A DNA stretch of 64,000 bases from Candidatus Eiseniibacteriota bacterium. Lineage in GTDB: Bacteria; Eisenbacteria; RBG-16-71-46; JABDJR01. A model generated the notes under the pieces. That model did no database searches and was not told where the DNA came from. It saw only the letters and a list, made by a program, of their open reading frames with translations. Of the stretch, positions 1-64,000 are shown one piece after another (positions within the stretch are counted from its first letter, which is position 1; the number at the start of each line of letters is the position of its first letter). The position numbers and the translations under genes are program-made. The stretch is from NCBI GenBank assembly GCA_963762255.1, contig CAVXKA010000002.1, positions 224,001 through 288,000 on the forward strand, written 5' to 3'.

Positions 1-233
1 ATCGAGGTCTCGATCACGCGCCGCTGCGTCGATTCAAGAATGTCGGTGAGCGCTCGCGACAGGGCGAGCAGCGCCTCTTCGCTGTCGAGAGGCGGTGACT
101 CCACGGTCGCGGGGAGTATGCCGAGACCCCTCAAATCGTCGAGGCGCTCGGCGAGCGTGCGCCGGACGTCATCGAGATCGAGGCCGGTCTCCGGCATGCG
201 GAAAAGCGGGTTCTCCAAGGGAATCCTCCTCAT
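1..233 (-). CDS. Hypothetical protein, 5' part only (runs off the window)
   Basis: Hand translation from ATG at 233 (or TTG after AGGAGG): MRRIPLENPLFRMPETGLDLDDVRRTLAERLDDLRGLGILPATVESPPLDSEEALLALSRALTDILESTQRRVIETS, open to the window edge; absent from the ORF track. Confidence 0.55.
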   Translation of the reverse strand, partial: MRRIPLENPLFRMPETGLDLDDVRRTLAERLDDLRGLGILPATVESPPLDSEEALLALSRALTDILESTQRRVIETS

Positions 234-335
234 GACTGTTTTCGTCCGGGAGGGGCCTGGAATTGAGGGAAAAGCGCCCGGGAGGGCGAATAAACCCAAC
301 GTGGCGCGCAGGCTGCGCCACGACCGCAGGAGGGG

Positions 336-1388
336 TCAGACGAAGAGTTTCCGGTTTTCCTCAACCCAGGCGATGAGCCGGTCCACCCCGCTCCTCGGGG
401 TCACCTCGGGGGCCCAGCGCAGGTCGCGGCAGGCCTTGGAGATGTCCGAGATGTACACCTTCTGGTCGCTCGGGCGCCAGTCGGCGAAGGACACCGGGAC
501 CTTCCTGCCGAGGTGCCCGCCCAACTGCTCCAGGAGTTCGAGCAGCGACAGGGTGTTCTCGGGGCCGCCCCCCATGTTGTAGACCCCGTAGGGATGGTCC
601 GACCCCAGGAAGGCGCGGTAGGCGGCCACGAGATCGTCCACCCAGAGGAGATCGCGCACCTGCTTGCCGTCGCCGTAGATGGTGAGGGGCTTCCCGGTGA
701 GCGCGGCGATGGTGAACCAGGCCACCCACCCCTGGTCTTCCATGCCGAACTGGCGGGTGCCGTAGATGCAGGACATGCGGAACACCCCCGTCTTGATCCC
801 GTAGAGTCGGGCGTAGTCCTGCATGTAGAGATCCCCGGTCAGCTTGGAGCAGCCGTACGGCGTATGCTCGCAGAGATCCACGGAGAACGTCTCGCCGATC
901 CCGCGTGCGTGCTCCCCCGCGAACGCCCAGCGCGTCGCCTCTTCCGAGAGCGGCACCGCGTTGACGTTCTCGCCGTAGACCTTGTTCGTGGAACAGAAGA
1001 CGACCGCCGGCTTCCGCGTTTGCGCGCGCGCAGCCTCCAGCACGTTGAACGCGCCGATCACGTTGTTCTCGAAGTCCGCGCGCGGATCGGTCACGGAGGT
1101 CGTGACCGCCGTCTGCGCGGCGGCATGGAGGATGACCGAGGCTCCCTCGGCGGCGTGGCGGGCGGTGTCCGCATCGCGCACGTCTCCCTCGATCAGCGTG
1201 ATGTTGGGGAGCGCGCCGAGGTGGTTCCAGTTGAAACGGGCGTTGCGGTCGTCCTTCTTCAGGAGCTTCGCCCGACTGAGGTTGTCGAGGACGGTGACCG
1301 GATGGCCGTCACGGGCGAAGATCTCCGCCGCGTGCGACCCGATGAACCCCGCTCCTCCCGTGACCAGCACCTTGCCGCGATCCGCCAT
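336..1388 (-). CDS. NAD-dependent epimerase, CDP-paratose 2-epimerase (RfbE)-like extended SDR
   Basis: VTGGAGFIG Rossmann motif, STNKVYG, YGCSK catalytic YxxxK, FRMSCIYGxRQFGxEDQGWVAWF. Confidence 0.85.
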   Translation of the reverse strand: MADRGKVLVTGGAGFIGSHAAEIFARDGHPVTVLDNLSRAKLLKKDDRNARFNWNHLGALPNITLIEGDVRDADTARHAAEGASVILHAAAQTAVTTSVTDPRADFENNVIGAFNVLEAARAQTRKPAVVFCSTNKVYGENVNAVPLSEEATRWAFAGEHARGIGETFSVDLCEHTPYGCSKLTGDLYMQDYARLYGIKTGVFRMSCIYGTRQFGMEDQGWVAWFTIAALTGKPLTIYGDGKQVRDLLWVDDLVAAYRAFLGSDHPYGVYNMGGGPENTLSLLELLEQLGGHLGRKVPVSFADWRPSDQKVYISDISKACRDLRWAPEVTPRSGVDRLIAWVEENRKLFV

Positions 1389-1454
1389 CGTCGTCTCCTC
1401 CGCCGGAAAAAGTCCGCACAGCGGTCCGCCCTGCCTCGCGCGGCGGGACCTCCC

Positions 1455-2417
<963 letters not shown>

Positions 2418-2420
2418 CGA

Positions 2421-3713
2421 CTAGAGCCTCCGGATGTTGGCTGACTTCCGTCCCTTGAGCGCATTGCGGCTGTCGAAGATGAGCGGCGCCAGCTCGACGA
2501 TGCGATCGTACGGGAAGATCTTGTGCGGGGTGATGATCACCACGCAGTCGCAGTTGCGCAACCGCTCGTCGGTGAGTTCCACCGACTTGAGCGGGATCCC
2601 CTCATGGGTCAGATCGGGGATGAAGGGGTCGTGATACTCCACCGTCCCCTGCAGCACCCGCAGCCCCTTGATCACATCCAGCGCGGGCGATTCCCGCACG
2701 TCGTCGATGTCCGCCTTGTAGGCCGCGCCGAGAACGAGGATCTTCGAACCCTTTACCGGCTTGGCGTGCTCGTTCAGGGCCTCCCCCACCTTCGCTACCA
2801 CGTGCTCGGGCATGAGCAGGTTGACCTGGCCGGCCAGCTCGATGAACCGCGCCTCGAAGTTGGCCTCCTTCGCCTTCCACGAGAGGTAGAAGGGGTCGAT
2901 CGGGATGCAGTGGCCGCCGAGTCCGGGGCCAGGATAGAAGGGCATGAAGCCGAAGGGCTTGGTGGCGGCGGCGTCGATCACCTCCCACACGTCGATCTTC
3001 ATGCGATCGCACATGAGGGCCAGCTCGTTGACGAGCCCGATGTTCACGCTGCGGAAGGTGTTCTCCAGAAGCTTCACCATCTCGGCCACGCGCGTCGAGG
3101 ACACCGGAATCACCGTCTCCAGCGTCTTCGAGTAGAGCGCCATCGCCACGTCGGTGCAGGCCGGCGTCACGCCGCCCACGACCTTGGGGATGTTCTTGGT
3201 CTGAAAGTTCGGGTTGCCGGGATCGACCCGCTCCGGGGAGAAGCCGAGATAGAAGTCCTTCCCCACCTTGAGCCCGCCCGCCTCCAACATGGGCAGGATG
3301 AGTTCCTCGGTCGTGCCGGGGTAGGTCGTGCTCTCCAGCACGATCAGCATGTCCTTGTGGAGGTACTTCACGATCTGCTCGACCGCGGAGATGATGTAGG
3401 AGACATCGGGGTCGCGCGTCTTGCGCAGCGGGGTGGGCACGCAGATGTCCACGGTGTCCACGTCCTTGAGCCGAGCAAAATCGGTGGTGGCCGTGAGGAG
3501 CCCCGCGGAGACCACCTTGCTCAGCGCCTCCGAGGAGACGTCCTTTACGTGGGAGCGTCCCGCGTTCACCCCGTCAACCTTCTCCCGCACAAGATCGAAT
3601 CCGGTGACCCGGAACCCGGCCTCGGCGAACTCCACTGCCAGCGGGAGCCCCACATACCCGAGGCCGATGACCCCGAGGTGAGCGCTCTTATCGTTCAGCT
3701 TCTGCTTCAACAA
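2421..3713 (-). CDS. Nucleotide sugar dehydrogenase (UDP-GlcNAc 6-dehydrogenase, WbpA/WecC family)
   Basis: GLGYVGLPLA, CVPTP, ESTTYPGTT, FSPERVDPG, GGHCIPIDP; TTG start at 3713 behind AGGAG. Confidence 0.9.
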   Translation of the reverse strand: MLKQKLNDKSAHLGVIGLGYVGLPLAVEFAEAGFRVTGFDLVREKVDGVNAGRSHVKDVSSEALSKVVSAGLLTATTDFARLKDVDTVDICVPTPLRKTRDPDVSYIISAVEQIVKYLHKDMLIVLESTTYPGTTEELILPMLEAGGLKVGKDFYLGFSPERVDPGNPNFQTKNIPKVVGGVTPACTDVAMALYSKTLETVIPVSSTRVAEMVKLLENTFRSVNIGLVNELALMCDRMKIDVWEVIDAAATKPFGFMPFYPGPGLGGHCIPIDPFYLSWKAKEANFEARFIELAGQVNLLMPEHVVAKVGEALNEHAKPVKGSKILVLGAAYKADIDDVRESPALDVIKGLRVLQGTVEYHDPFIPDLTHEGIPLKSVELTDERLRNCDCVVIITPHKIFPYDRIVELAPLIFDSRNALKGRKSANIRRL

Positions 3714-3755
3714 GGTGTTTCTCCTTGAATGCGGACATGGGAAAACCGGCGCCAA

Positions 3756-3784
3756 AGTCTACTCTGACCGTCAGTCACGGTCAA
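3756..3784 (-). promoter_or_regulatory. Sigma70-type promoter with overlapping 7-5-7 palindrome (putative operator)
   Basis: Minus strand TTGACC-17 nt-TAGACT upstream of the nucleotide-sugar operon; perfect inverted repeat TGACCGT-N5-ACGGTCA at 3765-3783. Confidence 0.6.
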
Positions 3785-3878
3785 AGCATGCACGCTCTGG
3801 TTTCGGCAGGCCGGGGAAAGCCGCTTAGCGCGAAACGCCCCCCGGAGCGTGGAGCGGCGATGGCCGGCCTTGGGAGCC

Positions 3879-4598
3879 TCACCCGAGGCGGCTCAAGAGG
3901 GCGGCGGCAAGCCCCCCCACCAATGTGTTCGTGGCGTTGAGCCACGTGTGCGGGAGAAGCCTGCGCGAACCGAGGACTCCTTCGTAGAGGTTCCCTACCC
4001 AGGCGGCTAGCGCAACGGCGAGGACCTGCCCCGCGGAGGAAAGTAGACCGACCCACCAACCCAGCCCCCCCAGAAGGAGCGCGACCAGGAGACCGGCCAA
4101 GGTTCCTTCCGCGGAGACGGCGCCCTCGGTGCCGGGGGGCACACTGCGCAACGTCTTGAGCGAAATCGTGCGCTTTCCCCACAGGGGCCCGACTTCCGAA
4201 CCCGCGGTGTCCATCGACGCGGTGGCGAGCGCGCCGACGAAACACGCGTTCCAGAGCGGGGCGCCCGTCGCCCACGCGGCAACAGCGGCCAGCGCGGCCA
4301 CCCCGGAGTTCGCGAACGCGTGGCTCGCACCGCGCGCGCCCTTCTTCGCCTCCGCGACCCCCATCGCTTCCTTGCGCGCGTAGCCGAGGCGGGTCAAGGC
4401 GGTCCCGATCCCGAACATGCCGGCGAGCACGAGGAAACCGCGCCATCCCAGACAGAGATAGATGGGGATCCCGACCACGAGCCCGCCTATGAATCCCGAC
4501 GCGCTCACGGCCCGCGCCGCGAGAGCGGCCACCGCGAGGACGATGTTGATCGCGAGTCCCGGCACGAGGTTCCCGCGCAGCGCGCTCCAGTCCATCAT
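3879..4598 (-). CDS. DUF92/TMEM19 membrane protein (VTE6-like prenyl-phosphate kinase)
   Basis: TRLGYARKE, GARGxxHAFAN, DTAGSEVG, VPPGTEGAVSAEGTLAG signatures; ATGA overlap with the upstream gene. Confidence 0.85.
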   Translation of the reverse strand: MMDWSALRGNLVPGLAINIVLAVAALAARAVSASGFIGGLVVGIPIYLCLGWRGFLVLAGMFGIGTALTRLGYARKEAMGVAEAKKGARGASHAFANSGVAALAAVAAWATGAPLWNACFVGALATASMDTAGSEVGPLWGKRTISLKTLRSVPPGTEGAVSAEGTLAGLLVALLLGGLGWWVGLLSSAGQVLAVALAAWVGNLYEGVLGSRRLLPHTWLNATNTLVGGLAAALLSRLG

Positions 4599-5614
4599 TG
4601 CTGCTCCTCCCGTGCCCATACCTCGTCACGCAGCCATGCCACGGTGGACTCGAGCGCCTCCTGCACGCTCCCCGGCTCGTAACCCAGCTCACGCCGCGCG
4701 CGCTCGCAGGAGAAGGCCCAATTGCAGTCGTAGAGCAGCACCTCGCCCCGGGTGAGGAACGGAGGCGTGCCGCGCAGCGCCGACCACCACTCGCTGACTT
4801 GCGCGACCGTCAAGGGGAGGACGCGCCCCAGGCGCCGGGTCGGCGCTTTGACCCCGAAGGCGCGCGCAGCGCGCTCGACCAGCTCGCGCTGACTCCAGTT
4901 CTCGCCTGCCAGAATGTAGTTCGTCCCCGGCGTGCCCCGCTCCAGCGCCTGCACGAAACCGCGCGCGACGGCGTCCACGCGGGCGAGGTTCCAGACCTGA
5001 CGGCCGTTGCCGACGAGTCCTGCGAAGCGCTTGCGTCCCACATCGGCGAGCACCCGCGCGGTGTGGTTTCCCTGCGTCATCGCGCCCGGGCCGATGAGCA
5101 CGGTGGGAAAGAGAAGGATTGCGGGAGACCCGCGCCGCTGCCGGTCGCGCACCTTGCGGGCCACGATCGCCTTCGTACGAATGTAGTCGTTGGCGCGACT
5201 CCACGGGCCCGGCTCCTCTTCGAGCGCGCTCTCGTCTTTCTGCGTGCCGGGCGCCGAGGGCCCCAGCGCGAAGAGCGAGCTGGTCACGATCCGCCGCTCC
5301 ACCCCGGCCAGCTTTGTGCGATCGAGAAGATCGAGGGTGGCGGTGATGTTGGCGCGTTCGAACTCCTCCGGAGCGGGCCCCCACGATTCCACCATCGCCG
5401 CCGTGTGCACCAGCGCGTCGGCCTCGGCGAGTCGGTCGCCCCACGTCGCTGGATCCAGAAGATCTCCGACCACCGGCGTAGCTCCGCATCCCACCAGCGA
5501 TGCGCACCGCTCCAGGGATCGGGTCAAGGCGAGCACTTCGTGGCCCGCGCCGAGGAGCGCGCGCGCGACATGGCCGCCCAGATAACCGGTGCCGCCGGTG
5601 AGAAAGACCTTCAC
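4595..5614 (-). CDS. Extended SDR (DFR/HpnA clade), farnesol dehydrogenase FLDH-like
   Basis: GTG start at 5614, VFLTGGTGYLG, HTAAMVESW, TSSLFALG, YIRTK, WAFSCERARRELGY; the 514-aa track ORF is over-extended at its 5' end. Confidence 0.8.
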   Translation of the reverse strand: MKVFLTGGTGYLGGHVARALLGAGHEVLALTRSLERCASLVGCGATPVVGDLLDPATWGDRLAEADALVHTAAMVESWGPAPEEFERANITATLDLLDRTKLAGVERRIVTSSLFALGPSAPGTQKDESALEEEPGPWSRANDYIRTKAIVARKVRDRQRRGSPAILLFPTVLIGPGAMTQGNHTARVLADVGRKRFAGLVGNGRQVWNLARVDAVARGFVQALERGTPGTNYILAGENWSQRELVERAARAFGVKAPTRRLGRVLPLTVAQVSEWWSALRGTPPFLTRGEVLLYDCNWAFSCERARRELGYEPGSVQEALESTVAWLRDEVWAREEQQ

Positions 5615-6290
5615 CGCACGAGGCCCTGCAGAGCCCAGAAGGCCAGCGCCCCCGCTGCGGGGACGGTGAGGTTGTCCTTGCCCCGGCCCGCAGGGGCCTC
5701 GGCGAGGGTCGCCGCGACCGCCGCTCCCAGCGCGGGAACGAACGCGGGCCGGTCCACGAGCGGAAGCGTTCCGATCAGGATCCCCGCGAACGAGAACGCG
5801 AACATGGCCGCCGTCCCCTCCCACGACTTCTTCCCGCCGCCGATCGAGTAGGTGTGCCGCCCGTAACGCCGGCCAAGCACCGACGCCGCGGCGTCGCCCA
5901 GTCCCATCGCATAGAGTCCCGCCACGCTGGCCGCGCGCGCGCCGAACGGCCAGAGGATGAGGATCAGCGCGGCAAAGGAGAGGGGGAAGTAAATCGTGCC
6001 GGGCGTCCCCTCCCCATCCTCCTCGATCACCTTCATCAGGCGGAAGCGGTAGGAGATCGCGTTCAGCACGACGAAGACAAGAGGGGCGAGCGCCGCCCAC
6101 CAGGGCGAACGGAAATAGAGCGCGGTGGGAAGGGCCCAAAGGGCCACGCCGACGTGGATCACCTTGCGGGTCACGTTGGGGGAAGCTTGGCGACTCGGCG
6201 CGTCCCCTCCCCCACCACGATGACGGCGAAGATCCACAGGAACGAAAGCGCCACCAGGCCGGGGTCGCTGCTTACAAACCACGAAATCAT
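5611..6290 (-). CDS. Phytol/farnesol/dolichol kinase (CTP_transf_1, VTE5/FOLK-like), with a 1-bp frameshift near 6178-6182
   Basis: RKVIH, GTIYF, GLGDAAASVLG, KKSWEG, DNLTVP motifs; N-terminal TM segment MISWFVSSDPGLVALSFLWIFAVIVVGE from ATG 6290 joins if one base is added to the 5-nt run at 6178-6182. Confidence 0.8.
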
Positions 6291-6338
6291 GACGGGGGAT
6301 TAGAACACAGCGGGCCTGCGGCGGCCAGTGGCGCCGAG

Positions 6339-7376
6339 CTAGGCGGCTTCGCTGAGACGGTTGGGAAGCGCCGGGAGTTCGGCGGTGACCACGCAGTTGC
6401 GGCCCTGCCGCTTGGCCCGGAAGAGCGCTTCATCCGCCGCGGCCAACAGCGACTCCATCGTCGCGCCGTTCTGCGGGAAGCTCGCCACCCCCATGCTCAC
6501 CGTGATCACGCCCGGCTCGCAATGCGGGAAGTTGGCGCTCGCCACCGAGGCGCAGGTGCGTTGCCCCATGCTCACCGCGCCGTCCATCCGGGTCTGCGGC
6601 AGGATGACCAGGAACTCGTCCCCACCGTACTTGGCCACCAGATCGATGGCGCGCGAGTTGCGCGCGAGAATCCCCGCGAGCTGGCGGAGAAGCTCGCTCC
6701 CTCCCAGGTGGCCGTGCTGCTCGTTGTACTTCTTGAGATGATCGACGTCGATCATGATGATCGAGAACGTCTGGCCGTAGCGAGACGCGCGCGCCACTTC
6801 GCGGCGCAACGCCGTCTTGAGGAACCGATAGTTGTAGAGGCGGGTCAACTCGTCGGTGATCGCGAGCGACTCCACTTCCTGGAACGCACGGAGGTTCCCG
6901 ATCGCGCCCGCGCAGTGCTTGGCGACGAAATGCAGGATCTCCTTCTCTTCGTCGGTGAACTGCCGATCGCCGGTGTCCACCACCACGAGGATCCCGGCGG
7001 GTCGATCGGGGAGTGGAATCGGCGTGCCCAACCATGACTTCGCGCCCACCACGCCCATGAAGTCCTGGATCGACGGGGCATCCCCGTCGCCCGGACGCCA
7101 GACATGCGCGGACTCGTCCTGTAGCACGGCGCGACCGAGACGGCCCGGACCTTCCCACGGCTCCGTGCGCACGAGCAGCGCACCTTCCTCGGCGAACGAC
7201 ACCAGGCTCGATCCGTCCACGGCCGCGGCGGCGTAGCCCAACGGAGTCCCGAGCGCTTCACGGGCAAGCGCCGCCGAGCGCGCCAGAATGCCCGCGAGGT
7301 CGCGCCGACCCTCATCGAGGTCGGAGACTTCTCGAAGCTTCTGGCAGAGGAGGCGATAGCCGTTGTTGTGTGTCAT
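6339..7376 (-). CDS. GAF-GGDEF diguanylate cyclase
   Basis: TDELTRLYN, DVDHLKKYNEQHGHLGG, intact GGDEF, RxxD I-site (RAID); N-terminal GAF-like region. Confidence 0.9.
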   Translation of the reverse strand: MTHNNGYRLLCQKLREVSDLDEGRRDLAGILARSAALAREALGTPLGYAAAAVDGSSLVSFAEEGALLVRTEPWEGPGRLGRAVLQDESAHVWRPGDGDAPSIQDFMGVVGAKSWLGTPIPLPDRPAGILVVVDTGDRQFTDEEKEILHFVAKHCAGAIGNLRAFQEVESLAITDELTRLYNYRFLKTALRREVARASRYGQTFSIIMIDVDHLKKYNEQHGHLGGSELLRQLAGILARNSRAIDLVAKYGGDEFLVILPQTRMDGAVSMGQRTCASVASANFPHCEPGVITVSMGVASFPQNGATMESLLAAADEALFRAKRQGRNCVVTAELPALPNRLSEAA

Positions 7377-7477
7377 GGATGGTCCTCAACCGGGGCGCCC
7401 CTTTGGCCCGTCCAGGGATGTATCGGCAGGGAGGGTGGAAGAGCCCAGATAAAAACGATTCGCCCCCGAAGGTGGGG

Positions 7478-7768
7478 CTAATCCCCGCGAGGACCGGGGG
7501 ATGGCACGACGAGGGACCTGCGGAGGTAGCGTCCCCCCTGGAAGAGGAGGAAGGCCCCGATGATGAGGGGCCCGGCCGTGAAGACCACGGGGAACCAGGC
7601 CGGGACGGCGGCGCCGTCGCGCTCCAGGCGCTCCATCACCCGCTGGACCGGGCCCAGCCGGAAGTATGCGATGAGCCCCGCGGTGGCCAGGTAGAGCAGG
7701 GCTAGGACCGCGTTCAGCCCCCTGACAAATCGGACCCCGGCGGGGACGGTTCGGCCGCGGCCGATCAT
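7478..7768 (-). CDS. Small two-TM hypothetical membrane protein
   Basis: Two hydrophobic segments; ATGA overlap with the peptidase stop. Confidence 0.6.
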   Translation of the reverse strand: MIGRGRTVPAGVRFVRGLNAVLALLYLATAGLIAYFRLGPVQRVMERLERDGAAVPAWFPVVFTAGPLIIGAFLLFQGGRYLRRSLVVPSPGPRGD

Positions 7769-9513
7769 CGCAGGACCACGAACTTGGCCACGGACACGTC
7801 GGCGCTTCCCCCCTCAGGGTCGAACGCTTCGACGCGCAGAAGATAGAGACCGGGGGCCAGCTTCGTCCCCTGAAGCACGTCTCGGAGCGGCACGCGTGAG
7901 AGCCCGGCCACCGTGCCCGGCGCTCTCACCGCCTTGTCGTAGGGAAGGTCGAGCTCGGCCAGCGGCACCGCGTCCAGACCGATTACGGTGATCCGGATGG
8001 AGCCGTCCTGGCTCATCTCGTAGGCCAGCATCGCCGACTCCGGGTCACGGGTAGGGTTCGGGTAGACGAACGCCGCCTGCACCTCGCGCGCGCCTCCGCG
8101 CACCGCTTCCAGGCGCGAGCCGCCGGAACCCTCCGAGGGGGAGATGGTCGCCACCAACCGCACGACACCCTGCTCACCCGCCTCCGGAATCCAGGGGAAG
8201 CGGGCCTTCACGCGGCCGCCGGCCGGGATGACTTCCGTGATCTGCTGCGTGCCGAGGGTCCGCACGAACTCGCGATCGAGGGTCTGGATGTCGAGGGTCA
8301 CACTCATCGGCGCGGTGCGGGTGCCGCCGCGATTGGTCACCCCGACCGCAACCGTGACCTCGTCGTCCAGGTCCACCGAGGCCAGGTCCACCGCACGCCC
8401 CGCCTGGACGAGGATGTCCTCGTCGGTCACCACCATGCTATCCGCTCCCGTGCGCGACCACTCGTTGAGCATGCCGAGGAACAGGTCCGCGGTGAGCGCG
8501 GCCTGACTGCCGTTGCGCGAATAGGTGCCGTCCACGGTGTCGGTGGCGTGGTGGTAGTGCGGCGCATGCGGCTCGACGTCGGTGGTCTCGATGAGCATCA
8601 CCGCGTCGAATCCCCTCTCCCAGAACGGACCGTGGTCGCTGTTGCCGAGCCCGCGCACCACGCGCTCCACCTGCATTCCGGCCGCGTAGCCGCCGGTCTC
8701 GTGCACGGCCAGGATCTGCGTACCCAACCAGCGGGAAGGTATATTCGTCAACACCACCAGCGAATCCTGCCGCGGGTTGTACGCGACCATGTCGGCGTTC
8801 AGGAGAGCGTAGAGCTTGTCTCCCCCGGCATCCTCGATGGCGCGCGTCGTGTCGGCGAGAACCTTGCTGCCGAGCAGGAAGCGCGCCGGCTCGACGACCT
8901 GCACCTCTTCGCCGTCGAAGAAGGCGATGCGCACGTCGGCCTCGGGGCGTATCCCGCGCGCGGCGGCGACGCGCAGCGCTTCGAGGATGGTGGCGACACC
9001 GCTCGCGTTGTCGTCCGCTCCCGGCGCGTCGTAGGTAAACGGATCCCATAGCGTGTCGCCGGCGGCGTCCCGCATCGAGGTGGCGTCGAAATGCGCGCCC
9101 ATCATGAAGAAGCCGGGGGCGGCGCCGCCGAGGCGTCCCGGCAGGATCCCTACCACGTTCGTGTAGGGGTTGCGCAGCGTGTGCGGCCCGTCGTAATCAA
9201 ACGCGGGGTCGAAGGGCTCGAGAACGGCATAGCCCCCCATGGGCCGCAGCACAGCATCCAGCCGGTCGCGAAGGTACTGCGCGTAGATCGCCGTGCTTGG
9301 CAGCGGCGCGAACCGCGAGCGGGGGCCGATGCCGGTTTCGCCCGTCAGAGCGCGGGCGGTGGCCAGGATCGAGTCCGCGGAGACGTTGGCGGAAGGGGCC
9401 AGGGCGCCCCCCGGCGCGGCAAGTGGTTCCCGCGCCCCGGGCCGCGGGGTGACCGCGAACGCGAAAGTCAGCACGACGATGGCGGCCACGACCGGACGGA
9501 GAGGTTGGCTCAT
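7765..9513 (-). CDS. Secreted M28 metallopeptidase with CARDB-like domain and T9SS-like C-terminal domain
   Basis: Signal peptide; GAHFD, GADDNASG, FDGEE, NADMV, SDHGPF, YHxxxD; C-terminal VYPNP...LAPGLYLLRV...KFVVLR. Confidence 0.85.
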   Translation of the reverse strand: MSQPLRPVVAAIVVLTFAFAVTPRPGAREPLAAPGGALAPSANVSADSILATARALTGETGIGPRSRFAPLPSTAIYAQYLRDRLDAVLRPMGGYAVLEPFDPAFDYDGPHTLRNPYTNVVGILPGRLGGAAPGFFMMGAHFDATSMRDAAGDTLWDPFTYDAPGADDNASGVATILEALRVAAARGIRPEADVRIAFFDGEEVQVVEPARFLLGSKVLADTTRAIEDAGGDKLYALLNADMVAYNPRQDSLVVLTNIPSRWLGTQILAVHETGGYAAGMQVERVVRGLGNSDHGPFWERGFDAVMLIETTDVEPHAPHYHHATDTVDGTYSRNGSQAALTADLFLGMLNEWSRTGADSMVVTDEDILVQAGRAVDLASVDLDDEVTVAVGVTNRGGTRTAPMSVTLDIQTLDREFVRTLGTQQITEVIPAGGRVKARFPWIPEAGEQGVVRLVATISPSEGSGGSRLEAVRGGAREVQAAFVYPNPTRDPESAMLAYEMSQDGSIRITVIGLDAVPLAELDLPYDKAVRAPGTVAGLSRVPLRDVLQGTKLAPGLYLLRVEAFDPEGGSADVSVAKFVVLR

Positions 9514-9588
9514 AGGGGGAGAGTCTACCCGAGGGGCAGGGACGGTGGGAACCCGCCTCGGCGGGGGTCCGGCGGTCCGGGAAGAAAC

Positions 9589-9665
9589 TGGTACGCCCGA
9601 CAGGATTCGAACCTGTGACCTCTTGCTCCGGAGGCAAGCGCTCTATCCATCTGAGCTACGGGCGC
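9589..9665 (-). tRNA. tRNA-Arg(CCG)
   Basis: GCGCCCGTAGCTCAGATGGATAGAGC...CTTGC-CT-CCG-GA-GCAAG...GGTTCGAATCC...CCA. Confidence 0.95.
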
Positions 9666-9694
9666 ACGCAAGACCTTCTACAAAAGGGCGTTGA

Positions 9695-9723
9695 AGTCTG
9701 TCACGCGTCGAGGGGAGTGTCAA
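9695..9723 (-). promoter_or_regulatory. Putative sigma70 promoter of tRNA-Arg(CCG)
   Basis: TTGACA-17 nt-CAGACT, with the -35 overlapping the trpC stop. Confidence 0.45.
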
Positions 9724-10541
9724 GGCGAGTCGAGCCCCCGCAGCGCGCGCAGAAGAGCGCCGGGATCGGCCGCGGTGACCAGCGCCTCCCCCACCAGGAG
9801 CGCATCCACTCCCGCTCGCTCGAGCCGCACGACGGTATCGCGATCGGCGATGCCGCTCTCCGAGACGATGACGGCCCCGCAGCCGGCGAGCACGGGCAAG
9901 ACGATCTCCGTACGCGCAACGTCCACATCGAAGGTGGAGAGATCGCGGTTGTTCACACCGATCACTTTCGCGCCTGCCTTGAGCGCCGCCTCCGCTTCGC
10001 GGGGGTCGCTCGCCTCCACCAGGTGCTCGATCCCAAGCTCGCGCGCGAGGTCGAGATAGTCCTTGAGTTGATCCGCGGAGAGCGCCGCCACGATGAGGAG
10101 CAGCGCGTCCGCCGCCCCCGCCGCGGCCTCCAGGATCTGGAGCTCGTGCACGTGGAAGTCCTTGCGCAAAACGGGGAGAGCAGGCGCGCCATCGCGCACT
10201 TGCGCGAGAAAATCCTCTTCGCCAAGAAAGAAGTGCGGCTCGGTCACCACCGACACCGCGGCCGCGCCGTGCTCGGCGTAGATCCTTGCCTGTGCTCGCG
10301 GGTCGAGGTCCGCATCGAGGAGGCCCTTTGAGGGCGACGCTTTCTTCACCTCCGCGATGAAGCGCACAGGGTCATTCGCTGCGCCGCGTTTCAGGACCGC
10401 CGCGAAGGGTCTTCGCGAGGCGATGCGCGCACGGGCTCGCGCTTCGAGTTCGCCCCGCGGGATCTTGCCGTGCCGGGCATGCACGTCTTCGAGCGTGCGC
10501 TCCACGATCCGCGCGAGGAGTCCTTCCATACGCGCGCTCAC
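9720..10541 (-). CDS. trpC: Indole-3-glycerol phosphate synthase
   Basis: IAEVKKASPSKG, SVVTEPHFF, LRKDF, GVNNRDL, SESGI; start may be ATG 10529. Confidence 0.95.
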   Translation of the reverse strand: MSARMEGLLARIVERTLEDVHARHGKIPRGELEARARARIASRRPFAAVLKRGAANDPVRFIAEVKKASPSKGLLDADLDPRAQARIYAEHGAAAVSVVTEPHFFLGEEDFLAQVRDGAPALPVLRKDFHVHELQILEAAAGAADALLLIVAALSADQLKDYLDLARELGIEHLVEASDPREAEAALKAGAKVIGVNNRDLSTFDVDVARTEIVLPVLAGCGAVIVSESGIADRDTVVRLERAGVDALLVGEALVTAADPGALLRALRGLDSP

Positions 10542-10581
10542 GCCGGCACCGGGGCGGCGTCGTGACGCGGCACCCCGACGC

Positions 10582-11610
10582 TCACGACACCCACTCCCGC
10601 GTGAACCGCACGAAGCGGTCGAGCGTTTCGCGGGCGCGCCCGCTCTCGACCGATTCTCTCGCCCTGGCGAGCCCCTCCGCGAGGGTGGGCGCCGCCGAGG
10701 CCGCGTAGAGCGCGGCCCCTGCGTTCAAGCAGACGACATCCCGCGCGGGACCGCTCGTGTCGCCGAGGAGCGCGCGGATGATGCAGGCGTTCTCGGCGGC
10801 GTCGCCGCCGTGAAGCGCTTCGACCGGCGAGGCGGCGAGGCCGAGCGCCGCGGGCTCGACCGTGTAGCGCGCGTGCGCTCCGTCGCGCCACTGCGCGATG
10901 CGGGTCGGAGCAGAGAGCGAGATCTCGTCGAGACCGTCGTCGCCGTGTACGACCAGCGCCCCCGCGCTTCCGAGCATCGCCAGCGCCGTGGCCAATGTCT
11001 CCGTGAGGTGCGCCGCATAGACGCCCAGCACCTGGTGCGTCGCGCCGGCAGGGTTCGAGAGTGGGCCCAGGATGTTGAAGAGCGTGCGCAACGCAAGCTC
11101 CCTGCGCGGCCCCGCCGCGTGCTTCATCGCCGCATGGTGATTGGGGGCGAAGAGAAAGCCCATGCCGGTCGTTTCGAGACAGGCTTCGACGCCTTCCGGC
11201 GGCAGGTCGATGCGCGCGCCCAGAGCTTCCAACACGTCGGCGCTCCCGCAGCGGCTCGAGACCGAACGATTGCCGTGCTTGGCCACCGCGGTGCCTGCGC
11301 CGGTGACGACAAAGGCGGAGGCGGTGGAAATGTTGAAGGTGCCGCTCGCGTCGCCGCCGGTGCCGCAAGTGTCGACAAGCGGGGTGCGGGTGGCGCGTAT
11401 CGATCGCGCGTGGGCGCGCATCGACTCCGCCGCGCCCGCGATCTCCTCCGCCGTTTCGCCGCGCAGGCGCAACGCCATCAGGAACGCACCGATCTGCGCG
11501 GGAGTAGCCGCACCCTCCATGATCGTGTCCATCGCCGCGCGGGATTCATCACGAGCGAGCCGCTCCCCCGCCGCGAGGCGGGCCAGCGTGTGCGTGAAGG
11601 GGGTGCTCAC
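10582..11610 (-). CDS. trpD: Anthranilate phosphoribosyltransferase
   Basis: DTCGTGGD, FNIST, KHGNRSVSSRCGSADVLE, GLDEIS. Confidence 0.95.
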   Translation of the reverse strand: MSTPFTHTLARLAAGERLARDESRAAMDTIMEGAATPAQIGAFLMALRLRGETAEEIAGAAESMRAHARSIRATRTPLVDTCGTGGDASGTFNISTASAFVVTGAGTAVAKHGNRSVSSRCGSADVLEALGARIDLPPEGVEACLETTGMGFLFAPNHHAAMKHAAGPRRELALRTLFNILGPLSNPAGATHQVLGVYAAHLTETLATALAMLGSAGALVVHGDDGLDEISLSAPTRIAQWRDGAHARYTVEPAALGLAASPVEALHGGDAAENACIIRALLGDTSGPARDVVCLNAGAALYAASAAPTLAEGLARARESVESGRARETLDRFVRFTREWVS

Positions 11611-11638
11611 GGGCGGGCTCCGTCAAGCCGGCGCGTCC

Positions 11639-12238
11639 TCACGCCCGCGCCTCCCCGCAAAGCGCGAGGAAGTTGCCGAGCAGGCGCTTCCCAACATCGG
11701 TGAGAATCGACTCCGGGTGAAACTGCACGCCCCAAGTCGGGTGCTCGCGATGACGCACGCCCATGATCTCGCCTTCCTCGGTCCATGCCGTGATCACGAG
11801 CGGATCGGCCACACTCGCGCGCTCCAGCAAGAGCGAGTGATAGCGCGTGGCGGTGAACGGGTTCTCCAGGTCGCGGAACAGATCGCGCCCGTCGTGGTGG
11901 ATGGGCGAGGTCTTGCCGTGCATGAGGCGCTCGGCGCGGACCACGCGTGCGTCGAACACCTCCCCTATCGCCTGATGGCCCAGGCAGACGCCGAGCAGCG
12001 GCTTCTTGCCGGACATGCGACGGATGAGATCCTCCGTGATGCCGGCCACCGACGGCACGCCCGGCCCCGGCGAGATCACGATACCGTCGTAGCCCTCGCG
12101 CTCCACCGCTTCCGGGGTCGTGGTGTCGTTGCGCGCGACTTCCACCTCCGCGCCCAGCTCGCTCAGGTATTGCACGAGGTTGTAGGTGAACGAGTCGTAG
12201 TTATCGAGCATGAAGAGACGGATGGGCGCGTCGATCAC
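11639..12238 (-). CDS. trpG: Anthranilate/aminodeoxychorismate synthase glutamine amidotransferase subunit
   Basis: DNYDSFTYNL, SPGPG, GVCLGHQ, RYHSL, QFHPES. Confidence 0.9.
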   Translation of the reverse strand: MIDAPIRLFMLDNYDSFTYNLVQYLSELGAEVEVARNDTTTPEAVEREGYDGIVISPGPGVPSVAGITEDLIRRMSGKKPLLGVCLGHQAIGEVFDARVVRAERLMHGKTSPIHHDGRDLFRDLENPFTATRYHSLLLERASVADPLVITAWTEEGEIMGVRHREHPTWGVQFHPESILTDVGKRLLGNFLALCGEARA

Positions 12239-13926
12239 GAACGGCGGCCCTCGGCGAGTATCGCGCGGGCGGTGCGCCGGGCGTCGTCGCCTCCGGCGCT
12301 CCCCGCGAGCATGCGGGCCAACTCCTCTTCGCGCTCCTTCCCGGCGACCTCTTCGATATCGATCCGCGTGCGCTTCTTGTCGCTGGTCTTGACGAGGCGC
12401 AGGTGATGGCCGGCGCGACCGGCGATGACCGCGAGGTGGGTCACGACGAGCACCTGCCGCTCGCCGGCGATGGCGGCAAGCCGCGCTCCTACCGCTTCGG
12501 CGACGAGGCCGCCGATGCCGGCGTCGACCTCATCGAAGATGACGAGTGGCACCGGGTCCACGTTGCGAAGCACGTTCTTCAACGCGAGCATGACGCGCGA
12601 GGCCTCGCCACCGGATGCGATGCGGCTCAAGGGACCGGCAGCCTCGCCGGGGTTGGCGGCCAGCACGAACGCGGCGTCTTCCGCGCCGCGCGCGCTCACC
12701 GGATGCTCGCGACCGGGAAGTCTCACCCCCTGGCGCGGCGGGGCGAGTTCCACCGTGAAGCGCGCGTGCTCCATGCCGAGGCCGGCGAGTTCCCGGGTCA
12801 CCTCGCGGGCGAAAGCGGCGGCGGCCTTGCTGCGCGAGGCACTCAGGGCGGCGCACGCGGACAGCAGTGTCTTGGCGGCGGCGGTCACGTCGCGCTCCAA
12901 CGCGGCGAGACGTTCCGGCGCTTCTTCCCACCCCTCCACCGTCTCGCGCAGTTCCTCGCGGCGACGGATCAGATCGGCGTGCGTGCCGTGGTGTTTCTTG
13001 CGCAGGCGAGAGAGCAGATCGAGGCGCGACTCCAGTTCTTCCAGACGCGCGGGGTCCGAGTTCAATCCATCCAGGTAGCGCGCCAGCTCGCGGGCGGTTT
13101 CCTCGCAGGTGACCAGCGCCTCGTCGAGCTGGCGGCGGAGCGGCTCCAACGAGTCGTCGTACGCCGCGGCCTGCCCGAGCTGCCGTGACGCGCGGCCGAG
13201 GAGCGTCTCCGCGCTCGGATCGTCTTCGGTGAGCGCAGTCATCGCCTCCTGCACCGATTCCGCGAGGCGGCCGGCGTGGGCGGCGACGTGGCGCTCGCGC
13301 TCGAGTTCCTCGTCCTCGCCTTCGCGCAATTGCGCGGCTTCGAGTTCCTCGAACTGGAAGCGCAGGTAGTCGCGCTCCTCCGCGCTCTTCCGCGAGGCAA
13401 CGACGAACTCGTCGCGACGTCGAAGCGCCTCCGCATATTCGGCGTGGCGCGCCTTCACCGCGTCGAGAAGCTCGCGATCCGCGGCGTACGCGTCGAGGTA
13501 ATCGAGATGCGTCTCTTCGCGAAGCAGGTTCTGCTGTTCGTGCTGGCCGTGCAGATCGGCCAGCGTCGCACCGATGTCGCGCAGCCGGCCCACCGTAGCC
13601 GGGCGGTCGTTGACGTAGGCCCGCGAGCGGCCGTCGGCGGCGATCACGCGGCGAAGGACAAGCGCGCCGTCCTCCAGCGGCTGATCGAGACCGCGAGCGA
13701 GGAAGTGGTTGGGGGCCAGTTCGAAGCGCGCCACGATCTCGGCTTCGCCGGCGCCCTGGCGCACGAGGTCGGCGGACGCCCGCCCTCCCAGCACCAGGTC
13801 GAGTGCGCCCACCACCAGCGATTTCCCCGCCCCCGTTTCGCCGGTGAGCGCGTTCAAGCCGGGCCGGAAGCGCGCTTCCAGCCGCTCCACGACGGCGAAG
13901 TTGGAGACCCAGAGTTCGGTCAGCAT
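12235..13926 (-). CDS. recN: DNA repair protein RecN
   Basis: TGETGAGKS Walker A, HGQHEQ, SGGEASR signature, FDEVDAGIGG, VTHL. Confidence 0.95.
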   Translation of the reverse strand: MLTELWVSNFAVVERLEARFRPGLNALTGETGAGKSLVVGALDLVLGGRASADLVRQGAGEAEIVARFELAPNHFLARGLDQPLEDGALVLRRVIAADGRSRAYVNDRPATVGRLRDIGATLADLHGQHEQQNLLREETHLDYLDAYAADRELLDAVKARHAEYAEALRRRDEFVVASRKSAEERDYLRFQFEELEAAQLREGEDEELERERHVAAHAGRLAESVQEAMTALTEDDPSAETLLGRASRQLGQAAAYDDSLEPLRRQLDEALVTCEETARELARYLDGLNSDPARLEELESRLDLLSRLRKKHHGTHADLIRRREELRETVEGWEEAPERLAALERDVTAAAKTLLSACAALSASRSKAAAAFAREVTRELAGLGMEHARFTVELAPPRQGVRLPGREHPVSARGAEDAAFVLAANPGEAAGPLSRIASGGEASRVMLALKNVLRNVDPVPLVIFDEVDAGIGGLVAEAVGARLAAIAGERQVLVVTHLAVIAGRAGHHLRLVKTSDKKRTRIDIEEVAGKEREEELARMLAGSAGGDDARRTARAILAEGRRS

Positions 13927-14085
13927 GCGGATCCTCTCCGGACGGGCGCGTTTGCAATCGTGCGCGGGTTATGCCGAGCGCGATCGAGGAATTGTAGCTC
14001 ATGGGTACGGGGCAGCGGGGTGCTCACCCGGGTGATCATCCGCCGCGCAGCGGGTTGCGGGTCGACTCCGCGAGGCCCGCCCCCC

Positions 14086-14955
14086 TCACCGCGTCTTCGG
14101 GATGCCGCCCCAATTCAGCTTCGTGCGCAGGATCTCGTAGTACGGCCGCCGCCCCACGAACGCGAGCAGTGCCTTGCGTTCGGAGAGGCTCACGTGCACC
14201 GGCATCCCCGGCCCAACCACGAACGCGTCCTGCCCGTCCGCGGTGATCTTGATGGCCGCATCCGGCAACTGGTTCTCGATCTCCACGGTCTCCCCGTTCC
14301 CGAACACCAGCGGCCGGACCGCGAGCGTGTGCGCGCAGACCGGTGTCACCACCAGGGCCGGCAGCGCGGGGTGCACGATCGGCCCGCCCGCGGAGAGCGC
14401 GTAGGCGGTGGACCCCGTCGGCGTGGCGACGATCAATCCGTCGGCGGTGAAGGTCCCCACGTAGCTGTGGTCGATGCTCATCTTGAGCACCACCGCCCGC
14501 CGCGTGAAACTCCCCTCGTCCACCACGACGTCATTGAGCGCGTGCAGGATGATCGGCCGACCGCCGGGCTCCCGCGTGGTCGCCTTGATGAGACGGCGCT
14601 CCTCGACGCGGCACTCGCCGGCGAGCACGGTTTCGAGGCACGCGTCGATCTCCGTCGACGGCACCGCGGTGAGAAAACCGAGCCCTCCAAGGTTGATCCC
14701 CAGGATCGGGATCTCCCGTCCCTCCAGCGCACGCACCGCGGTCAAGAGCGTGCCGTCGCCGCCGAGCGAGAGGATCATGTCGGCGTCGCGGAAGAAGCTG
14801 TCCTCCCCGTGGCCCTCGCCCAGCGCCTCGGCGAGATCCCGCCGGAGCAGCACCTCCACCCCCGCCTTGCGCAACCGCGCGATCACCGACCGCGCGGTGG
14901 GGATCGCTTCCGTCTTGTGCAGATTCGCCAATAACGAGATCCGGCGCGCGTTCAT
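14086..14955 (-). CDS. nadK: NAD kinase
   Basis: GGDGT, GINLGGLGFL, ALND, DGLIVATPTGSTAYALSAGGP. Confidence 0.95.
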   Translation of the reverse strand: MNARRISLLANLHKTEAIPTARSVIARLRKAGVEVLLRRDLAEALGEGHGEDSFFRDADMILSLGGDGTLLTAVRALEGREIPILGINLGGLGFLTAVPSTEIDACLETVLAGECRVEERRLIKATTREPGGRPIILHALNDVVVDEGSFTRRAVVLKMSIDHSYVGTFTADGLIVATPTGSTAYALSAGGPIVHPALPALVVTPVCAHTLAVRPLVFGNGETVEIENQLPDAAIKITADGQDAFVVGPGMPVHVSLSERKALLAFVGRRPYYEILRTKLNWGGIPKTR

Positions 14956-14967
14956 GTGACGATCCTC

Positions 14968-15405
14968 CTAGAGGTACCAGATGAAGGCGTACAACACGCC
15001 GAAGGCGGCACCCACGAACACCTCGAACGGCGTGTGTCCCACGAGCTCGGAGAGACGCTCGGGCTTGAACGTGCGGTGGGCATAGTGGTCGGCGACCATG
15101 CGATTCAGGATGCGGGCCTGCGTGCCGGCGGCGCGCCGAAGCCCCGCGGCGTCGTACATGATGACGAGGCTGAAGAAGAGGGTGACGCTGAAGAGCGGAG
15201 ACGTGAAGCCCTCGAGGAACCCGACCGACGTCGTGAGCGCGGTCACGCTCGCTGAATGCGAGCTGGGCATGCCGCCCGTGCCCACCAGCCGCGTGAAGTT
15301 GACCCGGCGGTAGCGCACGAAGAACGCCACGAACTTGTAGATCTGGACGACGAAGCCCGCCGAGAGCGCCACGAGGTACGGCGCGGAGGCGACGAAGTCC
15401 CTCAT
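14968..15405 (-). CDS. Divergent PAP2 family protein (DUF212)
   Basis: GGMPSSHSA, YDAAGLRRAAG, LSELVGHTPFEV; start ATG 15405. Confidence 0.9.
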   Translation of the reverse strand: MRDFVASAPYLVALSAGFVVQIYKFVAFFVRYRRVNFTRLVGTGGMPSSHSASVTALTTSVGFLEGFTSPLFSVTLFFSLVIMYDAAGLRRAAGTQARILNRMVADHYAHRTFKPERLSELVGHTPFEVFVGAAFGVLYAFIWYL

Positions 15406-15463
15406 ACCGACCTCACCGGGCGCAGCAACCTGCCCCTCGCGTCGCGCCGACGCGCGGAAATCA

Positions 15464-16498
15464 TCAGGCCTTCCCCGCCGGGCGCAGAAGCTCGCCCTTC
15501 GCGTCGCGTCGGCGCGCGTCGAGGATGTCGACCAAGCCGCGATAGACATCACGTCGTTGCGGCATGCGCGCGGCCGCCGTCCGCGCCGCCTTCAAGTGCC
15601 GGTCGACTGCTTTGTGGGACGCCGCGAACCCGATCACCCCCGGATAGGTCGCCTTCCCCCGCTCCGCGTCACGTCCGGGCTCGCGGCCCAGCTCGCGGAA
15701 GGTGCCGGCCGCGCCGAGGATGTCGTCCACGATCTGAAACGCCAGGCCGAACCCCTCGCCGTAAGCGGTCAGGAGCGCGAGCCGCGCGGCGGAGGCCTCG
15801 GCGGCGATCCCCCCCATGCGCAGCGCGGCGGTGAAGAGCCGCGCCGTCTTGTGGCGATGAATGTAGAGCAGCGTGGCGCGGCTCGCCTTCTTCCCTTCGG
15901 AAAGCAGATCGAGCGCCTGCCCGCCGATCACTCCGCCCGAGCCGGTCGCGGCACCCAGCTCCTCCACCAGCCGCGCGGCGACGGCGGGACCGAGCGCCCC
16001 CGGTTTCCCGAGTTCGCCTAACACATGAAAACTCCTGGCTAACAGCGCGTCCCCGGCTAGGATAGCCACCCCATCACCGAACACCTTGTGGTTGGAGAGG
16101 CGGCCCCGGCGGTAGTCGTCGTCGTCCATTGCCGGGAGGTCGTCGTGGATGAGCGAGAACGCGTGCACCATCTCCAGCGTCGCTGCCACCGCGTCCGCCT
16201 TGCGCCCGGTGCCACCGAAGGTCTCGTAGGCCAGGAGCACCATCGCGGGACGCAGGCGCTTCCCCCCCGAGAGCGCGGTGTAGCGCATGGCGTCGTGAAT
16301 GATCTCGGGGCGCTCCTTGGCAGCGGGAATGATGCGATCCAACGCGCGGTCCACGCGTCGGCTTGCGACCTCGAGATAGTTGCGCGCGGCCGGGGCGTCG
16401 TCGGACGACCGCCCGCGCCCATCGGCGGACGACCGCCGGGACGATCCCGTGGATGCGCGCTCCAGCGCGCGGGCGGAATCAGAACGGAAGCTCCCCAT
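15464..16498 (-). CDS. ispA: Polyprenyl diphosphate synthase (FPP/GGPP synthase)
   Basis: GGKRLRP, DDLPAMDDDDYRRG (FARM), KTA, FQIVDD; start uncertain. Confidence 0.9.
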   Translation of the reverse strand: MGSFRSDSARALERASTGSSRRSSADGRGRSSDDAPAARNYLEVASRRVDRALDRIIPAAKERPEIIHDAMRYTALSGGKRLRPAMVLLAYETFGGTGRKADAVAATLEMVHAFSLIHDDLPAMDDDDYRRGRLSNHKVFGDGVAILAGDALLARSFHVLGELGKPGALGPAVAARLVEELGAATGSGGVIGGQALDLLSEGKKASRATLLYIHRHKTARLFTAALRMGGIAAEASAARLALLTAYGEGFGLAFQIVDDILGAAGTFRELGREPGRDAERGKATYPGVIGFAASHKAVDRHLKAARTAAARMPQRRDVYRGLVDILDARRRDAKGELLRPAGKA

Positions 16499-16832
16499 CC
16501 TCGTCCTCATCTTCCTCATCGTCCTCTTCTTCAACCGGCTCCTCATCATCGACCGCGCCGGAGAGCGCCGAGGGCTCCAGCCGGAACCCCTCGCTCCCTT
16601 CCGACAGCTCGCGGATCGTGGCCTCAGCGGCTTCGAGCTTCTTCACGCAGTGACGCACGAGTCGGGTGCCGTCGGCGTAGGCCTGGATGCTCTCCTCCAG
16701 AGGAACCTCGCCCTCTTCGAGGCGCGCAACTACCGATTCCAGCCGCTCGAGCGCGGCCTCGAAGCTCAAATCGTCGGTCGCCTCCGGCGCGGACTTCTTC
16801 CTCGCCGGCGACTTCTTCTTTCCGGGGCTCAT
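16479..16832 (-). CDS. xseB: Exodeoxyribonuclease VII small subunit
   Basis: FEAALERLESVVARLEEGEVPLEES core; follows xseA. Confidence 0.9.
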   Translation of the reverse strand: MSPGKKKSPARKKSAPEATDDLSFEAALERLESVVARLEEGEVPLEESIQAYADGTRLVRHCVKKLEAAEATIRELSEGSEGFRLEPSALSGAVDDEEPVEEEDDEEDEDEDGELPF

Positions 16833-18076
16833 CGATCCCCTCCCGGAGTTCCCTCCAGCTCTCGCGGGCCTCCCGCCTCCACGCGCTCCACGCGGGCGTG
16901 AGCCCGATCGGACCTAAACTGCACCACCAACGGCGCACCGAGGGCAAGCCCCTTCGCGCCGGTGAGAACGCGCCCCGTCGCGGGATCCCGCGCGAGGCAG
17001 TAGCCGCGCCCGAGCACCGCGGTGGGGTCGAGCGCGCCGAGAACTCGCGCGGCCTCCTGAATCCGCCGCCGGCGGGTTTCCGCAACCGTAACCGTTGCCG
17101 CGGCCAGGCGCGATGCCAATCCGTCCACGCGCTGCTGCTCGCGGCGCAGGAACTCCTCGGGGCGCCGCAACCCGTACGCAGACACGAGTCGCTGGAGCGT
17201 CATGCGCCGCTCGTGCAGCGCGCGCGCCATGTGGCGATCGAGCTTCTCGCCGAGATGCGCGAACCGGCGCGCCACCTCGCGGCGATCGGGCACCGCCACC
17301 TCCGCCGCAGCGGAGGGTGTGGGCGCGCGCAGGTCGGCCACGAGATCGGCGATCGTGAAATCGGTTTCGTGCCCCACCGCCGAGATGACCGGCGTTGTGC
17401 ACGCGGCGATGGCGCGGGCCACGGGCTCTTCGTTGAAGGCCCACAGGTCTTCGAGACTCCCCCCGCCGCGACCTACGATGATGACGTCGGCGCCGCCCCA
17501 GGCGTCCATCCTCCGCAGCGCGGCGGCGATCTCCTCGGCGGAGCCCTCGCCCTGCACCCGCACCGGAATGAAGACGATGCGCGCGACCGGCCAGCGCCTG
17601 CCGAGCACGTGAAGGAGGTCGCGCACGGCGGCGCCGGTGGGCGACGTGACGATGCCCACCGTCATCGGGTAGCTCGGCAGCGGTACCTTCCGCTCCGCGT
17701 CGAAGAGGCCTTCGGCCGCGAGCCGGCGCTTGAGCGCCTCGAACGCCTGCATGAGCGCGCCCATCCCAGCCGGAACCATCGTGCGCACGATGAGCTGGAG
17801 ATCGCCGCGCGGCTGATAGATCGAGATTTCGCCGTCGGCGATCACCTCGACCCCGTCCGCGGGAAGGAAGCGCAACCCGATCGCGGCGCCGCGAAACATG
17901 ACGGTGCGTAGCTGCGCGTCGCGGTCCTTGAGCGCGAAGTAGAGATGGCCGGACGCGGCCGGACGGAAGTTGGAGATCTCGCCGCGCACGCTCACGCGGC
18001 CGAAAGTGTCGGCCAACGTGCGCTGGATCGCACCGGTGATCTCGGAGACCGAGAAGACCGGAGGGGGCTCGCTCAT
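16829..18076 (-). CDS. xseA: Exodeoxyribonuclease VII large subunit
   Basis: GEISN, SGHLYF, TSPTGAA, RGGGSLEDLWAFN, GHETD, TPSAAAE. Confidence 0.95.
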   Translation of the reverse strand: MSEPPPVFSVSEITGAIQRTLADTFGRVSVRGEISNFRPAASGHLYFALKDRDAQLRTVMFRGAAIGLRFLPADGVEVIADGEISIYQPRGDLQLIVRTMVPAGMGALMQAFEALKRRLAAEGLFDAERKVPLPSYPMTVGIVTSPTGAAVRDLLHVLGRRWPVARIVFIPVRVQGEGSAEEIAAALRRMDAWGGADVIIVGRGGGSLEDLWAFNEEPVARAIAACTTPVISAVGHETDFTIADLVADLRAPTPSAAAEVAVPDRREVARRFAHLGEKLDRHMARALHERRMTLQRLVSAYGLRRPEEFLRREQQRVDGLASRLAAATVTVAETRRRRIQEAARVLGALDPTAVLGRGYCLARDPATGRVLTGAKGLALGAPLVVQFRSDRAHARVERVEAGGPRELEGTPGGDR

Positions 18077-18104
18077 GCGGGGCGTCCTCGCCGCGCTGCC
18101 CGCA

Positions 18105-19007
18105 TCATGCCGCTCCGATCGAGAACGGTCGCGTGACCGTGCCTGAAGCGGCGTCCACGGTGTTGCGCATGAGCATGGCCACGGTCATGAGGCCGACGCC
18201 GCCCGGCACCGGCGTCATCGCCGAGGCAACCTCCGCCGCCTCGGGGGCCACGTCCCCCACCAGCTTCGTCTTGCCCGGCTTGTCCGGGTTGGCGACTCGG
18301 TTCATACCGACGTCGATCACCACCGCACCGGGCTTGACCATGTCCGCGGTCACCACCGCGGCGCGCCCCATCGCGGCAACCAGAACATCCGCGTCGCGGG
18401 TGAAACGCTCCGGCGAGCGGCTGCGGCTGTGCAGGAGGATCACGGTGGCGTCGCGGCCGCCCCCCTTCTGGCTCAACAGGTTCGCCAGCGGGCGGCCCAC
18501 CAGGTTCGAGCGCCCGAGCACGGCCACGGTCGCGCCGGCGAGATTCACCCCCTCGCGCACGAGGAGGTAGAAAACGCCGAGCGGCGTGCAGGGGATGAAC
18601 GCGGTATCGCCGCGCGCGAGCCGACCGATGTTCATGGGGTGGAGCCCGTCCACGTCCTTGGCCGGGTCGATGAGATCGAGGAGTTCGGTGGCGTTGAAAG
18701 CCGCCGGAAGCGGAAGCTGCAAGAGAATGCCGTGCACGCCGGGATCGCGATTGAGATCGCGGAGCGCGTCGCGCGCGCTGCCCGGATCGGTGTCGGCCGG
18801 AAGGATCACCTCTCGCGTGGCCACCCCGACAGCTTGCGAGGCTTCCGCCTTTTTGCGGAGATAGACGATGGAGGCGGGGTCCTCGCCGATGCGCATCATG
18901 GCCAGGGTCGGCACGATGCCTCGCGCCCGTAACGTAGCCGCGCGCGTCGCCGCTTCCTCCTGAATCTCCCCCGCGCGCAGGATGCCGTCGATACGCCGCG
19001 CCGTCAT
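18105..19007 (-). CDS. folD: Methylene-THF dehydrogenase/cyclohydrolase
   Basis: GILLQLPLP, KDVDGLHP, PCTP, GRSNLVGRP, TPVPGGVG; start ATG 19007. Confidence 0.95.
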   Translation of the reverse strand: MTARRIDGILRAGEIQEEAATRAATLRARGIVPTLAMMRIGEDPASIVYLRKKAEASQAVGVATREVILPADTDPGSARDALRDLNRDPGVHGILLQLPLPAAFNATELLDLIDPAKDVDGLHPMNIGRLARGDTAFIPCTPLGVFYLLVREGVNLAGATVAVLGRSNLVGRPLANLLSQKGGGRDATVILLHSRSRSPERFTRDADVLVAAMGRAAVVTADMVKPGAVVIDVGMNRVANPDKPGKTKLVGDVAPEAAEVASAMTPVPGGVGLMTVAMLMRNTVDAASGTVTRPFSIGAA

Positions 19008-19801
19008 GCCGGTCCTCCATCCTCGATCACTCGCGCGATCCGCCGGATCGAACGGGCCCGCCCCGTGGCCTCGTCCAGATCCACCAGCACCGCGTAGAGC
19101 CGGATGTCGCGAGTGGCCGGCTGGAACTTCTGGTGAAGACCGGTCAGGAAGTGCGCGATCACCGCGTTCTTCTCCATGCCGATCACCGAATCGTAGGGTC
19201 CCGTCATCCCGACGTCCGAGATGTACGCTGTGCCGGCGGGGAGCACGCGCTCGTCCGCGGTGGGGATGTGGGTGTGGGTGCCCAGCACCGCCGAGACGCG
19301 ACCGTCGAGGTGCCAACCGAGGGCCATCTTCTCCGAGCTGGCCTCGGCGTGGACGTCGAGGATCACGTAGCGCGCTTCGCGCGAGCGCGCCTCGGCGATC
19401 AGCGCATCCGCCGCGCGGAAGGGGTCGTCGAAGGGCTTCATGAACACGCGCCCCAGCACGCAGCCGATCGCCATCTTGCCGCCGGGAGCATCGATGACCG
19501 CGAGCACGGCCCCCGGGGTGCCCGGCGGGTAGTTGGCGGGACGCACCACGCGCGCTTCACGCTCGATGTAGGCGTGTCCTTCGCGCTTGTCGAAGAGGTG
19601 GTTCCCGCTGGTGAGGACGTTCACCCCCGCCGCGAACATCTCGCCCGCGGTGTCGTGGGTGAGCCCCGCCCCGGCGGCGAGGTTCTCGCCGTTGGCCAGC
19701 ACGACGTCCACGTGCAACTCGCGGCGCAGCTCGGGGAGAAGTCGCACCACGGCCTGCCGGCCCGGGCGTCCCATCACGTCGCCGATGAAGAGCAAGTTCA
19801 T
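19004..19801 (-). CDS. ymdB: YmdB metallophosphoesterase (TIGR00282 family)
   Basis: IGDVMG, NGEN, SGNH, RPANYP, HAEASSEK, GTHTH, DVGMTG. Confidence 0.9.
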   Translation of the reverse strand: MNLLFIGDVMGRPGRQAVVRLLPELRRELHVDVVLANGENLAAGAGLTHDTAGEMFAAGVNVLTSGNHLFDKREGHAYIEREARVVRPANYPPGTPGAVLAVIDAPGGKMAIGCVLGRVFMKPFDDPFRAADALIAEARSREARYVILDVHAEASSEKMALGWHLDGRVSAVLGTHTHIPTADERVLPAGTAYISDVGMTGPYDSVIGMEKNAVIAHFLTGLHQKFQPATRDIRLYAVLVDLDEATGRARSIRRIARVIEDGGPA

Positions 19802-19812
19802 AAGAAAAGAAA

Positions 19813-19988
19813 ATTCCCCGCCGAATGCCGTGTGAGTCGGGTTTTTGAACCTAAACTTACCAGGTGGGCGCCGTATTCCGGAGTTCGTGTTCCCCGCGAG
19901 CGGGGATCACTCCGTCCGATCTTCAAGCTCCCGAAGTCTAGGTGTTGGCTCAAAAATACCTGGAATCATCACGGACAGGGCAGGGAAT
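19813..19988 (-). ncRNA. ssrS: 6S RNA
   Basis: Downstream of zapA; closing stem ATTCCCTGCC/GGCGGGGAAT, internal TTTTTGAGCC/GGTTCAAAAA pairing, central bubble with GGGAGC...CCCACCTG. Confidence 0.85.
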
Positions 19989-20056
19989 CTTCAAACCCGC
20001 CTGTTCTGTGCTTTCGACGCGCCGCGACCGTGACCGCGACACATCACCACACGATG

Positions 20057-20350
20057 TTAGCCCTCGGTCAGGGCGCCGTCCAGAAGTTCCTCGAGCCGCT
20101 CGAGCCGCCGCACCAGATCGCGGCGCGTACGCTTGCCATGCTCGCGCTCTTCGAGCAGCTCGCCGGCGATGGTGAGCGAGGTGAGCATGGAGACCTTGGC
20201 CTGCGACTGCGTTCCCTTGGGATCGAACTCCCGCATCTTGCCGTCCACGTAGGCGGCGATACCGGCGAGCGCCTCCGGACTCATGTCCGTCCGCAGATCG
20301 TACGGGGTGCCGCGCAGCTCCACCTTGAGCGTGCGCACCGTCTTTTCCAT
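20057..20350 (-). CDS. zapA: Cell division protein ZapA
   Basis: VELRGTPYDL...IAAYVDGKM...LTSLTIAGEL; position between pheT and 6S RNA. Confidence 0.85.
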   Translation of the reverse strand: MEKTVRTLKVELRGTPYDLRTDMSPEALAGIAAYVDGKMREFDPKGTQSQAKVSMLTSLTIAGELLEEREHGKRTRRDLVRRLERLEELLDGALTEG

Positions 20351-20395
20351 CGTTCACCTCCTCGCGCGATGGGTCCAAGGCCCCTGCCGCGGTGC

Positions 20396-20716
20396 CTATT
20401 CGGGCTGCATCCCCTCGACCAGGCCGAGGATCGACTCCACCCGCCGCGCCAGCGTGGCGCGCTCGTGGAGCAGATCGTCGCGCTGCCGCGATATCCGCTC
20501 CACCTCGCCCCCGCTCGCCCGTTCCTCTTCGATCGTCGATTCCAGTTCCTCGATGCGGGCGTCCCGCTCCGCCAGTTGCTCCGCGAGGGCGTCACGCTCC
20601 GAGCGCGCCTCGCGCAGGGCTTCGAGGACGCGCACCACATGCCCCTCCAGCCGCTCCAGTGCCTCGGCCGCATGCGCGGCCTGCGCCGCCTCGACGTCCG
20701 TCTCGATGATGCTCAT
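20396..20716 (-). CDS. Coiled-coil protein, ZapB-like
   Basis: All-helical heptad pattern, ending RVESILG; upstream of zapA. Confidence 0.7.
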   Translation of the reverse strand: MSIIETDVEAAQAAHAAEALERLEGHVVRVLEALREARSERDALAEQLAERDARIEELESTIEEERASGGEVERISRQRDDLLHERATLARRVESILGLVEGMQPE

Positions 20717-20738
20717 GCCGTTCCCTTCCGCGGCGCGC

Positions 20739-23156
20739 TCAGGTGTCGCGCCGCGTGATGCCGCGCTGCCCCAGACCGTTCACGATCCGATCCACGGCGG
20801 CGTCCACGTCCTTGTCTTCCAGCGTCCGATCGGGGGCGCGAAACGTCAGGCTGTACCCGAGCCCCACAAACCCGGACGGAATGTGCTTGCCTCGATAGTG
20901 ATCGAACAGTTCCACCGCCACCAGGTGCACGCCCGCCAGCTCGCGGAGCCAGCCGCGCACCTCGTCCTGCGTGCGCTCGGCGGGGACCACCAACGCGAGA
21001 TCGCGGCGCATCGACGGAAAGCGCGACGGTTCTTCGTAGCGGCGCGGCACACCGGTGTCGAGAGGAAGCGCGTCGAGGCGCACCTGCCCCACGTACACCG
21101 GCCGGTTCAATTCGAAGCGCGCGCGGGTGCCCGCGTCGGTCTCCCACACGAATCCGACGTTGCGATCCCCGCTCACGATGCCGATCGCGCCGGGTGGAAC
21201 GACGTCCGCGTCAGAATAGGGTCGCCACTGGGTGCCGTCAATTCCGCAGGCGGCGAGCAACGCCTCCACGAATCCCTTGAAGTCCTGAAGCCCCAGGCTG
21301 CGCTGCGCGCGCTCGAGCGACGAGGCAAACGTCCCGCCGGCGGCAGCGAGACCGATCCACTCCGTCTCTTCCGGGAGCTCGTCCGCGCCCTCCTCGATCG
21401 AGGCGCGCCGGAAGGTCTTGCCGAGTTCGTAGAGGCGCACCTCGGCCAAGCCGTGGCGCAGGTTGTGCCCTACCGCGGCCAGGAGGGAGGGAACCAGCGA
21501 GACCCGAAGCCCCTCTTCTTCGCGAGAGCGCGGCTCGAAGAGTGGAAAGAACGCCGCGTCCGACCGCTCCGCCGACACACCGACCAGCGTGGCGGCATCG
21601 CGCGAGGTGAGCGTGCGCGTGCAGGCCTCGTTGAATCCGAAACCGCGCAGGATCTCTCCGGCGCGACGGCGGCGCACTTCCTCCGCCTGGATGGGAGCGC
21701 TCACCGCGCTCGCGTTGTAGGCGCGCGAACCGATGGCGTCGTAGCCGCGATGCCGCGCGACCTCTTCCACCAGATCGCACTCCTCGAACACGTCGCGCCG
21801 CCACGAGGGGACGGTCACCCGCATCGTCCCGTCCTGCTCCCGCGCCACCTTGAACCCGAATGCGCGGAGCCGCGTTTCCACTTCATCCGCCGGGACGGCC
21901 TCGCCGAGCGTCTCCCCCACCTTCTCGGGGCGCAGCGTGACGAGACGCGGCGCGGTCAACGCGGGGTCGGCGATCTCCGCGAAACCCGGAGCGACCTCGC
22001 CGCCGGAGAGCTCCGCGATGAGCCCCGCCGCGCGGCGCGCGGCGCGGACAACGTTGCCCGGGTCCACGCCGCGACGGAAGCGAATGGCGGCATCCGTGTC
22101 GAGGCGCAGCGCGCGCGAGCCCTTCAGCACGCGCTCGGGGCGGAACCACGCCGCTTCGAGCACGATGTTCTTCGTCCCCTCGTGAACCTCGGTGTTGGCC
22201 CCTCCCATCACACCACCGGCCCCGATCGGACGTTCGCCGTCGGTGATGAGGAGCACCTCGGGGTCGAGCATGCGGTCCACGTCGTCGAGGGTGGTGAGCC
22301 GCTCGCCGGCGCGCGCGCGGCGCACCAGGATGCGGCCGGTGCCCAGACGCTCGGCGTCGAAGGAGTGGAGCGGCTGACCCATCTCCTGCATGACGAAGTT
22401 GGTGACATCCACGACGTTGTTGATGGAGCGCTGGCCCACCGCTTCGAGGCGCTTCACGAGCCACGCCGGCGAGGGACCGACGGTGACGCCGCGGATCAGG
22501 TGCGCGGTGAAGCGCCCGCAGTCTTCGAGGCTCTCGACGGCCACCCCGAACTCGCAGGCGGGGGCGCCCCCCTCGGGCACCGTCGACTCGGGCACGCGCA
22601 GCGGCTGCCCGGTTACGGCCGCGATCTCCCGCGCGAGGCCCAGATGACTCAGGCAGTCGCCGCGGTTGGCGGGGATGTCGATGTCGAGGATCACGTCCCC
22701 CGCTCCGAGCACCTTGGCAAGCGGGGTGCCGACCGGCGCCGGCTCGAGCTCGATGATGCCGGAGGCGTCGTCGCCGAGGCCGAGTTCGATCTGCGAGCAG
22801 AGCATGCCCATGCTGGTCTCGCCGCGGATCTTGCTCTTCTTGATGGTCATGCCGTTGGGGAGCGCGGTGCCGATGGTGGCCAGCGCCACGTACAGCCCGT
22901 CGCGCGCGTTCGGCGCGCCGCAGACGACGTCCAGCAGTTCGCCGTGGCCTGCGTCGACCTTGCAGAGGCTCAAACGGTCCGCGTTGGGATGCTGGCGGCG
23001 CTCGACGATGCGGGCCACCACCACGGTGTCGGGGATGGAGGCCGGGCGCTCGACGCGGTCCACCGGCAACCCGGCCATGGTGAGGCGGCGCGCGAGGACA
23101 TCCGGGTCCTCGGTCACGTCGGTGAAATCACGAATCCAGTTCAAGCTGAAGCGCAC
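20739..23156 (-). CDS. pheT: Phenylalanine-tRNA ligase beta subunit
   Basis: HPNADRL, CGAPN, IRGETSMGMLCS, NRGDCLS, GQPLHSFD, PSRFP-x-x-RRD; GTG start 23156. Confidence 0.95.
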   Translation of the reverse strand: MRFSLNWIRDFTDVTEDPDVLARRLTMAGLPVDRVERPASIPDTVVVARIVERRQHPNADRLSLCKVDAGHGELLDVVCGAPNARDGLYVALATIGTALPNGMTIKKSKIRGETSMGMLCSQIELGLGDDASGIIELEPAPVGTPLAKVLGAGDVILDIDIPANRGDCLSHLGLAREIAAVTGQPLRVPESTVPEGGAPACEFGVAVESLEDCGRFTAHLIRGVTVGPSPAWLVKRLEAVGQRSINNVVDVTNFVMQEMGQPLHSFDAERLGTGRILVRRARAGERLTTLDDVDRMLDPEVLLITDGERPIGAGGVMGGANTEVHEGTKNIVLEAAWFRPERVLKGSRALRLDTDAAIRFRRGVDPGNVVRAARRAAGLIAELSGGEVAPGFAEIADPALTAPRLVTLRPEKVGETLGEAVPADEVETRLRAFGFKVAREQDGTMRVTVPSWRRDVFEECDLVEEVARHRGYDAIGSRAYNASAVSAPIQAEEVRRRRAGEILRGFGFNEACTRTLTSRDAATLVGVSAERSDAAFFPLFEPRSREEEGLRVSLVPSLLAAVGHNLRHGLAEVRLYELGKTFRRASIEEGADELPEETEWIGLAAAGGTFASSLERAQRSLGLQDFKGFVEALLAACGIDGTQWRPYSDADVVPPGAIGIVSGDRNVGFVWETDAGTRARFELNRPVYVGQVRLDALPLDTGVPRRYEEPSRFPSMRRDLALVVPAERTQDEVRGWLRELAGVHLVAVELFDHYRGKHIPSGFVGLGYSLTFRAPDRTLEDKDVDAAVDRIVNGLGQRGITRRDT

Positions 23157-23262
23157 CGTGGTCTCCCCTGCGCGGGCGCGGCGGCCGAGACGCTCCGCGG
23201 AGGGGCGGACGGTCATCGCCGGCGCGATGTGGAGCGCGAATCCTACCACGCGCGCGATGGAA

Positions 23263-24285
23263 CTAGAACTGGGTGAGGATGCGGAGGTCGTTCTCGAAGA
23301 AGAGGCGAATGTCCGGGACGCCGTGGCGGAGCATCGTGACGCGCTCCACGCCCATGCCGGCGGCATAGCCCGAGACCGCCTCGGGATCGTAGCCGACGTT
23401 GCGCAGCACCCTGGGGTGAACCATGCCCGCCCCGAGGATCTCGATCCAGCCGCTCTGCTTGCAGAGACGGCAGCCCGCTCCCTTGCACTGGAAGCAGGAG
23501 ATGTCCATCTCCGCGCCCGGTTCCACGAACGGGAAGTAGCTCGGGCGGAAGCGCACGTCGAGGTGCCCGCCGAACATCTCGTGGGCGAACCGGGTGAGCG
23601 TCCCCCGGAGATCCTTCATCGTCACGCCGCGGTCCACGTAGAGGATCTCCACCTGGTGGAACTCGGAGGAATGCGTGGCGTCCTGGGCCTCGCGCCGGTA
23701 GACGCGTCCCGGGAACACCATGCGGATCGGCGGCGGCGTGCTCTCCATCACACGGATCTGCACCGGCGAGGTGTGCGTGCGCAGCAGGATGTTCTCCGAC
23801 GCGAAGAACGTGTCCTGCATGTCGCGGGCGGGGTGCCCCTTGGGGAAGTTGAGCGCCTCGAAGTTGTGGTAGTCGTCCTCCACATCCGGGCCGCGCGCCA
23901 CGGCGAAGCCCATGCCGCGGAAGATGTCGAGGATGCGCTCTTCGGTCTGGGTGAGCAGATGCGCGTGACCGCGCGGCGGGCGCACCCCGGGAAGGGTGAG
24001 ATCCTCGCGCACGGCGGCGGCGGCGCGGTTGAGCGCGGCCTCCCTCTCGGCGAGCGCGACATCGAGGGCCACCTTGGCCTCGTTCGCGGCCTGACCGACC
24101 CGCCCGCGCTCCGCGGGCGGAACGTCCTTGAGGCCGCGCAGGATCGCGGTCAACGGCGCCTTGCGGGTCAGATGCTGGATGCGAACCGCTTCGAGAGCGG
24201 CCGCATCCGCGGCCCCGGCGATCTCGGCCAGGGCCGTCTCGCGGATCCGCTCGACTTCCTGGATGAGGCTCAGCGCGTCGGCCAC
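23263..24285 (-). CDS. pheS: Phenylalanine-tRNA ligase alpha subunit
   Basis: HPARDMQDTF, LRTHTSPVQ, FRPSYFPFVEP, GWIEILGAG; GTG start 24285. Confidence 0.95.
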   Translation of the reverse strand: MADALSLIQEVERIRETALAEIAGAADAAALEAVRIQHLTRKAPLTAILRGLKDVPPAERGRVGQAANEAKVALDVALAEREAALNRAAAAVREDLTLPGVRPPRGHAHLLTQTEERILDIFRGMGFAVARGPDVEDDYHNFEALNFPKGHPARDMQDTFFASENILLRTHTSPVQIRVMESTPPPIRMVFPGRVYRREAQDATHSSEFHQVEILYVDRGVTMKDLRGTLTRFAHEMFGGHLDVRFRPSYFPFVEPGAEMDISCFQCKGAGCRLCKQSGWIEILGAGMVHPRVLRNVGYDPEAVSGYAAGMGVERVTMLRHGVPDIRLFFENDLRILTQF

Positions 24286-24289
24286 CGGA

Positions 24290-24649
24290 CTAGGCGTTCG
24301 CCGCGTCCCGCGCCACCTGAGCGAGCTGCGCAAAGGCCTCGCTGTCGTGCACCGCCAGCTCGGCCAGCACCTTGCGGTCGATCTCCACGTTGGCCAGCTT
24401 CAGCCCGCTGATGAAGACGCTGTAGGACAGCCCGTGCTGACGCGCGGCGGCGTTGATGCGTGTGATCCAGAGACGCCGAAAGTCGCGCTTCTTGCGACGG
24501 CGATGCTCCCACGCGAAGTGCAGACCGCGCATGACGGTCTCGTTCGCGCTCTTGAACAACTTGGACCGGCCGCCGAAGTTTCCCCTGGCGGCGGCCAAGA
24601 CCTTCTTTCGCCGGGCCCGACCCGGCACTACTCCAGTTGCGCGTGGCAT
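24290..24649 (-). CDS. rplT: 50S ribosomal protein L20
   Basis: RRRKKRDFRRLWITRINAA, DRKVLA. Confidence 0.97.
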   Translation of the reverse strand: MPRATGVVPGRARRKKVLAAARGNFGGRSKLFKSANETVMRGLHFAWEHRRRKKRDFRRLWITRINAAARQHGLSYSVFISGLKLANVEIDRKVLAELAVHDSEAFAQLAQVARDAANA

Positions 24650-24739
24650 GTTCGTTACCTCCCGCTCCCCGCTGGACGGGGGCGTAGCGGCGGAGACGAG
24701 AGCGCAGCGCGGCGCGCGGCTCTCCCGCCGGAAATCGGT

Positions 24740-24937
24740 CTAGCGGAGTCCCAACATCCTCTTCACCCGGTCGCCGTCGGCCGAGCTCACCATGGTGGAC
24801 TGGCGCAAGTTGCGCTTCCGCTTCGTCGTCTTCTTGGTCAGGATGTGGCTCTTGTACGCCTTGCCACGCTTGATGCGCCCCGAGGCGGTGCGCTTGAAGC
24901 GCTTGGCCGCGCCACGGTTCGTCTTCAACTTGGGCAT
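24740..24937 (-). CDS. rpmI: 50S ribosomal protein L35
   Basis: [14 protein letters not shown]...HILTKK. Confidence 0.97.
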
Positions 24938-24948
24938 CGTGATCTCCT

Positions 24949-25575
24949 TTAGCTCGGGCTCCCCGGCTTGGGAGTGTCGAGCGCTACTGGCTCCGGCGCC
25001 GCAGCCGGTCTTCCGGGCTCAGGCGCCTCATCCGGCTTGCCGGGCTTCGGCTTCTCTCCCCGACGGGGCATGAGGATCATCCCCATGGTGTGCCCTTCCA
25101 TGCGAGGAGGGGTTTCCAGCACGGCGATGTCCTGCAGCAACTCAGCAGCCTTGTCGAGCAACTGCCGGCCCAACTCCGAGTGCGCAACCTCGCGGCCTCG
25201 GAACATGACCGTGAACTTCACTTTGTCGTTCTCGTTCAAGAACGCGCGCGCATGGTTCACCTTGAACTCGAAGTCATGCTCGTCGATCTTGGGCCTGAAC
25301 TTCACTTCCTTGACTTGGATCCGGTGCTGGACCTTGCGCGCCTTGGCCGCTCGCTTGGCCATCTCGTACTTGTACTTGCCAAAGTCCATGATCCGGCACA
25401 CCGGCGGCGAGGCCTGCGGCGAGACCTCGACGAGATCCAGACCGTGCTCACGCGCGAGTCGGAGCGCTTCGTACGAGGACATCACCCCCACTTGACTGCC
25501 GTCCTCAGCGACCACTCGGACGCTGGGGATTCGGATGCGCTCGTTGACCCGCACCTGATCTTCTTTCTTTATTAT
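24949..25575 (-). CDS. infC: Translation initiation factor IF-3 (non-canonical ATA start)
   Basis: [39 protein letters not shown]; AGGAGG 8 nt upstream of in-frame ATA at 25575. Confidence 0.95.
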
Positions 25576-25650
25576 GCTATTTACCTCCTGTACTGATCCC
25601 CGGCCCGCCCCCGCTGTCGCGTGGGTGTTCCGGAGAAGGCCAGACCGTCC

Positions 25651-25897
25651 AAAAACGAAAAAGCGGAGCCGCGCGAGGACGCGCCTGCTCCGCTCTCACC
25701 GACGCGACGATCCCGGATGGAGTTCTCCCACCCGGTTCCGGCCACGGCACCCCCGCGAACGAGACGTCCACGGAGAGCTGGGTCCCGGAGCGACCTGTCG
25801 CAATCAGCGCCCCCCACTCGGGGGAACCCGGCCGACCGACGGACCGCCGCGCGAACGCGGGTCCCGCCGCCGGGTGAGAAGCAAACGCCCCTGCTTG
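25651..25897 (-). promoter_or_regulatory. L20 ribosomal protein leader (attenuator) upstream of infC-rpmI-rplT
   Basis: AAGCAG...TTTGCTTCTCACC 5' block; CTCACC/GGTGAG pairing; terminator AGCGGAGC...GCTCCGCT-TTTTCGTTTTT; antiterminator GCGTTTGCTTC/GGAGCAGGCGC. Confidence 0.75.
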
Positions 25898-25913
25898 GCG
25901 CAAGCCCAGTATC

Positions 25914-27836
25914 TTATTGGTAGGCCGCCACCTCGGCAAGGACTTTCTCGAGGAACTCGGGCCGGCTGGTGGACCCCTGATCCCCCACCCCGTGGCGGCG
26001 GACCGAGACCGTCCCCGCCGCCTCGTCGCGGCGTCCCACCACCAGCATGTACGGGACTTTGAGGACCTCGGCGTCCCGAATCTTGGCTCCGATCTTCTCG
26101 TTGCGCTCGTCGATGTCCACCCGGATGCCGGCCGCGGCCAACTCGTCCCGAACCACCCCGGCATAGCCAAGGTTCTGTTCGCTGATGGGCAGGATCCGGG
26201 CCTGAACCGGGGCCAACCAGACGGGGAACGCCCCCGCGTAGTGCTCGATCAGGATCCCGAAGAACCGCTCGAGTGAACCCAGGAGCGCTCGGTGGATCAT
26301 ATAGGGGCGGTGCTTCGCGCCGTCCTCGCCGATGTAGGTCATGTCGAAGCGCTCGGGCTCGTTGAAGTCGAACTGGATCGTGCTGCACTGCCAGGAGCGG
26401 CCGATGGCGTCGCGGATCTTGATGTCGATCTTGGGGCCGTAGAACGCCCCTCCGCCGTCATCTACCTGGAAGGAGAGCCCGGTCTTCTCGAGGGCCGCGC
26501 GCAGCGCCCGCTCCGCCGCCGCCCAGCGCTCCGGCTCCCCCACCGCCTTGGCGGGACGGGTGGAGAGGTAGAGCTCGAAGTCCTGGAAGCCGAAGGTGCG
26601 CAGCATGTCCAGGCAGAAGTTGAGAACGCGGTCGATCTCGGCGTCCATCTGCGCCGGGCTCACGAAGAGGTGCGCGTCGTCCTGGGTGAAGCCCCGCACG
26701 CGCATGAGGCCGTGGAGCACGCCGGGAAGCTCGTAGCGATACACGGTGCCCAGCTCCGCCCACCGCAGCGGCAGCTCGCGATAGGAGCGCAGGTTCGTGT
26801 TGTAGATCTTGATATGGAAGGGGCAGTTCATCGGCTTGACGTAGAATTCCTGGTCGTCCATCACCATGGACGGGTACATCGCTTCTTTGTAGAAGTCGAG
26901 ATGTCCCGAGGTCTCCCAGAGGGCCGCGCGACCCACGTGCGGCGAGTAGACGAGCTCGTAGCCGTTGGCGAGGTGCGCGTCCCGCCAGTAGTCCTCGATG
27001 ACCTTGCGGATGCGCGCGCCACGCGGGTGCCAGAACACGAGGCCGCCCCCCACGTCCTCGTGGAGCGAGAACAGATCGAGTTCGCGGCCGAGCTTGCGAT
27101 GGTCGCGCTTCTTGGCTTCCTCGATGCGGGCCAGGTAGACCTCGAGCTGCTCCTTCGAATCCCACGCCGTGCCGTAGATGCGCTGCAGGCGATCGCGATT
27201 CGAGTCGCCGCGCCAGTAGGAGCCGGCCACGGAAAGGAGCTTGAACGCCCGCAGGCGGCCGGTGGTGGGCAGGTGCGGACCGGTGCAGAGATCCTCGAAC
27301 TCGCCGTGACGGTAGAGGGTGACCTCCGGATCGGCGATCCCCGCGAGGATCTCCACCTTGAACCGGTCATTGCGGCGCTCGAACTCGCGCACCGCCGCTT
27401 CCTTGGGGAGCCAGCTCTTCTGGAACGGCAGGTTGCGATCGACGATCTCCTGCATCTTCACTTCGATCGCGCGCAGATCGTCCTCGGTGAAGGGACGCTC
27501 GGTCTCGAAGTCATAGTAGAACCCGTCTTCGATGGCGGGACCGATCGCGTACTTGGTGTTGGGGAAGAGCTCGGCCACTGCCGAAGCCATGATGTGCGCC
27601 GTGCTGTGCCGGTACATCTCACGGCCGACGGGGTCGTTGAAATCCACGGGCACGACCTCGGCGCCGTCCACCGCACGCTCGGAAAGCCCCTGGAGCTTTT
27701 CGTCCACCTTCACGCCGTAAGCGTCGGCGGGCGCGCCGGCGAGGCGCAGCGCGTCCGCCCACACCCCCTCGGCGGGGACATCGACTTCGCGGAGGCCGTC
27801 CGCCAACCGAACCTTGACCTTGGCCATGAGCTTCAC
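25914..27836 (-). CDS. thrS: Threonine-tRNA ligase
   Basis: HSTAH, GFYYDF, RDHRKLG, KPMNCP, FTQDDAH, FYGPKID, HRALLGSLERF. Confidence 0.97.
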   Translation of the reverse strand: MKLMAKVKVRLADGLREVDVPAEGVWADALRLAGAPADAYGVKVDEKLQGLSERAVDGAEVVPVDFNDPVGREMYRHSTAHIMASAVAELFPNTKYAIGPAIEDGFYYDFETERPFTEDDLRAIEVKMQEIVDRNLPFQKSWLPKEAAVREFERRNDRFKVEILAGIADPEVTLYRHGEFEDLCTGPHLPTTGRLRAFKLLSVAGSYWRGDSNRDRLQRIYGTAWDSKEQLEVYLARIEEAKKRDHRKLGRELDLFSLHEDVGGGLVFWHPRGARIRKVIEDYWRDAHLANGYELVYSPHVGRAALWETSGHLDFYKEAMYPSMVMDDQEFYVKPMNCPFHIKIYNTNLRSYRELPLRWAELGTVYRYELPGVLHGLMRVRGFTQDDAHLFVSPAQMDAEIDRVLNFCLDMLRTFGFQDFELYLSTRPAKAVGEPERWAAAERALRAALEKTGLSFQVDDGGGAFYGPKIDIKIRDAIGRSWQCSTIQFDFNEPERFDMTYIGEDGAKHRPYMIHRALLGSLERFFGILIEHYAGAFPVWLAPVQARILPISEQNLGYAGVVRDELAAAGIRVDIDERNEKIGAKIRDAEVLKVPYMLVVGRRDEAAGTVSVRRHGVGDQGSTSRPEFLEKVLAEVAAYQ

Positions 27837-27967
27837 CTCGTTGGGAGCCGGTGCGATCCCTCGCCTCCCGGCCGTAAACAGCGACGCAGGCCGGAGGCCT
27901 GCGTCGAGCGGGAACCGGATCTGTGCCGGTGATGCCTCCTACCGGACCGGCGTCACCGAGATCGAAT

Positions 27968-28044
27968 TGGTGGGCGATAGTGGAGTTGAACCACTGACCT
28001 CTTGCATGTCAAGCAAGCACTCTAACCAACTGAGCTAATCGCCC
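27968..28044 (-). tRNA. tRNA-Val(GAC)
   Basis: GGGCGATTAGCTCAG...CTTGC-TT-GAC-AT-GCAAG...CCA. Confidence 0.95.
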
Positions 28045-28128
28045 CCACGAATCACAAACGCGGACGTATCGGACGGGGGGGAGCTTGTCGCGCGCGGCAT
28101 CCGCAGCACCGGAGCGGCGCGCAGGCAC

Positions 28129-28374
28129 TCACCACTCCTCCTCGTTCTCCTCCTCCTCCTCCTCGAAGTCCTCGTCCCAGTCCTCCTCGTCGTCGTCGTC
28201 CTCGTCTTCCTCGTCGTCGTCGAGGTCCTCCTCGTCCTCCTCGACCGCGTAGACTTCGTCGCTGCCGCACTCCGGACAATAACGCACGGCCGCTTCGGGG
28301 CCGGTCCCTTTGGGCTCTTCCTCGAAGGTCGCCCCGTCCTCGTCCGTGTACCCGCAGTTGTCACACTGCCACAT
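28129..28374 (-). CDS. Small CxxC/CxxC zinc-ribbon (rubredoxin-like) protein with a highly acidic tail
   Basis: WQCDNCG...YCPECGS followed by D/E run; AGGAGG RBS upstream. Confidence 0.8.
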   Translation of the reverse strand: MWQCDNCGYTDEDGATFEEEPKGTGPEAAVRYCPECGSDEVYAVEEDEEDLDDDEEDEDDDDEEDWDEDFEEEEEENEEEW

Positions 28375-28597
28375 GCTGGATCCCTCCTGCTATCCGCGCC
28401 AAAGCCTGTTCCCCGTAAGGGGCATGAGGGTAAACGCACCCCCCAGCCCGATTCCAGCGTTTTCTACCCCGCCGTCAACCCGGAGATGCGGGTTCTCCCC
28501 ACCGCCCATGAACCTGTTGTCGGACAAGAGACTAGGCAGGATCGCCGGGCCCGCTCACCGGCCGGCCGCGGACGCACCGCCGAGACGTCGCTTCAGG

Positions 28598-29038
28598 TCA
28601 GCGCGCAGCCAGGTACAGGGCCTTGATCGCGCCGAACGTGGTCTGCAGCGCAGGGACGGGAGCATCCACGAGGTAGTTCCAATTGAAACCGGTGAAGCCG
28701 TAATCCTGGCCGAACTCGTTGCGTGTGAAGAGCTGGTACTCGACGAAGATCCCTGGCATCTGCGGGGGGAGTTCGGCTCTCCAGTTCGCTGGGACGGGGC
28801 CGGAGGCGTCGAAGGTGCCGAGAACCTTCACGTAGGTCGAGCCGATCCTGTACTCCACGCCCGCGGTCTCCCCGAAGGCGGTATCGCTCTCGATCCAGAG
28901 GATGACCGTATCCACGTCGGTGGGGCTCGCCGGATCCTGCACGATGAGGTTGCGGTAGGTGGCGGCGGCGGCCGGGGCGACGGACAGGGCGGTAAGCATG
29001 AGGCAGGCAGCTAGCAGGAGGAGTAGCAAGCGCTTCAT
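28598..29038 (-). CDS. Secreted beta-rich protein with C-terminal TFGAIKALY motif
   Basis: AGGAG RBS, signal peptide MKRLLLLLLAACLMLTALSVAPAAA from ATG 29038. Confidence 0.75.
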   Translation of the reverse strand: MKRLLLLLLAACLMLTALSVAPAAAATYRNLIVQDPASPTDVDTVILWIESDTAFGETAGVEYRIGSTYVKVLGTFDASGPVPANWRAELPPQMPGIFVEYQLFTRNEFGQDYGFTGFNWNYLVDAPVPALQTTFGAIKALYLAAR

Positions 29039-29131
29039 GGGGGGATCTCCTTGTTGCATAAGCCGAGACGAGGATCGTGAGCACGAGGCGTTTGGCTCCC
29101 CTAATGGTACCACGTCGCGGGGAGCCATGGA

Positions 29132-29690
29132 TCATTCCTCGGTCCCCCCGAATAGGCCTCCCTGCTCGGGTTGCGGCTTCCCGCCTTCACGGGAGAGCCG
29201 GGCGATCTCGGGCCAGCTCTGGACAAGGCCGTTGTACGCAAGCGCCTCGGCCGCGCGCTTCTTGCGCTCGCAGAGCGTGTAGAGGCGGTAGGCCAGCTCA
29301 CGAGCGACTTCGGCCCTCGCGCCAAGCTTGGCGACCAGATCTGAAGCCGCACCTTCTCCCCCGCTTGCGAGCACGCGGATCAGGTGGTGGACGACCTCCC
29401 ACGCAGTGAGGCGCGAATCGCTCGCGGGGTCCCACTTGGCGGGGAGTTCGTCCAGCTTCAAGAGCCGCACCTTGCCGCGCTTCGATTCGAGGATGCCTGC
29501 TTCGACCATGCCGGCGACGCTCATGTTCTTGGACTTAAAGAGTTGCTCGGCCACGCCGTACTCCCCCTCCGTGAAGCCCGATTGCTCGAACCAGGTCAGC
29601 GCCCAACGGGTGTCGGCGTCGAAGTCGCCCTCCTGCGCGGCGAGGGCCTCATCGAGAGTCTGGTTGATGAGGGCGAGCGCCTCACGCAGC
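29132..29690 (-). pseudogene. C-terminal fragment of DUF1156 adenine-specific DNA methylase
   Basis: REALALINQTLDE..QEGDFDADTRWA..WEVVHHLIR..ARELAYRLY..CERK..ALAYNGLVQSW; truncated at the IS3 junction. Confidence 0.8.
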
Positions 29691-29880
29691 ACTACTTCTT
29701 GGATCTTCGGGATGCGCAGAGAACGCTCAGGACGTGGAGGGAGGAGTACAATACCGACCGGCCCCATGGCAGCTTAGGCAAGGTATCTCCGGTCCAATTT
29801 CGGACGGAGTGGACGAAAACCCAAGGGCCGAACGAGCTGGCAAATTCGCGTCCCTAAGGGCCCAAGGTTGGGGAGAAGCG
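29687..29880 (+). mobile_element. IS3-family transposase 3' remnant with right-end-like sequence
   Basis: QHYFLDLRDAQRTLRTWREEYNTDRPHGSLG (integrase core tail YNxxRPHxSL); GGCCCAAGGTTGGGGAG end-like sequence. Confidence 0.7.
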
Positions 29881-30029
29881 CCCTCCCCGCAAGGGCGCTC
29901 TTCGAAGCACTCGGCCAGAAACTCGCCCAAGTCGCCTGATCCTTTTGACGCATTGGGGCTAGCTGCACAAGCGCTCCCAGCGGGTCATCCCGTGACCAGC
30001 CTTCGTCTCGTTCCAAGACCACGACCAGC

Positions 30030-30190
30030 ACGATGGGGCCACCTGACACGATCCCTGGGATGATCGTGCTGAGAGGCCCGGTCAAGAGCCAGAACCAGAG
30101 GAACTTCGCGCTAGGCGGTGACATGGGGAGATCAACGAATGGGCTCTCAGTCCACATTCGGGTGGGGACCTTGCGGTATCCGCTCATCAC
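30030..30190 (-). pseudogene. Prophage replication-initiator N-terminal remnant
   Basis: MSGYRKVPTRMWTESPF..PPSAKFLWFWLLTGPLSTIIPG resembles phage replication protein N-termini; downstream sequence degenerates. Confidence 0.5.
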
Positions 30191-30411
30191 CGCCCCCTTC
30201 CTGCTACGGTCGGGCCCCGTCTTGCCGCACCAGCACGGCGACGACGAATGCTAACGACCTCCATATGCTCGGGGTGACCGCCCAGCATGGCCACGGACCT
30301 CGAACACCGTCGGGTAGGGACCTTTGTCTCCTGGTACTTCGGGTGGGGGCAAGCGGGGTAGGTTCCCGGCCGCATCCTGGGATCGCGCTTCAAAACGCGT
30401 GCGCGCTTCAT
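30187..30411 (-). CDS. Small basic phage-like hypothetical protein
   Basis: GGAG RBS, TGATG coupling to the replication remnant. Confidence 0.35.
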   Translation of the reverse strand: MKRARVLKRDPRMRPGTYPACPHPKYQETKVPTRRCSRSVAMLGGHPEHMEVVSIRRRRAGAARRGPTVAGRGR

Positions 30412-30612
30412 CTCCACTCCTGTGTGTCTCACGACTTCATGAAGGCATGGCGCGGGTCACATACCTCGGTTAGAGTCGACAACGCAGTCTCGACGGGCTC
30501 CGGCATTCAGAGTCCCATCGTCGGGGCAAGCACGGCCCGACTGGGGCGCGGAGAATTCGCGGGCTGATGCTCGACGAAGGGCTCTATGCGGAGACCCTTC
30601 GCAAGGTGCTGC

Positions 30613-31503
30613 GCGCTGGCCCATCGACCGCCCCCGCCCCTACGAACGGAACCCGCGGACCCATAGCCCCGAGCAGATCACCAAGATCGCGGCGAGCCTC
30701 CTCGAGTTCGGCTGGACGAACCCGATCCTCGTGGACGCCGACTCCGGGATCATCGCCGGCCACGGACGGCTGCTCGCCGCCCGGGAGCTTGGGATGACGA
30801 TCGTCCCGGTGATGGAGCTCCCCTATTTAACGGAAGCCCAGAAGCGCGCCTAGTCATCGCCGACAACCGTCTGACCCTGGACGCAGGCTGGGATGAAGAC
30901 CTCCTAGCCGAGGAGATGAAAGCGCTCAATGACCTTGACTTCGACCTCGCGCTGACCGGGTTCGATCTCGACGAGCTATACGATCTCCTCGAGGACGAGA
31001 TCGCCGAGGAGCCCGTCACCCGGCCAGGAGCCCCCTGGATCCTCGGCGACCACCGCCTTCTCTGCGGGGGACTCCTCCGATCTCGCGGCCGTGGATCGAC
31101 TCCTCGCCGGCGCCCCGGTCCACCTCGTCAACACCGATCCGCCCTACAACGTGAAGGTGGAACCGCGCTCCAACAACGCGATTGCCGCGGGACTCTCGAG
31201 CTTCCCCGCGGCGAAGAGCGTCGTGGAAGCCTCCGACGCCCGGGGCATGCACCACCAGGGATTCGACCTCGCTCGCCACAGGACGAAGTCGAAGCCCACC
31301 GGAAGGATGCGGGCGAAGGACCGCCCCCTGCTGAACGACTTCGTCTCCGACGAGGCGTTTGAGGAAATGCTGCGGGCGTGGTTCGGGAACATTGCGCGCG
31401 TTCTTCTGCCGGGTCGCGCCACTTACATCCGGGGCGGACACGCGAACTGCGCGAACTACCCACCCGTGCTTGAGGCGGTGGGCCTCTACTTCTCGCAACT
31501 GGT
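30613..31503 (+). pseudogene. ParB-N + N6/N4 DNA methyltransferase fusion (prophage type), frameshifted and truncated
   Basis: RNPRTHS..IAASLLEFGWTNPILVD..IIAGHGRL; ADNRL..WDEDLL; LGDHRLLCG; TDPPYNV; frameshifts near 30852 and 31068. Confidence 0.85.
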
Positions 31504-31753
31504 GTTTCTCATCACCTCTCCCAAGGCCCTGCCCATGTACGCCACCTCGTTCTGGTCGATGGCGTGCGTGTGACTGGCCCGCACGGAACGTTCGCGTGAA
31601 GTTGCGCTTGGAGCGGCGCTGAACCTGCTCTTGGGCATCTGGTGATACTTCGACGCGGGGGCCTCCAGGGGATGTTCGGGACTTGGATTCAGGCCCTGGC
31701 GATCGCCTGGACCGCGGCCGTTCCGGTGGCGCTGGCCTGGCTCGTCCTTCGCG

Positions 31754-33067
31754 TCATTCGACGCGAGGAGGAGACCCGGCTCCGGCATCCAAGACCACCC
31801 CTGGCGGCGTGACGGCGCCGGGCGGCTCTTCCACGAGGCCGGCGGTGCTCCGGTGGAGGGGCCCCGCCTCGAACATCATCCGCCGGGCCTGGACGAGAAG
31901 GGTCCAGTTGTTGGCGACGACGAGCACCACCAGAAGCCAACCCGCAATCACCGTGGGCCGCTTCGCCGCCCACGCTCCCCCGGCGGCCACGAGCACCAGG
32001 AGCGGCAGGAACTGGATCGCGTAGAGAAAGGTCTCGTCGCCGAAGAGCAGGTAAACGAGCCACTGCGCCAGCAGGGACCCGACCACCACGAGCATCGGGC
32101 GGAGAGGCCAGTGGCGAAGACCACCCACCACGCCGACGAGCAGCACCCCTGTCCAGAGCACCGCGGCGGGCACACCCCACGCCGTTCCCGAACCGATCGG
32201 CGCGGCCTGAACGCTCAACAGGAACTGGTTCGAGTCCGTGAGCGGAAGCCGCAGGAGCCTCGGCATGACCATGGCGTGAAAGAGCATGGCTCGCGAGACC
32301 GGCCAAAGGCCGCCGAACACGTCGTGGGACAGGTACTGGGCTTCACCCATGGCGCCGAACACGAACAGCCCGGACGTCGGGAAGAGCCGGCGCTGCAAGA
32401 GCGCCAGCCCCACGACGAGCACTCCGGCCAGGATCGTGACCGCCGCCGCGCGCCGCCGCCGGAGGCAGACGGCCGAAGCCAGAACGCCGGCGCTCCAGTT
32501 CGTCACCGTCGCGCTCAGCGTGCCGGCGCTGGCCAGGACCCAGAGCGCGGCCGGCGTCCGCCGCCGTTCGTTCCATGCCGCCAGCGCCATCATGAGCAGG
32601 ATGGTGAGGGACCCGAGGCCGTAAGTCTCCGGGATGGAGTACCAGAACAGCGACGAGGCGCTGACCATGCCGAGCAGGGTGTAGGGCAGCGCGACGCTCA
32701 CGGGAAGGCGGATCAGGAGCAGAACCAGGAGGAGGACGGCGGACCAGGCTCCGGCGATGAGGGCGTGGTAGATCCGCGCCGCGACCAGGGGGTCGGTGCC
32801 GGCGACGGCCCGGATCGCGGCGACCACCGGGTACGAAAGCAGGGAGTAGAGGGGATGGACCGAGTCGCGATAGTGGAAATGGCTGTGGGCGTCAGTATCC
32901 ACCCCGACCACCCGCTCCGGGTCGGCGTCGAACCAGTAGTTGGAGTAGGCCGGGGTGTAGAGAGCGGTGGGAATCCTCCGCGAGAGCATGAGGGACCCGG
33001 TGATGCCCCCGCCGGCGACGATCAGGAGCAGGCCGACGAGCATCAACCGGTTCGTCCTCGGTCTCAT
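31754..33067 (-). CDS. Multi-pass membrane protein, GT-C/DUF6080-like
   Basis: About 10 hydrophobic segments, first loop NYWFDAD...HPLYSLL, PETY motif. Confidence 0.65.
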   Translation of the reverse strand: MRPRTNRLMLVGLLLIVAGGGITGSLMLSRRIPTALYTPAYSNYWFDADPERVVGVDTDAHSHFHYRDSVHPLYSLLSYPVVAAIRAVAGTDPLVAARIYHALIAGAWSAVLLLVLLLIRLPVSVALPYTLLGMVSASSLFWYSIPETYGLGSLTILLMMALAAWNERRRTPAALWVLASAGTLSATVTNWSAGVLASAVCLRRRRAAAVTILAGVLVVGLALLQRRLFPTSGLFVFGAMGEAQYLSHDVFGGLWPVSRAMLFHAMVMPRLLRLPLTDSNQFLLSVQAAPIGSGTAWGVPAAVLWTGVLLVGVVGGLRHWPLRPMLVVVGSLLAQWLVYLLFGDETFLYAIQFLPLLVLVAAGGAWAAKRPTVIAGWLLVVLVVANNWTLLVQARRMMFEAGPLHRSTAGLVEEPPGAVTPPGVVLDAGAGSPPRVE

Positions 33068-33146
33068 GGTCGCTCCTCTTCACGCTCGCGCCGCCGGCCG
33101 GACGGGGAACTCCCCGACCGCGCCGGGATTCTATGACCCTCGCCGC

Positions 33147-35483
33147 CTACCGGTAGATCAGGCGGACGGTCCGGGCCCCGGCGGGGATCTCCAGGCGTCC
33201 CCTGCCGTCGGCCGGCACCGGCGATCCGTCCACCGAGGCTTCCATCCGCATCCCGCGTGGAGGGCAAAGCAGGTAGCCTCCCGGAGGGTGCGCCGTCCCC
33301 CCCAGCTCCAGGGTCGCGCTTTCGTCGCGCGGTTCCAGGGCGACCGTCGCCGCTCCGAAATGGGTGGGCGCATCCGCCAGCCTCACTCCGTGCGGATCGT
33401 CGAACCAGGCCCGCGGAATCCCCGCGAACAGCACCAGCCGGTCGCCTTCCTCGTGAACCAGGCAATCCCGCATCAGGAGCCAGAACTCAGCAATTGACCA
33501 CCCGTGGGGCATCGCCACGCTCTCGTGTCCCTGCTTCCACCGGGTGCGCACGTGGTTCCAGCCCCCCGGGCCGCTGGACCCGCCCTCGTCGAGGACGTAC
33601 CATCCCCTCATCTCGTCCGTGTCCAGATACGCGTCGATCGTCCCCCCGCCCGCCTCGCGGTTTCCGGCCAGAAGACCCTGGTGTGCGGTAGCCAAGACGA
33701 AGTAGTGCCATCCTCCCGGCTTCCCGGCGGCGATCCCCCGGAATCGCTTGAGGACGGGGCCTCGGTCCGGGGGGAACAGGCCGCAGGGCCACAGCACGCA
33801 GTACTTCCCGTATCCGGCCTCCGGGTGCTTCCGGTGCTTCGCGGCGTAGACCTCGGTCAGGGAGTCCGCCAGCCCCCCGAACGTGCGGGCATCGGCCGGG
33901 GCTCCCGCCGCCTGGGCCAGCCCGGCCGCCGCCCGCAGCCCCGCCGCGTCGAAAGCCTCCGTGTACTCGGGATGCTTGCCGTCGCACCGGCCGGGAACCA
34001 GGAGGTTCCGCCGGCCGGGATCCAAGTCCGGGCCGAAGTCCAGGCCCTCGCGTGAGACCCAGTGCGGGGTCGGGGTGGTGCGCAGGTAGCGGATCATCCG
34101 ACCGAGCCGCTCCGCCCGTGGGTACGCCTCCCGCAGCCACAGGGTGTCGCCGGTGAGCTTCCAGTATTCCCCCATGAGCCAGAGGATCTCACCGGGGCTG
34201 TCGGCCTCGGGTTCTATCCGGCCGCTGAAGGGATGCTCCCAGAAGTAGCGGAGGGTAGTGCGGGCAAGATCGGCGCGACCCGCCTTCAGAAGCGCGTCGG
34301 CCATGAAGACGCCGTCCCGGGTGAAGACGTTGTAGTTGGTGACCGCGACGTCGAGGGCACCCTCGTTCATGCACAGGGCGAGGTGGGCGATCGCGGCCCG
34401 GAACGCCTCGGACCAGCGCGGGTCGGGCGCCTCGAGCGAAGCGGTGCCCGACGCCCGCGACCAGACCGTATCCGCCGCCGCGAGGAGGGAGTCGACCGGG
34501 AGCCGCCGAAGGCAGGCGAGGGACGGATCCGCCTGGAGCTCGCCGGCCGAGCCCTGCATGGGAACGGCGAGGTCTTTCTGCGCCCACGGGTCCACTCCAT
34601 CCCAACGGTGTGGAACGGCCGGGCGGCCGGGCAGAACCGGCAGCACGAACCCACGCTCGATCGTCTTTCCGGGGAGGGTGTCCATGTCGAAACGCAGGGC
34701 TCCGCTTGCCGAGCCCGCCGCGGACGCGGCGGAGGTGTCGGCGGGAAAACGGCCCTCCAGGAGCAGGCGGGCGACGTCCGACTCGGTCACTCCCGCGGCG
34801 CTGGCCGTGGTGTCCGAGACCACCGCGGCATGCCCGTCCACGAGCAGGGCGTCGCCTCTCGCGTCGGTTTCGATCGAACGAACCGGTCCTCCGGCCGGTC
34901 CCAGCGGGCGGAGAGCCACGACCAGAGACACCGTCCCCGGCGATCCGGTCGTGTTCGTCACCAGGCACCGGACGGCCACGACTTGCAGGGGACCGGCCGC
35001 GGTGAGCGTCTCAACCTGTCCAAGCCGGATCCTGAGGCGGGTGCCGCCCGCCTCCCATTCGATCCAGGGAACCAGGAGCCCCTCATCCAGCCCCCGGCTC
35101 GCGGAGATGCCGTTCATGGTGGCTCCGGTTACCCGTCCGCCGGCACCGTCCAGGAGCCAGAAGTACACCCCGTAGGTTCCGAAGCCAGGGGAAACGCTTC
35201 CTTCGGCTTCCACGAAGGACTTGAGAGCGTCGAGCGAGTCGGGGAGGCCGAGGGGAACGTGGATCCGGCCGAGGGGATCGAGAGGCGTCCAGCCGAGGGT
35301 ATCCGCCCCACCCGCGACCGGGCCCGCTTCCCGGGGCGCGCCGGCGTCGGGGCCGGGCTCGCGGTGCCGGCTGCCGCAGCCCGGGCAAGCCAGGAGCAGG
35401 AGACCGGACAGGAGCAGGAGACCGGACGGAAGCAGGGGTCTTTCGACCGGGGCGGAATACCGGCGCCGGCAAACCCGACTCAT
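33147..35483 (-). CDS. Putative lipoprotein glycoside hydrolase with (alpha/alpha)6-barrel
   Basis: Hydrophobic signal ending LLACPGC; YNVFTRDG, EADSPG, YWKLTGDxxWL, MPHGW, LFAGIP..W, APTHFG; start uncertain. Confidence 0.65.
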   Translation of the reverse strand: MSRVCRRRYSAPVERPLLPSGLLLLSGLLLLACPGCGSRHREPGPDAGAPREAGPVAGGADTLGWTPLDPLGRIHVPLGLPDSLDALKSFVEAEGSVSPGFGTYGVYFWLLDGAGGRVTGATMNGISASRGLDEGLLVPWIEWEAGGTRLRIRLGQVETLTAAGPLQVVAVRCLVTNTTGSPGTVSLVVALRPLGPAGGPVRSIETDARGDALLVDGHAAVVSDTTASAAGVTESDVARLLLEGRFPADTSAASAAGSASGALRFDMDTLPGKTIERGFVLPVLPGRPAVPHRWDGVDPWAQKDLAVPMQGSAGELQADPSLACLRRLPVDSLLAAADTVWSRASGTASLEAPDPRWSEAFRAAIAHLALCMNEGALDVAVTNYNVFTRDGVFMADALLKAGRADLARTTLRYFWEHPFSGRIEPEADSPGEILWLMGEYWKLTGDTLWLREAYPRAERLGRMIRYLRTTPTPHWVSREGLDFGPDLDPGRRNLLVPGRCDGKHPEYTEAFDAAGLRAAAGLAQAAGAPADARTFGGLADSLTEVYAAKHRKHPEAGYGKYCVLWPCGLFPPDRGPVLKRFRGIAAGKPGGWHYFVLATAHQGLLAGNREAGGGTIDAYLDTDEMRGWYVLDEGGSSGPGGWNHVRTRWKQGHESVAMPHGWSIAEFWLLMRDCLVHEEGDRLVLFAGIPRAWFDDPHGVRLADAPTHFGAATVALEPRDESATLELGGTAHPPGGYLLCPPRGMRMEASVDGSPVPADGRGRLEIPAGARTVRLIYR

Positions 35484-35629
35484 GCGCCGGCGAAACGGGC
35501 CGTCGTCCTGCCGGGGTCGTGGATCCCCTCCGCCGACGGGAGTCGGGAACGGCGACGGTCGGATCCCGGCGGCGCGGCCGTCCTCCGAGTGCAGCTCAAG
35601 CGGGGTCTCCTCCTGATTTCAGGGACGAG

Positions 35630-35786
35630 TGTAATCGCCGGTCCAAAAGTGCGGTGGGTGGCGGTCGAAAAGTCCGGCACCCGGGACAGTGATAAGCCCC
35701 TCGATGGAGGGGCGTCAACGAGTTTCTCCTAGTTGGTCTTCTCCGGGGTGATCCGGGGTCGCTTCTGACGGGTCTTGGCTTGTCCC
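35630..35786 (-). mobile_element. IS21-family terminal inverted repeat and probable istB 3' remnant
   Basis: TGTAATCGCCGGTCCAAAAGTGCGG...GGCGGTCGAAAAGTCCGGCA (TG end, tandem AAAAGT boxes); minus-strand ORF tail GQAKTRQKRPRITPEKTN*. Confidence 0.55.
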
Positions 35787-35889
35787 AGGCGGAAGAAGTC
35801 CCTCAAGCGCACCTGCCTCTACGTCCTCAAGAGCGCCTCCACGCTGCGCTACGAGATCTTCGGGGGGGGCGGCATCGTCCGCTACCCGC

Positions 35890-36985
35890 TGGCCGCGCCA
35901 CCCTCGGCCACGATGGCCATCAGCCGCGCCCCCATGCGCCCGGCTTTGCCCTCGGCCTTGATGTGATCGCCTGCCATCGGCGTGCCCGACATCAAGCACT
36001 TGAAGTTCGCTCCGCGCGCCAGCTTGGTCCCGTTCTTCGCTCCCTCCGCATCCCTCGGCTTCCCCACCTTCACCGTGAACCGATAGCCGCCGTCTTCGAT
36101 CACCGGCTCGACATACGCCTCCTAGCCCTCCTTCGTGGAGAGCATGAACGTGGATGCACGCGGCACGTCCACCTGTGAAAACGCCGGGTTGGGGCTCTTC
36201 ACCGTGCGCGCCCAGAGCCAAGCGATCACGGTGAGCGACTTGCCGACGTACGGCTTCAGGTCCGGCCGCTCCTTCGCCATCTCGGCCGTGACCTCAATCT
36301 TGGGATAGAGGTGCCCGATGCGCTTCTCCGCCTCGTCGCGCATCCGCTTGCCGTAGTAGCGCACATCCTCGGCAAGCCCTTGCGCACCCTTCCACGACCC
36401 CGAGTGACCCGTGCTCTCGCGCGACTCGGGATTCACCGGCGGCTTCCCCGCGAACTTGGGCGGGATCTCGATCATCGCCTTGTTGATGAGCACCGCCACC
36501 GGATTCAAGTCGCTGGCGTAGGCCTCGAGCCCCAACCGCTGCGCCTCCAGCGGCAGTGCGCCGCCGCCCGCGAAGGGATCGTGGAAGGCGGGGAGCTTGT
36601 GGCGGTCGAACAGTTCCTTTGCCCGCGGATGGTCGGCGTTCTCGGCGCAGGTGTAGCGCCAGCTCTGCCAGATCTCGTCGCGGGCCGCCTGGAGCACCTT
36701 TTCGTTGGTGGTGTTCTCCCACAGGACGAGGTCTTCGATGATGCGGAAGAGCCGCTGGCGCTCCTTCTCCTGTTTCTTCTCGGTCGGGAACAGGTCCGGA
36801 TGCGCCGACGGATCGTCCACCATCTGCGCGAAGATCACCGCCCGCGCCGCCGCCAAGGGACGGCGCGCCCACCACAGGTGGAGCGTGCTCGGGTGCCCGT
36901 GGCGGATCGACTTCTCCCGCGCGGACGCCTTGTTGATGGCATCGAGCGGGAGGGCGACTTCGATGAGTTTCTTGGCGGTCTTCAT
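35890..36985 (-). pseudogene. N-terminal part of DUF1156 adenine-specific DNA methylase, in-frame TAG at 36122-36124
   Basis: [35 protein letters not shown] (SAM motif I), DLNPVA; frame continues after TAG ([23 protein letters not shown]) then breaks. Confidence 0.85.
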
Positions 36986-37004
36986 TGGGCGGACGGACCT
37001 TCAT

Positions 37005-37333
37005 TCACCCCAAAACGCACGCAATGGAAATCTTTGAACGACAAGCACTTACTACCTGGATTGCGTCGGAATTGCGTTTTGAGCCCGCTAAGAACCAGCG
37101 GGCGGCCTTGGTGGTCCCCATGATCTCGATCCGCTCAGTTCGCTTCAACTCACGGAGCAGAGTCTGCACCTGATCACGGCTGAGGCTGGGAAGAACCTGC
37201 TGCAGCTCACCCAGCGTGGTTCCGGTCGCAGCCAAATCCTCGATGTGCCGCAGCAGGAGTGACTTGTTCGTCTCGCGGTCGAGTGCGCCTTCGGGGCTGT
37301 CCAGAATCACTTGGACTCTTCAGCGGTTGTCAT
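37005..37333 (-). pseudogene. Internally deleted AlbA/RecG-C-like gene (N-terminal stub joined to C-terminal wHTH)
   Basis: ATG 37333 MTTAEE/ILDSPEG joined to LDRETNKSLLLRHI..ELQQVLPSLSRDQVQTLLRELK..GTTKAARW. Confidence 0.5.
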
Positions 37334-37347
37334 CGTGACGCCTCCGA

Positions 37348-37413
37348 CCGCGCAGAGGCCTTGCTGATGGCATCCAGCGGCAGGGCGACTTCGATGAGCT
37401 TCTTCGGAGTCAT
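37348..37413 (-). repeat. Second, diverged copy of the DUF1156 5' end (direct repeat of 36917-36985)
   Basis: [22 protein letters not shown] vs [23 protein letters not shown]; mostly third-position differences. Confidence 0.85.
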
Positions 37414-37496
37414 AGTCCTTCCCTGCCACTCGCGTCGTCCGTCACTTCGAAGGCGGCACTTGCGGGCGAAGCCACTGATGAACGGACTTGAAGAGG

Positions 37497-37573
37497 TGGT
37501 GGCCCCGGGGTGACTCGAACACCCGGCACGCGGTTTAGGAAACCGCTGCTCTATCCACCTGAGCTACGGGGCC
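37497..37573 (-). tRNA. tRNA-Arg(CCT)
   Basis: GGCCCCGTAGCTCAGGTGGATAGAGC...GCGGT-TT-CCT-AA-ACCGC...CCA. Confidence 0.95.
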
Positions 37574-37611
37574 ACGGGCCAAGCGACTATAGCCGCTCCG
37601 CCCGGCCCCCG

Positions 37612-38853
37612 CTACGCCGGCACGTTGCGCACGTAGGTCTTGCGCAGGCCGACCCCGTCGATACGGGCAACGCCGATCTCGCGGCCGCCCGCACCCCGCG
37701 CCGGCGCGTACACCTCCTCCATCCGCAGGAACCAGGTCGCCTTGCGGCGGTTCAGCTCGATCCGCTGCTCGACGTTGAGCTTCTCCCCGACCAACGCGTT
37801 GACCGCGTCCTCGGGCACGAGAAGATCGTTCAGGATCGCCTCGAGACCCGGGCTCACTTGCCCGCCCACGACGGCCGAGAAATTCTCCGCCCGCAGGACG
37901 TAGCCCGTATCCTTCTTGATCACGAAGCCCTGGACGGAGAACCCGCCGAGCGCCCGAATCTCCTTCTCTTGCTCCGGTCTCACCCCGCTCGCGTCCTTGT
38001 ACATCCCCTCCCCACCTTCCTGCGAGATCTGCGGCTCCGCCGCGAGCACGAGGGGTACGATCGTCACATCGAGATCCTTGTTGGGCGTGGGGAGGTTCCC
38101 CCGTTCCATGGCGTCGATGCGGTACGTGGTCCCGTCATGCCGACCTGCGTCGAACATGAGCACCACCGGCTGCGCGCCCTTGTCCCCCTTCACCATCTCC
38201 TCGATCGATCGCTCCCGCAGTCCGGGAATTCGGATGTAGTAGGTCTCGACGATGGCGCTCTTCCCTAGCCAGAAGGGCCAACTCGTGACCTCCACCGAGG
38301 CATAGCGCGAGTCGTCGGGGTTGATGAGCCCGGCGAGCGCGTTGCCTCCGCTCGCGGGGCGCGCGGCCAGGGCGAGAACGTCTCCGAGCGAGGTCTTGCG
38401 GTCGTAGCTCTTGGACGCGTGGTCGCGAACCACCGCGCCGATCCCGACCACGACGGCGAGAATCCCCAAGAACAGGAACGGCAGATACAGCTTCTGCTTC
38501 GCGGTCGGCCCGAGGGTGTGCTCGTGAAGAACCTCCATGGTGCTCGCCGGGGGGAGGACGGATCCCTTCCCCGCGCTCACCGGAGGATGCTTGGGATGAA
38601 GCTCCTCGAGGCTCGCCACCTCGACCAGCCGCATATGCCGCTCTGCGGCCTTGCTCTTGATCGCCGCAAGCGCCTCGGCGCCGTATGGCCCGGAGCGGAT
38701 GATCGTGCTCATCATGTTGAGCGGCTCGTACGCGCCGAGCCCGAGATCCCGGGCGAGCTTCTTCGCCTCATCCTCTCCGTGCGTCAGCCCGGAGACCTCG
38801 ACCATGCCCTTGGCATCCACTCGCAATTCAAGCGTCGCAACGTGGGTCGTCAT
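37612..38853 (-). CDS. Hypothetical single-TM membrane protein
   Basis: 413 aa, AGGTGAGG RBS, one TM (LYLPFLFLGILAVVVGIGAVV), GC3-rich codon usage. Confidence 0.7.
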   Translation of the reverse strand: MTTHVATLELRVDAKGMVEVSGLTHGEDEAKKLARDLGLGAYEPLNMMSTIIRSGPYGAEALAAIKSKAAERHMRLVEVASLEELHPKHPPVSAGKGSVLPPASTMEVLHEHTLGPTAKQKLYLPFLFLGILAVVVGIGAVVRDHASKSYDRKTSLGDVLALAARPASGGNALAGLINPDDSRYASVEVTSWPFWLGKSAIVETYYIRIPGLRERSIEEMVKGDKGAQPVVLMFDAGRHDGTTYRIDAMERGNLPTPNKDLDVTIVPLVLAAEPQISQEGGEGMYKDASGVRPEQEKEIRALGGFSVQGFVIKKDTGYVLRAENFSAVVGGQVSPGLEAILNDLLVPEDAVNALVGEKLNVEQRIELNRRKATWFLRMEEVYAPARGAGGREIGVARIDGVGLRKTYVRNVPA

Positions 38854-38941
38854 GATCCCTCACCTGCCCCTTTCACTCGGAATGGAGGAGCCCGCGAGCC
38901 CGATCGTGCGATGGGGCCCGCGCCTGACAGATTTCCAGTCT

Positions 38942-40822
38942 TTACGTTGAGTCCATCCAGCGCCTGTACCAAATCTGAAACGCCAACAGGCACCAGACCT
39001 GCCGCCGCGCGGAAATCTCCCCGGTATCGAGCCGCTTGAGCAGCCCGGACACGGTGCGCGGATCGAACAAGCCATGGTGCCTCAACTCGGATGGGTCGAG
39101 ATGTTCGGCGACCATCGGCCGCAGATCACCCGCGAGCCAGCGTTTGAGCGGCACCGCGAACCCGCGTTTCGGCCGATCGACCAATTCGCGCGGGACATGC
39201 CGGAAGAGGATCTTCTTGAGTAGGTGCTTGGGGCCCAACTCCGCGACGTGCATGCTCGGCGGCAACGAGAACGCGAACTCCGCGATGCGATGATCCAGCA
39301 GCGGCTCGCGTCCCTCGATGCTCGTCGCCATCGTCGCACGGTCGACCTTGGCCAGGACATCGCCCGGCAAGTAGTTCACCAGATCCCAACGGCGCATGAT
39401 CTCCAGAGCCGACCCGGGGTATACGTCCGCCAGCGCACGGGTCGGGTCGCCGCAACCGGTCAACGCACGCAGCTCGATATCGTCGAAATGGGCCCGGGCA
39501 CGGTCGAACAGCACTCCGAGGGTCGGGGCGTCCCCGAGTCGCCCCATGCGACCGACGCGATTGATCCATGGCGAGGTCGTGCGACCCGAGATGCCGCTTC
39601 CGCGGATACCGCGGGCCACGAGGGCGCGCACAAAGTGCGGAAGTCGCTGCGCCCGACCCCACTGGTCCAGCATCGTCCCGTAGATGTTGTAGCCCGCGAA
39701 CAGCTCGTCCCCCCCGTCCGCGGAAAGGACCACCTTGACGTGCTCGGCGGCCACTTGGGACACCATCAGGGTGGGGATGCCTGACTCGTCGGCGAACGGT
39801 TCATCGTAGAGATCGCCCCAGCGCGGCAAGACGAGCTTCGCGTCGTCGATCTTGAGGATGCGCGTGTGGTGTTCGGTACCGAGATGCCGGGCGACCTCGG
39901 CGGCGTAGGGCGACTCGTCGTATTCAGGAACGTCGAAGCCGATCGTATACGTCTTGATGCGCTGGCCGCCGTGGCGTTGGAGCAGTGCCGCCAGGAGCGA
40001 CGAATCCACACCCCCCGACAGGTACACCCCCACAGAGACGTCGGAGATCATGCGCAGCCTGAACGCATCGATGAGCAACGACTCGAGTTCCTCCTCGACG
40101 GCCGCCTCCGACATTCCGGCGCGGCGTCCGACGTGGTCGGACACGTTCCAGTAGGGCGCCACGGCGAGTTCGCCGCGCGCGTCGAGCTTCAGCGCATGAC
40201 CAGGAGGCAGCTTGAAGGTGTTGCGGTAGATCGCGCGCGGCGCGTTGATGTACCCATAGCGCAGATAGTCCGTGAGGGCTTCGCGATCGACCTCGGGTTT
40301 CTCGTCGGCGAAGGCGCGCAGCGCCCGAAGCTCCGACCCGAAGAGCATTGTCAGGCCGTCCCAGCGGTAGTAGAGCGGCTTGACCCCGAGCCGGTCGCGC
40401 AGAAGATGCAGCTCCTTGCTCGGCTTGTGCCACAGCGCGATGGCGAACATCCCGATGAAGCGAGTTACCGCGGCCGGACCCCATTCCGCGAAGGCCTCGA
40501 GAATCACTTCCGAGTCGCCGGTGCCTGTGAACCGATGCCCGAGCGATTCGAGATCCGCTCGGATCCGCTGGAAGTTGTAGACCTCGCCGTTGTACACCAT
40601 GACCCACCGGCCGCAGGCCGAGGTCATGGGTTGATGGCCGTGGTCGCTCAAGTCGATGATGGAGAGGCGCCGGTGTCCCAGGCCGACGCGGTCGATCTCG
40701 TCGGTCCATAGCCCTTCGTCGTCCGGACCGCGATGACGCAGTGCGGCCGTCGCCGCGCGGAGCTGCTCGATGGAGAACCGGGCAGGGCCGCGAACCGTCA
40801 GATGACCGACTATTCCGCACAC
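38942..40822 (-). CDS. asnB: Asparagine synthase (glutamine-hydrolysing)-family amidotransferase
   Basis: GTG-CGI N-terminus (catalytic Cys2), HRGPD, GHRRLSIID, LSGGVDSS, SADGGDELFAGY. Confidence 0.92.
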   Translation of the reverse strand: MCGIVGHLTVRGPARFSIEQLRAATAALRHRGPDDEGLWTDEIDRVGLGHRRLSIIDLSDHGHQPMTSACGRWVMVYNGEVYNFQRIRADLESLGHRFTGTGDSEVILEAFAEWGPAAVTRFIGMFAIALWHKPSKELHLLRDRLGVKPLYYRWDGLTMLFGSELRALRAFADEKPEVDREALTDYLRYGYINAPRAIYRNTFKLPPGHALKLDARGELAVAPYWNVSDHVGRRAGMSEAAVEEELESLLIDAFRLRMISDVSVGVYLSGGVDSSLLAALLQRHGGQRIKTYTIGFDVPEYDESPYAAEVARHLGTEHHTRILKIDDAKLVLPRWGDLYDEPFADESGIPTLMVSQVAAEHVKVVLSADGGDELFAGYNIYGTMLDQWGRAQRLPHFVRALVARGIRGSGISGRTTSPWINRVGRMGRLGDAPTLGVLFDRARAHFDDIELRALTGCGDPTRALADVYPGSALEIMRRWDLVNYLPGDVLAKVDRATMATSIEGREPLLDHRIAEFAFSLPPSMHVAELGPKHLLKKILFRHVPRELVDRPKRGFAVPLKRWLAGDLRPMVAEHLDPSELRHHGLFDPRTVSGLLKRLDTGEISARRQVWCLLAFQIWYRRWMDST

Positions 40823-41027
40823 GGCGGTGGTCTCCTCCATCCCCGGCCGGGTATCGGACAACGGGCGGGCCGGACGCGCGGAGAAGTGTACCCACTGCGT
40901 CCCGCTTCCCGGTATGGAATCCGACCGCAGACCGGCCGGGCGCCCCGCCGCCGGTGCTTGACATGCGCCACAAACTTACTGAATATGAACGACTTACCGG
41001 ACAATCCTCTCACCCCGGCGAGGCGCC

Positions 41028-42504
41028 TTGAGCCACCAGCACAGCTCGCAGTTCCTCCGCGGACTGCTCACCCTCACCTTGAGCCGCTACCTCGTCCGGG
41101 CCCTGGGTTTGCTGAAGGGGCTCTTGGTGGCGCGCCTCCTGGGCCCCGAACTCTACGGGCTTTTCGGCCTGCTCTCCGTGTTCTTCGGTTACAGCGGGTA
41201 TGCCGATCTCGGCCTCTTTGGGGGGCTCACCAAGACCCTCCCCGTGCACCTCGCCCGCGGCGAACACGATTCCATGCTCAAGACAGAGCGCGTGGGGTTC
41301 GGTGGCGTCACCGCCTTCACCACGCTCTTTGCAGCGGCCATGTTCCTGCTGCTCTGGTGGAGAGGCACCGCCCCCGTCGCTACGCTTCTCGCCCTGAGCC
41401 TCGGCATGGTGGCCCAGCAATTCTTCAAGCAGATCACGGTCCTCCTGCGCGCGCGGAACCGCATCGGCGAGGCGGCCTTCGCGTTCAGTCTGCTCCAGTT
41501 CTTCGACATCCTCCTCGTGCTCGCGCTGGTGGTTCCGCTCCGGCTCACAGGGGTCTTCCTGGGCCAGGCGCTGGCCTTCCTCGCTGCGACGGTCGTCCTG
41601 GTCCGGCGCAGCCGCTTCAGCCTGCGCATGAGCTGGGACTCGCGGCTGGTGGCGCGGCTCGTGGGTTCGGGGTTTCCTCTCGTCGTCTCGACGCTGACGT
41701 TCCTGATGCTGCAGACGGTGGACCGGTTCCTCATCGCCGGGCAATTGGACAAGATTGCCCTCGGGCACTATATGATCGGCGTGTTCTGCGCATCCACGGT
41801 GTACTACATCCCCCAGAGTCTCGAGTACGTGCTCTTCCCGAGTTTCCGCGAGAAGCTCGCGGGCCTCGCACCCGGTGCGCTTCCTCCACCGCGCTACATC
41901 GAGTTTCCCACGCGGATGCTCTCCTATGTGCTTCCCCCCTTCACCGCCGCGATCTTCCTCGGCATCCCGCTGATCGGGGCGCTGCTCCCCGACTACATTC
42001 CGGGGCTCGGAGAGCGCGCGTATCCTGGTCATGGGAACGTTCTTTCTCTCGCTGGTGACGAGCGCCACCACCTTCCTCATCGCCGCAGATCGGCACTGGA
42101 CGCTCATGGGGGTGCAGGCCGGAGCGGTGCTCGTCGACCTCGGTCTCGTTTGGACCTCGCTTCATGCCGGCTACGGAATCGAGGGGGTCGCGACGGCCAC
42201 CGCGACGAGCTACTTCGTCTACGCCACTGCGGCCCTCGTCCTCGCCTACCGTTACCTACGCTTCGACCCGGGGAGTATCCCGCGACGGCTGGCCGCGCTC
42301 TACCTCCCCTTCGCCTACACGCTCGTGGTGGCGCTCGCGGTGAACTGGTGGGCGATCCTCGATGTCGGGAGCGTGATCGGAACCGTGGCCTTGCGCGAGG
42401 TCGTGTTCCTGATCGGGCTCGTGCCGGGTCTCTGGTTGTTGCAGCGCACGACCGGCGCGGTGAGCGAGATGGTCTCGATGCTGCGCGGAGCAAGGCGATC
42501 GTGA
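41028..42504 (+). CDS. Wzx-type oligosaccharide flippase, 1-bp frameshift near 42010
   Basis: VARLLGPELYG, DLGL, DRFLI..LG-x-Y; hydrophobic C-terminal half continues in the 42031..42504 frame. Confidence 0.8.
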
Positions 42505-43694
42505 GCGCGCCCTCCGTGCTCATGCTGATCCAGCGCTTCCGGCCCCTCTTCACAGGACACGGACTGCAAATCGAGGGGCTTGCCCGCGATCTCCACGCTC
42601 GCGGTGCGCGCGTGGAGATCCTCACGCGCTGCACGGAGGGGGCGCCGAAGTTCGAGGAGGGTCCGATTCCGGTACGCCGGTTCGCGATGACTCCCACCAG
42701 CAATCCCGTCCGCCTGTGGTGGGATCATCGATCGCTCCTGCGCTATCTCCACCATGCCCGCCACGACTTTGACATTCTCCATGTGCATGGAGCGCCTCCC
42801 GGGTTGCCGTTCCTCATCGGCGCTGCCCGCGAGGCGGGTCTCCGAACGGTGATCACGACGACGCTCCTCGGTTCCGACGATCCCCTCACCCTTCGCGGCC
42901 TCGGGCGGCTGGCTCGCTGGCGGTTCAACGCCTACCGTAGCGCCGACCGGTTCGTGGCCATCTGCCCCGCGTTGGCGGACACCTTCCCGCGCGCGGGCCT
43001 CGACACCGCGCGCGTCCGCCACATTCCGGTGGGGGTCTCGGTGGAGCGCTTCCATCCCGCCGCCGACACCGATGCTGCGGCGGCGGAATTGGGCTGGCCC
43101 ACCGATGTGCCCCGCGCTCTCTTCGTCGGTGCCGTGCTGCGGCGAAAGGGCGTGGACGTGCTCCTGGATGCCTGGGAACGGGTGCTGGCCGAGCTGCCCG
43201 CTGCGCGGCTCTTCATCGCCGGACCGCTCACGCTTCCAGGGCCGGGCGAAGCCGAGACCGCCGCTTTCGCACAGGCGTGCAGGGCTCGCGCCGAGCGCCC
43301 ACCGCTCGCCGGGCGCGTGCAGTTCCTGGGTTCTCGGGACGACACCTCCGCGCTCTACCGCGGCGCGCATGTCTTTCTGTTCCCGTCCCGCTTCGAAGGT
43401 TTTCCCAACGTCTTGTTGGAAGCGATTGCGTCGGGCACACCACCGATCACCGCGCGCATCCCCGGCTCCACCGACGTGAGCGTGCGCGACGGAGAGACCG
43501 GCTTCGTGGTCGAGCAGGAGGATCCGGCGACCCTGGCAGCGCGAACGGTCGAGCTGTTGCGCGACGCCGCACTCCGTCGACGCTTCGCCCTGGCCGGCCG
43601 CGCCGATGCGGAGCGGCGCTACGCCATGCCGGTGATCGCGGAGGCGCATCTCGCGCTCTACCGCGAACTGCTCCAAGGCGAAGGAGGGCGCTGA
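42501..43694 (+). CDS. GT4 family glycosyltransferase
   Basis: GTG start overlapping the flippase stop; RKG, PSRFEGFPNVLLEA (EX7E). Confidence 0.9.
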   Translation: MSAPSVLMLIQRFRPLFTGHGLQIEGLARDLHARGARVEILTRCTEGAPKFEEGPIPVRRFAMTPTSNPVRLWWDHRSLLRYLHHARHDFDILHVHGAPPGLPFLIGAAREAGLRTVITTTLLGSDDPLTLRGLGRLARWRFNAYRSADRFVAICPALADTFPRAGLDTARVRHIPVGVSVERFHPAADTDAAAAELGWPTDVPRALFVGAVLRRKGVDVLLDAWERVLAELPAARLFIAGPLTLPGPGEAETAAFAQACRARAERPPLAGRVQFLGSRDDTSALYRGAHVFLFPSRFEGFPNVLLEAIASGTPPITARIPGSTDVSVRDGETGFVVEQEDPATLAARTVELLRDAALRRRFALAGRADAERRYAMPVIAEAHLALYRELLQGEGGR

Positions 43695-43697
43695 ACG

Positions 43698-46186
43698 ATG
43701 CCGGTGGATTGGGCGTCCGCGGCGCGGTTCCTCCTCGCCGTCGCGATCTGGCTCCTCCCCGGTTGGGCGTTGGCGCGGGCGCTGTTTCGCGACCGGGACC
43801 CGCTCGCGCGCGTGTCGTTCGCGGCCGCCGCCGCGATTGCCGCCTCCACCCTGCTCGCTTTCCTCGCCTACCTGCTGCATGTCTCCGCCGGCCGACTTCA
43901 CCTCATCCTCTGGGGCGCGGCGGGAGCTGCGGGGATGTATCTCTTGCTCACCGCGCGCCGATCCGGAGGCAAGCCGCTTGCCGACGAGGACAACGCCACA
44001 CCCGGGTTCCTAACCCGCGCCGCCGCGTACGTCTCGCTCGGCGTTCTCGCCATCGCCGGCTTCCGCGGCGGGGCCACGATGCGCTTCACCGGCGACGGCC
44101 CCGATCACGTCGGCACGATCCGCGAGATCATGGCCTCGGGATTCTTCTTCCCCACCGAGGCGTTTCATGTCGGGGCGGGGATCCTCGGCGCGGACTTCCG
44201 CAAGGGCCTGCTCCATCCGGTGTATGCTGCGCTCTGTACGATCTCGGGACTCGATCCCGTCGATCTGTGGGCGCTGTTGCCGGTCGTCACCGCGCCGTTT
44301 CTCTTCGCAGCCGGCTACCTCTTCCTGCGGGGGCTGCGCCTTCGCCCCGCGTGGTCGGTGGCGGGTGCGTGGATCCTTCTGCTCACCTGGAACCACGGCC
44401 TCGGCAGCGGACTCCTCAGCTTCTCGCCTTACCCCAACCACGTGGGCGAAGGGATGTACTGGGCCGCCGCGGGATCGCTGTTGATCGCGCTCGCCGGGGG
44501 CTGGCGCGGGCGCACGGGATCGGAAGGGTCGGTGCCTTCGCGCGCGCGTGCGGCGTCGCTACCCTTCTCTTCGGAGCGGTGGCGGTCCACGCCATGTACC
44601 TCGTGTTCCTCGCGCTCTTCGGCGCCCTCCTTCTCGCCGCGGTCCTCATCGTGCGGCGCGCCCCGCGTGAGGAGATCGGTTTTCTCTTCATCACCGCCGG
44701 CCTCACCGCGATTCCGCTCGTTCCATATCTTCTCGTGCGGCAGAGCATGTACGCGCCCGCGAACCCAATCCACACCGAGCTGCAAGGCATGCTTCTCCTG
44801 GGGGACGGCCGCTTCGTGGCCGATCCGCGACGCATCTGGAGCGACGCGGGTCTCCTCGGGCTCGTCGCCTATCCTCTCGCGCTGCTCACCCTCGGGCGGC
44901 GGTCGCGCGCCGACCTCGGCGCGTTCCTTGTCTTCTGGGGAGCGATCGCAGTGCTCTCCTTGACCTTCAACCCGTGGTTCGTGCCGATCGTGCAGAGGCA
45001 ACTCACCTACCTCGTCTTCCGTTTCTTCTGGTTCCTTCCCCCTGCAGCGGCGGCGCTGGTGGTCGCGAACGCCCTCGGCGCGACGGGCGCGGCCTTCTCG
45101 CGGCGCACGCGAGCCGCGATCATCGTCCTCCTCCTCCTGGGTTGCGCCCCGGCGGTGCGCTCCGCGATTCCCCCGAGCTGGCTCACCGAACCGGCGGCGC
45201 GGCGCGAGGCCCTCGTGAGTCCCCTTCCCTGGCGAGCGGCGATCAACGCATTGGCGGCGCAGCTTCCCGCGCGGGCGGTGGTGCTCACCGATCCGGTGAC
45301 GGGTTACGTTCTCCCCGCCCTCGGCGGGCTCAAGGCAACGGCCGTCCTCGACCAGCACTCGTCCCCCAACGATTCGCTCGCCATCGAGCGGATCGTCCAC
45401 GCACGGGACGTGTTGAGTCCGGCCGTGCCCCCCGAGGAGGCGGCACGGATCGCGCGCGCCAGCGGGGCCGCCTACGTTCTGGTGAATGGACGCTTTACCG
45501 AACCGACCCTCAGCTTGTACATGACGATGGACCCGCGTGCGCTCGCCGAGCGGCAGCGCCAGCTCGCGGGTTCCTCGGCGTGGGCGGAGGTGGCGCGCGA
45601 GGACGGCTTCGCGTTGTTCCGCCCGCTCGCGCCCCCCGCCGGCGCGGTGACGACATCGGACTCGACCGCCGCCGGGATGACCGCCTTCGCCGGCCCCGTG
45701 CTCTATCGCGCCGCAGGTCTCGCCCTCGTGCGCGCCAACGTGCGAGCCGAACGCGTGGCCCTAGGGGACAGCCTCGAGGTGGACTTGGCCTGGACGCTCG
45801 CCGCCGGACCGGTGGCTCCCGCGCCACGGCTCGCCACGATCCGGCTCGACGCCATAGACCGGCCCGGCCGGGAGTTCGCCGCCGGGAAGCTGGGGCGCAA
45901 GATCCTGGAGCGCGTCCGCGGCGTACGCTATCGCCACCGGGTGGACTGGATCCCCGGCGCCGGGACGGGAGCCTCGGCGCTTCCCTCAGACCGGTGGCGA
46001 CCGGGCATGGTGGAGGACGACCGCATCGTCGTGCAGGTACCGGCCGGACTCGCCCCAGGACGCTATGCGGTTTCGGTGGGAGTCGGGACCTTTCCGAACA
46101 TGCCGAACCACACGCTGGCCGACTACTTCACGGACCGGGACCTGTACTCGGGGGTTCCGGTGGACACCGTCACCGTGGTCGAGTAG
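43698..46186 (+). CDS. Large multi-pass membrane protein (GT-C-like) with soluble C-terminal domain; frameshift near 44496-44530
   Basis: TM-rich 43698 frame switches to the TM-rich 43277..46186 frame; loop motif GDGPDHVGTIREI. Confidence 0.65.
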
Positions 46187-46250
46187 CTCGAATCACTCCG
46201 GCGTTCTGGCGGCGAGCGTCAAGCTGCTCACCGCACGGAGCCGGGCGCGC

Positions 46251-48218
46251 CTACGACCGCGCCCCGCCAGGAATTCGGATCTCGAACACCCGCACCGTCC
46301 CCGCCGCGAAGACCGGGCGGTAGAGATCGCGTTGGGCCCTGAGACGATTGCCGATTCCCGGAAAATCGTTCTCCCTGGCCAGCACGTAGACCGGGGCGTG
46401 CAGCGCCCGAAGGGCGTCGAGCTGATCGAGGGTCAGCGAGCCCTCGTACACGTCATCCCGAAGCGCGCGGCGGCGCGCCATCTCGTCGACCGGATATCCC
46501 CATTGCTTCGCGTACGAGGGAATCCCCCAGTACTGCCGCCTGGGACCCCGTACGAGCACATCGGACCGATCGGCGGAGTCGATGAATACGGCGTCTGGAG
46601 GGGTCTCCTCGCCGATCCACTCGAACATCGCGCGTTCCTCCGCCGAAACCACCGGTGCTTTGGAATCCACCGCGAACACCGCCAGCATGATCGCGTTCTC
46701 CGGGATCAAGAAGAGACCCATGCCGACGATGAATGCCGCCCGCAGGCGGCGCGACCCGCGCAGGCGCTCCCAGACGAGCGGCACCCCGAGGCCTCCCGCC
46801 AACGCCAGCGGCACGAAGGCAACCGTCGTCAGCTTGTCATACTGGTTCGAATCGGGAAGCCGCCCGAAGATGCCGTAGGCCAGACATGCCGCGGCTGTGC
46901 CGAGAAAGAGCGTCGCGGCAGGCTCCCCCGATCTCCGCAGGCTTCTGATCGCCAGGATCGAGAGCAGCGCCACCCCCAGCAGGGAGACCGGCAGCGAAAG
47001 GACGTGGAGGGGCTCGAAGCCCAGGATTCCCTCCCCCGAACGCTCTCCGGGACGTATCGTCGCTATGAGGTACCGAAGGCAGACAGCGAGCGAGCCCGCG
47101 ACGAGTGCCGCCACGAAGAAACCGCGCCAGCGGGCACCGCGTGCGAAGAGGACGGTCACCCCACCTCCGAAGGCGAGCGCAGCCATGAGCGCGCCTCCCA
47201 CCACGACGTGCATGAGGATGGCGCCGGCGCCGGCCACCAGTTGCACTGCCGCGAAGCGCGGATGGCCCTCGCGCACGAGACGCACGCCCGCCTCCCAGGC
47301 GATGAGCGCCAGCAGGATGCTGTACGGCACTGCCGTCCCGGTGAGGAACTTGCGGAGCATGAAGGTCCTGCTGAAGAGCACCTGCAGCGTCTCGCTCACG
47401 TGCGGGATCGTGAACGGCGTCCAGGGCAGCATCCGCGCTGCCTCATCCATGCCCCGGACCTCACCCAGGAACACCGGCAGGATCTTGATCGGCAGGAAGA
47501 GCCCGCTGAGTCCTCCCATGCCCAGCAGTAAGAGGGCGCCACCCCAGGCCCCGGAGGCCGGGGTGAAGCCGAGGGCGATCCCGATCCGCGCCGCCATGAC
47601 CACGCATCCGACGGCGGCGACGATGTTGAGAAACGCCATCGCGTCCGGCGGGGTCATGCCGGTGGTTATCTGCAGCGCGATCAGGACCACGTGGAAGAAC
47701 CAGAAGTACTGGAGGGGCATCCCTGCGAAATAGGGATCGTCGGGAGGAATCCCCACCCGCTGGATCTCGGCAGCGACCGCGGTGTGGAACCATGCGTCCG
47801 ATCCCTGGCGCAACCACGGGTTCGCTACGAGAAGCGCGGCCACCACCGAAGCCAAGCCGAGACCGACGAGCCAGGCCCCGCGCCCAATGGTCTCTTCCTT
47901 CTCCGCTCGCCCCTCGGTCCAACGCATGACCACGAGCCCGAACCCCGTGCTCAAGACCGCTGCGTGCACCCAGACCGAGGGGTCCTGGTGTCGCAGATAA
48001 GCCAGCGCGGCCACCCCTCCCAGCAGGATCGGCGACAGTGCCGGCCCGATAATCCAGTCGCGCACGCGCGAACGCGGAGCGCCGGCGGCCAGCACCAGCG
48101 CCGGCCCGGGAAGCAGGAAGGCGCCGAGCACACCGGCAGGAGCGGCGAAGAGCGGCGGCAGCCACCCCCCCATGCGGGCCAAGTACCCGAGCAGCACCAG
48201 GATCAGGAAGAAAGTCAA
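46251..48218 (-). CDS. Multi-pass membrane protein, GT-C-like
   Basis: Many TMs; SDAWFH..EI..PPDDPYFAG..YFWFFH; C-terminal WIxxxTPPDAV periplasmic domain. Confidence 0.75.
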   Translation of the reverse strand: MTFFLILVLLGYLARMGGWLPPLFAAPAGVLGAFLLPGPALVLAAGAPRSRVRDWIIGPALSPILLGGVAALAYLRHQDPSVWVHAAVLSTGFGLVVMRWTEGRAEKEETIGRGAWLVGLGLASVVAALLVANPWLRQGSDAWFHTAVAAEIQRVGIPPDDPYFAGMPLQYFWFFHVVLIALQITTGMTPPDAMAFLNIVAAVGCVVMAARIGIALGFTPASGAWGGALLLLGMGGLSGLFLPIKILPVFLGEVRGMDEAARMLPWTPFTIPHVSETLQVLFSRTFMLRKFLTGTAVPYSILLALIAWEAGVRLVREGHPRFAAVQLVAGAGAILMHVVVGGALMAALAFGGGVTVLFARGARWRGFFVAALVAGSLAVCLRYLIATIRPGERSGEGILGFEPLHVLSLPVSLLGVALLSILAIRSLRRSGEPAATLFLGTAAACLAYGIFGRLPDSNQYDKLTTVAFVPLALAGGLGVPLVWERLRGSRRLRAAFIVGMGLFLIPENAIMLAVFAVDSKAPVVSAEERAMFEWIGEETPPDAVFIDSADRSDVLVRGPRRQYWGIPSYAKQWGYPVDEMARRRALRDDVYEGSLTLDQLDALRALHAPVYVLARENDFPGIGNRLRAQRDLYRPVFAAGTVRVFEIRIPGGARS

Positions 48219-48458
48219 CGAAGCGCTCCCTTCGCCTCACGCAAGGCCATGCGCGCGAGCAACCCGAACAGGATAAGGGTTCCGTAGAGCTGGAGCGATA
48301 CCAGGAGGACGAAGGGGGGGCGCTCGGCGAGCGCCCCCATACGATAAACGACGTCGAAAAAGAGAACGCCACCCCAGGCCAGGTCCGGCCAAGAGCGCCA
48401 AGCCGATCGCGATCAGGGCTCCCGCGCGCAGCCCGGCGCTGAGGGCGGATTCGGTCAT
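48215..48458 (-). CDS. Small membrane protein, frameshifted near 48375-48395
   Basis: GGAGGAG RBS, MTESALSAGLRAGALIAIGLAL then, in another frame, GGVLFFDVVYRMGALAERPPFVLLVSLQLYGTLILFGLLARMALREAKGALR* with TTGA overlap on the next gene. Confidence 0.5.
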
Positions 48459-48573
48459 GACTCCTCCGATGTCGGGCACGCGGAGTCGGCGATGCACATC
48501 GCCCGGATCCGCCTCACCTCGCGCCGAAAACGTGGGGTAAGCCGACGGCTGGATATAGTAGAATATGCCGCCC

Positions 48574-49599
48574 ATGAGTTCACGACCTGTTTCCGCGCGC
48601 AAGAAGGCCATGGTTACCGGTATCACCGGCCAGGACGGATCCTACCTCGCCGAGCTCCTCCTCAAGAAGGGCTACGACGTACACGGCTTGGTCCGCCGGG
48701 TCAGCGTATTCAATCGGCAGCGCATCGATGATCTCTACCCCGGTCCCCAGGCCGAGGGATCGCACTTCCAGCTCTACTACGCCGATGTCGCCGATTCCAA
48801 CGTGCTGACCTCCCTGGTATCCAAGCTCCAGCCCGACGAGATCTACAACCTCGCCGCCCAGAGCCATGTCCGGGTGAGCTTCGACATTCCGGAGTACACC
48901 GCCAACGTGACCGCGCTCGGCACGCTCCGGCTCCTGGAGGCGGTGCGTCTGGAAAGCCCGAAGTCGAAGTTCTACCAGGCGTCCTCGAGCGAGATGTTCG
49001 GCGCCGCCCCTCCCCGGCAGAGCGAGAGCACCCCGTTCGAGCCGCAGAGCCCGTACGGGGCGGCCAAGGTGTTCGCCCACCACGTCGGTAAGAACTACCG
49101 ATCCGGTTACGGTCTCTGGGTCTGCTCCGGCATCCTCTTCAATCACGAGTCGCCACGCCGTGGAGAGGCCTTCGTGTCGCGCAAGGTCACCCGCTCCGCC
49201 GCCCGCATCTCGCTGGGCCTGCAGGAGTACCTCTATCTCGGCAACATGGACGCCCGCCGCGATTGGGGCTACGCCCCCGAGTACGTGGAAGCGATGTGGC
49301 GGATCATGCAGCACGAGACACCCGACGATTTCGTGATCGCCACCGGCGAGTCCTTCACGGTGCGCGACCTCGTGGAACTCTCGTTCCAGCACGTGAACCT
49401 CGACTGGCGGAAGTACGTCAAGCTGGACGAGCGGTACCTGCGCCCCTCCGACGTGTGGCACCTGGAGGGCGACGCCTCCAAGGCACGCGAGGCGCTCGGG
49501 TGGGAGCACAAGACATCCTTCCGCGAACTCGTCCGGATCATGATGGAGGCCGATCTCCTCGCCGCACGCAAGGAGAAGGCTGCGCGCGAGACCTCTTGA
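48574..49599 (+). CDS. gmd: GDP-mannose 4,6-dehydratase
   Basis: TGITGQDGSYL, AQSHV, QASSSE, SPYGAAK, FNHESPRRG, RDWG. Confidence 0.95.
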   Translation: MSSRPVSARKKAMVTGITGQDGSYLAELLLKKGYDVHGLVRRVSVFNRQRIDDLYPGPQAEGSHFQLYYADVADSNVLTSLVSKLQPDEIYNLAAQSHVRVSFDIPEYTANVTALGTLRLLEAVRLESPKSKFYQASSSEMFGAAPPRQSESTPFEPQSPYGAAKVFAHHVGKNYRSGYGLWVCSGILFNHESPRRGEAFVSRKVTRSAARISLGLQEYLYLGNMDARRDWGYAPEYVEAMWRIMQHETPDDFVIATGESFTVRDLVELSFQHVNLDWRKYVKLDERYLRPSDVWHLEGDASKAREALGWEHKTSFRELVRIMMEADLLAARKEKAARETS

Positions 49600-50555
49600 T
49601 CACCTCGACGAGGTCTGCCGACTTCTGGCGCGGCAAGACGGTGCTCGTCACCGGGGGCGACGGCTTCCTGGGCGGGCATCTCACCGAGACACTCCACACC
49701 CGCGGCGTGAGCGCCGACCGCCTGCGTCTGCCGGTATTCCCCAACACCGACCTGCGCCGCCGCGAGGATTGTATCCAGGCCGTTCACGGCGCGCAGGTAG
49801 TCATCCACCTCGCGGCCAAGGTGGGCGGCATCGGGCTCAACAAGGAGCGCCCGGCCGAGCTGTTCTACGAGAACGCCCTCATGGGGCTTCAACTCATGGA
49901 AGAGGCGCGACTGGCCGGGGTCGAGAAGTTCGTCACCATCGGCACCACCTGCGAGTACCCCAAGGTCACGCCGGTCCCCTTTCGCGAGACCGCGCTCTGG
50001 GACGGCTATCCCGACGAGGTCACCGGTCCCTACGGTCTGGCCAAGAAGATGCTTCTCGTGCAGGCCCAGACCTACCGAGCCCAGTACGGGTTCAACTCGA
50101 TCCACTTGATCCCCACCAACCTCTACGGCCCGCGCGACCACTTCGACGAGGTGCACGGGCACGTGATCCCCTCCCTCATCAAGCGTTTCGTTGAGACGGC
50201 GGAATCCGGCGCGCCTGAAGTGACGGTCTGGGGCACGGGGCGCGCCACGCGCGAGTTCATCTACGTGGAGGATGCCGCGCTCGGAATCGCGCAGGCCGCT
50301 GAGGCCTATGACGAGCCCGACCCGGTAAACCTGGGCTCCGGCGTCGAGACGCCGATCCGCGAGCTGGTGGAGCGGGTAGCGGCCCTGACCGGTTTCACCG
50401 GCGCGATCCGCTGGGACGCTTCGAAGCCGGACGGGCAGCCGCGGCGGTCCCTCGATGTGTCCCGCGCCCGCGAGCGGTTCGGCTTCACCGCGAGCACGCC
50501 GCTCGACGAGGGGTTGCGCCGCACCGTGGCCTGGTACAGGGAGCACCGCTCATGA
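49596..50555 (+). CDS. fcl: GDP-L-fucose synthase family epimerase/reductase
   Basis: HLAAKVGGI, YGLAK, PTNLYGP-x-D, HVIP, WGTG..REF, KPDGQPR; TTG start overlapping the gmd stop. Confidence 0.9.
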   Translation: MITSTRSADFWRGKTVLVTGGDGFLGGHLTETLHTRGVSADRLRLPVFPNTDLRRREDCIQAVHGAQVVIHLAAKVGGIGLNKERPAELFYENALMGLQLMEEARLAGVEKFVTIGTTCEYPKVTPVPFRETALWDGYPDEVTGPYGLAKKMLLVQAQTYRAQYGFNSIHLIPTNLYGPRDHFDEVHGHVIPSLIKRFVETAESGAPEVTVWGTGRATREFIYVEDAALGIAQAAEAYDEPDPVNLGSGVETPIRELVERVAALTGFTGAIRWDASKPDGQPRRSLDVSRARERFGFTASTPLDEGLRRTVAWYREHRS

Positions 50556-50577
50556 CCGATCACGAGCGAGGCCGGGC

Positions 50578-51378
50578 ATGAACAAGCCGACGCTCACCGT
50601 CGTCATTCCCACGAAAGACGAGAAGGGAACCATCGAGCCGGCGGTCCTACGTATGCCGGATTTCGGCGTGGAGACCGAACTCCTCTTCGTGGACGGGAAC
50701 TCCCGGGACGGCACGCCGGAGGAACTCGAGCGCGTCCGCGCCGCCTACCCGCACAAGCGCATCAACTGGTTCACACAGGAGGGAAAAGGAAAGCGCGTCG
50801 CGGTCTGGCAGGGTTTCGAGCGCGCGTGGGGAGACGTGCTCATCATTCTCGACGGCGACATCACGGTGCCGCCGGAGGAGCTGCCGGCGGTGTACGAACA
50901 CCTTACCGGGGGCCCGCATATCTTCGTGAACGCCACGCGCTTTCGCCGCCGCATGGAGAAGGGGGCGATGCAGGCTCCGAACTTCGCGGCCAACGTGTGC
51001 TTCTCGGTCCTGGTCAGCATCATCGTCGGCAGGCGGTTCACCGACACGCTCTGCGGCACCAAGGGCATCTGGAAGTCGACCTTCCTCGCACTGCGCGACC
51101 GCGCGCTTCTGTCCGGTATCGATCGCTACGGTGACCACGAACTCATTCTTGGAGCGTGGGATCTCGGCTGCCGGTTCGTGGAGGTCCCCGTTCACTACAA
51201 GGCGCGGCTCTACGGCGAGGCCAAGATCGCCAACCAGAAGTTTTCCGGCGGGACCGCGTTCTTGAAGCTCGATCTCCTCGCGCTCAAGCGTCGGTGTTTC
51301 GGCCCGCGCGGTCCGTGGATGTTCGACGCGCGCGGCGATCAGGTGCGGGCGACGCGCAATCCCAACGAGTCCGCGTAG
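50578..51378 (+). CDS. GT2 family glycosyltransferase
   Basis: VVIP-x-x-DE, VDGNS-x-DGT, GK, LDGD, DTLCGTK. Confidence 0.88.
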   Translation: MNKPTLTVVIPTKDEKGTIEPAVLRMPDFGVETELLFVDGNSRDGTPEELERVRAAYPHKRINWFTQEGKGKRVAVWQGFERAWGDVLIILDGDITVPPEELPAVYEHLTGGPHIFVNATRFRRRMEKGAMQAPNFAANVCFSVLVSIIVGRRFTDTLCGTKGIWKSTFLALRDRALLSGIDRYGDHELILGAWDLGCRFVEVPVHYKARLYGEAKIANQKFSGGTAFLKLDLLALKRRCFGPRGPWMFDARGDQVRATRNPNESA

Positions 51379-52562
51379 CGCGCGAGCGCGGTCCGCGAGG
51401 CCTCGGCGTCTGCCGGCACAGGTCTCCCCCGCTCCCGCCGCTCGACATGGAGCGCGACGACGCGCAACTTCCCCGCCCTGCGTTCCGCTTTGAGGTCCGC
51501 GCGCGCCACGAGCCGCTCGCCGGCCAGGATGGGTAGGCAGTAGTAGCCGTAGCGGCGCTGCGGCGCGGGCTTGAACACCTCCAGCACCTGGTCGAATCCG
51601 AAGAGTCGCTGAACGCGGCGCCGATCCCAGAGCACGGGATCGAAGGGCGAGAGGAGGACTCCGCGATCGGCGCGGGGACGCACGGCATGGAGTCGCGCGG
51701 CCAGATCCAGGTCCGCGGGACGGATCCAGCCGCGCACACGGCGCGCGCCGTCGATCAGATCGCAGCGCCGGATGCTCCCCTCCTCCTCCAACTCGGCGAG
51801 TGCTCGGGTCAGGTCCTCGCGCATGTTGCGCAGCCGCCAGGTGGCGGCCAGCGTCCCCGTTTCGGCCCAGCCGTGTCCGTCCAGCGCGCGCAGGAGGAGC
51901 GTCCTCAGCGCGTCGCTGCGCGGCACCGCGACGCTGCGATGCGTCTGCGGGATGACGCGCTCGGCGAGATCGTACACGCGAAGGAAGCTTCGCCGCTCGC
52001 GCACCGCGAGATCGCCCGACGACCAGAGCGCAGCCAGGATTCGCTTGGCCGGTCGAAGCCCCCACCAGGGGCCGTGATCCCGCCCCTCCGTGTCGCTGCT
52101 TTGAATGGGGCCCTCATCGGTGATCTTCTTGAGGATGTCGCGCGCGAGATCCTCGTGACCGCCGATCACGTCCCCCCACCACGGGTGGTGCCGGAATGCT
52201 TCCCGACGAAACGCGAAGGTCGGGTAGAGATCGAGCGGCATCCAGCTCGCCTCATGCCCCCAGTACTCGAAGAGAGGTTCGCCGGGGCGCAGCAGCGCTT
52301 CGCCGAGCGGCGCGTGGAACCCGCGGAGGCGCGAGAGCAGCACGATCGCGTGACTGCGGGCGCCCGCCACCGAGACGCTGTCGAGTTGGAGATAGCCGAA
52401 GCGCGCGATCACCGCGGCGGCGGAAGCGCGGGCTTGTTGCTCGCCGCGCCCGGCGCCGGCTGGCAGGCCGGTCCACTCGGGCTTGAGCAGACCGGCGCGG
52501 GCCAGCGCGAGGCGCCTCGCCGCGGCCGTGTCCAGAGTCGGAACGGAAACGGCCGACTTCAT
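51339..52562 (-). CDS. ycaQ: YcaQ/AlkZ-family (HTH_42) crosslink-repair DNA glycosylase
   Basis: LQLD (QxD) motif, EYWGHEAS, LLSPFDP..DR, R-x-YGYYCLP. Confidence 0.85.
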   Translation of the reverse strand: MKSAVSVPTLDTAAARRLALARAGLLKPEWTGLPAGAGRGEQQARASAAAVIARFGYLQLDSVSVAGARSHAIVLLSRLRGFHAPLGEALLRPGEPLFEYWGHEASWMPLDLYPTFAFRREAFRHHPWWGDVIGGHEDLARDILKKITDEGPIQSSDTEGRDHGPWWGLRPAKRILAALWSSGDLAVRERRSFLRVYDLAERVIPQTHRSVAVPRSDALRTLLLRALDGHGWAETGTLAATWRLRNMREDLTRALAELEEEGSIRRCDLIDGARRVRGWIRPADLDLAARLHAVRPRADRGVLLSPFDPVLWDRRRVQRLFGFDQVLEVFKPAPQRRYGYYCLPILAGERLVARADLKAERRAGKLRVVALHVERRERGRPVPADAEASRTALARYADSLGLRVART

Positions 52563-53080
52563 TCCGACGCGTAGTCGACCAGCGCCACGATCTTGTGCCC
52601 GGCCAGGGGCTTCCTTCCGCTGAGAAACGAAAGCTCGATCACGAAGGCGAGGCCGACGACGGTGGCACCCGATCGCTCCACCAGGCGCGCTGCCGCCGCC
52701 GCGGTCCCGCCGGTGGCGAGCAGGTCGTCCACGATGAGCACGCGGTCGCCCGGACCCACCGCATCGGCGTGGATCTCCAGCACCGCTTCGCCGTACTCGA
52801 GGGCGTAGCTTTCCGCGATGCGCTCGGCGGGGAGCTTGCCCGCCTTGCGCGCGGGCACGAACCCCACTCCCAGGCGCCGCGCCACCGAGGCCCCAAAGAT
52901 GAAGCCGCGGCTCTCGATCCCCAGCACCGCGGTCACCCCGTCGTCGAGGAACGCCTGGACGAGGCGATCCTCCACGTCGGCGAAAGCGCGCGCGTCCCGC
53001 AGGAGCGGGGTGATGTCGCGAAAGACGATTCCAGGCTTGGGAAATCCGGGCACGTCGCGGATGCGCTTCTTCAGGTCCAT
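52559..53080 (-). CDS. apt: Adenine phosphoribosyltransferase
   Basis: [38 protein letters not shown]. Confidence 0.97.
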
Positions 53081-54132
53081 CCCTGTCCCTCCTCGGTGAT
53101 CTCGATCCAGTGCTTGAGACGCTCGAGCGCGCGCTTCTCGATCTGGCGAATGCGCTCGCGGCTCACCCCCAGCCGTCCGCCGACATCGGCCAATGAACGG
53201 GATTCGCCGTCCTCGAATCCGTAGCGGATGCGCAGCACCAGCTCCTCGCGCGGGGAGAGCCGGACGAGCAACCGGTTCAGCCGTTCGCGCTCGAGGAGCT
53301 GATCCACCATCTGCTCGAGACCGGGAACGGGATCGACCAGCTCAGTCTCGGCGAGCGCCCCCATCGCGTCCCAGGAACTCTCGTAGTCCAGATTCTTGAT
53401 GCTGTTGATGAGGTGGCGCACCTTGCGCAGCCGCTTGAGCGGCTCGCCCAGCTCCTTCGCCAACTCCTCCAGCGTGGGCGGCTCGCCCATGCGCTGACGC
53501 AGCCGGGCTTCGACGGCAAGGCAGCGGTTCACGAGCTGCATGACGTGGAACGGAATACGCACGGTGCGCACCTGGTTGGCGATGCCCCTCGCCATGGCCT
53601 GCTTGATCCACCAGGAGCCGTACGTCGAGAAGCGAAAGCCGCGCTTGTAATCGAACCGGTCGACGGCGGCGATGAGCCCCAGGTTTCCCTCCTCGATGAG
53701 ATCGAGGAACGGGAGGCCGCGCCCGACGTAGCTCTGCGCGATCCGTATCACGAGACGCAGGTTCGACACGATGAGATGCCGGCGCGCCTCTTCACGATTG
53801 TGGGGCGTGGTCCCTTCGACCATCTCGCGGCCGAAGCGCTGCTCTTCCTCGGCGGTCAGGAGCGGGTAGCGGCTCACGTCGCGCAGGTACACCTGAAGGG
53901 AGTCGAGATGCCCCGGCTCTTCCTGCGCCGGCGCCGGCGCCTCCTCCGGTTCCGCCTCCACCTCCAGGCCGAGTTCGTGCGTCATGTCGAGAAACAGGTC
54001 GAAAGCGGTCTCGTCGAAGTCCGTCGCCTCCAGGAGCCCGTCCAGATCTGCTTGGGCGAGCCGGCCGCGGCGCTTGCCGGATTCGAGGATCCGGTTCATC
54101 CGTGCGCCGAAGCTCTCCTGCTCCCCGCTCAT
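53071..54132 (-). CDS. Sigma70-family RNA polymerase sigma factor (RpoD/RpoS-like, group 2)
   Basis: [43 protein letters not shown]; surE-pcm...apt context. Confidence 0.9.
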
Positions 54133-54144
54133 TCCTCGATCTCC

Positions 54145-54426
54145 TCAGCCGGCGATCGAAAACGAGGGAGGATGGTCGGGCTCGGGCACGAGCCACGCCA
54201 CATCGACTCGGTCGACGCGCGCGGTGCCCGGACCGTGATGCAGCCAGACGAGGAGCTCATGGAGGCCCTCGGGGGGGCCGTCGGCGAGAACCTCCACGGT
54301 GCCGTCGGGGAGGTTTCGTACCCAGCCGCAAAGGCCCAGGCGCACCGCCTCATCCTGCGTGGAAGCGCGGAAGAAGACGCCGTGGACACGACCGTGAACG
54401 ATGGCGTGGAGAGTCTTTCGGTCCAT
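54145..54426 (-). CDS. acyP: Acylphosphatase
   Basis: [26 protein letters not shown]. Confidence 0.9.
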
Positions 54427-54494
54427 GGGGAACTGGGGCCGCCGAGGGCGGGCCAGGAATCAGACGTTCCGACACCGCCTCCGTGGGTCAAGAA

Positions 54495-54571
<77 letters not shown>

Positions 54572-54678
54572 ACCTAATTTCAGACGGCCCGACGCAACCG
54601 CGCCGGGCACAAGGGCGCTTCACTATAGGGATCGCCGACCCATCGCGCAAGCACCTTCGTGCGGCAGGCCGCGCCACA

Positions 54679-55344
54679 TCACGACGTCTCCTCGGCGAAC
54701 CCCCCGCGCCCGATGAGCGGCACGAAGACGCAGCGGCAGAGCGCCTCTTCGTGGAGCGACTCCTCCGCGTCGCGCGTGTAGCGCATGAGGGTCTGCTCCG
54801 CGCGATCCCCCACCGGGGCCACGAGCCTCCCCTCCGGCGCGAGCTGTTCGAACAGGGCCGGCGCAATCGAGGGCGCGGCGGCGGTCACGAGAATGCGGTC
54901 GTAGGGAGCGGTCTCCTTGAAACCCAGGCTGCCGTCCGCGACCTTGACCACGATTCCGGTGAGCCCCAGCTCGACGAAGAGCTGCTGGGCCCGGCGCGCA
55001 AGCTCCGGGACGCGCTCCAGGGTGATCACCCGCGCTCCCAATCGAGCCAGCACCGCGGCCTGATAGCCGGAGCCGGTGCCGATCTCCAGCACCTTCTCGC
55101 CGCCGGCCAGCCCGAGCGCCTCGGTCATGAGCGCCACCATGTGCGGCGCGGAGATGGTCTGACCGCAGCCGATGGGGAGCGCGAGGCTCGAGTACGCCTC
55201 ACCTTCCAGCGCCTGGGGAAGGAAGAGATGGCGCGGCACCGCGCGCATGGCCTCCAGCACCCGAGGGTCTTTCACACCGCGGGCCAGGATCTCGCTCTCC
55301 ACCATGCGATCCCGCGCCTGCGGAAAGTCGCGGCGATCGGTCAC
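54679..55344 (-). CDS. pcm: Protein-L-isoaspartate O-methyltransferase
   Basis: [35 protein letters not shown]; GTG start 55344. Confidence 0.95.
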
Positions 55345-56093
55345 GGGATGCGGATGTCCAGACCGCGTAGGAAGTCGAAACCGGCGGCGGCGGTGATGTC
55401 CAGAAGAAGCGGCGTGAGGGAGACGTAGCCTTCCTCCACCGCGGCGAAGTCGGTGTCCGCTCCGGGCTCCCAACTCGGCTTGGCCCCGCCGATCCAGTAG
55501 TAGGCGCGACCGCGCGGATCGGTCTTCTTGACGATGGCGTCGTTGTAGACGCGCGTGCCGAGGCGCGTGACGCGCACGCCGCGGATTTCCTCGAGCGGAA
55601 GCGGCGGGATGTTCATGTTGACCAGAAAGCGGGCCGGAGGCCCCGCCGCCAGCATCGCCTCTGCGGTGGCGCGCGCGATGGCGGCCGCGGGAGCGAAGTC
55701 GAAGACCTCCCAGGAGGCGAGGCTCACCGCGATCGAAGGAACACCCAGAATCGCCCCCTCCATGGCCGCAGCCACGGTGCCGGAGTAGATCACGTCCTCG
55801 CCCATGTTCGGACCCTGGTTGACGCCGCTCACGACCAGATCGGGGCGGTGCGGAAGGAACTCGCGCACCGCGAGGAGCACGCAGTCGGTCGGTGTCCCCT
55901 CCACCGCATAGGTGCGCGGTCCCATCTCCTTCACCCGCAGCGGACGGTAGAGGGTGAGCGAGTGCGAGGTGGCACTCTGTTCGGTGAGGGGGGCCATGAT
56001 CGAGACTTCACCGAGAGCGCTCAAGCTCTCGGCCAGAGCCCGGATGCCCGGCGCGTGGATCCCGTCGTCGTTGCTGATGAGAATGCGCTTCAT
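55341..56093 (-). CDS. surE: 5'/3'-nucleotidase SurE
   Basis: ILISNDDG, GTPTDCV, SGVN-x-G-x-N, YSGTVAAA-x-EG; ATG 56093. Confidence 0.95.
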   Translation of the reverse strand: MKRILISNDDGIHAPGIRALAESLSALGEVSIMAPLTEQSATSHSLTLYRPLRVKEMGPRTYAVEGTPTDCVLLAVREFLPHRPDLVVSGVNQGPNMGEDVIYSGTVAAAMEGAILGVPSIAVSLASWEVFDFAPAAAIARATAEAMLAAGPPARFLVNMNIPPLPLEEIRGVRVTRLGTRVYNDAIVKKTDPRGRAYYWIGGAKPSWEPGADTDFAAVEEGYVSLTPLLLDITAAAGFDFLRGLDIRIP

Positions 56094-56782
56094 CGCTCTC
56101 CGTTGCGCGCCTCGGCGATCCAGCGCAGGCCGCGCCACACCAGGCGTATGAACCGTCCGGTGTCGCGCAGCGGCCGGATCTTGCTCACCTCGTTGCCGTA
56201 AATCGTCGGCACCGGGATCTCGGCGATACGAAATCCCCGCCGCGCCGCCTTGATCAGAATCTCGGACTCGGCGTCGAAACGCTGCGACTCGAGGCGCACC
56301 GCGCGCAGCACGTCGCTCGAGATCCAGCGAAAGCCGGACTGGCTGTCGGTCAGGCGCGTCCCCGCGAGGCGGCTCACCACCACCGACGTGAACCGGTTCA
56401 CCCCCACGCGAAGCCACGGCATGGACCCCGGTTCGCTCATGCGCGAGCCCACGACGATGTCGGCGCCCTCGGCCGCGTCCAGGAACCGTGGGATCCAGGC
56501 CGGGTCGTGCTGGCCGTCCGCGTCGAGGGTGATCACCCCCTCCGCGCCCTCGGCGAGCGCGGCGGCGAACCCGGTAGCCAGGGCCGCTCCCTTGCCGCGG
56601 TTGGCGGGATGATCGATCACCCGCGCTCCCGAGGCCCCTGCGCGCTCCGGGGCGCCGTCCGTGGATCCGTCGTTGACGACAAACACCCGGTCGTCACCCA
56701 GGATCTCGGCGACCCGCCGGGCCACCCCGACGAGCGGCTCCCCAGCGTTGAAGGCGGGGATGACCGCCCAAGTCCGCTTCAG
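56090..56782 (-). CDS. GT2 glycosyltransferase (DPM-synthase-like), probable CTG start
   Basis: [32 protein letters not shown]; GGAGGAGG 6 nt before CTG at 56782. Confidence 0.85.
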
Positions 56783-56850
56783 GGTGCCCTCCTCCTCCGG
56801 CCAGCGCCCGGAAACCGGGTGCGGCGAGGATGGCGGTGCGAGCTACGAAA

Positions 56851-56927
56851 TGGTCGGGGCGACTGGATTTGAACCAGCGACCACTTGCACCCCAAGCAAG
56901 TGCGCTACCAGGCTGCGCCACGCCCCG
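56851..56927 (-). tRNA. tRNA-Pro(GGG)
   Basis: CGGGGCGTGGCGCAGCCTGG...CTTGC-TT-GGG-GT-GCAAG...CCA; follows the MerR-like gene. Confidence 0.95.
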
Positions 56928-56978
56928 ACCGTAAGCCGTGTTTGGGGTCGGAAGACTATACACGAGCGCTTGAAACGC

Positions 56979-57359
56979 CTACAAGCCCCCGCGCCCTCCG
57001 GGTGGACGCTTCAAGTCCTCGACGAGCGCGCGCAACTCGCGGCGCACTTCCAGAAGCGCGGCGGCGCGGTCCACCGAATCGAAGGTCAGCTCGAGCTGGC
57101 TCTGGATCGCCTCCCGTTCCTCGGTCAGCTTCTTCTTCGCCCCCGCGATGGTCAGTCCTTCGTCGTAGAGCATCTCCTTGATCACCAGCACCAGCTTCAA
57201 GTCGCGCTTCTGATACATGCGGTTCCCCGCCTTGTTCTTGCGCGGCCGCAGCATCTTGAACTGCGTTTCCCAGTAGCGGAGCACATGCGGCTTCACCTTG
57301 GTGAGCGAAGCCGCCTCGCTGATCGAGTAGTACTTCTTGCCGTCGGTCTTGGCCTTCAT
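56979..57359 (-). CDS. MerR-family transcriptional regulator
   Basis: YYSISE..VKPHVLRYWETQF..P-x-K..GNR-x-Y..GLTIAGA. Confidence 0.9.
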   Translation of the reverse strand: MKAKTDGKKYYSISEAASLTKVKPHVLRYWETQFKMLRPRKNKAGNRMYQKRDLKLVLVIKEMLYDEGLTIAGAKKKLTEEREAIQSQLELTFDSVDRAAALLEVRRELRALVEDLKRPPGGRGGL

Positions 57360-58375
57360 GCTCCCCCCTCGTCCGCGCGCGCGGCCGGGGCCTCGGACTT
57401 GGGCTCCCGCATCATCAGCGCGCGGATCGCTTCTCGCGGATCCTCCCCCTCGAAGAGCACCGCATGCACGCGATCTACGATGGGCGCCTCCACGCCTGTC
57501 CGCCGCGCCAGCGTCTTCGCCGCGCGGGTGGTGGGCACCCCTTCCGCCACCATGGTCATGGCGGCAAGCACGTCGTCGAGGCGCTCTCCGCGCCCCACGG
57601 CTTCTCCCACATGCCGGTTCCGGCTGTGGCGACTCACGCTCGTGGTGACCATGTCGCCGACGCCGGCCAACCCGAAAAACGTTTCGGGGCGCGCACCGAG
57701 CGCGACTCCCATGCGGGTCATCTCGGCGAGGCCCCGCGTCACCAAGGCCCCCAGCGTGTTGTCGCCGAACCCCAGGCCCGCCGAGATGCCGGCGGCGATG
57801 GCGATCACGTTCTTGAGCGCCACCGCGAGCTCCACGCCGAGCGCGTCGTCGTTGGTGTAGACGCGCAGGCGCTCGCTGGCAAAGAGCGCCTGGGTGAACT
57901 CCGCCGCGGCGCGGTCGCGGGAGGCGGCCACTACCGCGGTGGGATAGCCCAGCGCCACTTCCTCCGCGTGGCTCGGCCCCACGAGCGACACCGTCGCGCG
58001 TTCCGGCCCCAATTCCTCCGCCAGCACTTGCAGCGGGAGCTTCTCGGTGCCCACTTCCAATCCCTTGGCCACGTTCACCACCGGACCCGGTGGAAGGAGC
58101 GCAGCGATCTCGCGCGCGACGATGCGCACGGCGAAGCTTGGTACCGCCATCACGGTCACGTCGGCACCCGCCACCGCGGATGCGGGGGTCTCGACCACGC
58201 GCACGCGGTCGGGGATCGCGAGACCGGGCAAGAGGCGGCGGTTCTCACGATCGCGCGCGATCGCGACGCGGTCCTCGGCTTCGAGCGTCCATGCCGCGAC
58301 ATGGTGGCCGCCCCGGCCCAGATGCGCCGCGAGCGCGGTGCCCCAGGATCCCAGCCCGAGGAGTCCGACGTTCAC
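57356..58375 (-). CDS. gpsA: NAD(P)H-dependent glycerol-3-phosphate dehydrogenase
   Basis: GLGSWGTALA, KGLE, GPSHAEEV, KNVIAIAAG, GLAGVGD..T..SRN, EGV; GTG start 58375. Confidence 0.95.
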   Translation of the reverse strand: MNVGLLGLGSWGTALAAHLGRGGHHVAAWTLEAEDRVAIARDRENRRLLPGLAIPDRVRVVETPASAVAGADVTVMAVPSFAVRIVAREIAALLPPGPVVNVAKGLEVGTEKLPLQVLAEELGPERATVSLVGPSHAEEVALGYPTAVVAASRDRAAAEFTQALFASERLRVYTNDDALGVELAVALKNVIAIAAGISAGLGFGDNTLGALVTRGLAEMTRMGVALGARPETFFGLAGVGDMVTTSVSRHSRNRHVGEAVGRGERLDDVLAAMTMVAEGVPTTRAAKTLARRTGVEAPIVDRVHAVLFEGEDPREAIRALMMREPKSEAPAARADEGGA

Positions 58376-59148
58376 CGCTTGCCTCCGAGTGGAGGTGCGG
58401 TGTCCGGTGTGGGCGCAGTCTCCTGTGAAGGCGCAGCGCCGGTCTGCGGATTCTCTTTGCGCTTGTCCCAGATCGGCTGCTCGCGTCCCTCGGCCACCCG
58501 CTTCCAGTTCACGCGATGCCGAACCAGCACGAGCGCGGTGGTGAGGAGCGCGAGCCCGAGCACCCATGGATAGCGCGGCCCGAGCTGGTCGCGGGTCATC
58601 ACCACGAACACCGGCAGGAAGATCGCTGCGATGCCCGACGACACCGACACCCAGCCGGTGAAGGCCATGGAGGCCGCCCACACGAGAAACGCACAGAGCG
58701 CGGTCAAGGGGGCGAGGCCGATGAAGATGCCGAGGCCCGTCGCCACGCCCTTGCCGCCGCGGAAACCCGCGAAGGGGGTGAACATGTGCCCGGCCACCGC
58801 GAGAAGCCCGGCGGCGGCGGGGAGCGCGCCCGCGGCGATTCCCGTTGCGACGGCCGTCGCTCCTACGGCGGTCGCTCCCGCGCCCGTCGCTCCCACGGCG
58901 ATCTCTCCCGCGACCGGAGCGGAAACGAGGGCTCGCGCGAAGAGCACCGCCGCCGTCCCCTTGGCGATGTCCAGAAGCAGCACGCCCACGCCCCACTTCC
59001 ATCCCAGCACGCGATAGACGTTCGTCGCGCCGAGGTTTCCGCTTCCGTGCTGCCGAAGATCCAGGCCGTGGGCCTTCCCCACCCACAGGCTCCATGGAAT
59101 CGAGCCCAACGAGAAACCGACGACGAGGGCGGCGACGGCGACGATCAT
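58372..59148 (-). CDS. plsY: Acyl-phosphate:glycerol-3-phosphate acyltransferase
   Basis: GSIP, GSGNLGATNV-x-R, DIAKG, GH..F-x-GGKGVAT, RH-x-x-N; ATG 59148. Confidence 0.93.
   Translation of the reverse strand: MIVAVAALVVGFSLGSIPWSLWVGKAHGLDLRQHGSGNLGATNVYRVLGWKWGVGVLLLDIAKGTAAVLFARALVSAPVAGEIAVGATGAGATAVGATAVATGIAAGALPAAAGLLAVAGHMFTPFAGFRGGKGVATGLGIFIGLAPLTALCAFLVWAASMAFTGWVSVSSGIAAIFLPVFVVMTRDQLGPRYPWVLGLALLTTALVLVRHRVNWKRVAEGREQPIWDKRKENPQTGAAPSQETAPTPDTAPPLGGKR
58852..58911 (-). repeat. 4 x 15-bp degenerate tandem repeat inside plsY
   Basis: gcgggagagatcgcc / gtgggagcgacgggc / gcgggagcgaccgcc / gtaggagcgacggcc (AGEIA-VGATG-AGATA-VGATA). Confidence 0.7.
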
Positions 59149-60473
59149 CGCCGCCTCGCGCGGAAGTCGAGCCGGAGCGGGGTGGCGGTCATCTCCAATC
59201 GCTCGCGGAAGTGATTGCGCAGGTAACTGCGGTACGACTCGGGAATCTCGTCGGGGTTGTTGGCGAAGATCGCGAAGATGGGAGGGCCGGTCGTCACCTG
59301 AGTGGCGTAGTAGAGCTTGAGCGGCTTTCCCCTCCGGGTCACCGGCGGCTGCCGGCGGTCCGTCGCTTCCTTGAGCAGCTCGTTCAGCACGCTGGTCGCC
59401 ACCTGCTTGTTTCGCTCCTCGTAGAGCGTGCGCACCATCGCGGGGATCTGGCTCACCCGCTGCCCGGTGAGCGCGGAGACGAAGAGCACGGGCGTGCCGG
59501 GAAGCATGGGGAACGCCTCCTGGATCGTGCGCGTGTAGGCGGCGGCGGTGCCGGTGAGCTTGGTCACGAGATCCCACTTGTTGGCGAGCAGGACGGCGGA
59601 CTTCCCCGCTTCGAGGATCATCAGCGCGATGTGGGAATCCTGGGTGGTGATGGGCTCGCTCATGTCGAGAACGAGGAGGGCCACGTCGCATCGCTTGAGG
59701 CTTCGCTGCGTGCGCACGGTCGAGTAGTACTCCACGCCGTCGCTCACCTTGCTCCGCCGCCGGAGTCCGGCGGTGTCCACAAGCACGAACTCGGTGCCGT
59801 CGTAGCGGAAGGGCACGTCGATGGCGTCGCGCGTGGTCCCCGCAACGGGGTGAACGATCATGCGCTCTTCACCGAGAAGGCGGTTGGCGATACTCGATTT
59901 GCCGACGTTGGGCCGCCCGAGAAGCGCGACGTGGATGGGAGGCGTCTCGTCCTCCCTGAGCATGCGCTTGGGGAGGCGCTCGATAATGGCGTCGAGCAGT
60001 TCCCCGATCCCCCGCCCGTGCTGGCCGGAGATCTGCATGGCCTCGCCCAGTCCGAGTTCAGTCGCTTCCCCGGCAAGCTCCTCCTGCCGCGGGCTCTCCA
60101 CCTTGTTGGCCACCAACAGTACCTTCGCGGAGCGCGGGCGGAGCTCCTCGGCGATGTCGCGATCGAGCGACGTAAGACCCTCGCGGACGTCCACGAGGAA
60201 GAGGATCACGTCGGCTTCTTCGAGCGCGAGGTGGGCCTGGGTGAGGATCGCCGCTTCCATCGAATCCTCGGTGCCGGGGACGAGTCCGCCGGTGTCGACG
60301 ATCCGGAACGGCACGCCGTTCCACGCGCAATCCGCCTCACGGCGATCGCGGGTCACGCCGGGGAGATCGTCCACCACCGCCTCGGCGCGGCCGATCGCGC
60401 GGTTGAAGAACGTCGACTTGCCGACGTTGGGGCGGCCGACCACGGCCACCATCGGGAGACGCTGGCGCTTCAT
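59145..60473 (-). CDS. der: Ribosome biogenesis GTPase Der (EngA)
   Basis: Two GRPNVGKS P-loops, DTGG/DTAG, NKVE/NKWD, C-terminal KH-like domain. Confidence 0.97.
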   Translation of the reverse strand: MKRQRLPMVAVVGRPNVGKSTFFNRAIGRAEAVVDDLPGVTRDRREADCAWNGVPFRIVDTGGLVPGTEDSMEAAILTQAHLALEEADVILFLVDVREGLTSLDRDIAEELRPRSAKVLLVANKVESPRQEELAGEATELGLGEAMQISGQHGRGIGELLDAIIERLPKRMLREDETPPIHVALLGRPNVGKSSIANRLLGEERMIVHPVAGTTRDAIDVPFRYDGTEFVLVDTAGLRRRSKVSDGVEYYSTVRTQRSLKRCDVALLVLDMSEPITTQDSHIALMILEAGKSAVLLANKWDLVTKLTGTAAAYTRTIQEAFPMLPGTPVLFVSALTGQRVSQIPAMVRTLYEERNKQVATSVLNELLKEATDRRQPPVTRRGKPLKLYYATQVTTGPPIFAIFANNPDEIPESYRSYLRNHFRERLEMTATPLRLDFRARRR

Positions 60474-61813
60474 GGTGTCCCCACGGCGAGCGCGTGCGGC
60501 TCGGAGAACTCGTCATCCTCGGTCCGCTCGGGTTCGCCGAGAATCGGGCTCCAGCTCGCGACCACCTCGGCGCGAAGCTCGCGCGCGAGGTCGGCGGGAG
60601 CGAGGTCGTCGATGAACACGCCGTCCTCGTTGACCGACTCGTCGGGCACGAGGACGAGATCGCCCGGCGCGACGCGGGCGCGCGCCGCATCGAGGAGATC
60701 GCGCCCGCCGAGAAGCCCGGCAACCGTCGTCGGGCGGCCGAAGAGGCGGTTCTCCACCGTGACCATCTCCAGCGCGATCTCGGGGAGGCGCGAGCGGAGC
60801 GCGGGGAGCAACTCGGAGAGCACCGGCGCGAAGCTCTCCCCGGTGAGGATCCATGCGCGTCGCACGCCGCGAGCATGAAGCTCCGCTCCGCGCGGGACGG
60901 CGCCGGCGAAGAGATCCATCACACCGCGCACCAGCCCCACGCCGTTCTCGCGCTGTGGATAGCCCTCGTAGTAGGGCGCGGCCGGGATCGGTTTCCCCGC
61001 GTGGATGAGAAGCTCGTCCGAGACGAAACAGAACGTGGTGCCGACGCGGCGGTGCATGGCGCGACCGTAGCGACGCACGTCCGCGCAGAGGGTGCGCGCT
61101 TCCGCGCGGGTGAAGGTGCGCATCGCGGGGAGATCCTTGCGATGCGCGGTGAGACCGACCGGCACCACAGCCACGCTCGCCACCCCGGGGTGATAATCGG
61201 CGAGGCCATAGATCGTCTCGCGCAGCACTTCGCCGTCGTTGATGCCCGGCACCGCCACGATCTGCGTGTGCAGCGTGATGCCCCCCGCGACGAGCTGCTC
61301 GATGCGGGCACGAATCTCCCCCGCCCGCTCGCTGACCAGGAGGCGGTTGCGGACCTCGGGGTCGAGCGCGTGCACCGACACGTAGAGCGGCGTGAGTTCC
61401 TGCTCGATGATGCGGGTGAACTCGTCTTCGCGCAGGTTGGTCAGCGTGACGAAGTGGCCGTAGAGGTAGGAGTACCGGTAATCGTCATCGCGGTAGTACA
61501 GGCCCTGGCGGAGCCCCTCGGGGAGCTGATCCACGAAGCAGAATGGGCAGTCGTTGGCGCAATGGCGGATTCCGGGGTCGCGGAACTTGAGACCCAGCGG
61601 CCGGCCGTATTCGCGGACGATGCGGATCGACCGCTCCCTGCGCGGAACGGCTCCCGGCTCGGCCACATCGAGGTCGAGGATCTCGTCGCCCAGCCACAGG
61701 TGCAGATCGAGAAAGTCGCGGACCTTCTGGCCGTTGATCGCGACGACGCGCAGGCCGGGGGTCAGACCCGCTTCCGCGGCCAGGGAATCGGGCAGGACGC
61801 TGACGATCTCCAC
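60470..61813 (-). CDS. PDZ + radical-SAM-like DUF512 protein
   Basis: CANDCPFC, DQLP..R, DDDYR, SVH, PVGLT, ENGVG, VAGLL; usual position upstream of der. Confidence 0.88.
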   Translation of the reverse strand: MEIVSVLPDSLAAEAGLTPGLRVVAINGQKVRDFLDLHLWLGDEILDLDVAEPGAVPRRERSIRIVREYGRPLGLKFRDPGIRHCANDCPFCFVDQLPEGLRQGLYYRDDDYRYSYLYGHFVTLTNLREDEFTRIIEQELTPLYVSVHALDPEVRNRLLVSERAGEIRARIEQLVAGGITLHTQIVAVPGINDGEVLRETIYGLADYHPGVASVAVVPVGLTAHRKDLPAMRTFTRAEARTLCADVRRYGRAMHRRVGTTFCFVSDELLIHAGKPIPAAPYYEGYPQRENGVGLVRGVMDLFAGAVPRGAELHARGVRRAWILTGESFAPVLSELLPALRSRLPEIALEMVTVENRLFGRPTTVAGLLGGRDLLDAARARVAPGDLVLVPDESVNEDGVFIDDLAPADLARELRAEVVASWSPILGEPERTEDDEFSEPHALAVGTP

Positions 61814-61942
61814 GATTGAACTCCGGCGCGAGGCGGGGCAGGACCCCCTTCGCACGTCACGTGATCCGAACCAAATAAGTTCAAGCAGTTAAAAAGATTA
61901 CACGCTGCTTGTCAACGGGTTTCTTGGGTCCGCGACACAGGA

Positions 61943-62018
61943 TGGAGCGGGCGACGGGAGTCGAACCCGCGACATTCAGCTTGGGAAGCTGACACTCTAC
62001 CAACTGAGTTACGCCCGC
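61943..62018 (-). tRNA. tRNA-Gly(CCC)
   Basis: GCGGGCGTAACTCAGTTGGTAGAG...TCAGC-TT-CCC-AA-GCTGA...CCA. Confidence 0.95.
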
Positions 62019-62092
62019 TCCGAAATGGCAGGCGGAGATTGAACCCGAATCGGGGTCGGGGTGTCAAGGCGGGTACGGATGCCGGCCGGCAC

Positions 62093-63013
62093 CTATCGAA
62101 GCGGGAGCTCCCTGCTCACCCGGGTGATCACGCTCGCTTCAGGTTCATCGGCGGCCACGCGTACCCACGTCGCTCCCTCGATGCCACGAAACCACGTCCG
62201 CTGCCGCTTCGCGTAGCGGCGCGTGTTCACCGCGATCGCCTCGATCCACGTCGCGCGGTCGAGATCGCCGTTCAGGAACCGGATCGTCTCCGCATAGCCG
62301 ACGCTGCGCAGCGCCGAGGTGCGCGGATCCAACCCGCGGGCAAGGAGCGCGCGCACCTCGTCCACGAGCCCCGCATCGATCATGGACGCGACCCGCGCCC
62401 GGATGCGCGCCTCGAGATCCTCGCGCTCGCGATCCAGCACGACGATCCGTGCGGGGGTCTCCGTTCGACGCCCCTTGGTCCGCAGCGCGCTCACCGGACG
62501 CCCCGTCAACGCGATCGTCTCGAGCGCCCGCGTCACCCGCTGCGCATCACGAGGCGAGGTCTTCGCGCCGGTCTCGGGGTCCAGTTGCGCGAGCTCCGCG
62601 TGAAGCGCCTCGATCCCCTCCGCCCGCGCGCGCGCGCGGAGTGCGTCCCGAACCGCCGCGTCGCGCGGCAGTCCTTCGTCGAGCCCGCCGAGGGTCGCGC
62701 GCAGGTAGAGACCGGAGCCCCCGACGAGGAGCGATTCACGTCCCTTCGTGCGAATCGCCTCGATCGCCGTCCGCGCGCGACGCCCGAACTCCCCCGCGCT
62801 CACCGCGTCCTCGGGTTCCACCTCCGCCACGAGATGATGCGGCACCCGAGCGCGTTCCTCGCGCGTGGGCGCCGCGCTCCCGATCTCCATGCCGCGGTAG
62901 ATCTGGCGCGAGTCGATGCAGACGATCTCGGCGTTCAGAGCTTCCGCCAGCGCGAGGCTCAGCGAGGTCTTCCCCACCGCGGTGGGGCCGAGGAGGACGG
63001 GAATCGGATTCAT
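62093..63013 (-). CDS. miaA: tRNA dimethylallyltransferase
   Basis: GPTAVGKT, DSRQIYRGMEIGSA, GGSGLY, RALE, TRRYAKRQ-x-TW; ATG 63013. Confidence 0.95.
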   Translation of the reverse strand: MNPIPVLLGPTAVGKTSLSLALAEALNAEIVCIDSRQIYRGMEIGSAAPTREERARVPHHLVAEVEPEDAVSAGEFGRRARTAIEAIRTKGRESLLVGGSGLYLRATLGGLDEGLPRDAAVRDALRARARAEGIEALHAELAQLDPETGAKTSPRDAQRVTRALETIALTGRPVSALRTKGRRTETPARIVVLDREREDLEARIRARVASMIDAGLVDEVRALLARGLDPRTSALRSVGYAETIRFLNGDLDRATWIEAIAVNTRRYAKRQRTWFRGIEGATWVRVAADEPEASVITRVSRELPLR

Positions 63014-63093
63014 GTCGCGGCTAACGTACTGAAGCCGCCGATTCGGCGCAACCGCTGATGCACCGACCGACCGGGTCGCGCCGATCTCGACCG

Positions 63094-63708
63094 CTACGGC
63101 AGGAACTGCGTCTTCACCCGGCCCCAACTCACCGCGCGCGCGGGCACATCCTGCCTCAGCCCCGTGCGGAACCAGAGGTCGGAGCCCGGGCGCGGCTCGC
63201 CGCTCACGATGTACGTCCCGGCGGGATACCCGGGGTCCGGAGCGGCGGCGAGCTGCGGGTTCCCCACGCCGGGCACATCCACGACCACCGCTTCGACGAC
63301 GTAGGTGCTGCCGGGGGTCAACGCCACCGGTGCGGCGAATTCGAACCGCGTGGGGCCGTCGTGCTCGTCCAGAACGGTGACCAGGCTGCTCGTGCCGAGG
63401 ATGGGACCCCCGATTGATCCCTCGCGGATGCGCGCGAACACGTCCGTCGGAGGTTCCGTCCCGGTCACGCCGTGGCTGATCCACAGCTCGACCACGTCCA
63501 TGGCCGGCTGCTGCGGTACGAACTCCTGCCCCGCCGGACCAAGCAGCCGGATGCTGAACCAGGTCCAGAGCTCGTCCGGAACGTGGCTCTGATCGACGGT
63601 GTAATCCGGATCCGCCGCGGCGGCCACCGCCGGGACGAGTATCAGCAGGAGAAGGCACGCTGGCACGCACGACTTCCGCGAGAGGACGGCACGCAAGTGT
63701 CTGATCAT
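63094..63708 (-). CDS. Secreted beta-rich protein with C-terminal SWGRVKTQF motif
   Basis: AGGAG RBS, signal peptide ..CLLLLILVPAVAAA, LTPGSTY; ends VPARAVSWGRVKTQFLP. Confidence 0.75.
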   Translation of the reverse strand: MIRHLRAVLSRKSCVPACLLLLILVPAVAAAADPDYTVDQSHVPDELWTWFSIRLLGPAGQEFVPQQPAMDVVELWISHGVTGTEPPTDVFARIREGSIGGPILGTSSLVTVLDEHDGPTRFEFAAPVALTPGSTYVVEAVVVDVPGVGNPQLAAAPDPGYPAGTYIVSGEPRPGSDLWFRTGLRQDVPARAVSWGRVKTQFLP

Positions 63709-63757
63709 GGTCTCAGGTCTCCTTGTGGCATGAGTGTTTTCGAACGGAAACGGTGAT

Positions 63758-64000
63758 TCAGCCCGATCGTCCGAACCGGCGGTGCAGCTCGGCGAGGTCC
63801 ATCCGGAGGAACACCGGGCGTCCGTGCGGGTCGCCCTGCGGCAATCTCGTCGCGAAGAGCTGATCCACGAGCGCGTTCATCTCGGCCAGCGAGAGCTTCT
63901 GTCCCGCCTTCACCGCGCCCTGGCAGGCCACCGCCCGCGCCACACGCTCGTTCACGTCCATCGCGGTGGGGAGATCGTCGAGGTGATCGAGCACGTCGTG
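63758..64000 (-). CDS. mutL: DNA mismatch repair protein MutL, 3' part
   Basis: ACQGAVKAG..L..EM..PHGRP..L-x-x-x-F-x-R C-terminal motifs; upstream of miaA. Confidence 0.9.
   Translation of the reverse strand, partial: HDVLDHLDDLPTAMDVNERVARAVACQGAVKAGQKLSLAEMNALVDQLFATRLPQGDPHGRPVFLRMDLAELHRRFGRSG

What the first reader, a model, noticed from the sequence alone, without database searches (positions are those of the whole stretch)
3879..6290. Three-gene prenol salvage operon: VTE5/FOLK-like kinase + FLDH-like dehydrogenase + VTE6/DUF92
Seen: three genes chained by 4-nt overlaps (GTGA at 5611-5614, ATGA at 4595-4598): a CTP_transf_1 kinase, an extended SDR and a DUF92 protein. Established: plant VTE5/FOLK phosphorylate phytol/farnesol, VTE6 (DUF92) adds the second phosphate, and FLDH interconverts farnesol and farnesal. 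As I recall the Arabidopsis FLDH sequence, the SDR matches it at distinctive blocks (HTAAMVESWGP, TSSLFALG, GPGAMTQGN, WAFSCERARRELGYEP..WL). Inference: a complete bacterial route prenal -> prenol -> prenyl-P -> prenyl-PP for scavenging or recycling isoprenoid alcohols. The kinase-DUF92 pairing is known; I do not know of a description with the dehydrogenase embedded.
Basis: partly seen in the sequence, partly recalled or inferred. Interest (0 to 1): 0.8.

Follow-up and report, generated by a model that had tools for sequence, protein, structure and literature searches.

The report
Bacterial prenol kinase, reductase, DUF92 operon
Three overlapping genes look like a bacterial version of the plant route that re-activates free isoprenoid alcohols, with an extra reductase gene whose link to this route recurs in several soil-bacterial phyla and has not been described.

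Summary
The three minus-strand genes and both 4-nt overlaps are real. The first gene is not one open frame, though: one base of a C6 run is missing, while relatives are intact (226 aa).

The genes are:
- a VTE5-like "phytol/dolichol kinase" relative that Pfam PF01148 does not detect;
- an extended SDR;
- a DUF92 (VTE6 family) protein.

The SDR is not HpnA. It scores 195.8 bits against a cut-off of 367.65, the genome has no squalene-hopene cyclase, and a supported tree clade separates it from HpnA. That clade holds every relative that JGI labels "farnesol dehydrogenase". Orthology to plant FLDH itself could not be tested.

The linkage is conserved:
- SDR-DUF92 adjacency in 23 of 206 genomes of the phylum; the full trio only in the window's family (7 genomes).
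- In a 201-genome Acidobacteriota sample, the SDR sits beside a fused kinase::DUF92 gene in 39 genomes. A ChlG/HPT/DGGGPS-like UbiA prenyltransferase follows that gene in 42.
- The window's genome has this UbiA (59% identical) elsewhere.

Best reading: prenal to prenol to prenyl-P to prenyl-PP, feeding that UbiA. Rivals are lipid-carrier supply for glycans (NDP-sugar genes flank the module in both phyla) and an SDR that acts on another substrate.

Verdict: a new variant of a known pathway, moderately interesting.

The parts
6171..6290 (-). 5' piece of the prenol-kinase gene: ATG at 6290, 39 codons (first membrane helix), stop TGA at 6173-6171 caused by the frameshift
   Evidence: Translation. 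Residues 1-38 align with the N-termini of the 226-aa relatives P0004 and P0005. The genome search finds it as a separate piece, 230168-230290 in genome coordinates.
6178..6182 (.). Frameshift site: a run of 5 G (plus strand) where relatives carry one more base
   Evidence: Sequence. Contigs of runs X1, X2 and X10, 95-97% alike, all have a G put in behind 6177 plus T>C at 6177 (table 4). That restores KLPPDVTRK as in P0004.
5611..6177 (-). Body of the VTE5-like prenol (phytol/dolichol-type) kinase gene, 188 aa, stop TGA at 5613-5611
   Evidence: Translation. 105 homologues, many named phytol or dolichol kinase by JGI. All 16 invariant columns of alignment A2 are kept. hhalign against DUF92: E 2.1e-5, 152 columns.
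4595..5614 (-). Extended SDR (339 aa, GTG start): candidate prenal/prenol oxidoreductase of a non-HpnA clade
   Evidence: GGTGYLG motif plus S113/Y144/K148 conserved. Trees. HpnA score 195.8 < 367.65.
3879..4598 (-). DUF92 / VTE6-family membrane protein (239 aa): candidate prenyl-phosphate kinase
   Evidence: PF01940 at 140.9 bits. TIGR00297 at 138.2 bits, below its cut-off of 205.85. Invariant K76, R89, D130, T131, E135, E206 and N221 in A3.
6339..7376 (-). Context: GAF-GGDEF gene 48 nt upstream of the kinase, same strand; possibly the first gene of the transcription unit
   Evidence: Pfam. The same neighbour sits next to the kinase in relatives L085, L086, L088, L097, L099-L103. A terminator-like site lies at 7478-7462 upstream of it.
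3756..3784 (-). Context: promoter-like site in the 123-nt gap between DUF92 and the next gene
   Evidence: TTGACC-17-TAGACT, 9 of 12 matches. 2 sites found in 10 kb against 0.4 expected. This is a consensus match only.
336..3755 (-). Context: nucleotide-sugar dehydrogenase (2421-3755) and two epimerase/dehydratases (1455-2417, 336-1388) downstream of DUF92
   Evidence: Pfam. NCBIfam TIGR03026 at 441.6 bits. The same genes follow DUF92 in f1, f2, f3, f4, f9 and f11.

Best explanation
This is a prenol-activation module.
- A CTP-type prenol kinase (VTE5/FOLK/dolichol-kinase relative) puts the first phosphate on a free isoprenoid alcohol.
- The DUF92 protein (VTE6 family) adds the second phosphate, giving a prenyl diphosphate.
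- The embedded extended SDR, from a lipid-acting clade distinct from HpnA, most likely reduces the matching aldehyde (farnesal, geranylgeranial or phytenal type) to the alcohol. That adds an aldehyde entry to the route.
- The product is most likely used by a conserved ChlG/HPT/DGGGPS-like UbiA prenyltransferase. This gene is encoded elsewhere in this genome and directly behind the module in Acidobacteriota. Its relatives point to a C20 chain.

Shown here: gene identities at family level, the conserved linkage, the kinase::DUF92 fusion, the co-occurrence with UbiA, and the SDR's separation from HpnA.

Inferred: every enzymatic step, the chain length, the direction of the SDR reaction and the acceptor of the UbiA.

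In this particular genome the kinase gene carries a 1-nt frameshift, either an assembly error or a recent lesion.
For: Families:
- DUF92 matches PF01940.
- Kinase relatives are named phytol or dolichol kinase. The kinase and DUF92 profiles align over 152 columns (hhalign E 2.1e-5).
- VTE5, FOLK and VTE6 are the known kinases of this route (passages of PMC9782597; PMC10849223).

Linkage in the window's phylum (206 genomes, script 81):
- DUF92 is present in 57 genomes.
- The SDR is adjacent to DUF92 in 23, plus 2 more within 1 kb.
- The order kinase-SDR-DUF92 occurs in 7.
- Kinase and DUF92 are directly adjacent in 27.

Linkage in Acidobacteriota (sample of 201 genomes, script 79):
- A kinase/DUF92 match occurs in 95 genomes, mostly as one fused ORF.
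- The SDR is adjacent in 39, UbiA in 42, and all are in a row in 23.
- 69 of the 70 UbiA-bearing genomes also have kinase/DUF92.
- One Planctomycetota locus has SDR followed by DUF92 (L021).

UbiA:
- The own genome's copy is 59% identical to the Acidobacteriota one.
- In the phylum it occurs in exactly the families that have DUF92 and in 0 of the other 134 genomes.
- Its nearest models are ChlG, BchG, HPT and DGGGPS. Its best solved relatives are DGGGP synthase and chlorophyll synthase.

SDR:
- The catalytic Ser-Tyr-Lys triad and the Rossmann motif are kept.
- Its nearest named models act on lipids (HpnA, SdmB, OleD).
- The 26-row clade (96/98) holds all DUF92-linked SDRs and all 8 sampled JGI 'farnesol dehydrogenase' proteins. 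In the quick tree all 12 such proteins fall in the equivalent clade.
- The top ESM-Atlas cluster is from land plants.
- Family f18 has kinase-DUF92 plus UbiA without the SDR, so the SDR behaves as an accessory entry step rather than as part of the core.
Against: - No enzyme activity is known for any bacterial member.
- No plant FLDH, VTE5 or VTE6 sequence could be compared.
- Pfam PF01148 does not detect the kinase. The motif-only alignment to the genome's CdsA is weak (30 columns, probability 13.8%).
- DUF92 is below the TIGR00297 cut-off.
- The SDR is most tightly linked to DUF92, not to the kinase that would take its product.
- No obvious source of prenals is known in a non-phototroph. The genome has no reaction centre and no geranylgeranyl reductase above cut-off.
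- NDP-sugar genes flank the module in both phyla, which fits a glycan-carrier role as well.
- The kinase is frameshifted here.
- Genomes of one phylum are kin, so the counts overstate independence. The real independent support is three arrangements in three phyla.
Confidence: 0.5

Rival explanations
1. Lipid-carrier supply for envelope glycans. The kinase (and DUF92) would phosphorylate a long-chain polyprenol (undecaprenol or dolichol-like). The SDR would work on polyprenol/polyprenal, as DHRSX does in the revised eukaryotic dolichol route. The module would serve the neighbouring nucleotide-sugar pathway.
For: - DUF92 is followed by a nucleotide-sugar dehydrogenase, epimerases and WbpB/D/E-like genes in f1, f2, f3, f4, f9 and f11. 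In f18 it is followed by UDP-GlcNAc 2-epimerase and polysaccharide export genes.
- In 5 of the 7 Acidobacteriota loci, RmlA-like and NDP-sugar dehydratase/epimerase genes lie directly upstream of the SDR.
- Archaeal DUF92 (arCOG02245) was linked to uppS and glycosylation, and is fused to a dolichol-kinase-like domain (passages of PMC5898192).
- The pairing of an SDR with a CTP-dependent kinase in dolichol synthesis is documented (PMC11250103, abstract in the listing).
Against: - A carrier lipid needs only the monophosphate, whereas the one characterised DUF92 makes a diphosphate.
- The tight UbiA adjacency and co-occurrence points to a prenyl-diphosphate donor. That UbiA is ChlG/HPT/DGGGPS-like, and no decaprenyl-phosphate phosphoribosyltransferase model appeared among its hits.
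- No Steroid_dh (SRD5A3-type) reductase is in the genome.
- SDR-DUF92 stays adjacent where no sugar genes are near (L020, L021).
- A promoter-like site separates DUF92 from the sugar genes (weak).
Confidence: 0.2
2. The SDR is tied to the module but does not act on a prenal. Instead it reduces or oxidises the acceptor or the product of the UbiA prenyltransferase, for example a keto group of a polyol, quinol or glycerol-type head group.
For: - The most conserved neighbour of the SDR is DUF92 or the fused gene, not the kinase alone.
- In 23 Acidobacteriota genomes the SDR, kinase::DUF92 and UbiA lie in a row.
- The SDR's substrate is not shown by any test here. Its nearest named relatives act on varied lipids.
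Against: - f18 of the phylum (36 of 41 genomes with UbiA, 27 with adjacent kinase-DUF92) lacks the SDR. About half of the Acidobacteriota carriers have no strong SDR hit. The UbiA pathway therefore runs without it.
- Automatic KEGG-based labels of clade members are 'farnesol dehydrogenase'.
Confidence: 0.15
3. The SDR is an ordinary nucleotide-sugar epimerase/dehydratase of the adjacent sugar cluster, and its place beside DUF92 is incidental synteny.
For: - The Pfam hit is to the NAD-dependent epimerase/dehydratase family.
- Sugar-nucleotide genes are neighbours in both phyla.
- JGI names some relatives 'nucleoside-diphosphate-sugar epimerase'.
Against: - Specific sugar-enzyme models score far below cut-off: GalE 43.9 against 262.3, dTDP-glucose dehydratase 25.9 against 365.1.
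- The best matches are the lipid-acting HpnA, SdmB and OleD models.
- In the window's family the SDR lies between kinase and DUF92 with 4-nt overlaps, not next to the sugar genes.
- Adjacency persists without sugar genes (L020, L021).
Confidence: 0.08
4. The SDR is HpnA, the hopanoid-associated enzyme.
For: HpnA (TIGR03466) is the best NCBIfam match (E 8.3e-58).
Against: - The score of 195.8 is below the cut-off of 367.65.
- 17 proteins above the cut-off score 435-511 bits. Two of them sit next to squalene synthase or an HpnN-like MMPL gene.
- HpnA forms a separate supported group (99/95).
- No squalene-hopene cyclase was found in this 93.6%-complete genome.
Confidence: 0.02

Closest known systems
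VTE5 (phytol kinase) / VTE6 (phytyl-phosphate kinase, DUF92/COG1836) of plants and Synechocystis
   Same: - It has the same two-kinase logic: a small polytopic CTP-type prenol kinase plus a DUF92 protein.
- The genes are paired or fused in prokaryotes. Genome context is how VTE6 was first predicted (passages of PMC9782597; PMC3223725).
- DUF92 is matched by Pfam.
   Different: - The hosts are not phototrophs: no reaction centre.
- An SDR is embedded.
- The partner UbiA is not ChlG or HPT by NCBIfam cut-offs.
Arabidopsis FLDH (At4g33360) with FOLK: farnesal to farnesol to farnesyl-P
   Same: It is the same proposed chemistry: an extended SDR on a prenal/prenol followed by a VTE5-like kinase (passages of PMC13415981). 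Relatives of the window's SDR carry JGI's 'farnesol dehydrogenase' label. The top ESM-Atlas cluster is from Streptophyta.
   Different: - In plants the genes are unlinked, and the aldehyde comes from prenylcysteine breakdown, which is not known in bacteria.
- Orthology is untested.
- R32 after the second strand (invariant in A1) suggests NADP(H) by the general SDR rule (my recall), whereas FLDH is described as NAD-dependent.
HpnA (TIGR03466), hopanoid-associated SDR
   Same: It is the nearest curated model, with the same fold class and length and full-length alignment.
   Different: The window's SDR scores below the cut-off, falls in a separate clade, and has no hopanoid genes nearby or in the genome.
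Archaeal arCOG02245 (DUF92) fused to a dolichol-kinase-like domain (e.g. Mbar_A3310)
   Same: It has the same kinase::DUF92 fusion that is found here in Acidobacteriota (passages of PMC5898192).
   Different: The archaeal context is uppS and glycosylation. No SDR or UbiA partner was reported in the passages read.
Revised eukaryotic dolichol route: DHRSX, SRD5A3, dolichol kinase
   Same: An SDR that interconverts a prenol and its aldehyde works upstream of a CTP-dependent kinase of the same superfamily (PMC11250103, abstract in the listing).
   Different: - It handles long-chain carriers.
- It needs a polyprenal reductase, which was not found here.
- It has no second kinase and no UbiA.

Membership tests
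VTE5/FOLK/dolichol-kinase type prenol kinases (CTP_transf_1 superfamily) | Match to Pfam PF01148 | tested here: not met
   No hit at E 10 for the window's protein and none for the intact relative P0004 in NCBIfam. PF01148 finds only CdsA in the genome. 5 of the 105 listed homologues carry a precomputed PF01148 hit.
VTE5/FOLK/dolichol-kinase type prenol kinases (CTP_transf_1 superfamily) | Signature GD..A...G..G ... KS.EG motif shared with CdsA-type enzymes, with conserved acidic residues | tested here: inconclusive
   The motif is present, and D133 and D206 are invariant in A2. hhalign to the genome's CdsA aligns only 30 columns (E 0.002, probability 13.8%). Against DUF92 it aligns 152 columns (E 2.1e-5, probability 76.9%).
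VTE5/FOLK/dolichol-kinase type prenol kinases (CTP_transf_1 superfamily) | Intact gene of about 226 aa | tested here: not met
   The window copy is split by a 1-nt frameshift. The relatives examined are intact.
VTE5/FOLK/dolichol-kinase type prenol kinases (CTP_transf_1 superfamily) | CTP-dependent phosphorylation of a prenol | not testable with these tools
   This needs an enzyme assay.
DUF92 / VTE6 (PF01940, TIGR00297, COG1836) | Pfam PF01940 above the gathering score | tested here: met
   140.9 bits against 27.5.
DUF92 / VTE6 (PF01940, TIGR00297, COG1836) | NCBIfam TIGR00297 above the curated cut-off | tested here: not met
   138.2 bits against 205.85. The fused Acidobacteriota form scores 192.4, also below.
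DUF92 / VTE6 (PF01940, TIGR00297, COG1836) | Genomic pairing or fusion with the prenol kinase | tested here: met
   Directly adjacent in 27 genomes and in a trio in 7 of the 206 genomes of the phylum. Fused in Acidobacteriota.
DUF92 / VTE6 (PF01940, TIGR00297, COG1836) | Prenyl-phosphate kinase activity | not testable with these tools
   This needs an enzyme assay.
FLDH (farnesol dehydrogenase, At4g33360 type) | Extended SDR with a Rossmann GxxGxxG motif and a Ser-Tyr-Lys triad | tested here: met
   G7, G10, G13, S113, Y144 and K148 are conserved in A1.
FLDH (farnesol dehydrogenase, At4g33360 type) | Orthology to the plant enzyme | tested here: inconclusive
   No plant sequence was obtainable. 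Indirect evidence: all 12 JGI 'farnesol dehydrogenase' relatives lie in the window's clade (8 of 8), and the top ESM-Atlas cluster is Streptophyta, 332 aa.
FLDH (farnesol dehydrogenase, At4g33360 type) | Oxidoreduction of farnesol/farnesal | not testable with these tools
   This needs an enzyme assay.
HpnA (TIGR03466) | Score at or above the curated cut-off of 367.65 | tested here: not met
   195.8 bits. 17 true HpnA proteins score 435-511 bits.
HpnA (TIGR03466) | Hopanoid genes nearby or in the genome | tested here: not met
   No SQHop_cyclase_C match in the 93.6%-complete genome. The neighbours are GGDEF, kinase, DUF92 and sugar genes.
Nucleotide-sugar epimerases/dehydratases | Score above the cut-off of a specific sugar-enzyme model | tested here: not met
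   GalE 43.9 against 262.3, dTDP-glucose 4,6-dehydratase 25.9 against 365.1, CDP-glucose dehydratase 15 against 278. Only the generic PF01370 domain is met.

The most novel reading that the evidence does not exclude
A widespread, undescribed four-enzyme pathway exists in non-phototrophic soil and sediment bacteria: Acidobacteriota, the window's phylum and some Planctomycetota. An FLDH-type reductase, a prenol kinase, a DUF92 prenyl-phosphate kinase and a dedicated ChlG-like UbiA together build an unknown prenylated (probably C20) lipid from free prenals and prenols. On this reading the 'salvage' kinases are the committed supply line of a new lipid class, not a recycling side road, and the FLDH-type SDR is an old partner of the VTE5/VTE6 route.
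Probability: 0.25. Interest if true: 0.75.

Novelty: new variant of a known kind. Interest (0 to 1): 0.6.

Why it matters
Genes for farnesol and geranylgeraniol salvage are experimentally known only in plants, one cyanobacterium and Plasmodium. Reviews call the pathway 'missing' elsewhere (passages of PMC9782597; PMC10849223).

A conserved bacterial module would supply what that field lacks:
- compact, expressible candidates for all the steps;
- a candidate prenal reductase;
- a genetic handle on an unknown UbiA product that is present in about a third of the sampled Acidobacteriota.

It would also give enzymes useful for feeding cheap prenols into engineered isoprenoid pathways.

Tried and rejected
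Readings tested and rejected:
- **HpnA/hopanoid.** Rejected.
- **Archaeal-type ether lipid, with the UbiA as DGGGP synthase.** No PcrB/GGGPS in the genome, so this is unlikely.
- **Phototrophy as a phytol source.** No Photo_RC. No geranylgeranyl reductase above cut-off; the best match is 42.7 bits against 158.8.
- **Dolichol-type alpha-saturation.** No Steroid_dh.
- **Decay of the kinase across the lineage.** The 'stops inside' reported for G053, G054 and G009 lie at the gene ends, and G055 is in one frame with inserts. Only the window's copy is broken.

Searches that led nowhere:
- SDR fused to another domain: none found among proteins of 595-2000 aa. The tool itself says this is weak evidence.
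- The FLDH paper (Bhandari 2010) is not held, by DOI or by PMC id.
- Papers on 3WJ7/Gox2253, the best solved relative of the SDR: nothing useful.

Limits of the read and genome evidence:
- None of the four runs laid is the source sample; all contigs are under 99% alike except one. The runs show that relatives are intact, not whether the window's frameshift is an assembly error. X3 does not cover the site. Stretches without cover mean nothing.
- The careful tree of all 99 rows did not finish in two 300-s runs. A 51-row subset was used instead.
- The own-genome UbiA neighbourhood gave no clue to the acceptor.
Full report
**Observation**

The region holds three minus-strand genes. The SDR (4595-5614, 339 aa) starts with GTG inside the stop of the gene before it (GTGA, 5611-5614). 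The DUF92 gene (3879-4598, 239 aa) starts with ATG inside the SDR's stop (ATGA, 4595-4598), with GGAGGAG just upstream.

The first gene is not one frame. The ATG at 6290 opens 39 codons that end at a TGA (6173-6171). The conserved body, 188 aa, reads in another frame from 6177 to 5611. The closest relatives are 226 aa, exactly 38 + 188, and read ...KLPPDVTRK... across the break. The window therefore lacks one base of a C6 run (plus-strand G run 6178-6182).

Contigs 95-97% alike from three public runs cover the site. X1 and X10 are from one study and X2 from another. All three carry an extra G there (table 4). X3 does not cover the site. None of the runs is the source sample, so an assembly error and a real recent frameshift cannot be told apart.

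The kinase genes of relatives G052, G053, G054, G055 and G009 are each in one frame. The lesion is therefore private to this genome.

**What the three proteins are**

*DUF92.* It matches PF01940 (140.9 bits). It lies below the TIGR00297 cut-off (138.2 against 205.85).

*Kinase.* It has no Pfam hit even at E 10, and PF01148 finds only CdsA in the genome.
- 105 homologues were listed. JGI names many of them phytol kinase or dolichol kinase, and 5 carry a precomputed PF01148 hit.
- All 16 invariant columns of the family alignment are kept in the window's copy, including the GD..A...G and DN..VP motifs.
- The kinase profile aligns with the DUF92 profile over 152 columns (hhalign E 2.1e-5, probability 76.9%). 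This fits the published view that both belong to the cytidylyltransferase-like superfamily (passages of PMC5898192).
- The alignment to the genome's own CdsA covers only the motif (30 columns, probability 13.8%).

*SDR.* It is an extended SDR with GGTGYLG and Ser113-Tyr144-Lys148. Its best curated models act on lipids:
- HpnA, 195.8 bits (cut-off 367.65);
- sterol demethylase SdmB, 105.3 bits;
- OleD, 99.8 bits.

Sugar-enzyme models are far lower. The best solved relative is 3WJ7, a 'putative oxidoreductase' (E 1.5e-41).

**Is the SDR HpnA or FLDH-like?**

I scored 91 relatives against NCBIfam.
- 17 reach the HpnA cut-off, at 435-511 bits. Two that I checked sit beside squalene/phytoene synthase (L022) or an MMPL/HpnN-like gene (L026).
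- Every DUF92-linked SDR scores 180-233 bits.
- All 12 relatives that JGI calls 'farnesol dehydrogenase' score 160-264 bits.

A quick tree of 99 rows puts all 14 DUF92-adjacent, all 6 fusion-adjacent and all 12 JGI-FLDH rows in one 43-row clade, together with 11 others (SH-aLRT 98). The 17 HpnA rows lie elsewhere.

The careful search on 99 rows did not finish. I therefore built a careful tree of 51 rows, dropping 48 that included the long-branch rows L025, L036, L058, L078 and L096.
- The 11 HpnA rows form one side of a branch (99/95).
- The window lies in a 26-row clade (96/98) with 9 DUF92-adjacent, 5 fusion-adjacent, 8 JGI-FLDH and 4 other rows.

The genome has no squalene-hopene cyclase (completeness 93.6%).

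The nearest ESM-Atlas cluster by language-model features is a 63-member, 332-aa cluster that is 80% eukaryotic, mostly Streptophyta. This is a lead only. No tool gave me a plant FLDH sequence, so orthology to FLDH remains untested. JGI names are automatic.

**Conservation in the window's phylum (206 genomes)**

With the three proteins as queries and a coordinate script:
- DUF92 is present in 57 genomes.
- The SDR lies within 500 nt of DUF92 in 23, and within 1 kb in 2 more (G043, G044).
- The order kinase-SDR-DUF92 occurs in 7, all in the window's family f1. The eighth member, G047, has kinase and DUF92 1 Mb apart and no SDR.
- In f3, f4 and f9 the kinase is elsewhere in the genome, next to a GGDEF gene.
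- In f18 the kinase and DUF92 are directly adjacent without an SDR (27 genomes).

The kinase tally of 78 of 206 includes the unpublished genome G072, a weak match that enters no adjacency count.

**Conservation elsewhere**

Among 80 loci fetched with an SDR alignment from one-per-species genomes, 7 Acidobacteriota loci carry a single ORF directly after the SDR. That ORF joins a kinase domain to a DUF92 domain. One of them, L013, is split over two frames. One Planctomycetota locus has SDR then DUF92 at a contig end.

In an even sample of 201 Acidobacteriota genomes (script 79):

| Feature | Genomes | Without unpublished G362/G234 |
|---|---|---|
| Kinase/DUF92 match | 95 | not computed |
| SDR within 500 nt of it | 39 | 38 |
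| UbiA prenyltransferase within 500 nt | 42 | 40 |
| All in a row | 23 | 22 |

Of the 70 UbiA-bearing genomes, 69 also have kinase/DUF92. The SDR search scored only 10 first-look candidates per genome, so its counts are lower bounds.

**The UbiA**

It follows the fusion in 6 of the 7 loci. Its best models are a generic archaeal-type prenyltransferase, ChlG/BchG, homogentisate phytyltransferase and DGGGP synthase, all far below cut-off. Its best solved relatives are DGGGP synthase (5.3e-19) and chlorophyll a synthase (5.1e-17). Its nearest Atlas clusters beyond its own are chlorophyll-synthase-like.

The window's genome encodes an orthologue, 59% identical, on another contig (G000:C3:631064-631987). 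Its neighbours are uninformative.

In the phylum it occurs in 64 of 206 genomes, in exactly the families that have DUF92: f1-f4, f9-f11, f13 and f18. It is in none of the 134 genomes of the other families. These genomes are kin, so this amounts to a few events and not 64.

**Other context**

- A GAF-GGDEF gene precedes the kinase here and in relatives.
- DUF92 is followed by a nucleotide-sugar dehydrogenase (TIGR03026, 441.6 bits) and epimerase/dehydratases. In relatives these are joined by GFO_IDH_MocA, hexapeptide-transferase and DegT genes.
- In 5 of the 7 Acidobacteriota loci, RmlA-like and NDP-sugar dehydratase/epimerase genes lie just upstream of the SDR.
- A promoter-like site lies between DUF92 and the sugar genes (weak).
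- The genome lacks PcrB/GGGPS, a geranylgeranyl reductase above cut-off, photosynthetic reaction centres and an SRD5A3-type reductase.
- It has a phytoene/squalene synthase family gene.

**Mechanism**

The best-supported reading has three layers.
- *Core.* A prenol kinase and a DUF92 prenyl-phosphate kinase turn a free prenol into a prenyl diphosphate. This rests on the characterised plant and cyanobacterial members (PMC9782597, PMC10849223, passages) and on the fusion.
- *Consumer.* The diphosphate goes to the co-inherited, often adjacent UbiA. Its relatives use C20 diphosphates.
- *Accessory.* The SDR is never found strongly without kinase/DUF92 in the Acidobacteriota sample: all genomes with an SDR hit at E <= 1e-44 have them. 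Yet it is absent from f18 and from about half of the carriers. It most plausibly adds an aldehyde entry, prenal to prenol.

R32 after the second strand is invariant. By the general SDR rule, which I recall and did not test, this suggests NADP(H) and hence reduction.

All catalytic steps, the chain length and the acceptor are inferred.

The main rivals are:
- supply of a polyprenyl-phosphate carrier for the neighbouring glycan genes;
- an SDR that works on the UbiA's acceptor or product;
- a plain sugar-nucleotide enzyme;
- HpnA, which is rejected.

**Novelty**

The kinase-DUF92 pairing and fusion are in print (PMC3223725 table entry; PMC5898192 and PMC9782597 passages). I found no paper that links an FLDH/HpnA-type SDR or a dedicated UbiA to them in bacteria. 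The searches were:
- VTE6/DUF92/bacteria;
- farnesol dehydrogenase / phytol kinase / phytyl phosphate kinase / operon;
- prenol, farnesol and geranylgeraniol kinase;
- COG1836;
- FLDH/VTE5/VTE6/phytenal/HpnA;
- TIGR00297/PF01940/UbiA;
- K18678/K15891/farnesal reductase.

I saw listings and passages only. Subscription journals and supplements were not searched. PlantSEED-type resources that first predicted VTE6 may show such neighbourhoods without my seeing them.

**Verdict**

This is a real, conserved module and a new variant of the VTE5/VTE6 route. The copy in this window has a frameshifted kinase.

Noticed in passing
window 14968-16549 (minus strand): A DUF212 'divergent PAP2' gene (14968-15552) abuts an FPP-synthase gene (15464-16549; NF045485 at 297.5 bits, cut-off 275), beside NAD kinase and xseA. 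A PAP2-like phosphatase next to IspA could be a source of free prenols for the kinase module. In relative G046 the DUF92 gene lies 1.4 kb downstream of dxs, after nadK and a 112-aa ORF (L104).
   Followed up: no
window 6339-7376; L085, L086, L088, L097, L099-L103: A GAF-GGDEF diguanylate cyclase gene sits immediately upstream of the prenol kinase. It does so here and across the phylum, even where the kinase has moved away from SDR-DUF92. This suggests co-transcription or c-di-GMP-linked control of the module.
   Followed up: partly
window 336-3755; L088-L095: A nucleotide-sugar dehydrogenase and epimerases follow DUF92. In relatives these are joined by GFO_IDH_MocA, hexapeptide acetyltransferase and DegT aminotransferase genes, a WbpA/B/D/E-like set (my recall of that pathway). 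They follow DUF92 in most families of the phylum.
   Followed up: partly
L096 (G044:C82), 6325-7695 and 7703-8767: In family f10 of the window's phylum the DUF92 ORF is 456 aa, with DUF92 at residues 224-422. This resembles the Acidobacteriota fusion. Its SDR groups with Planctomycetota and Acidobacteriota SDRs in the quick tree, on a long branch. It may be a transferred copy of the module.
   Followed up: no
G049:C7:640025-640722 (L087): The DUF92 gene of this relative matches in two overlapping pieces (residues 3-142 and 138-236). This is a possible frameshift in another member of the family.
   Followed up: no
window 31754-36985 (minus strand): A 287-aa ORF with DUF1156 and the start of a D12-class DNA methyltransferase (36122-36985) is followed by two large ORFs without any Pfam hit (33147-35483, 31754-33067). 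This may be a split or novel restriction/defence-type locus.
   Followed up: no
G000:C3:631064-631987 (L106:9065-9991) versus L014:8327-9319: Between the window's phylum and Acidobacteriota the UbiA is much better conserved (59% identity) than its partners: kinase domain 27-31%, SDR about 35%, DUF92 36-53%.
   Followed up: partly
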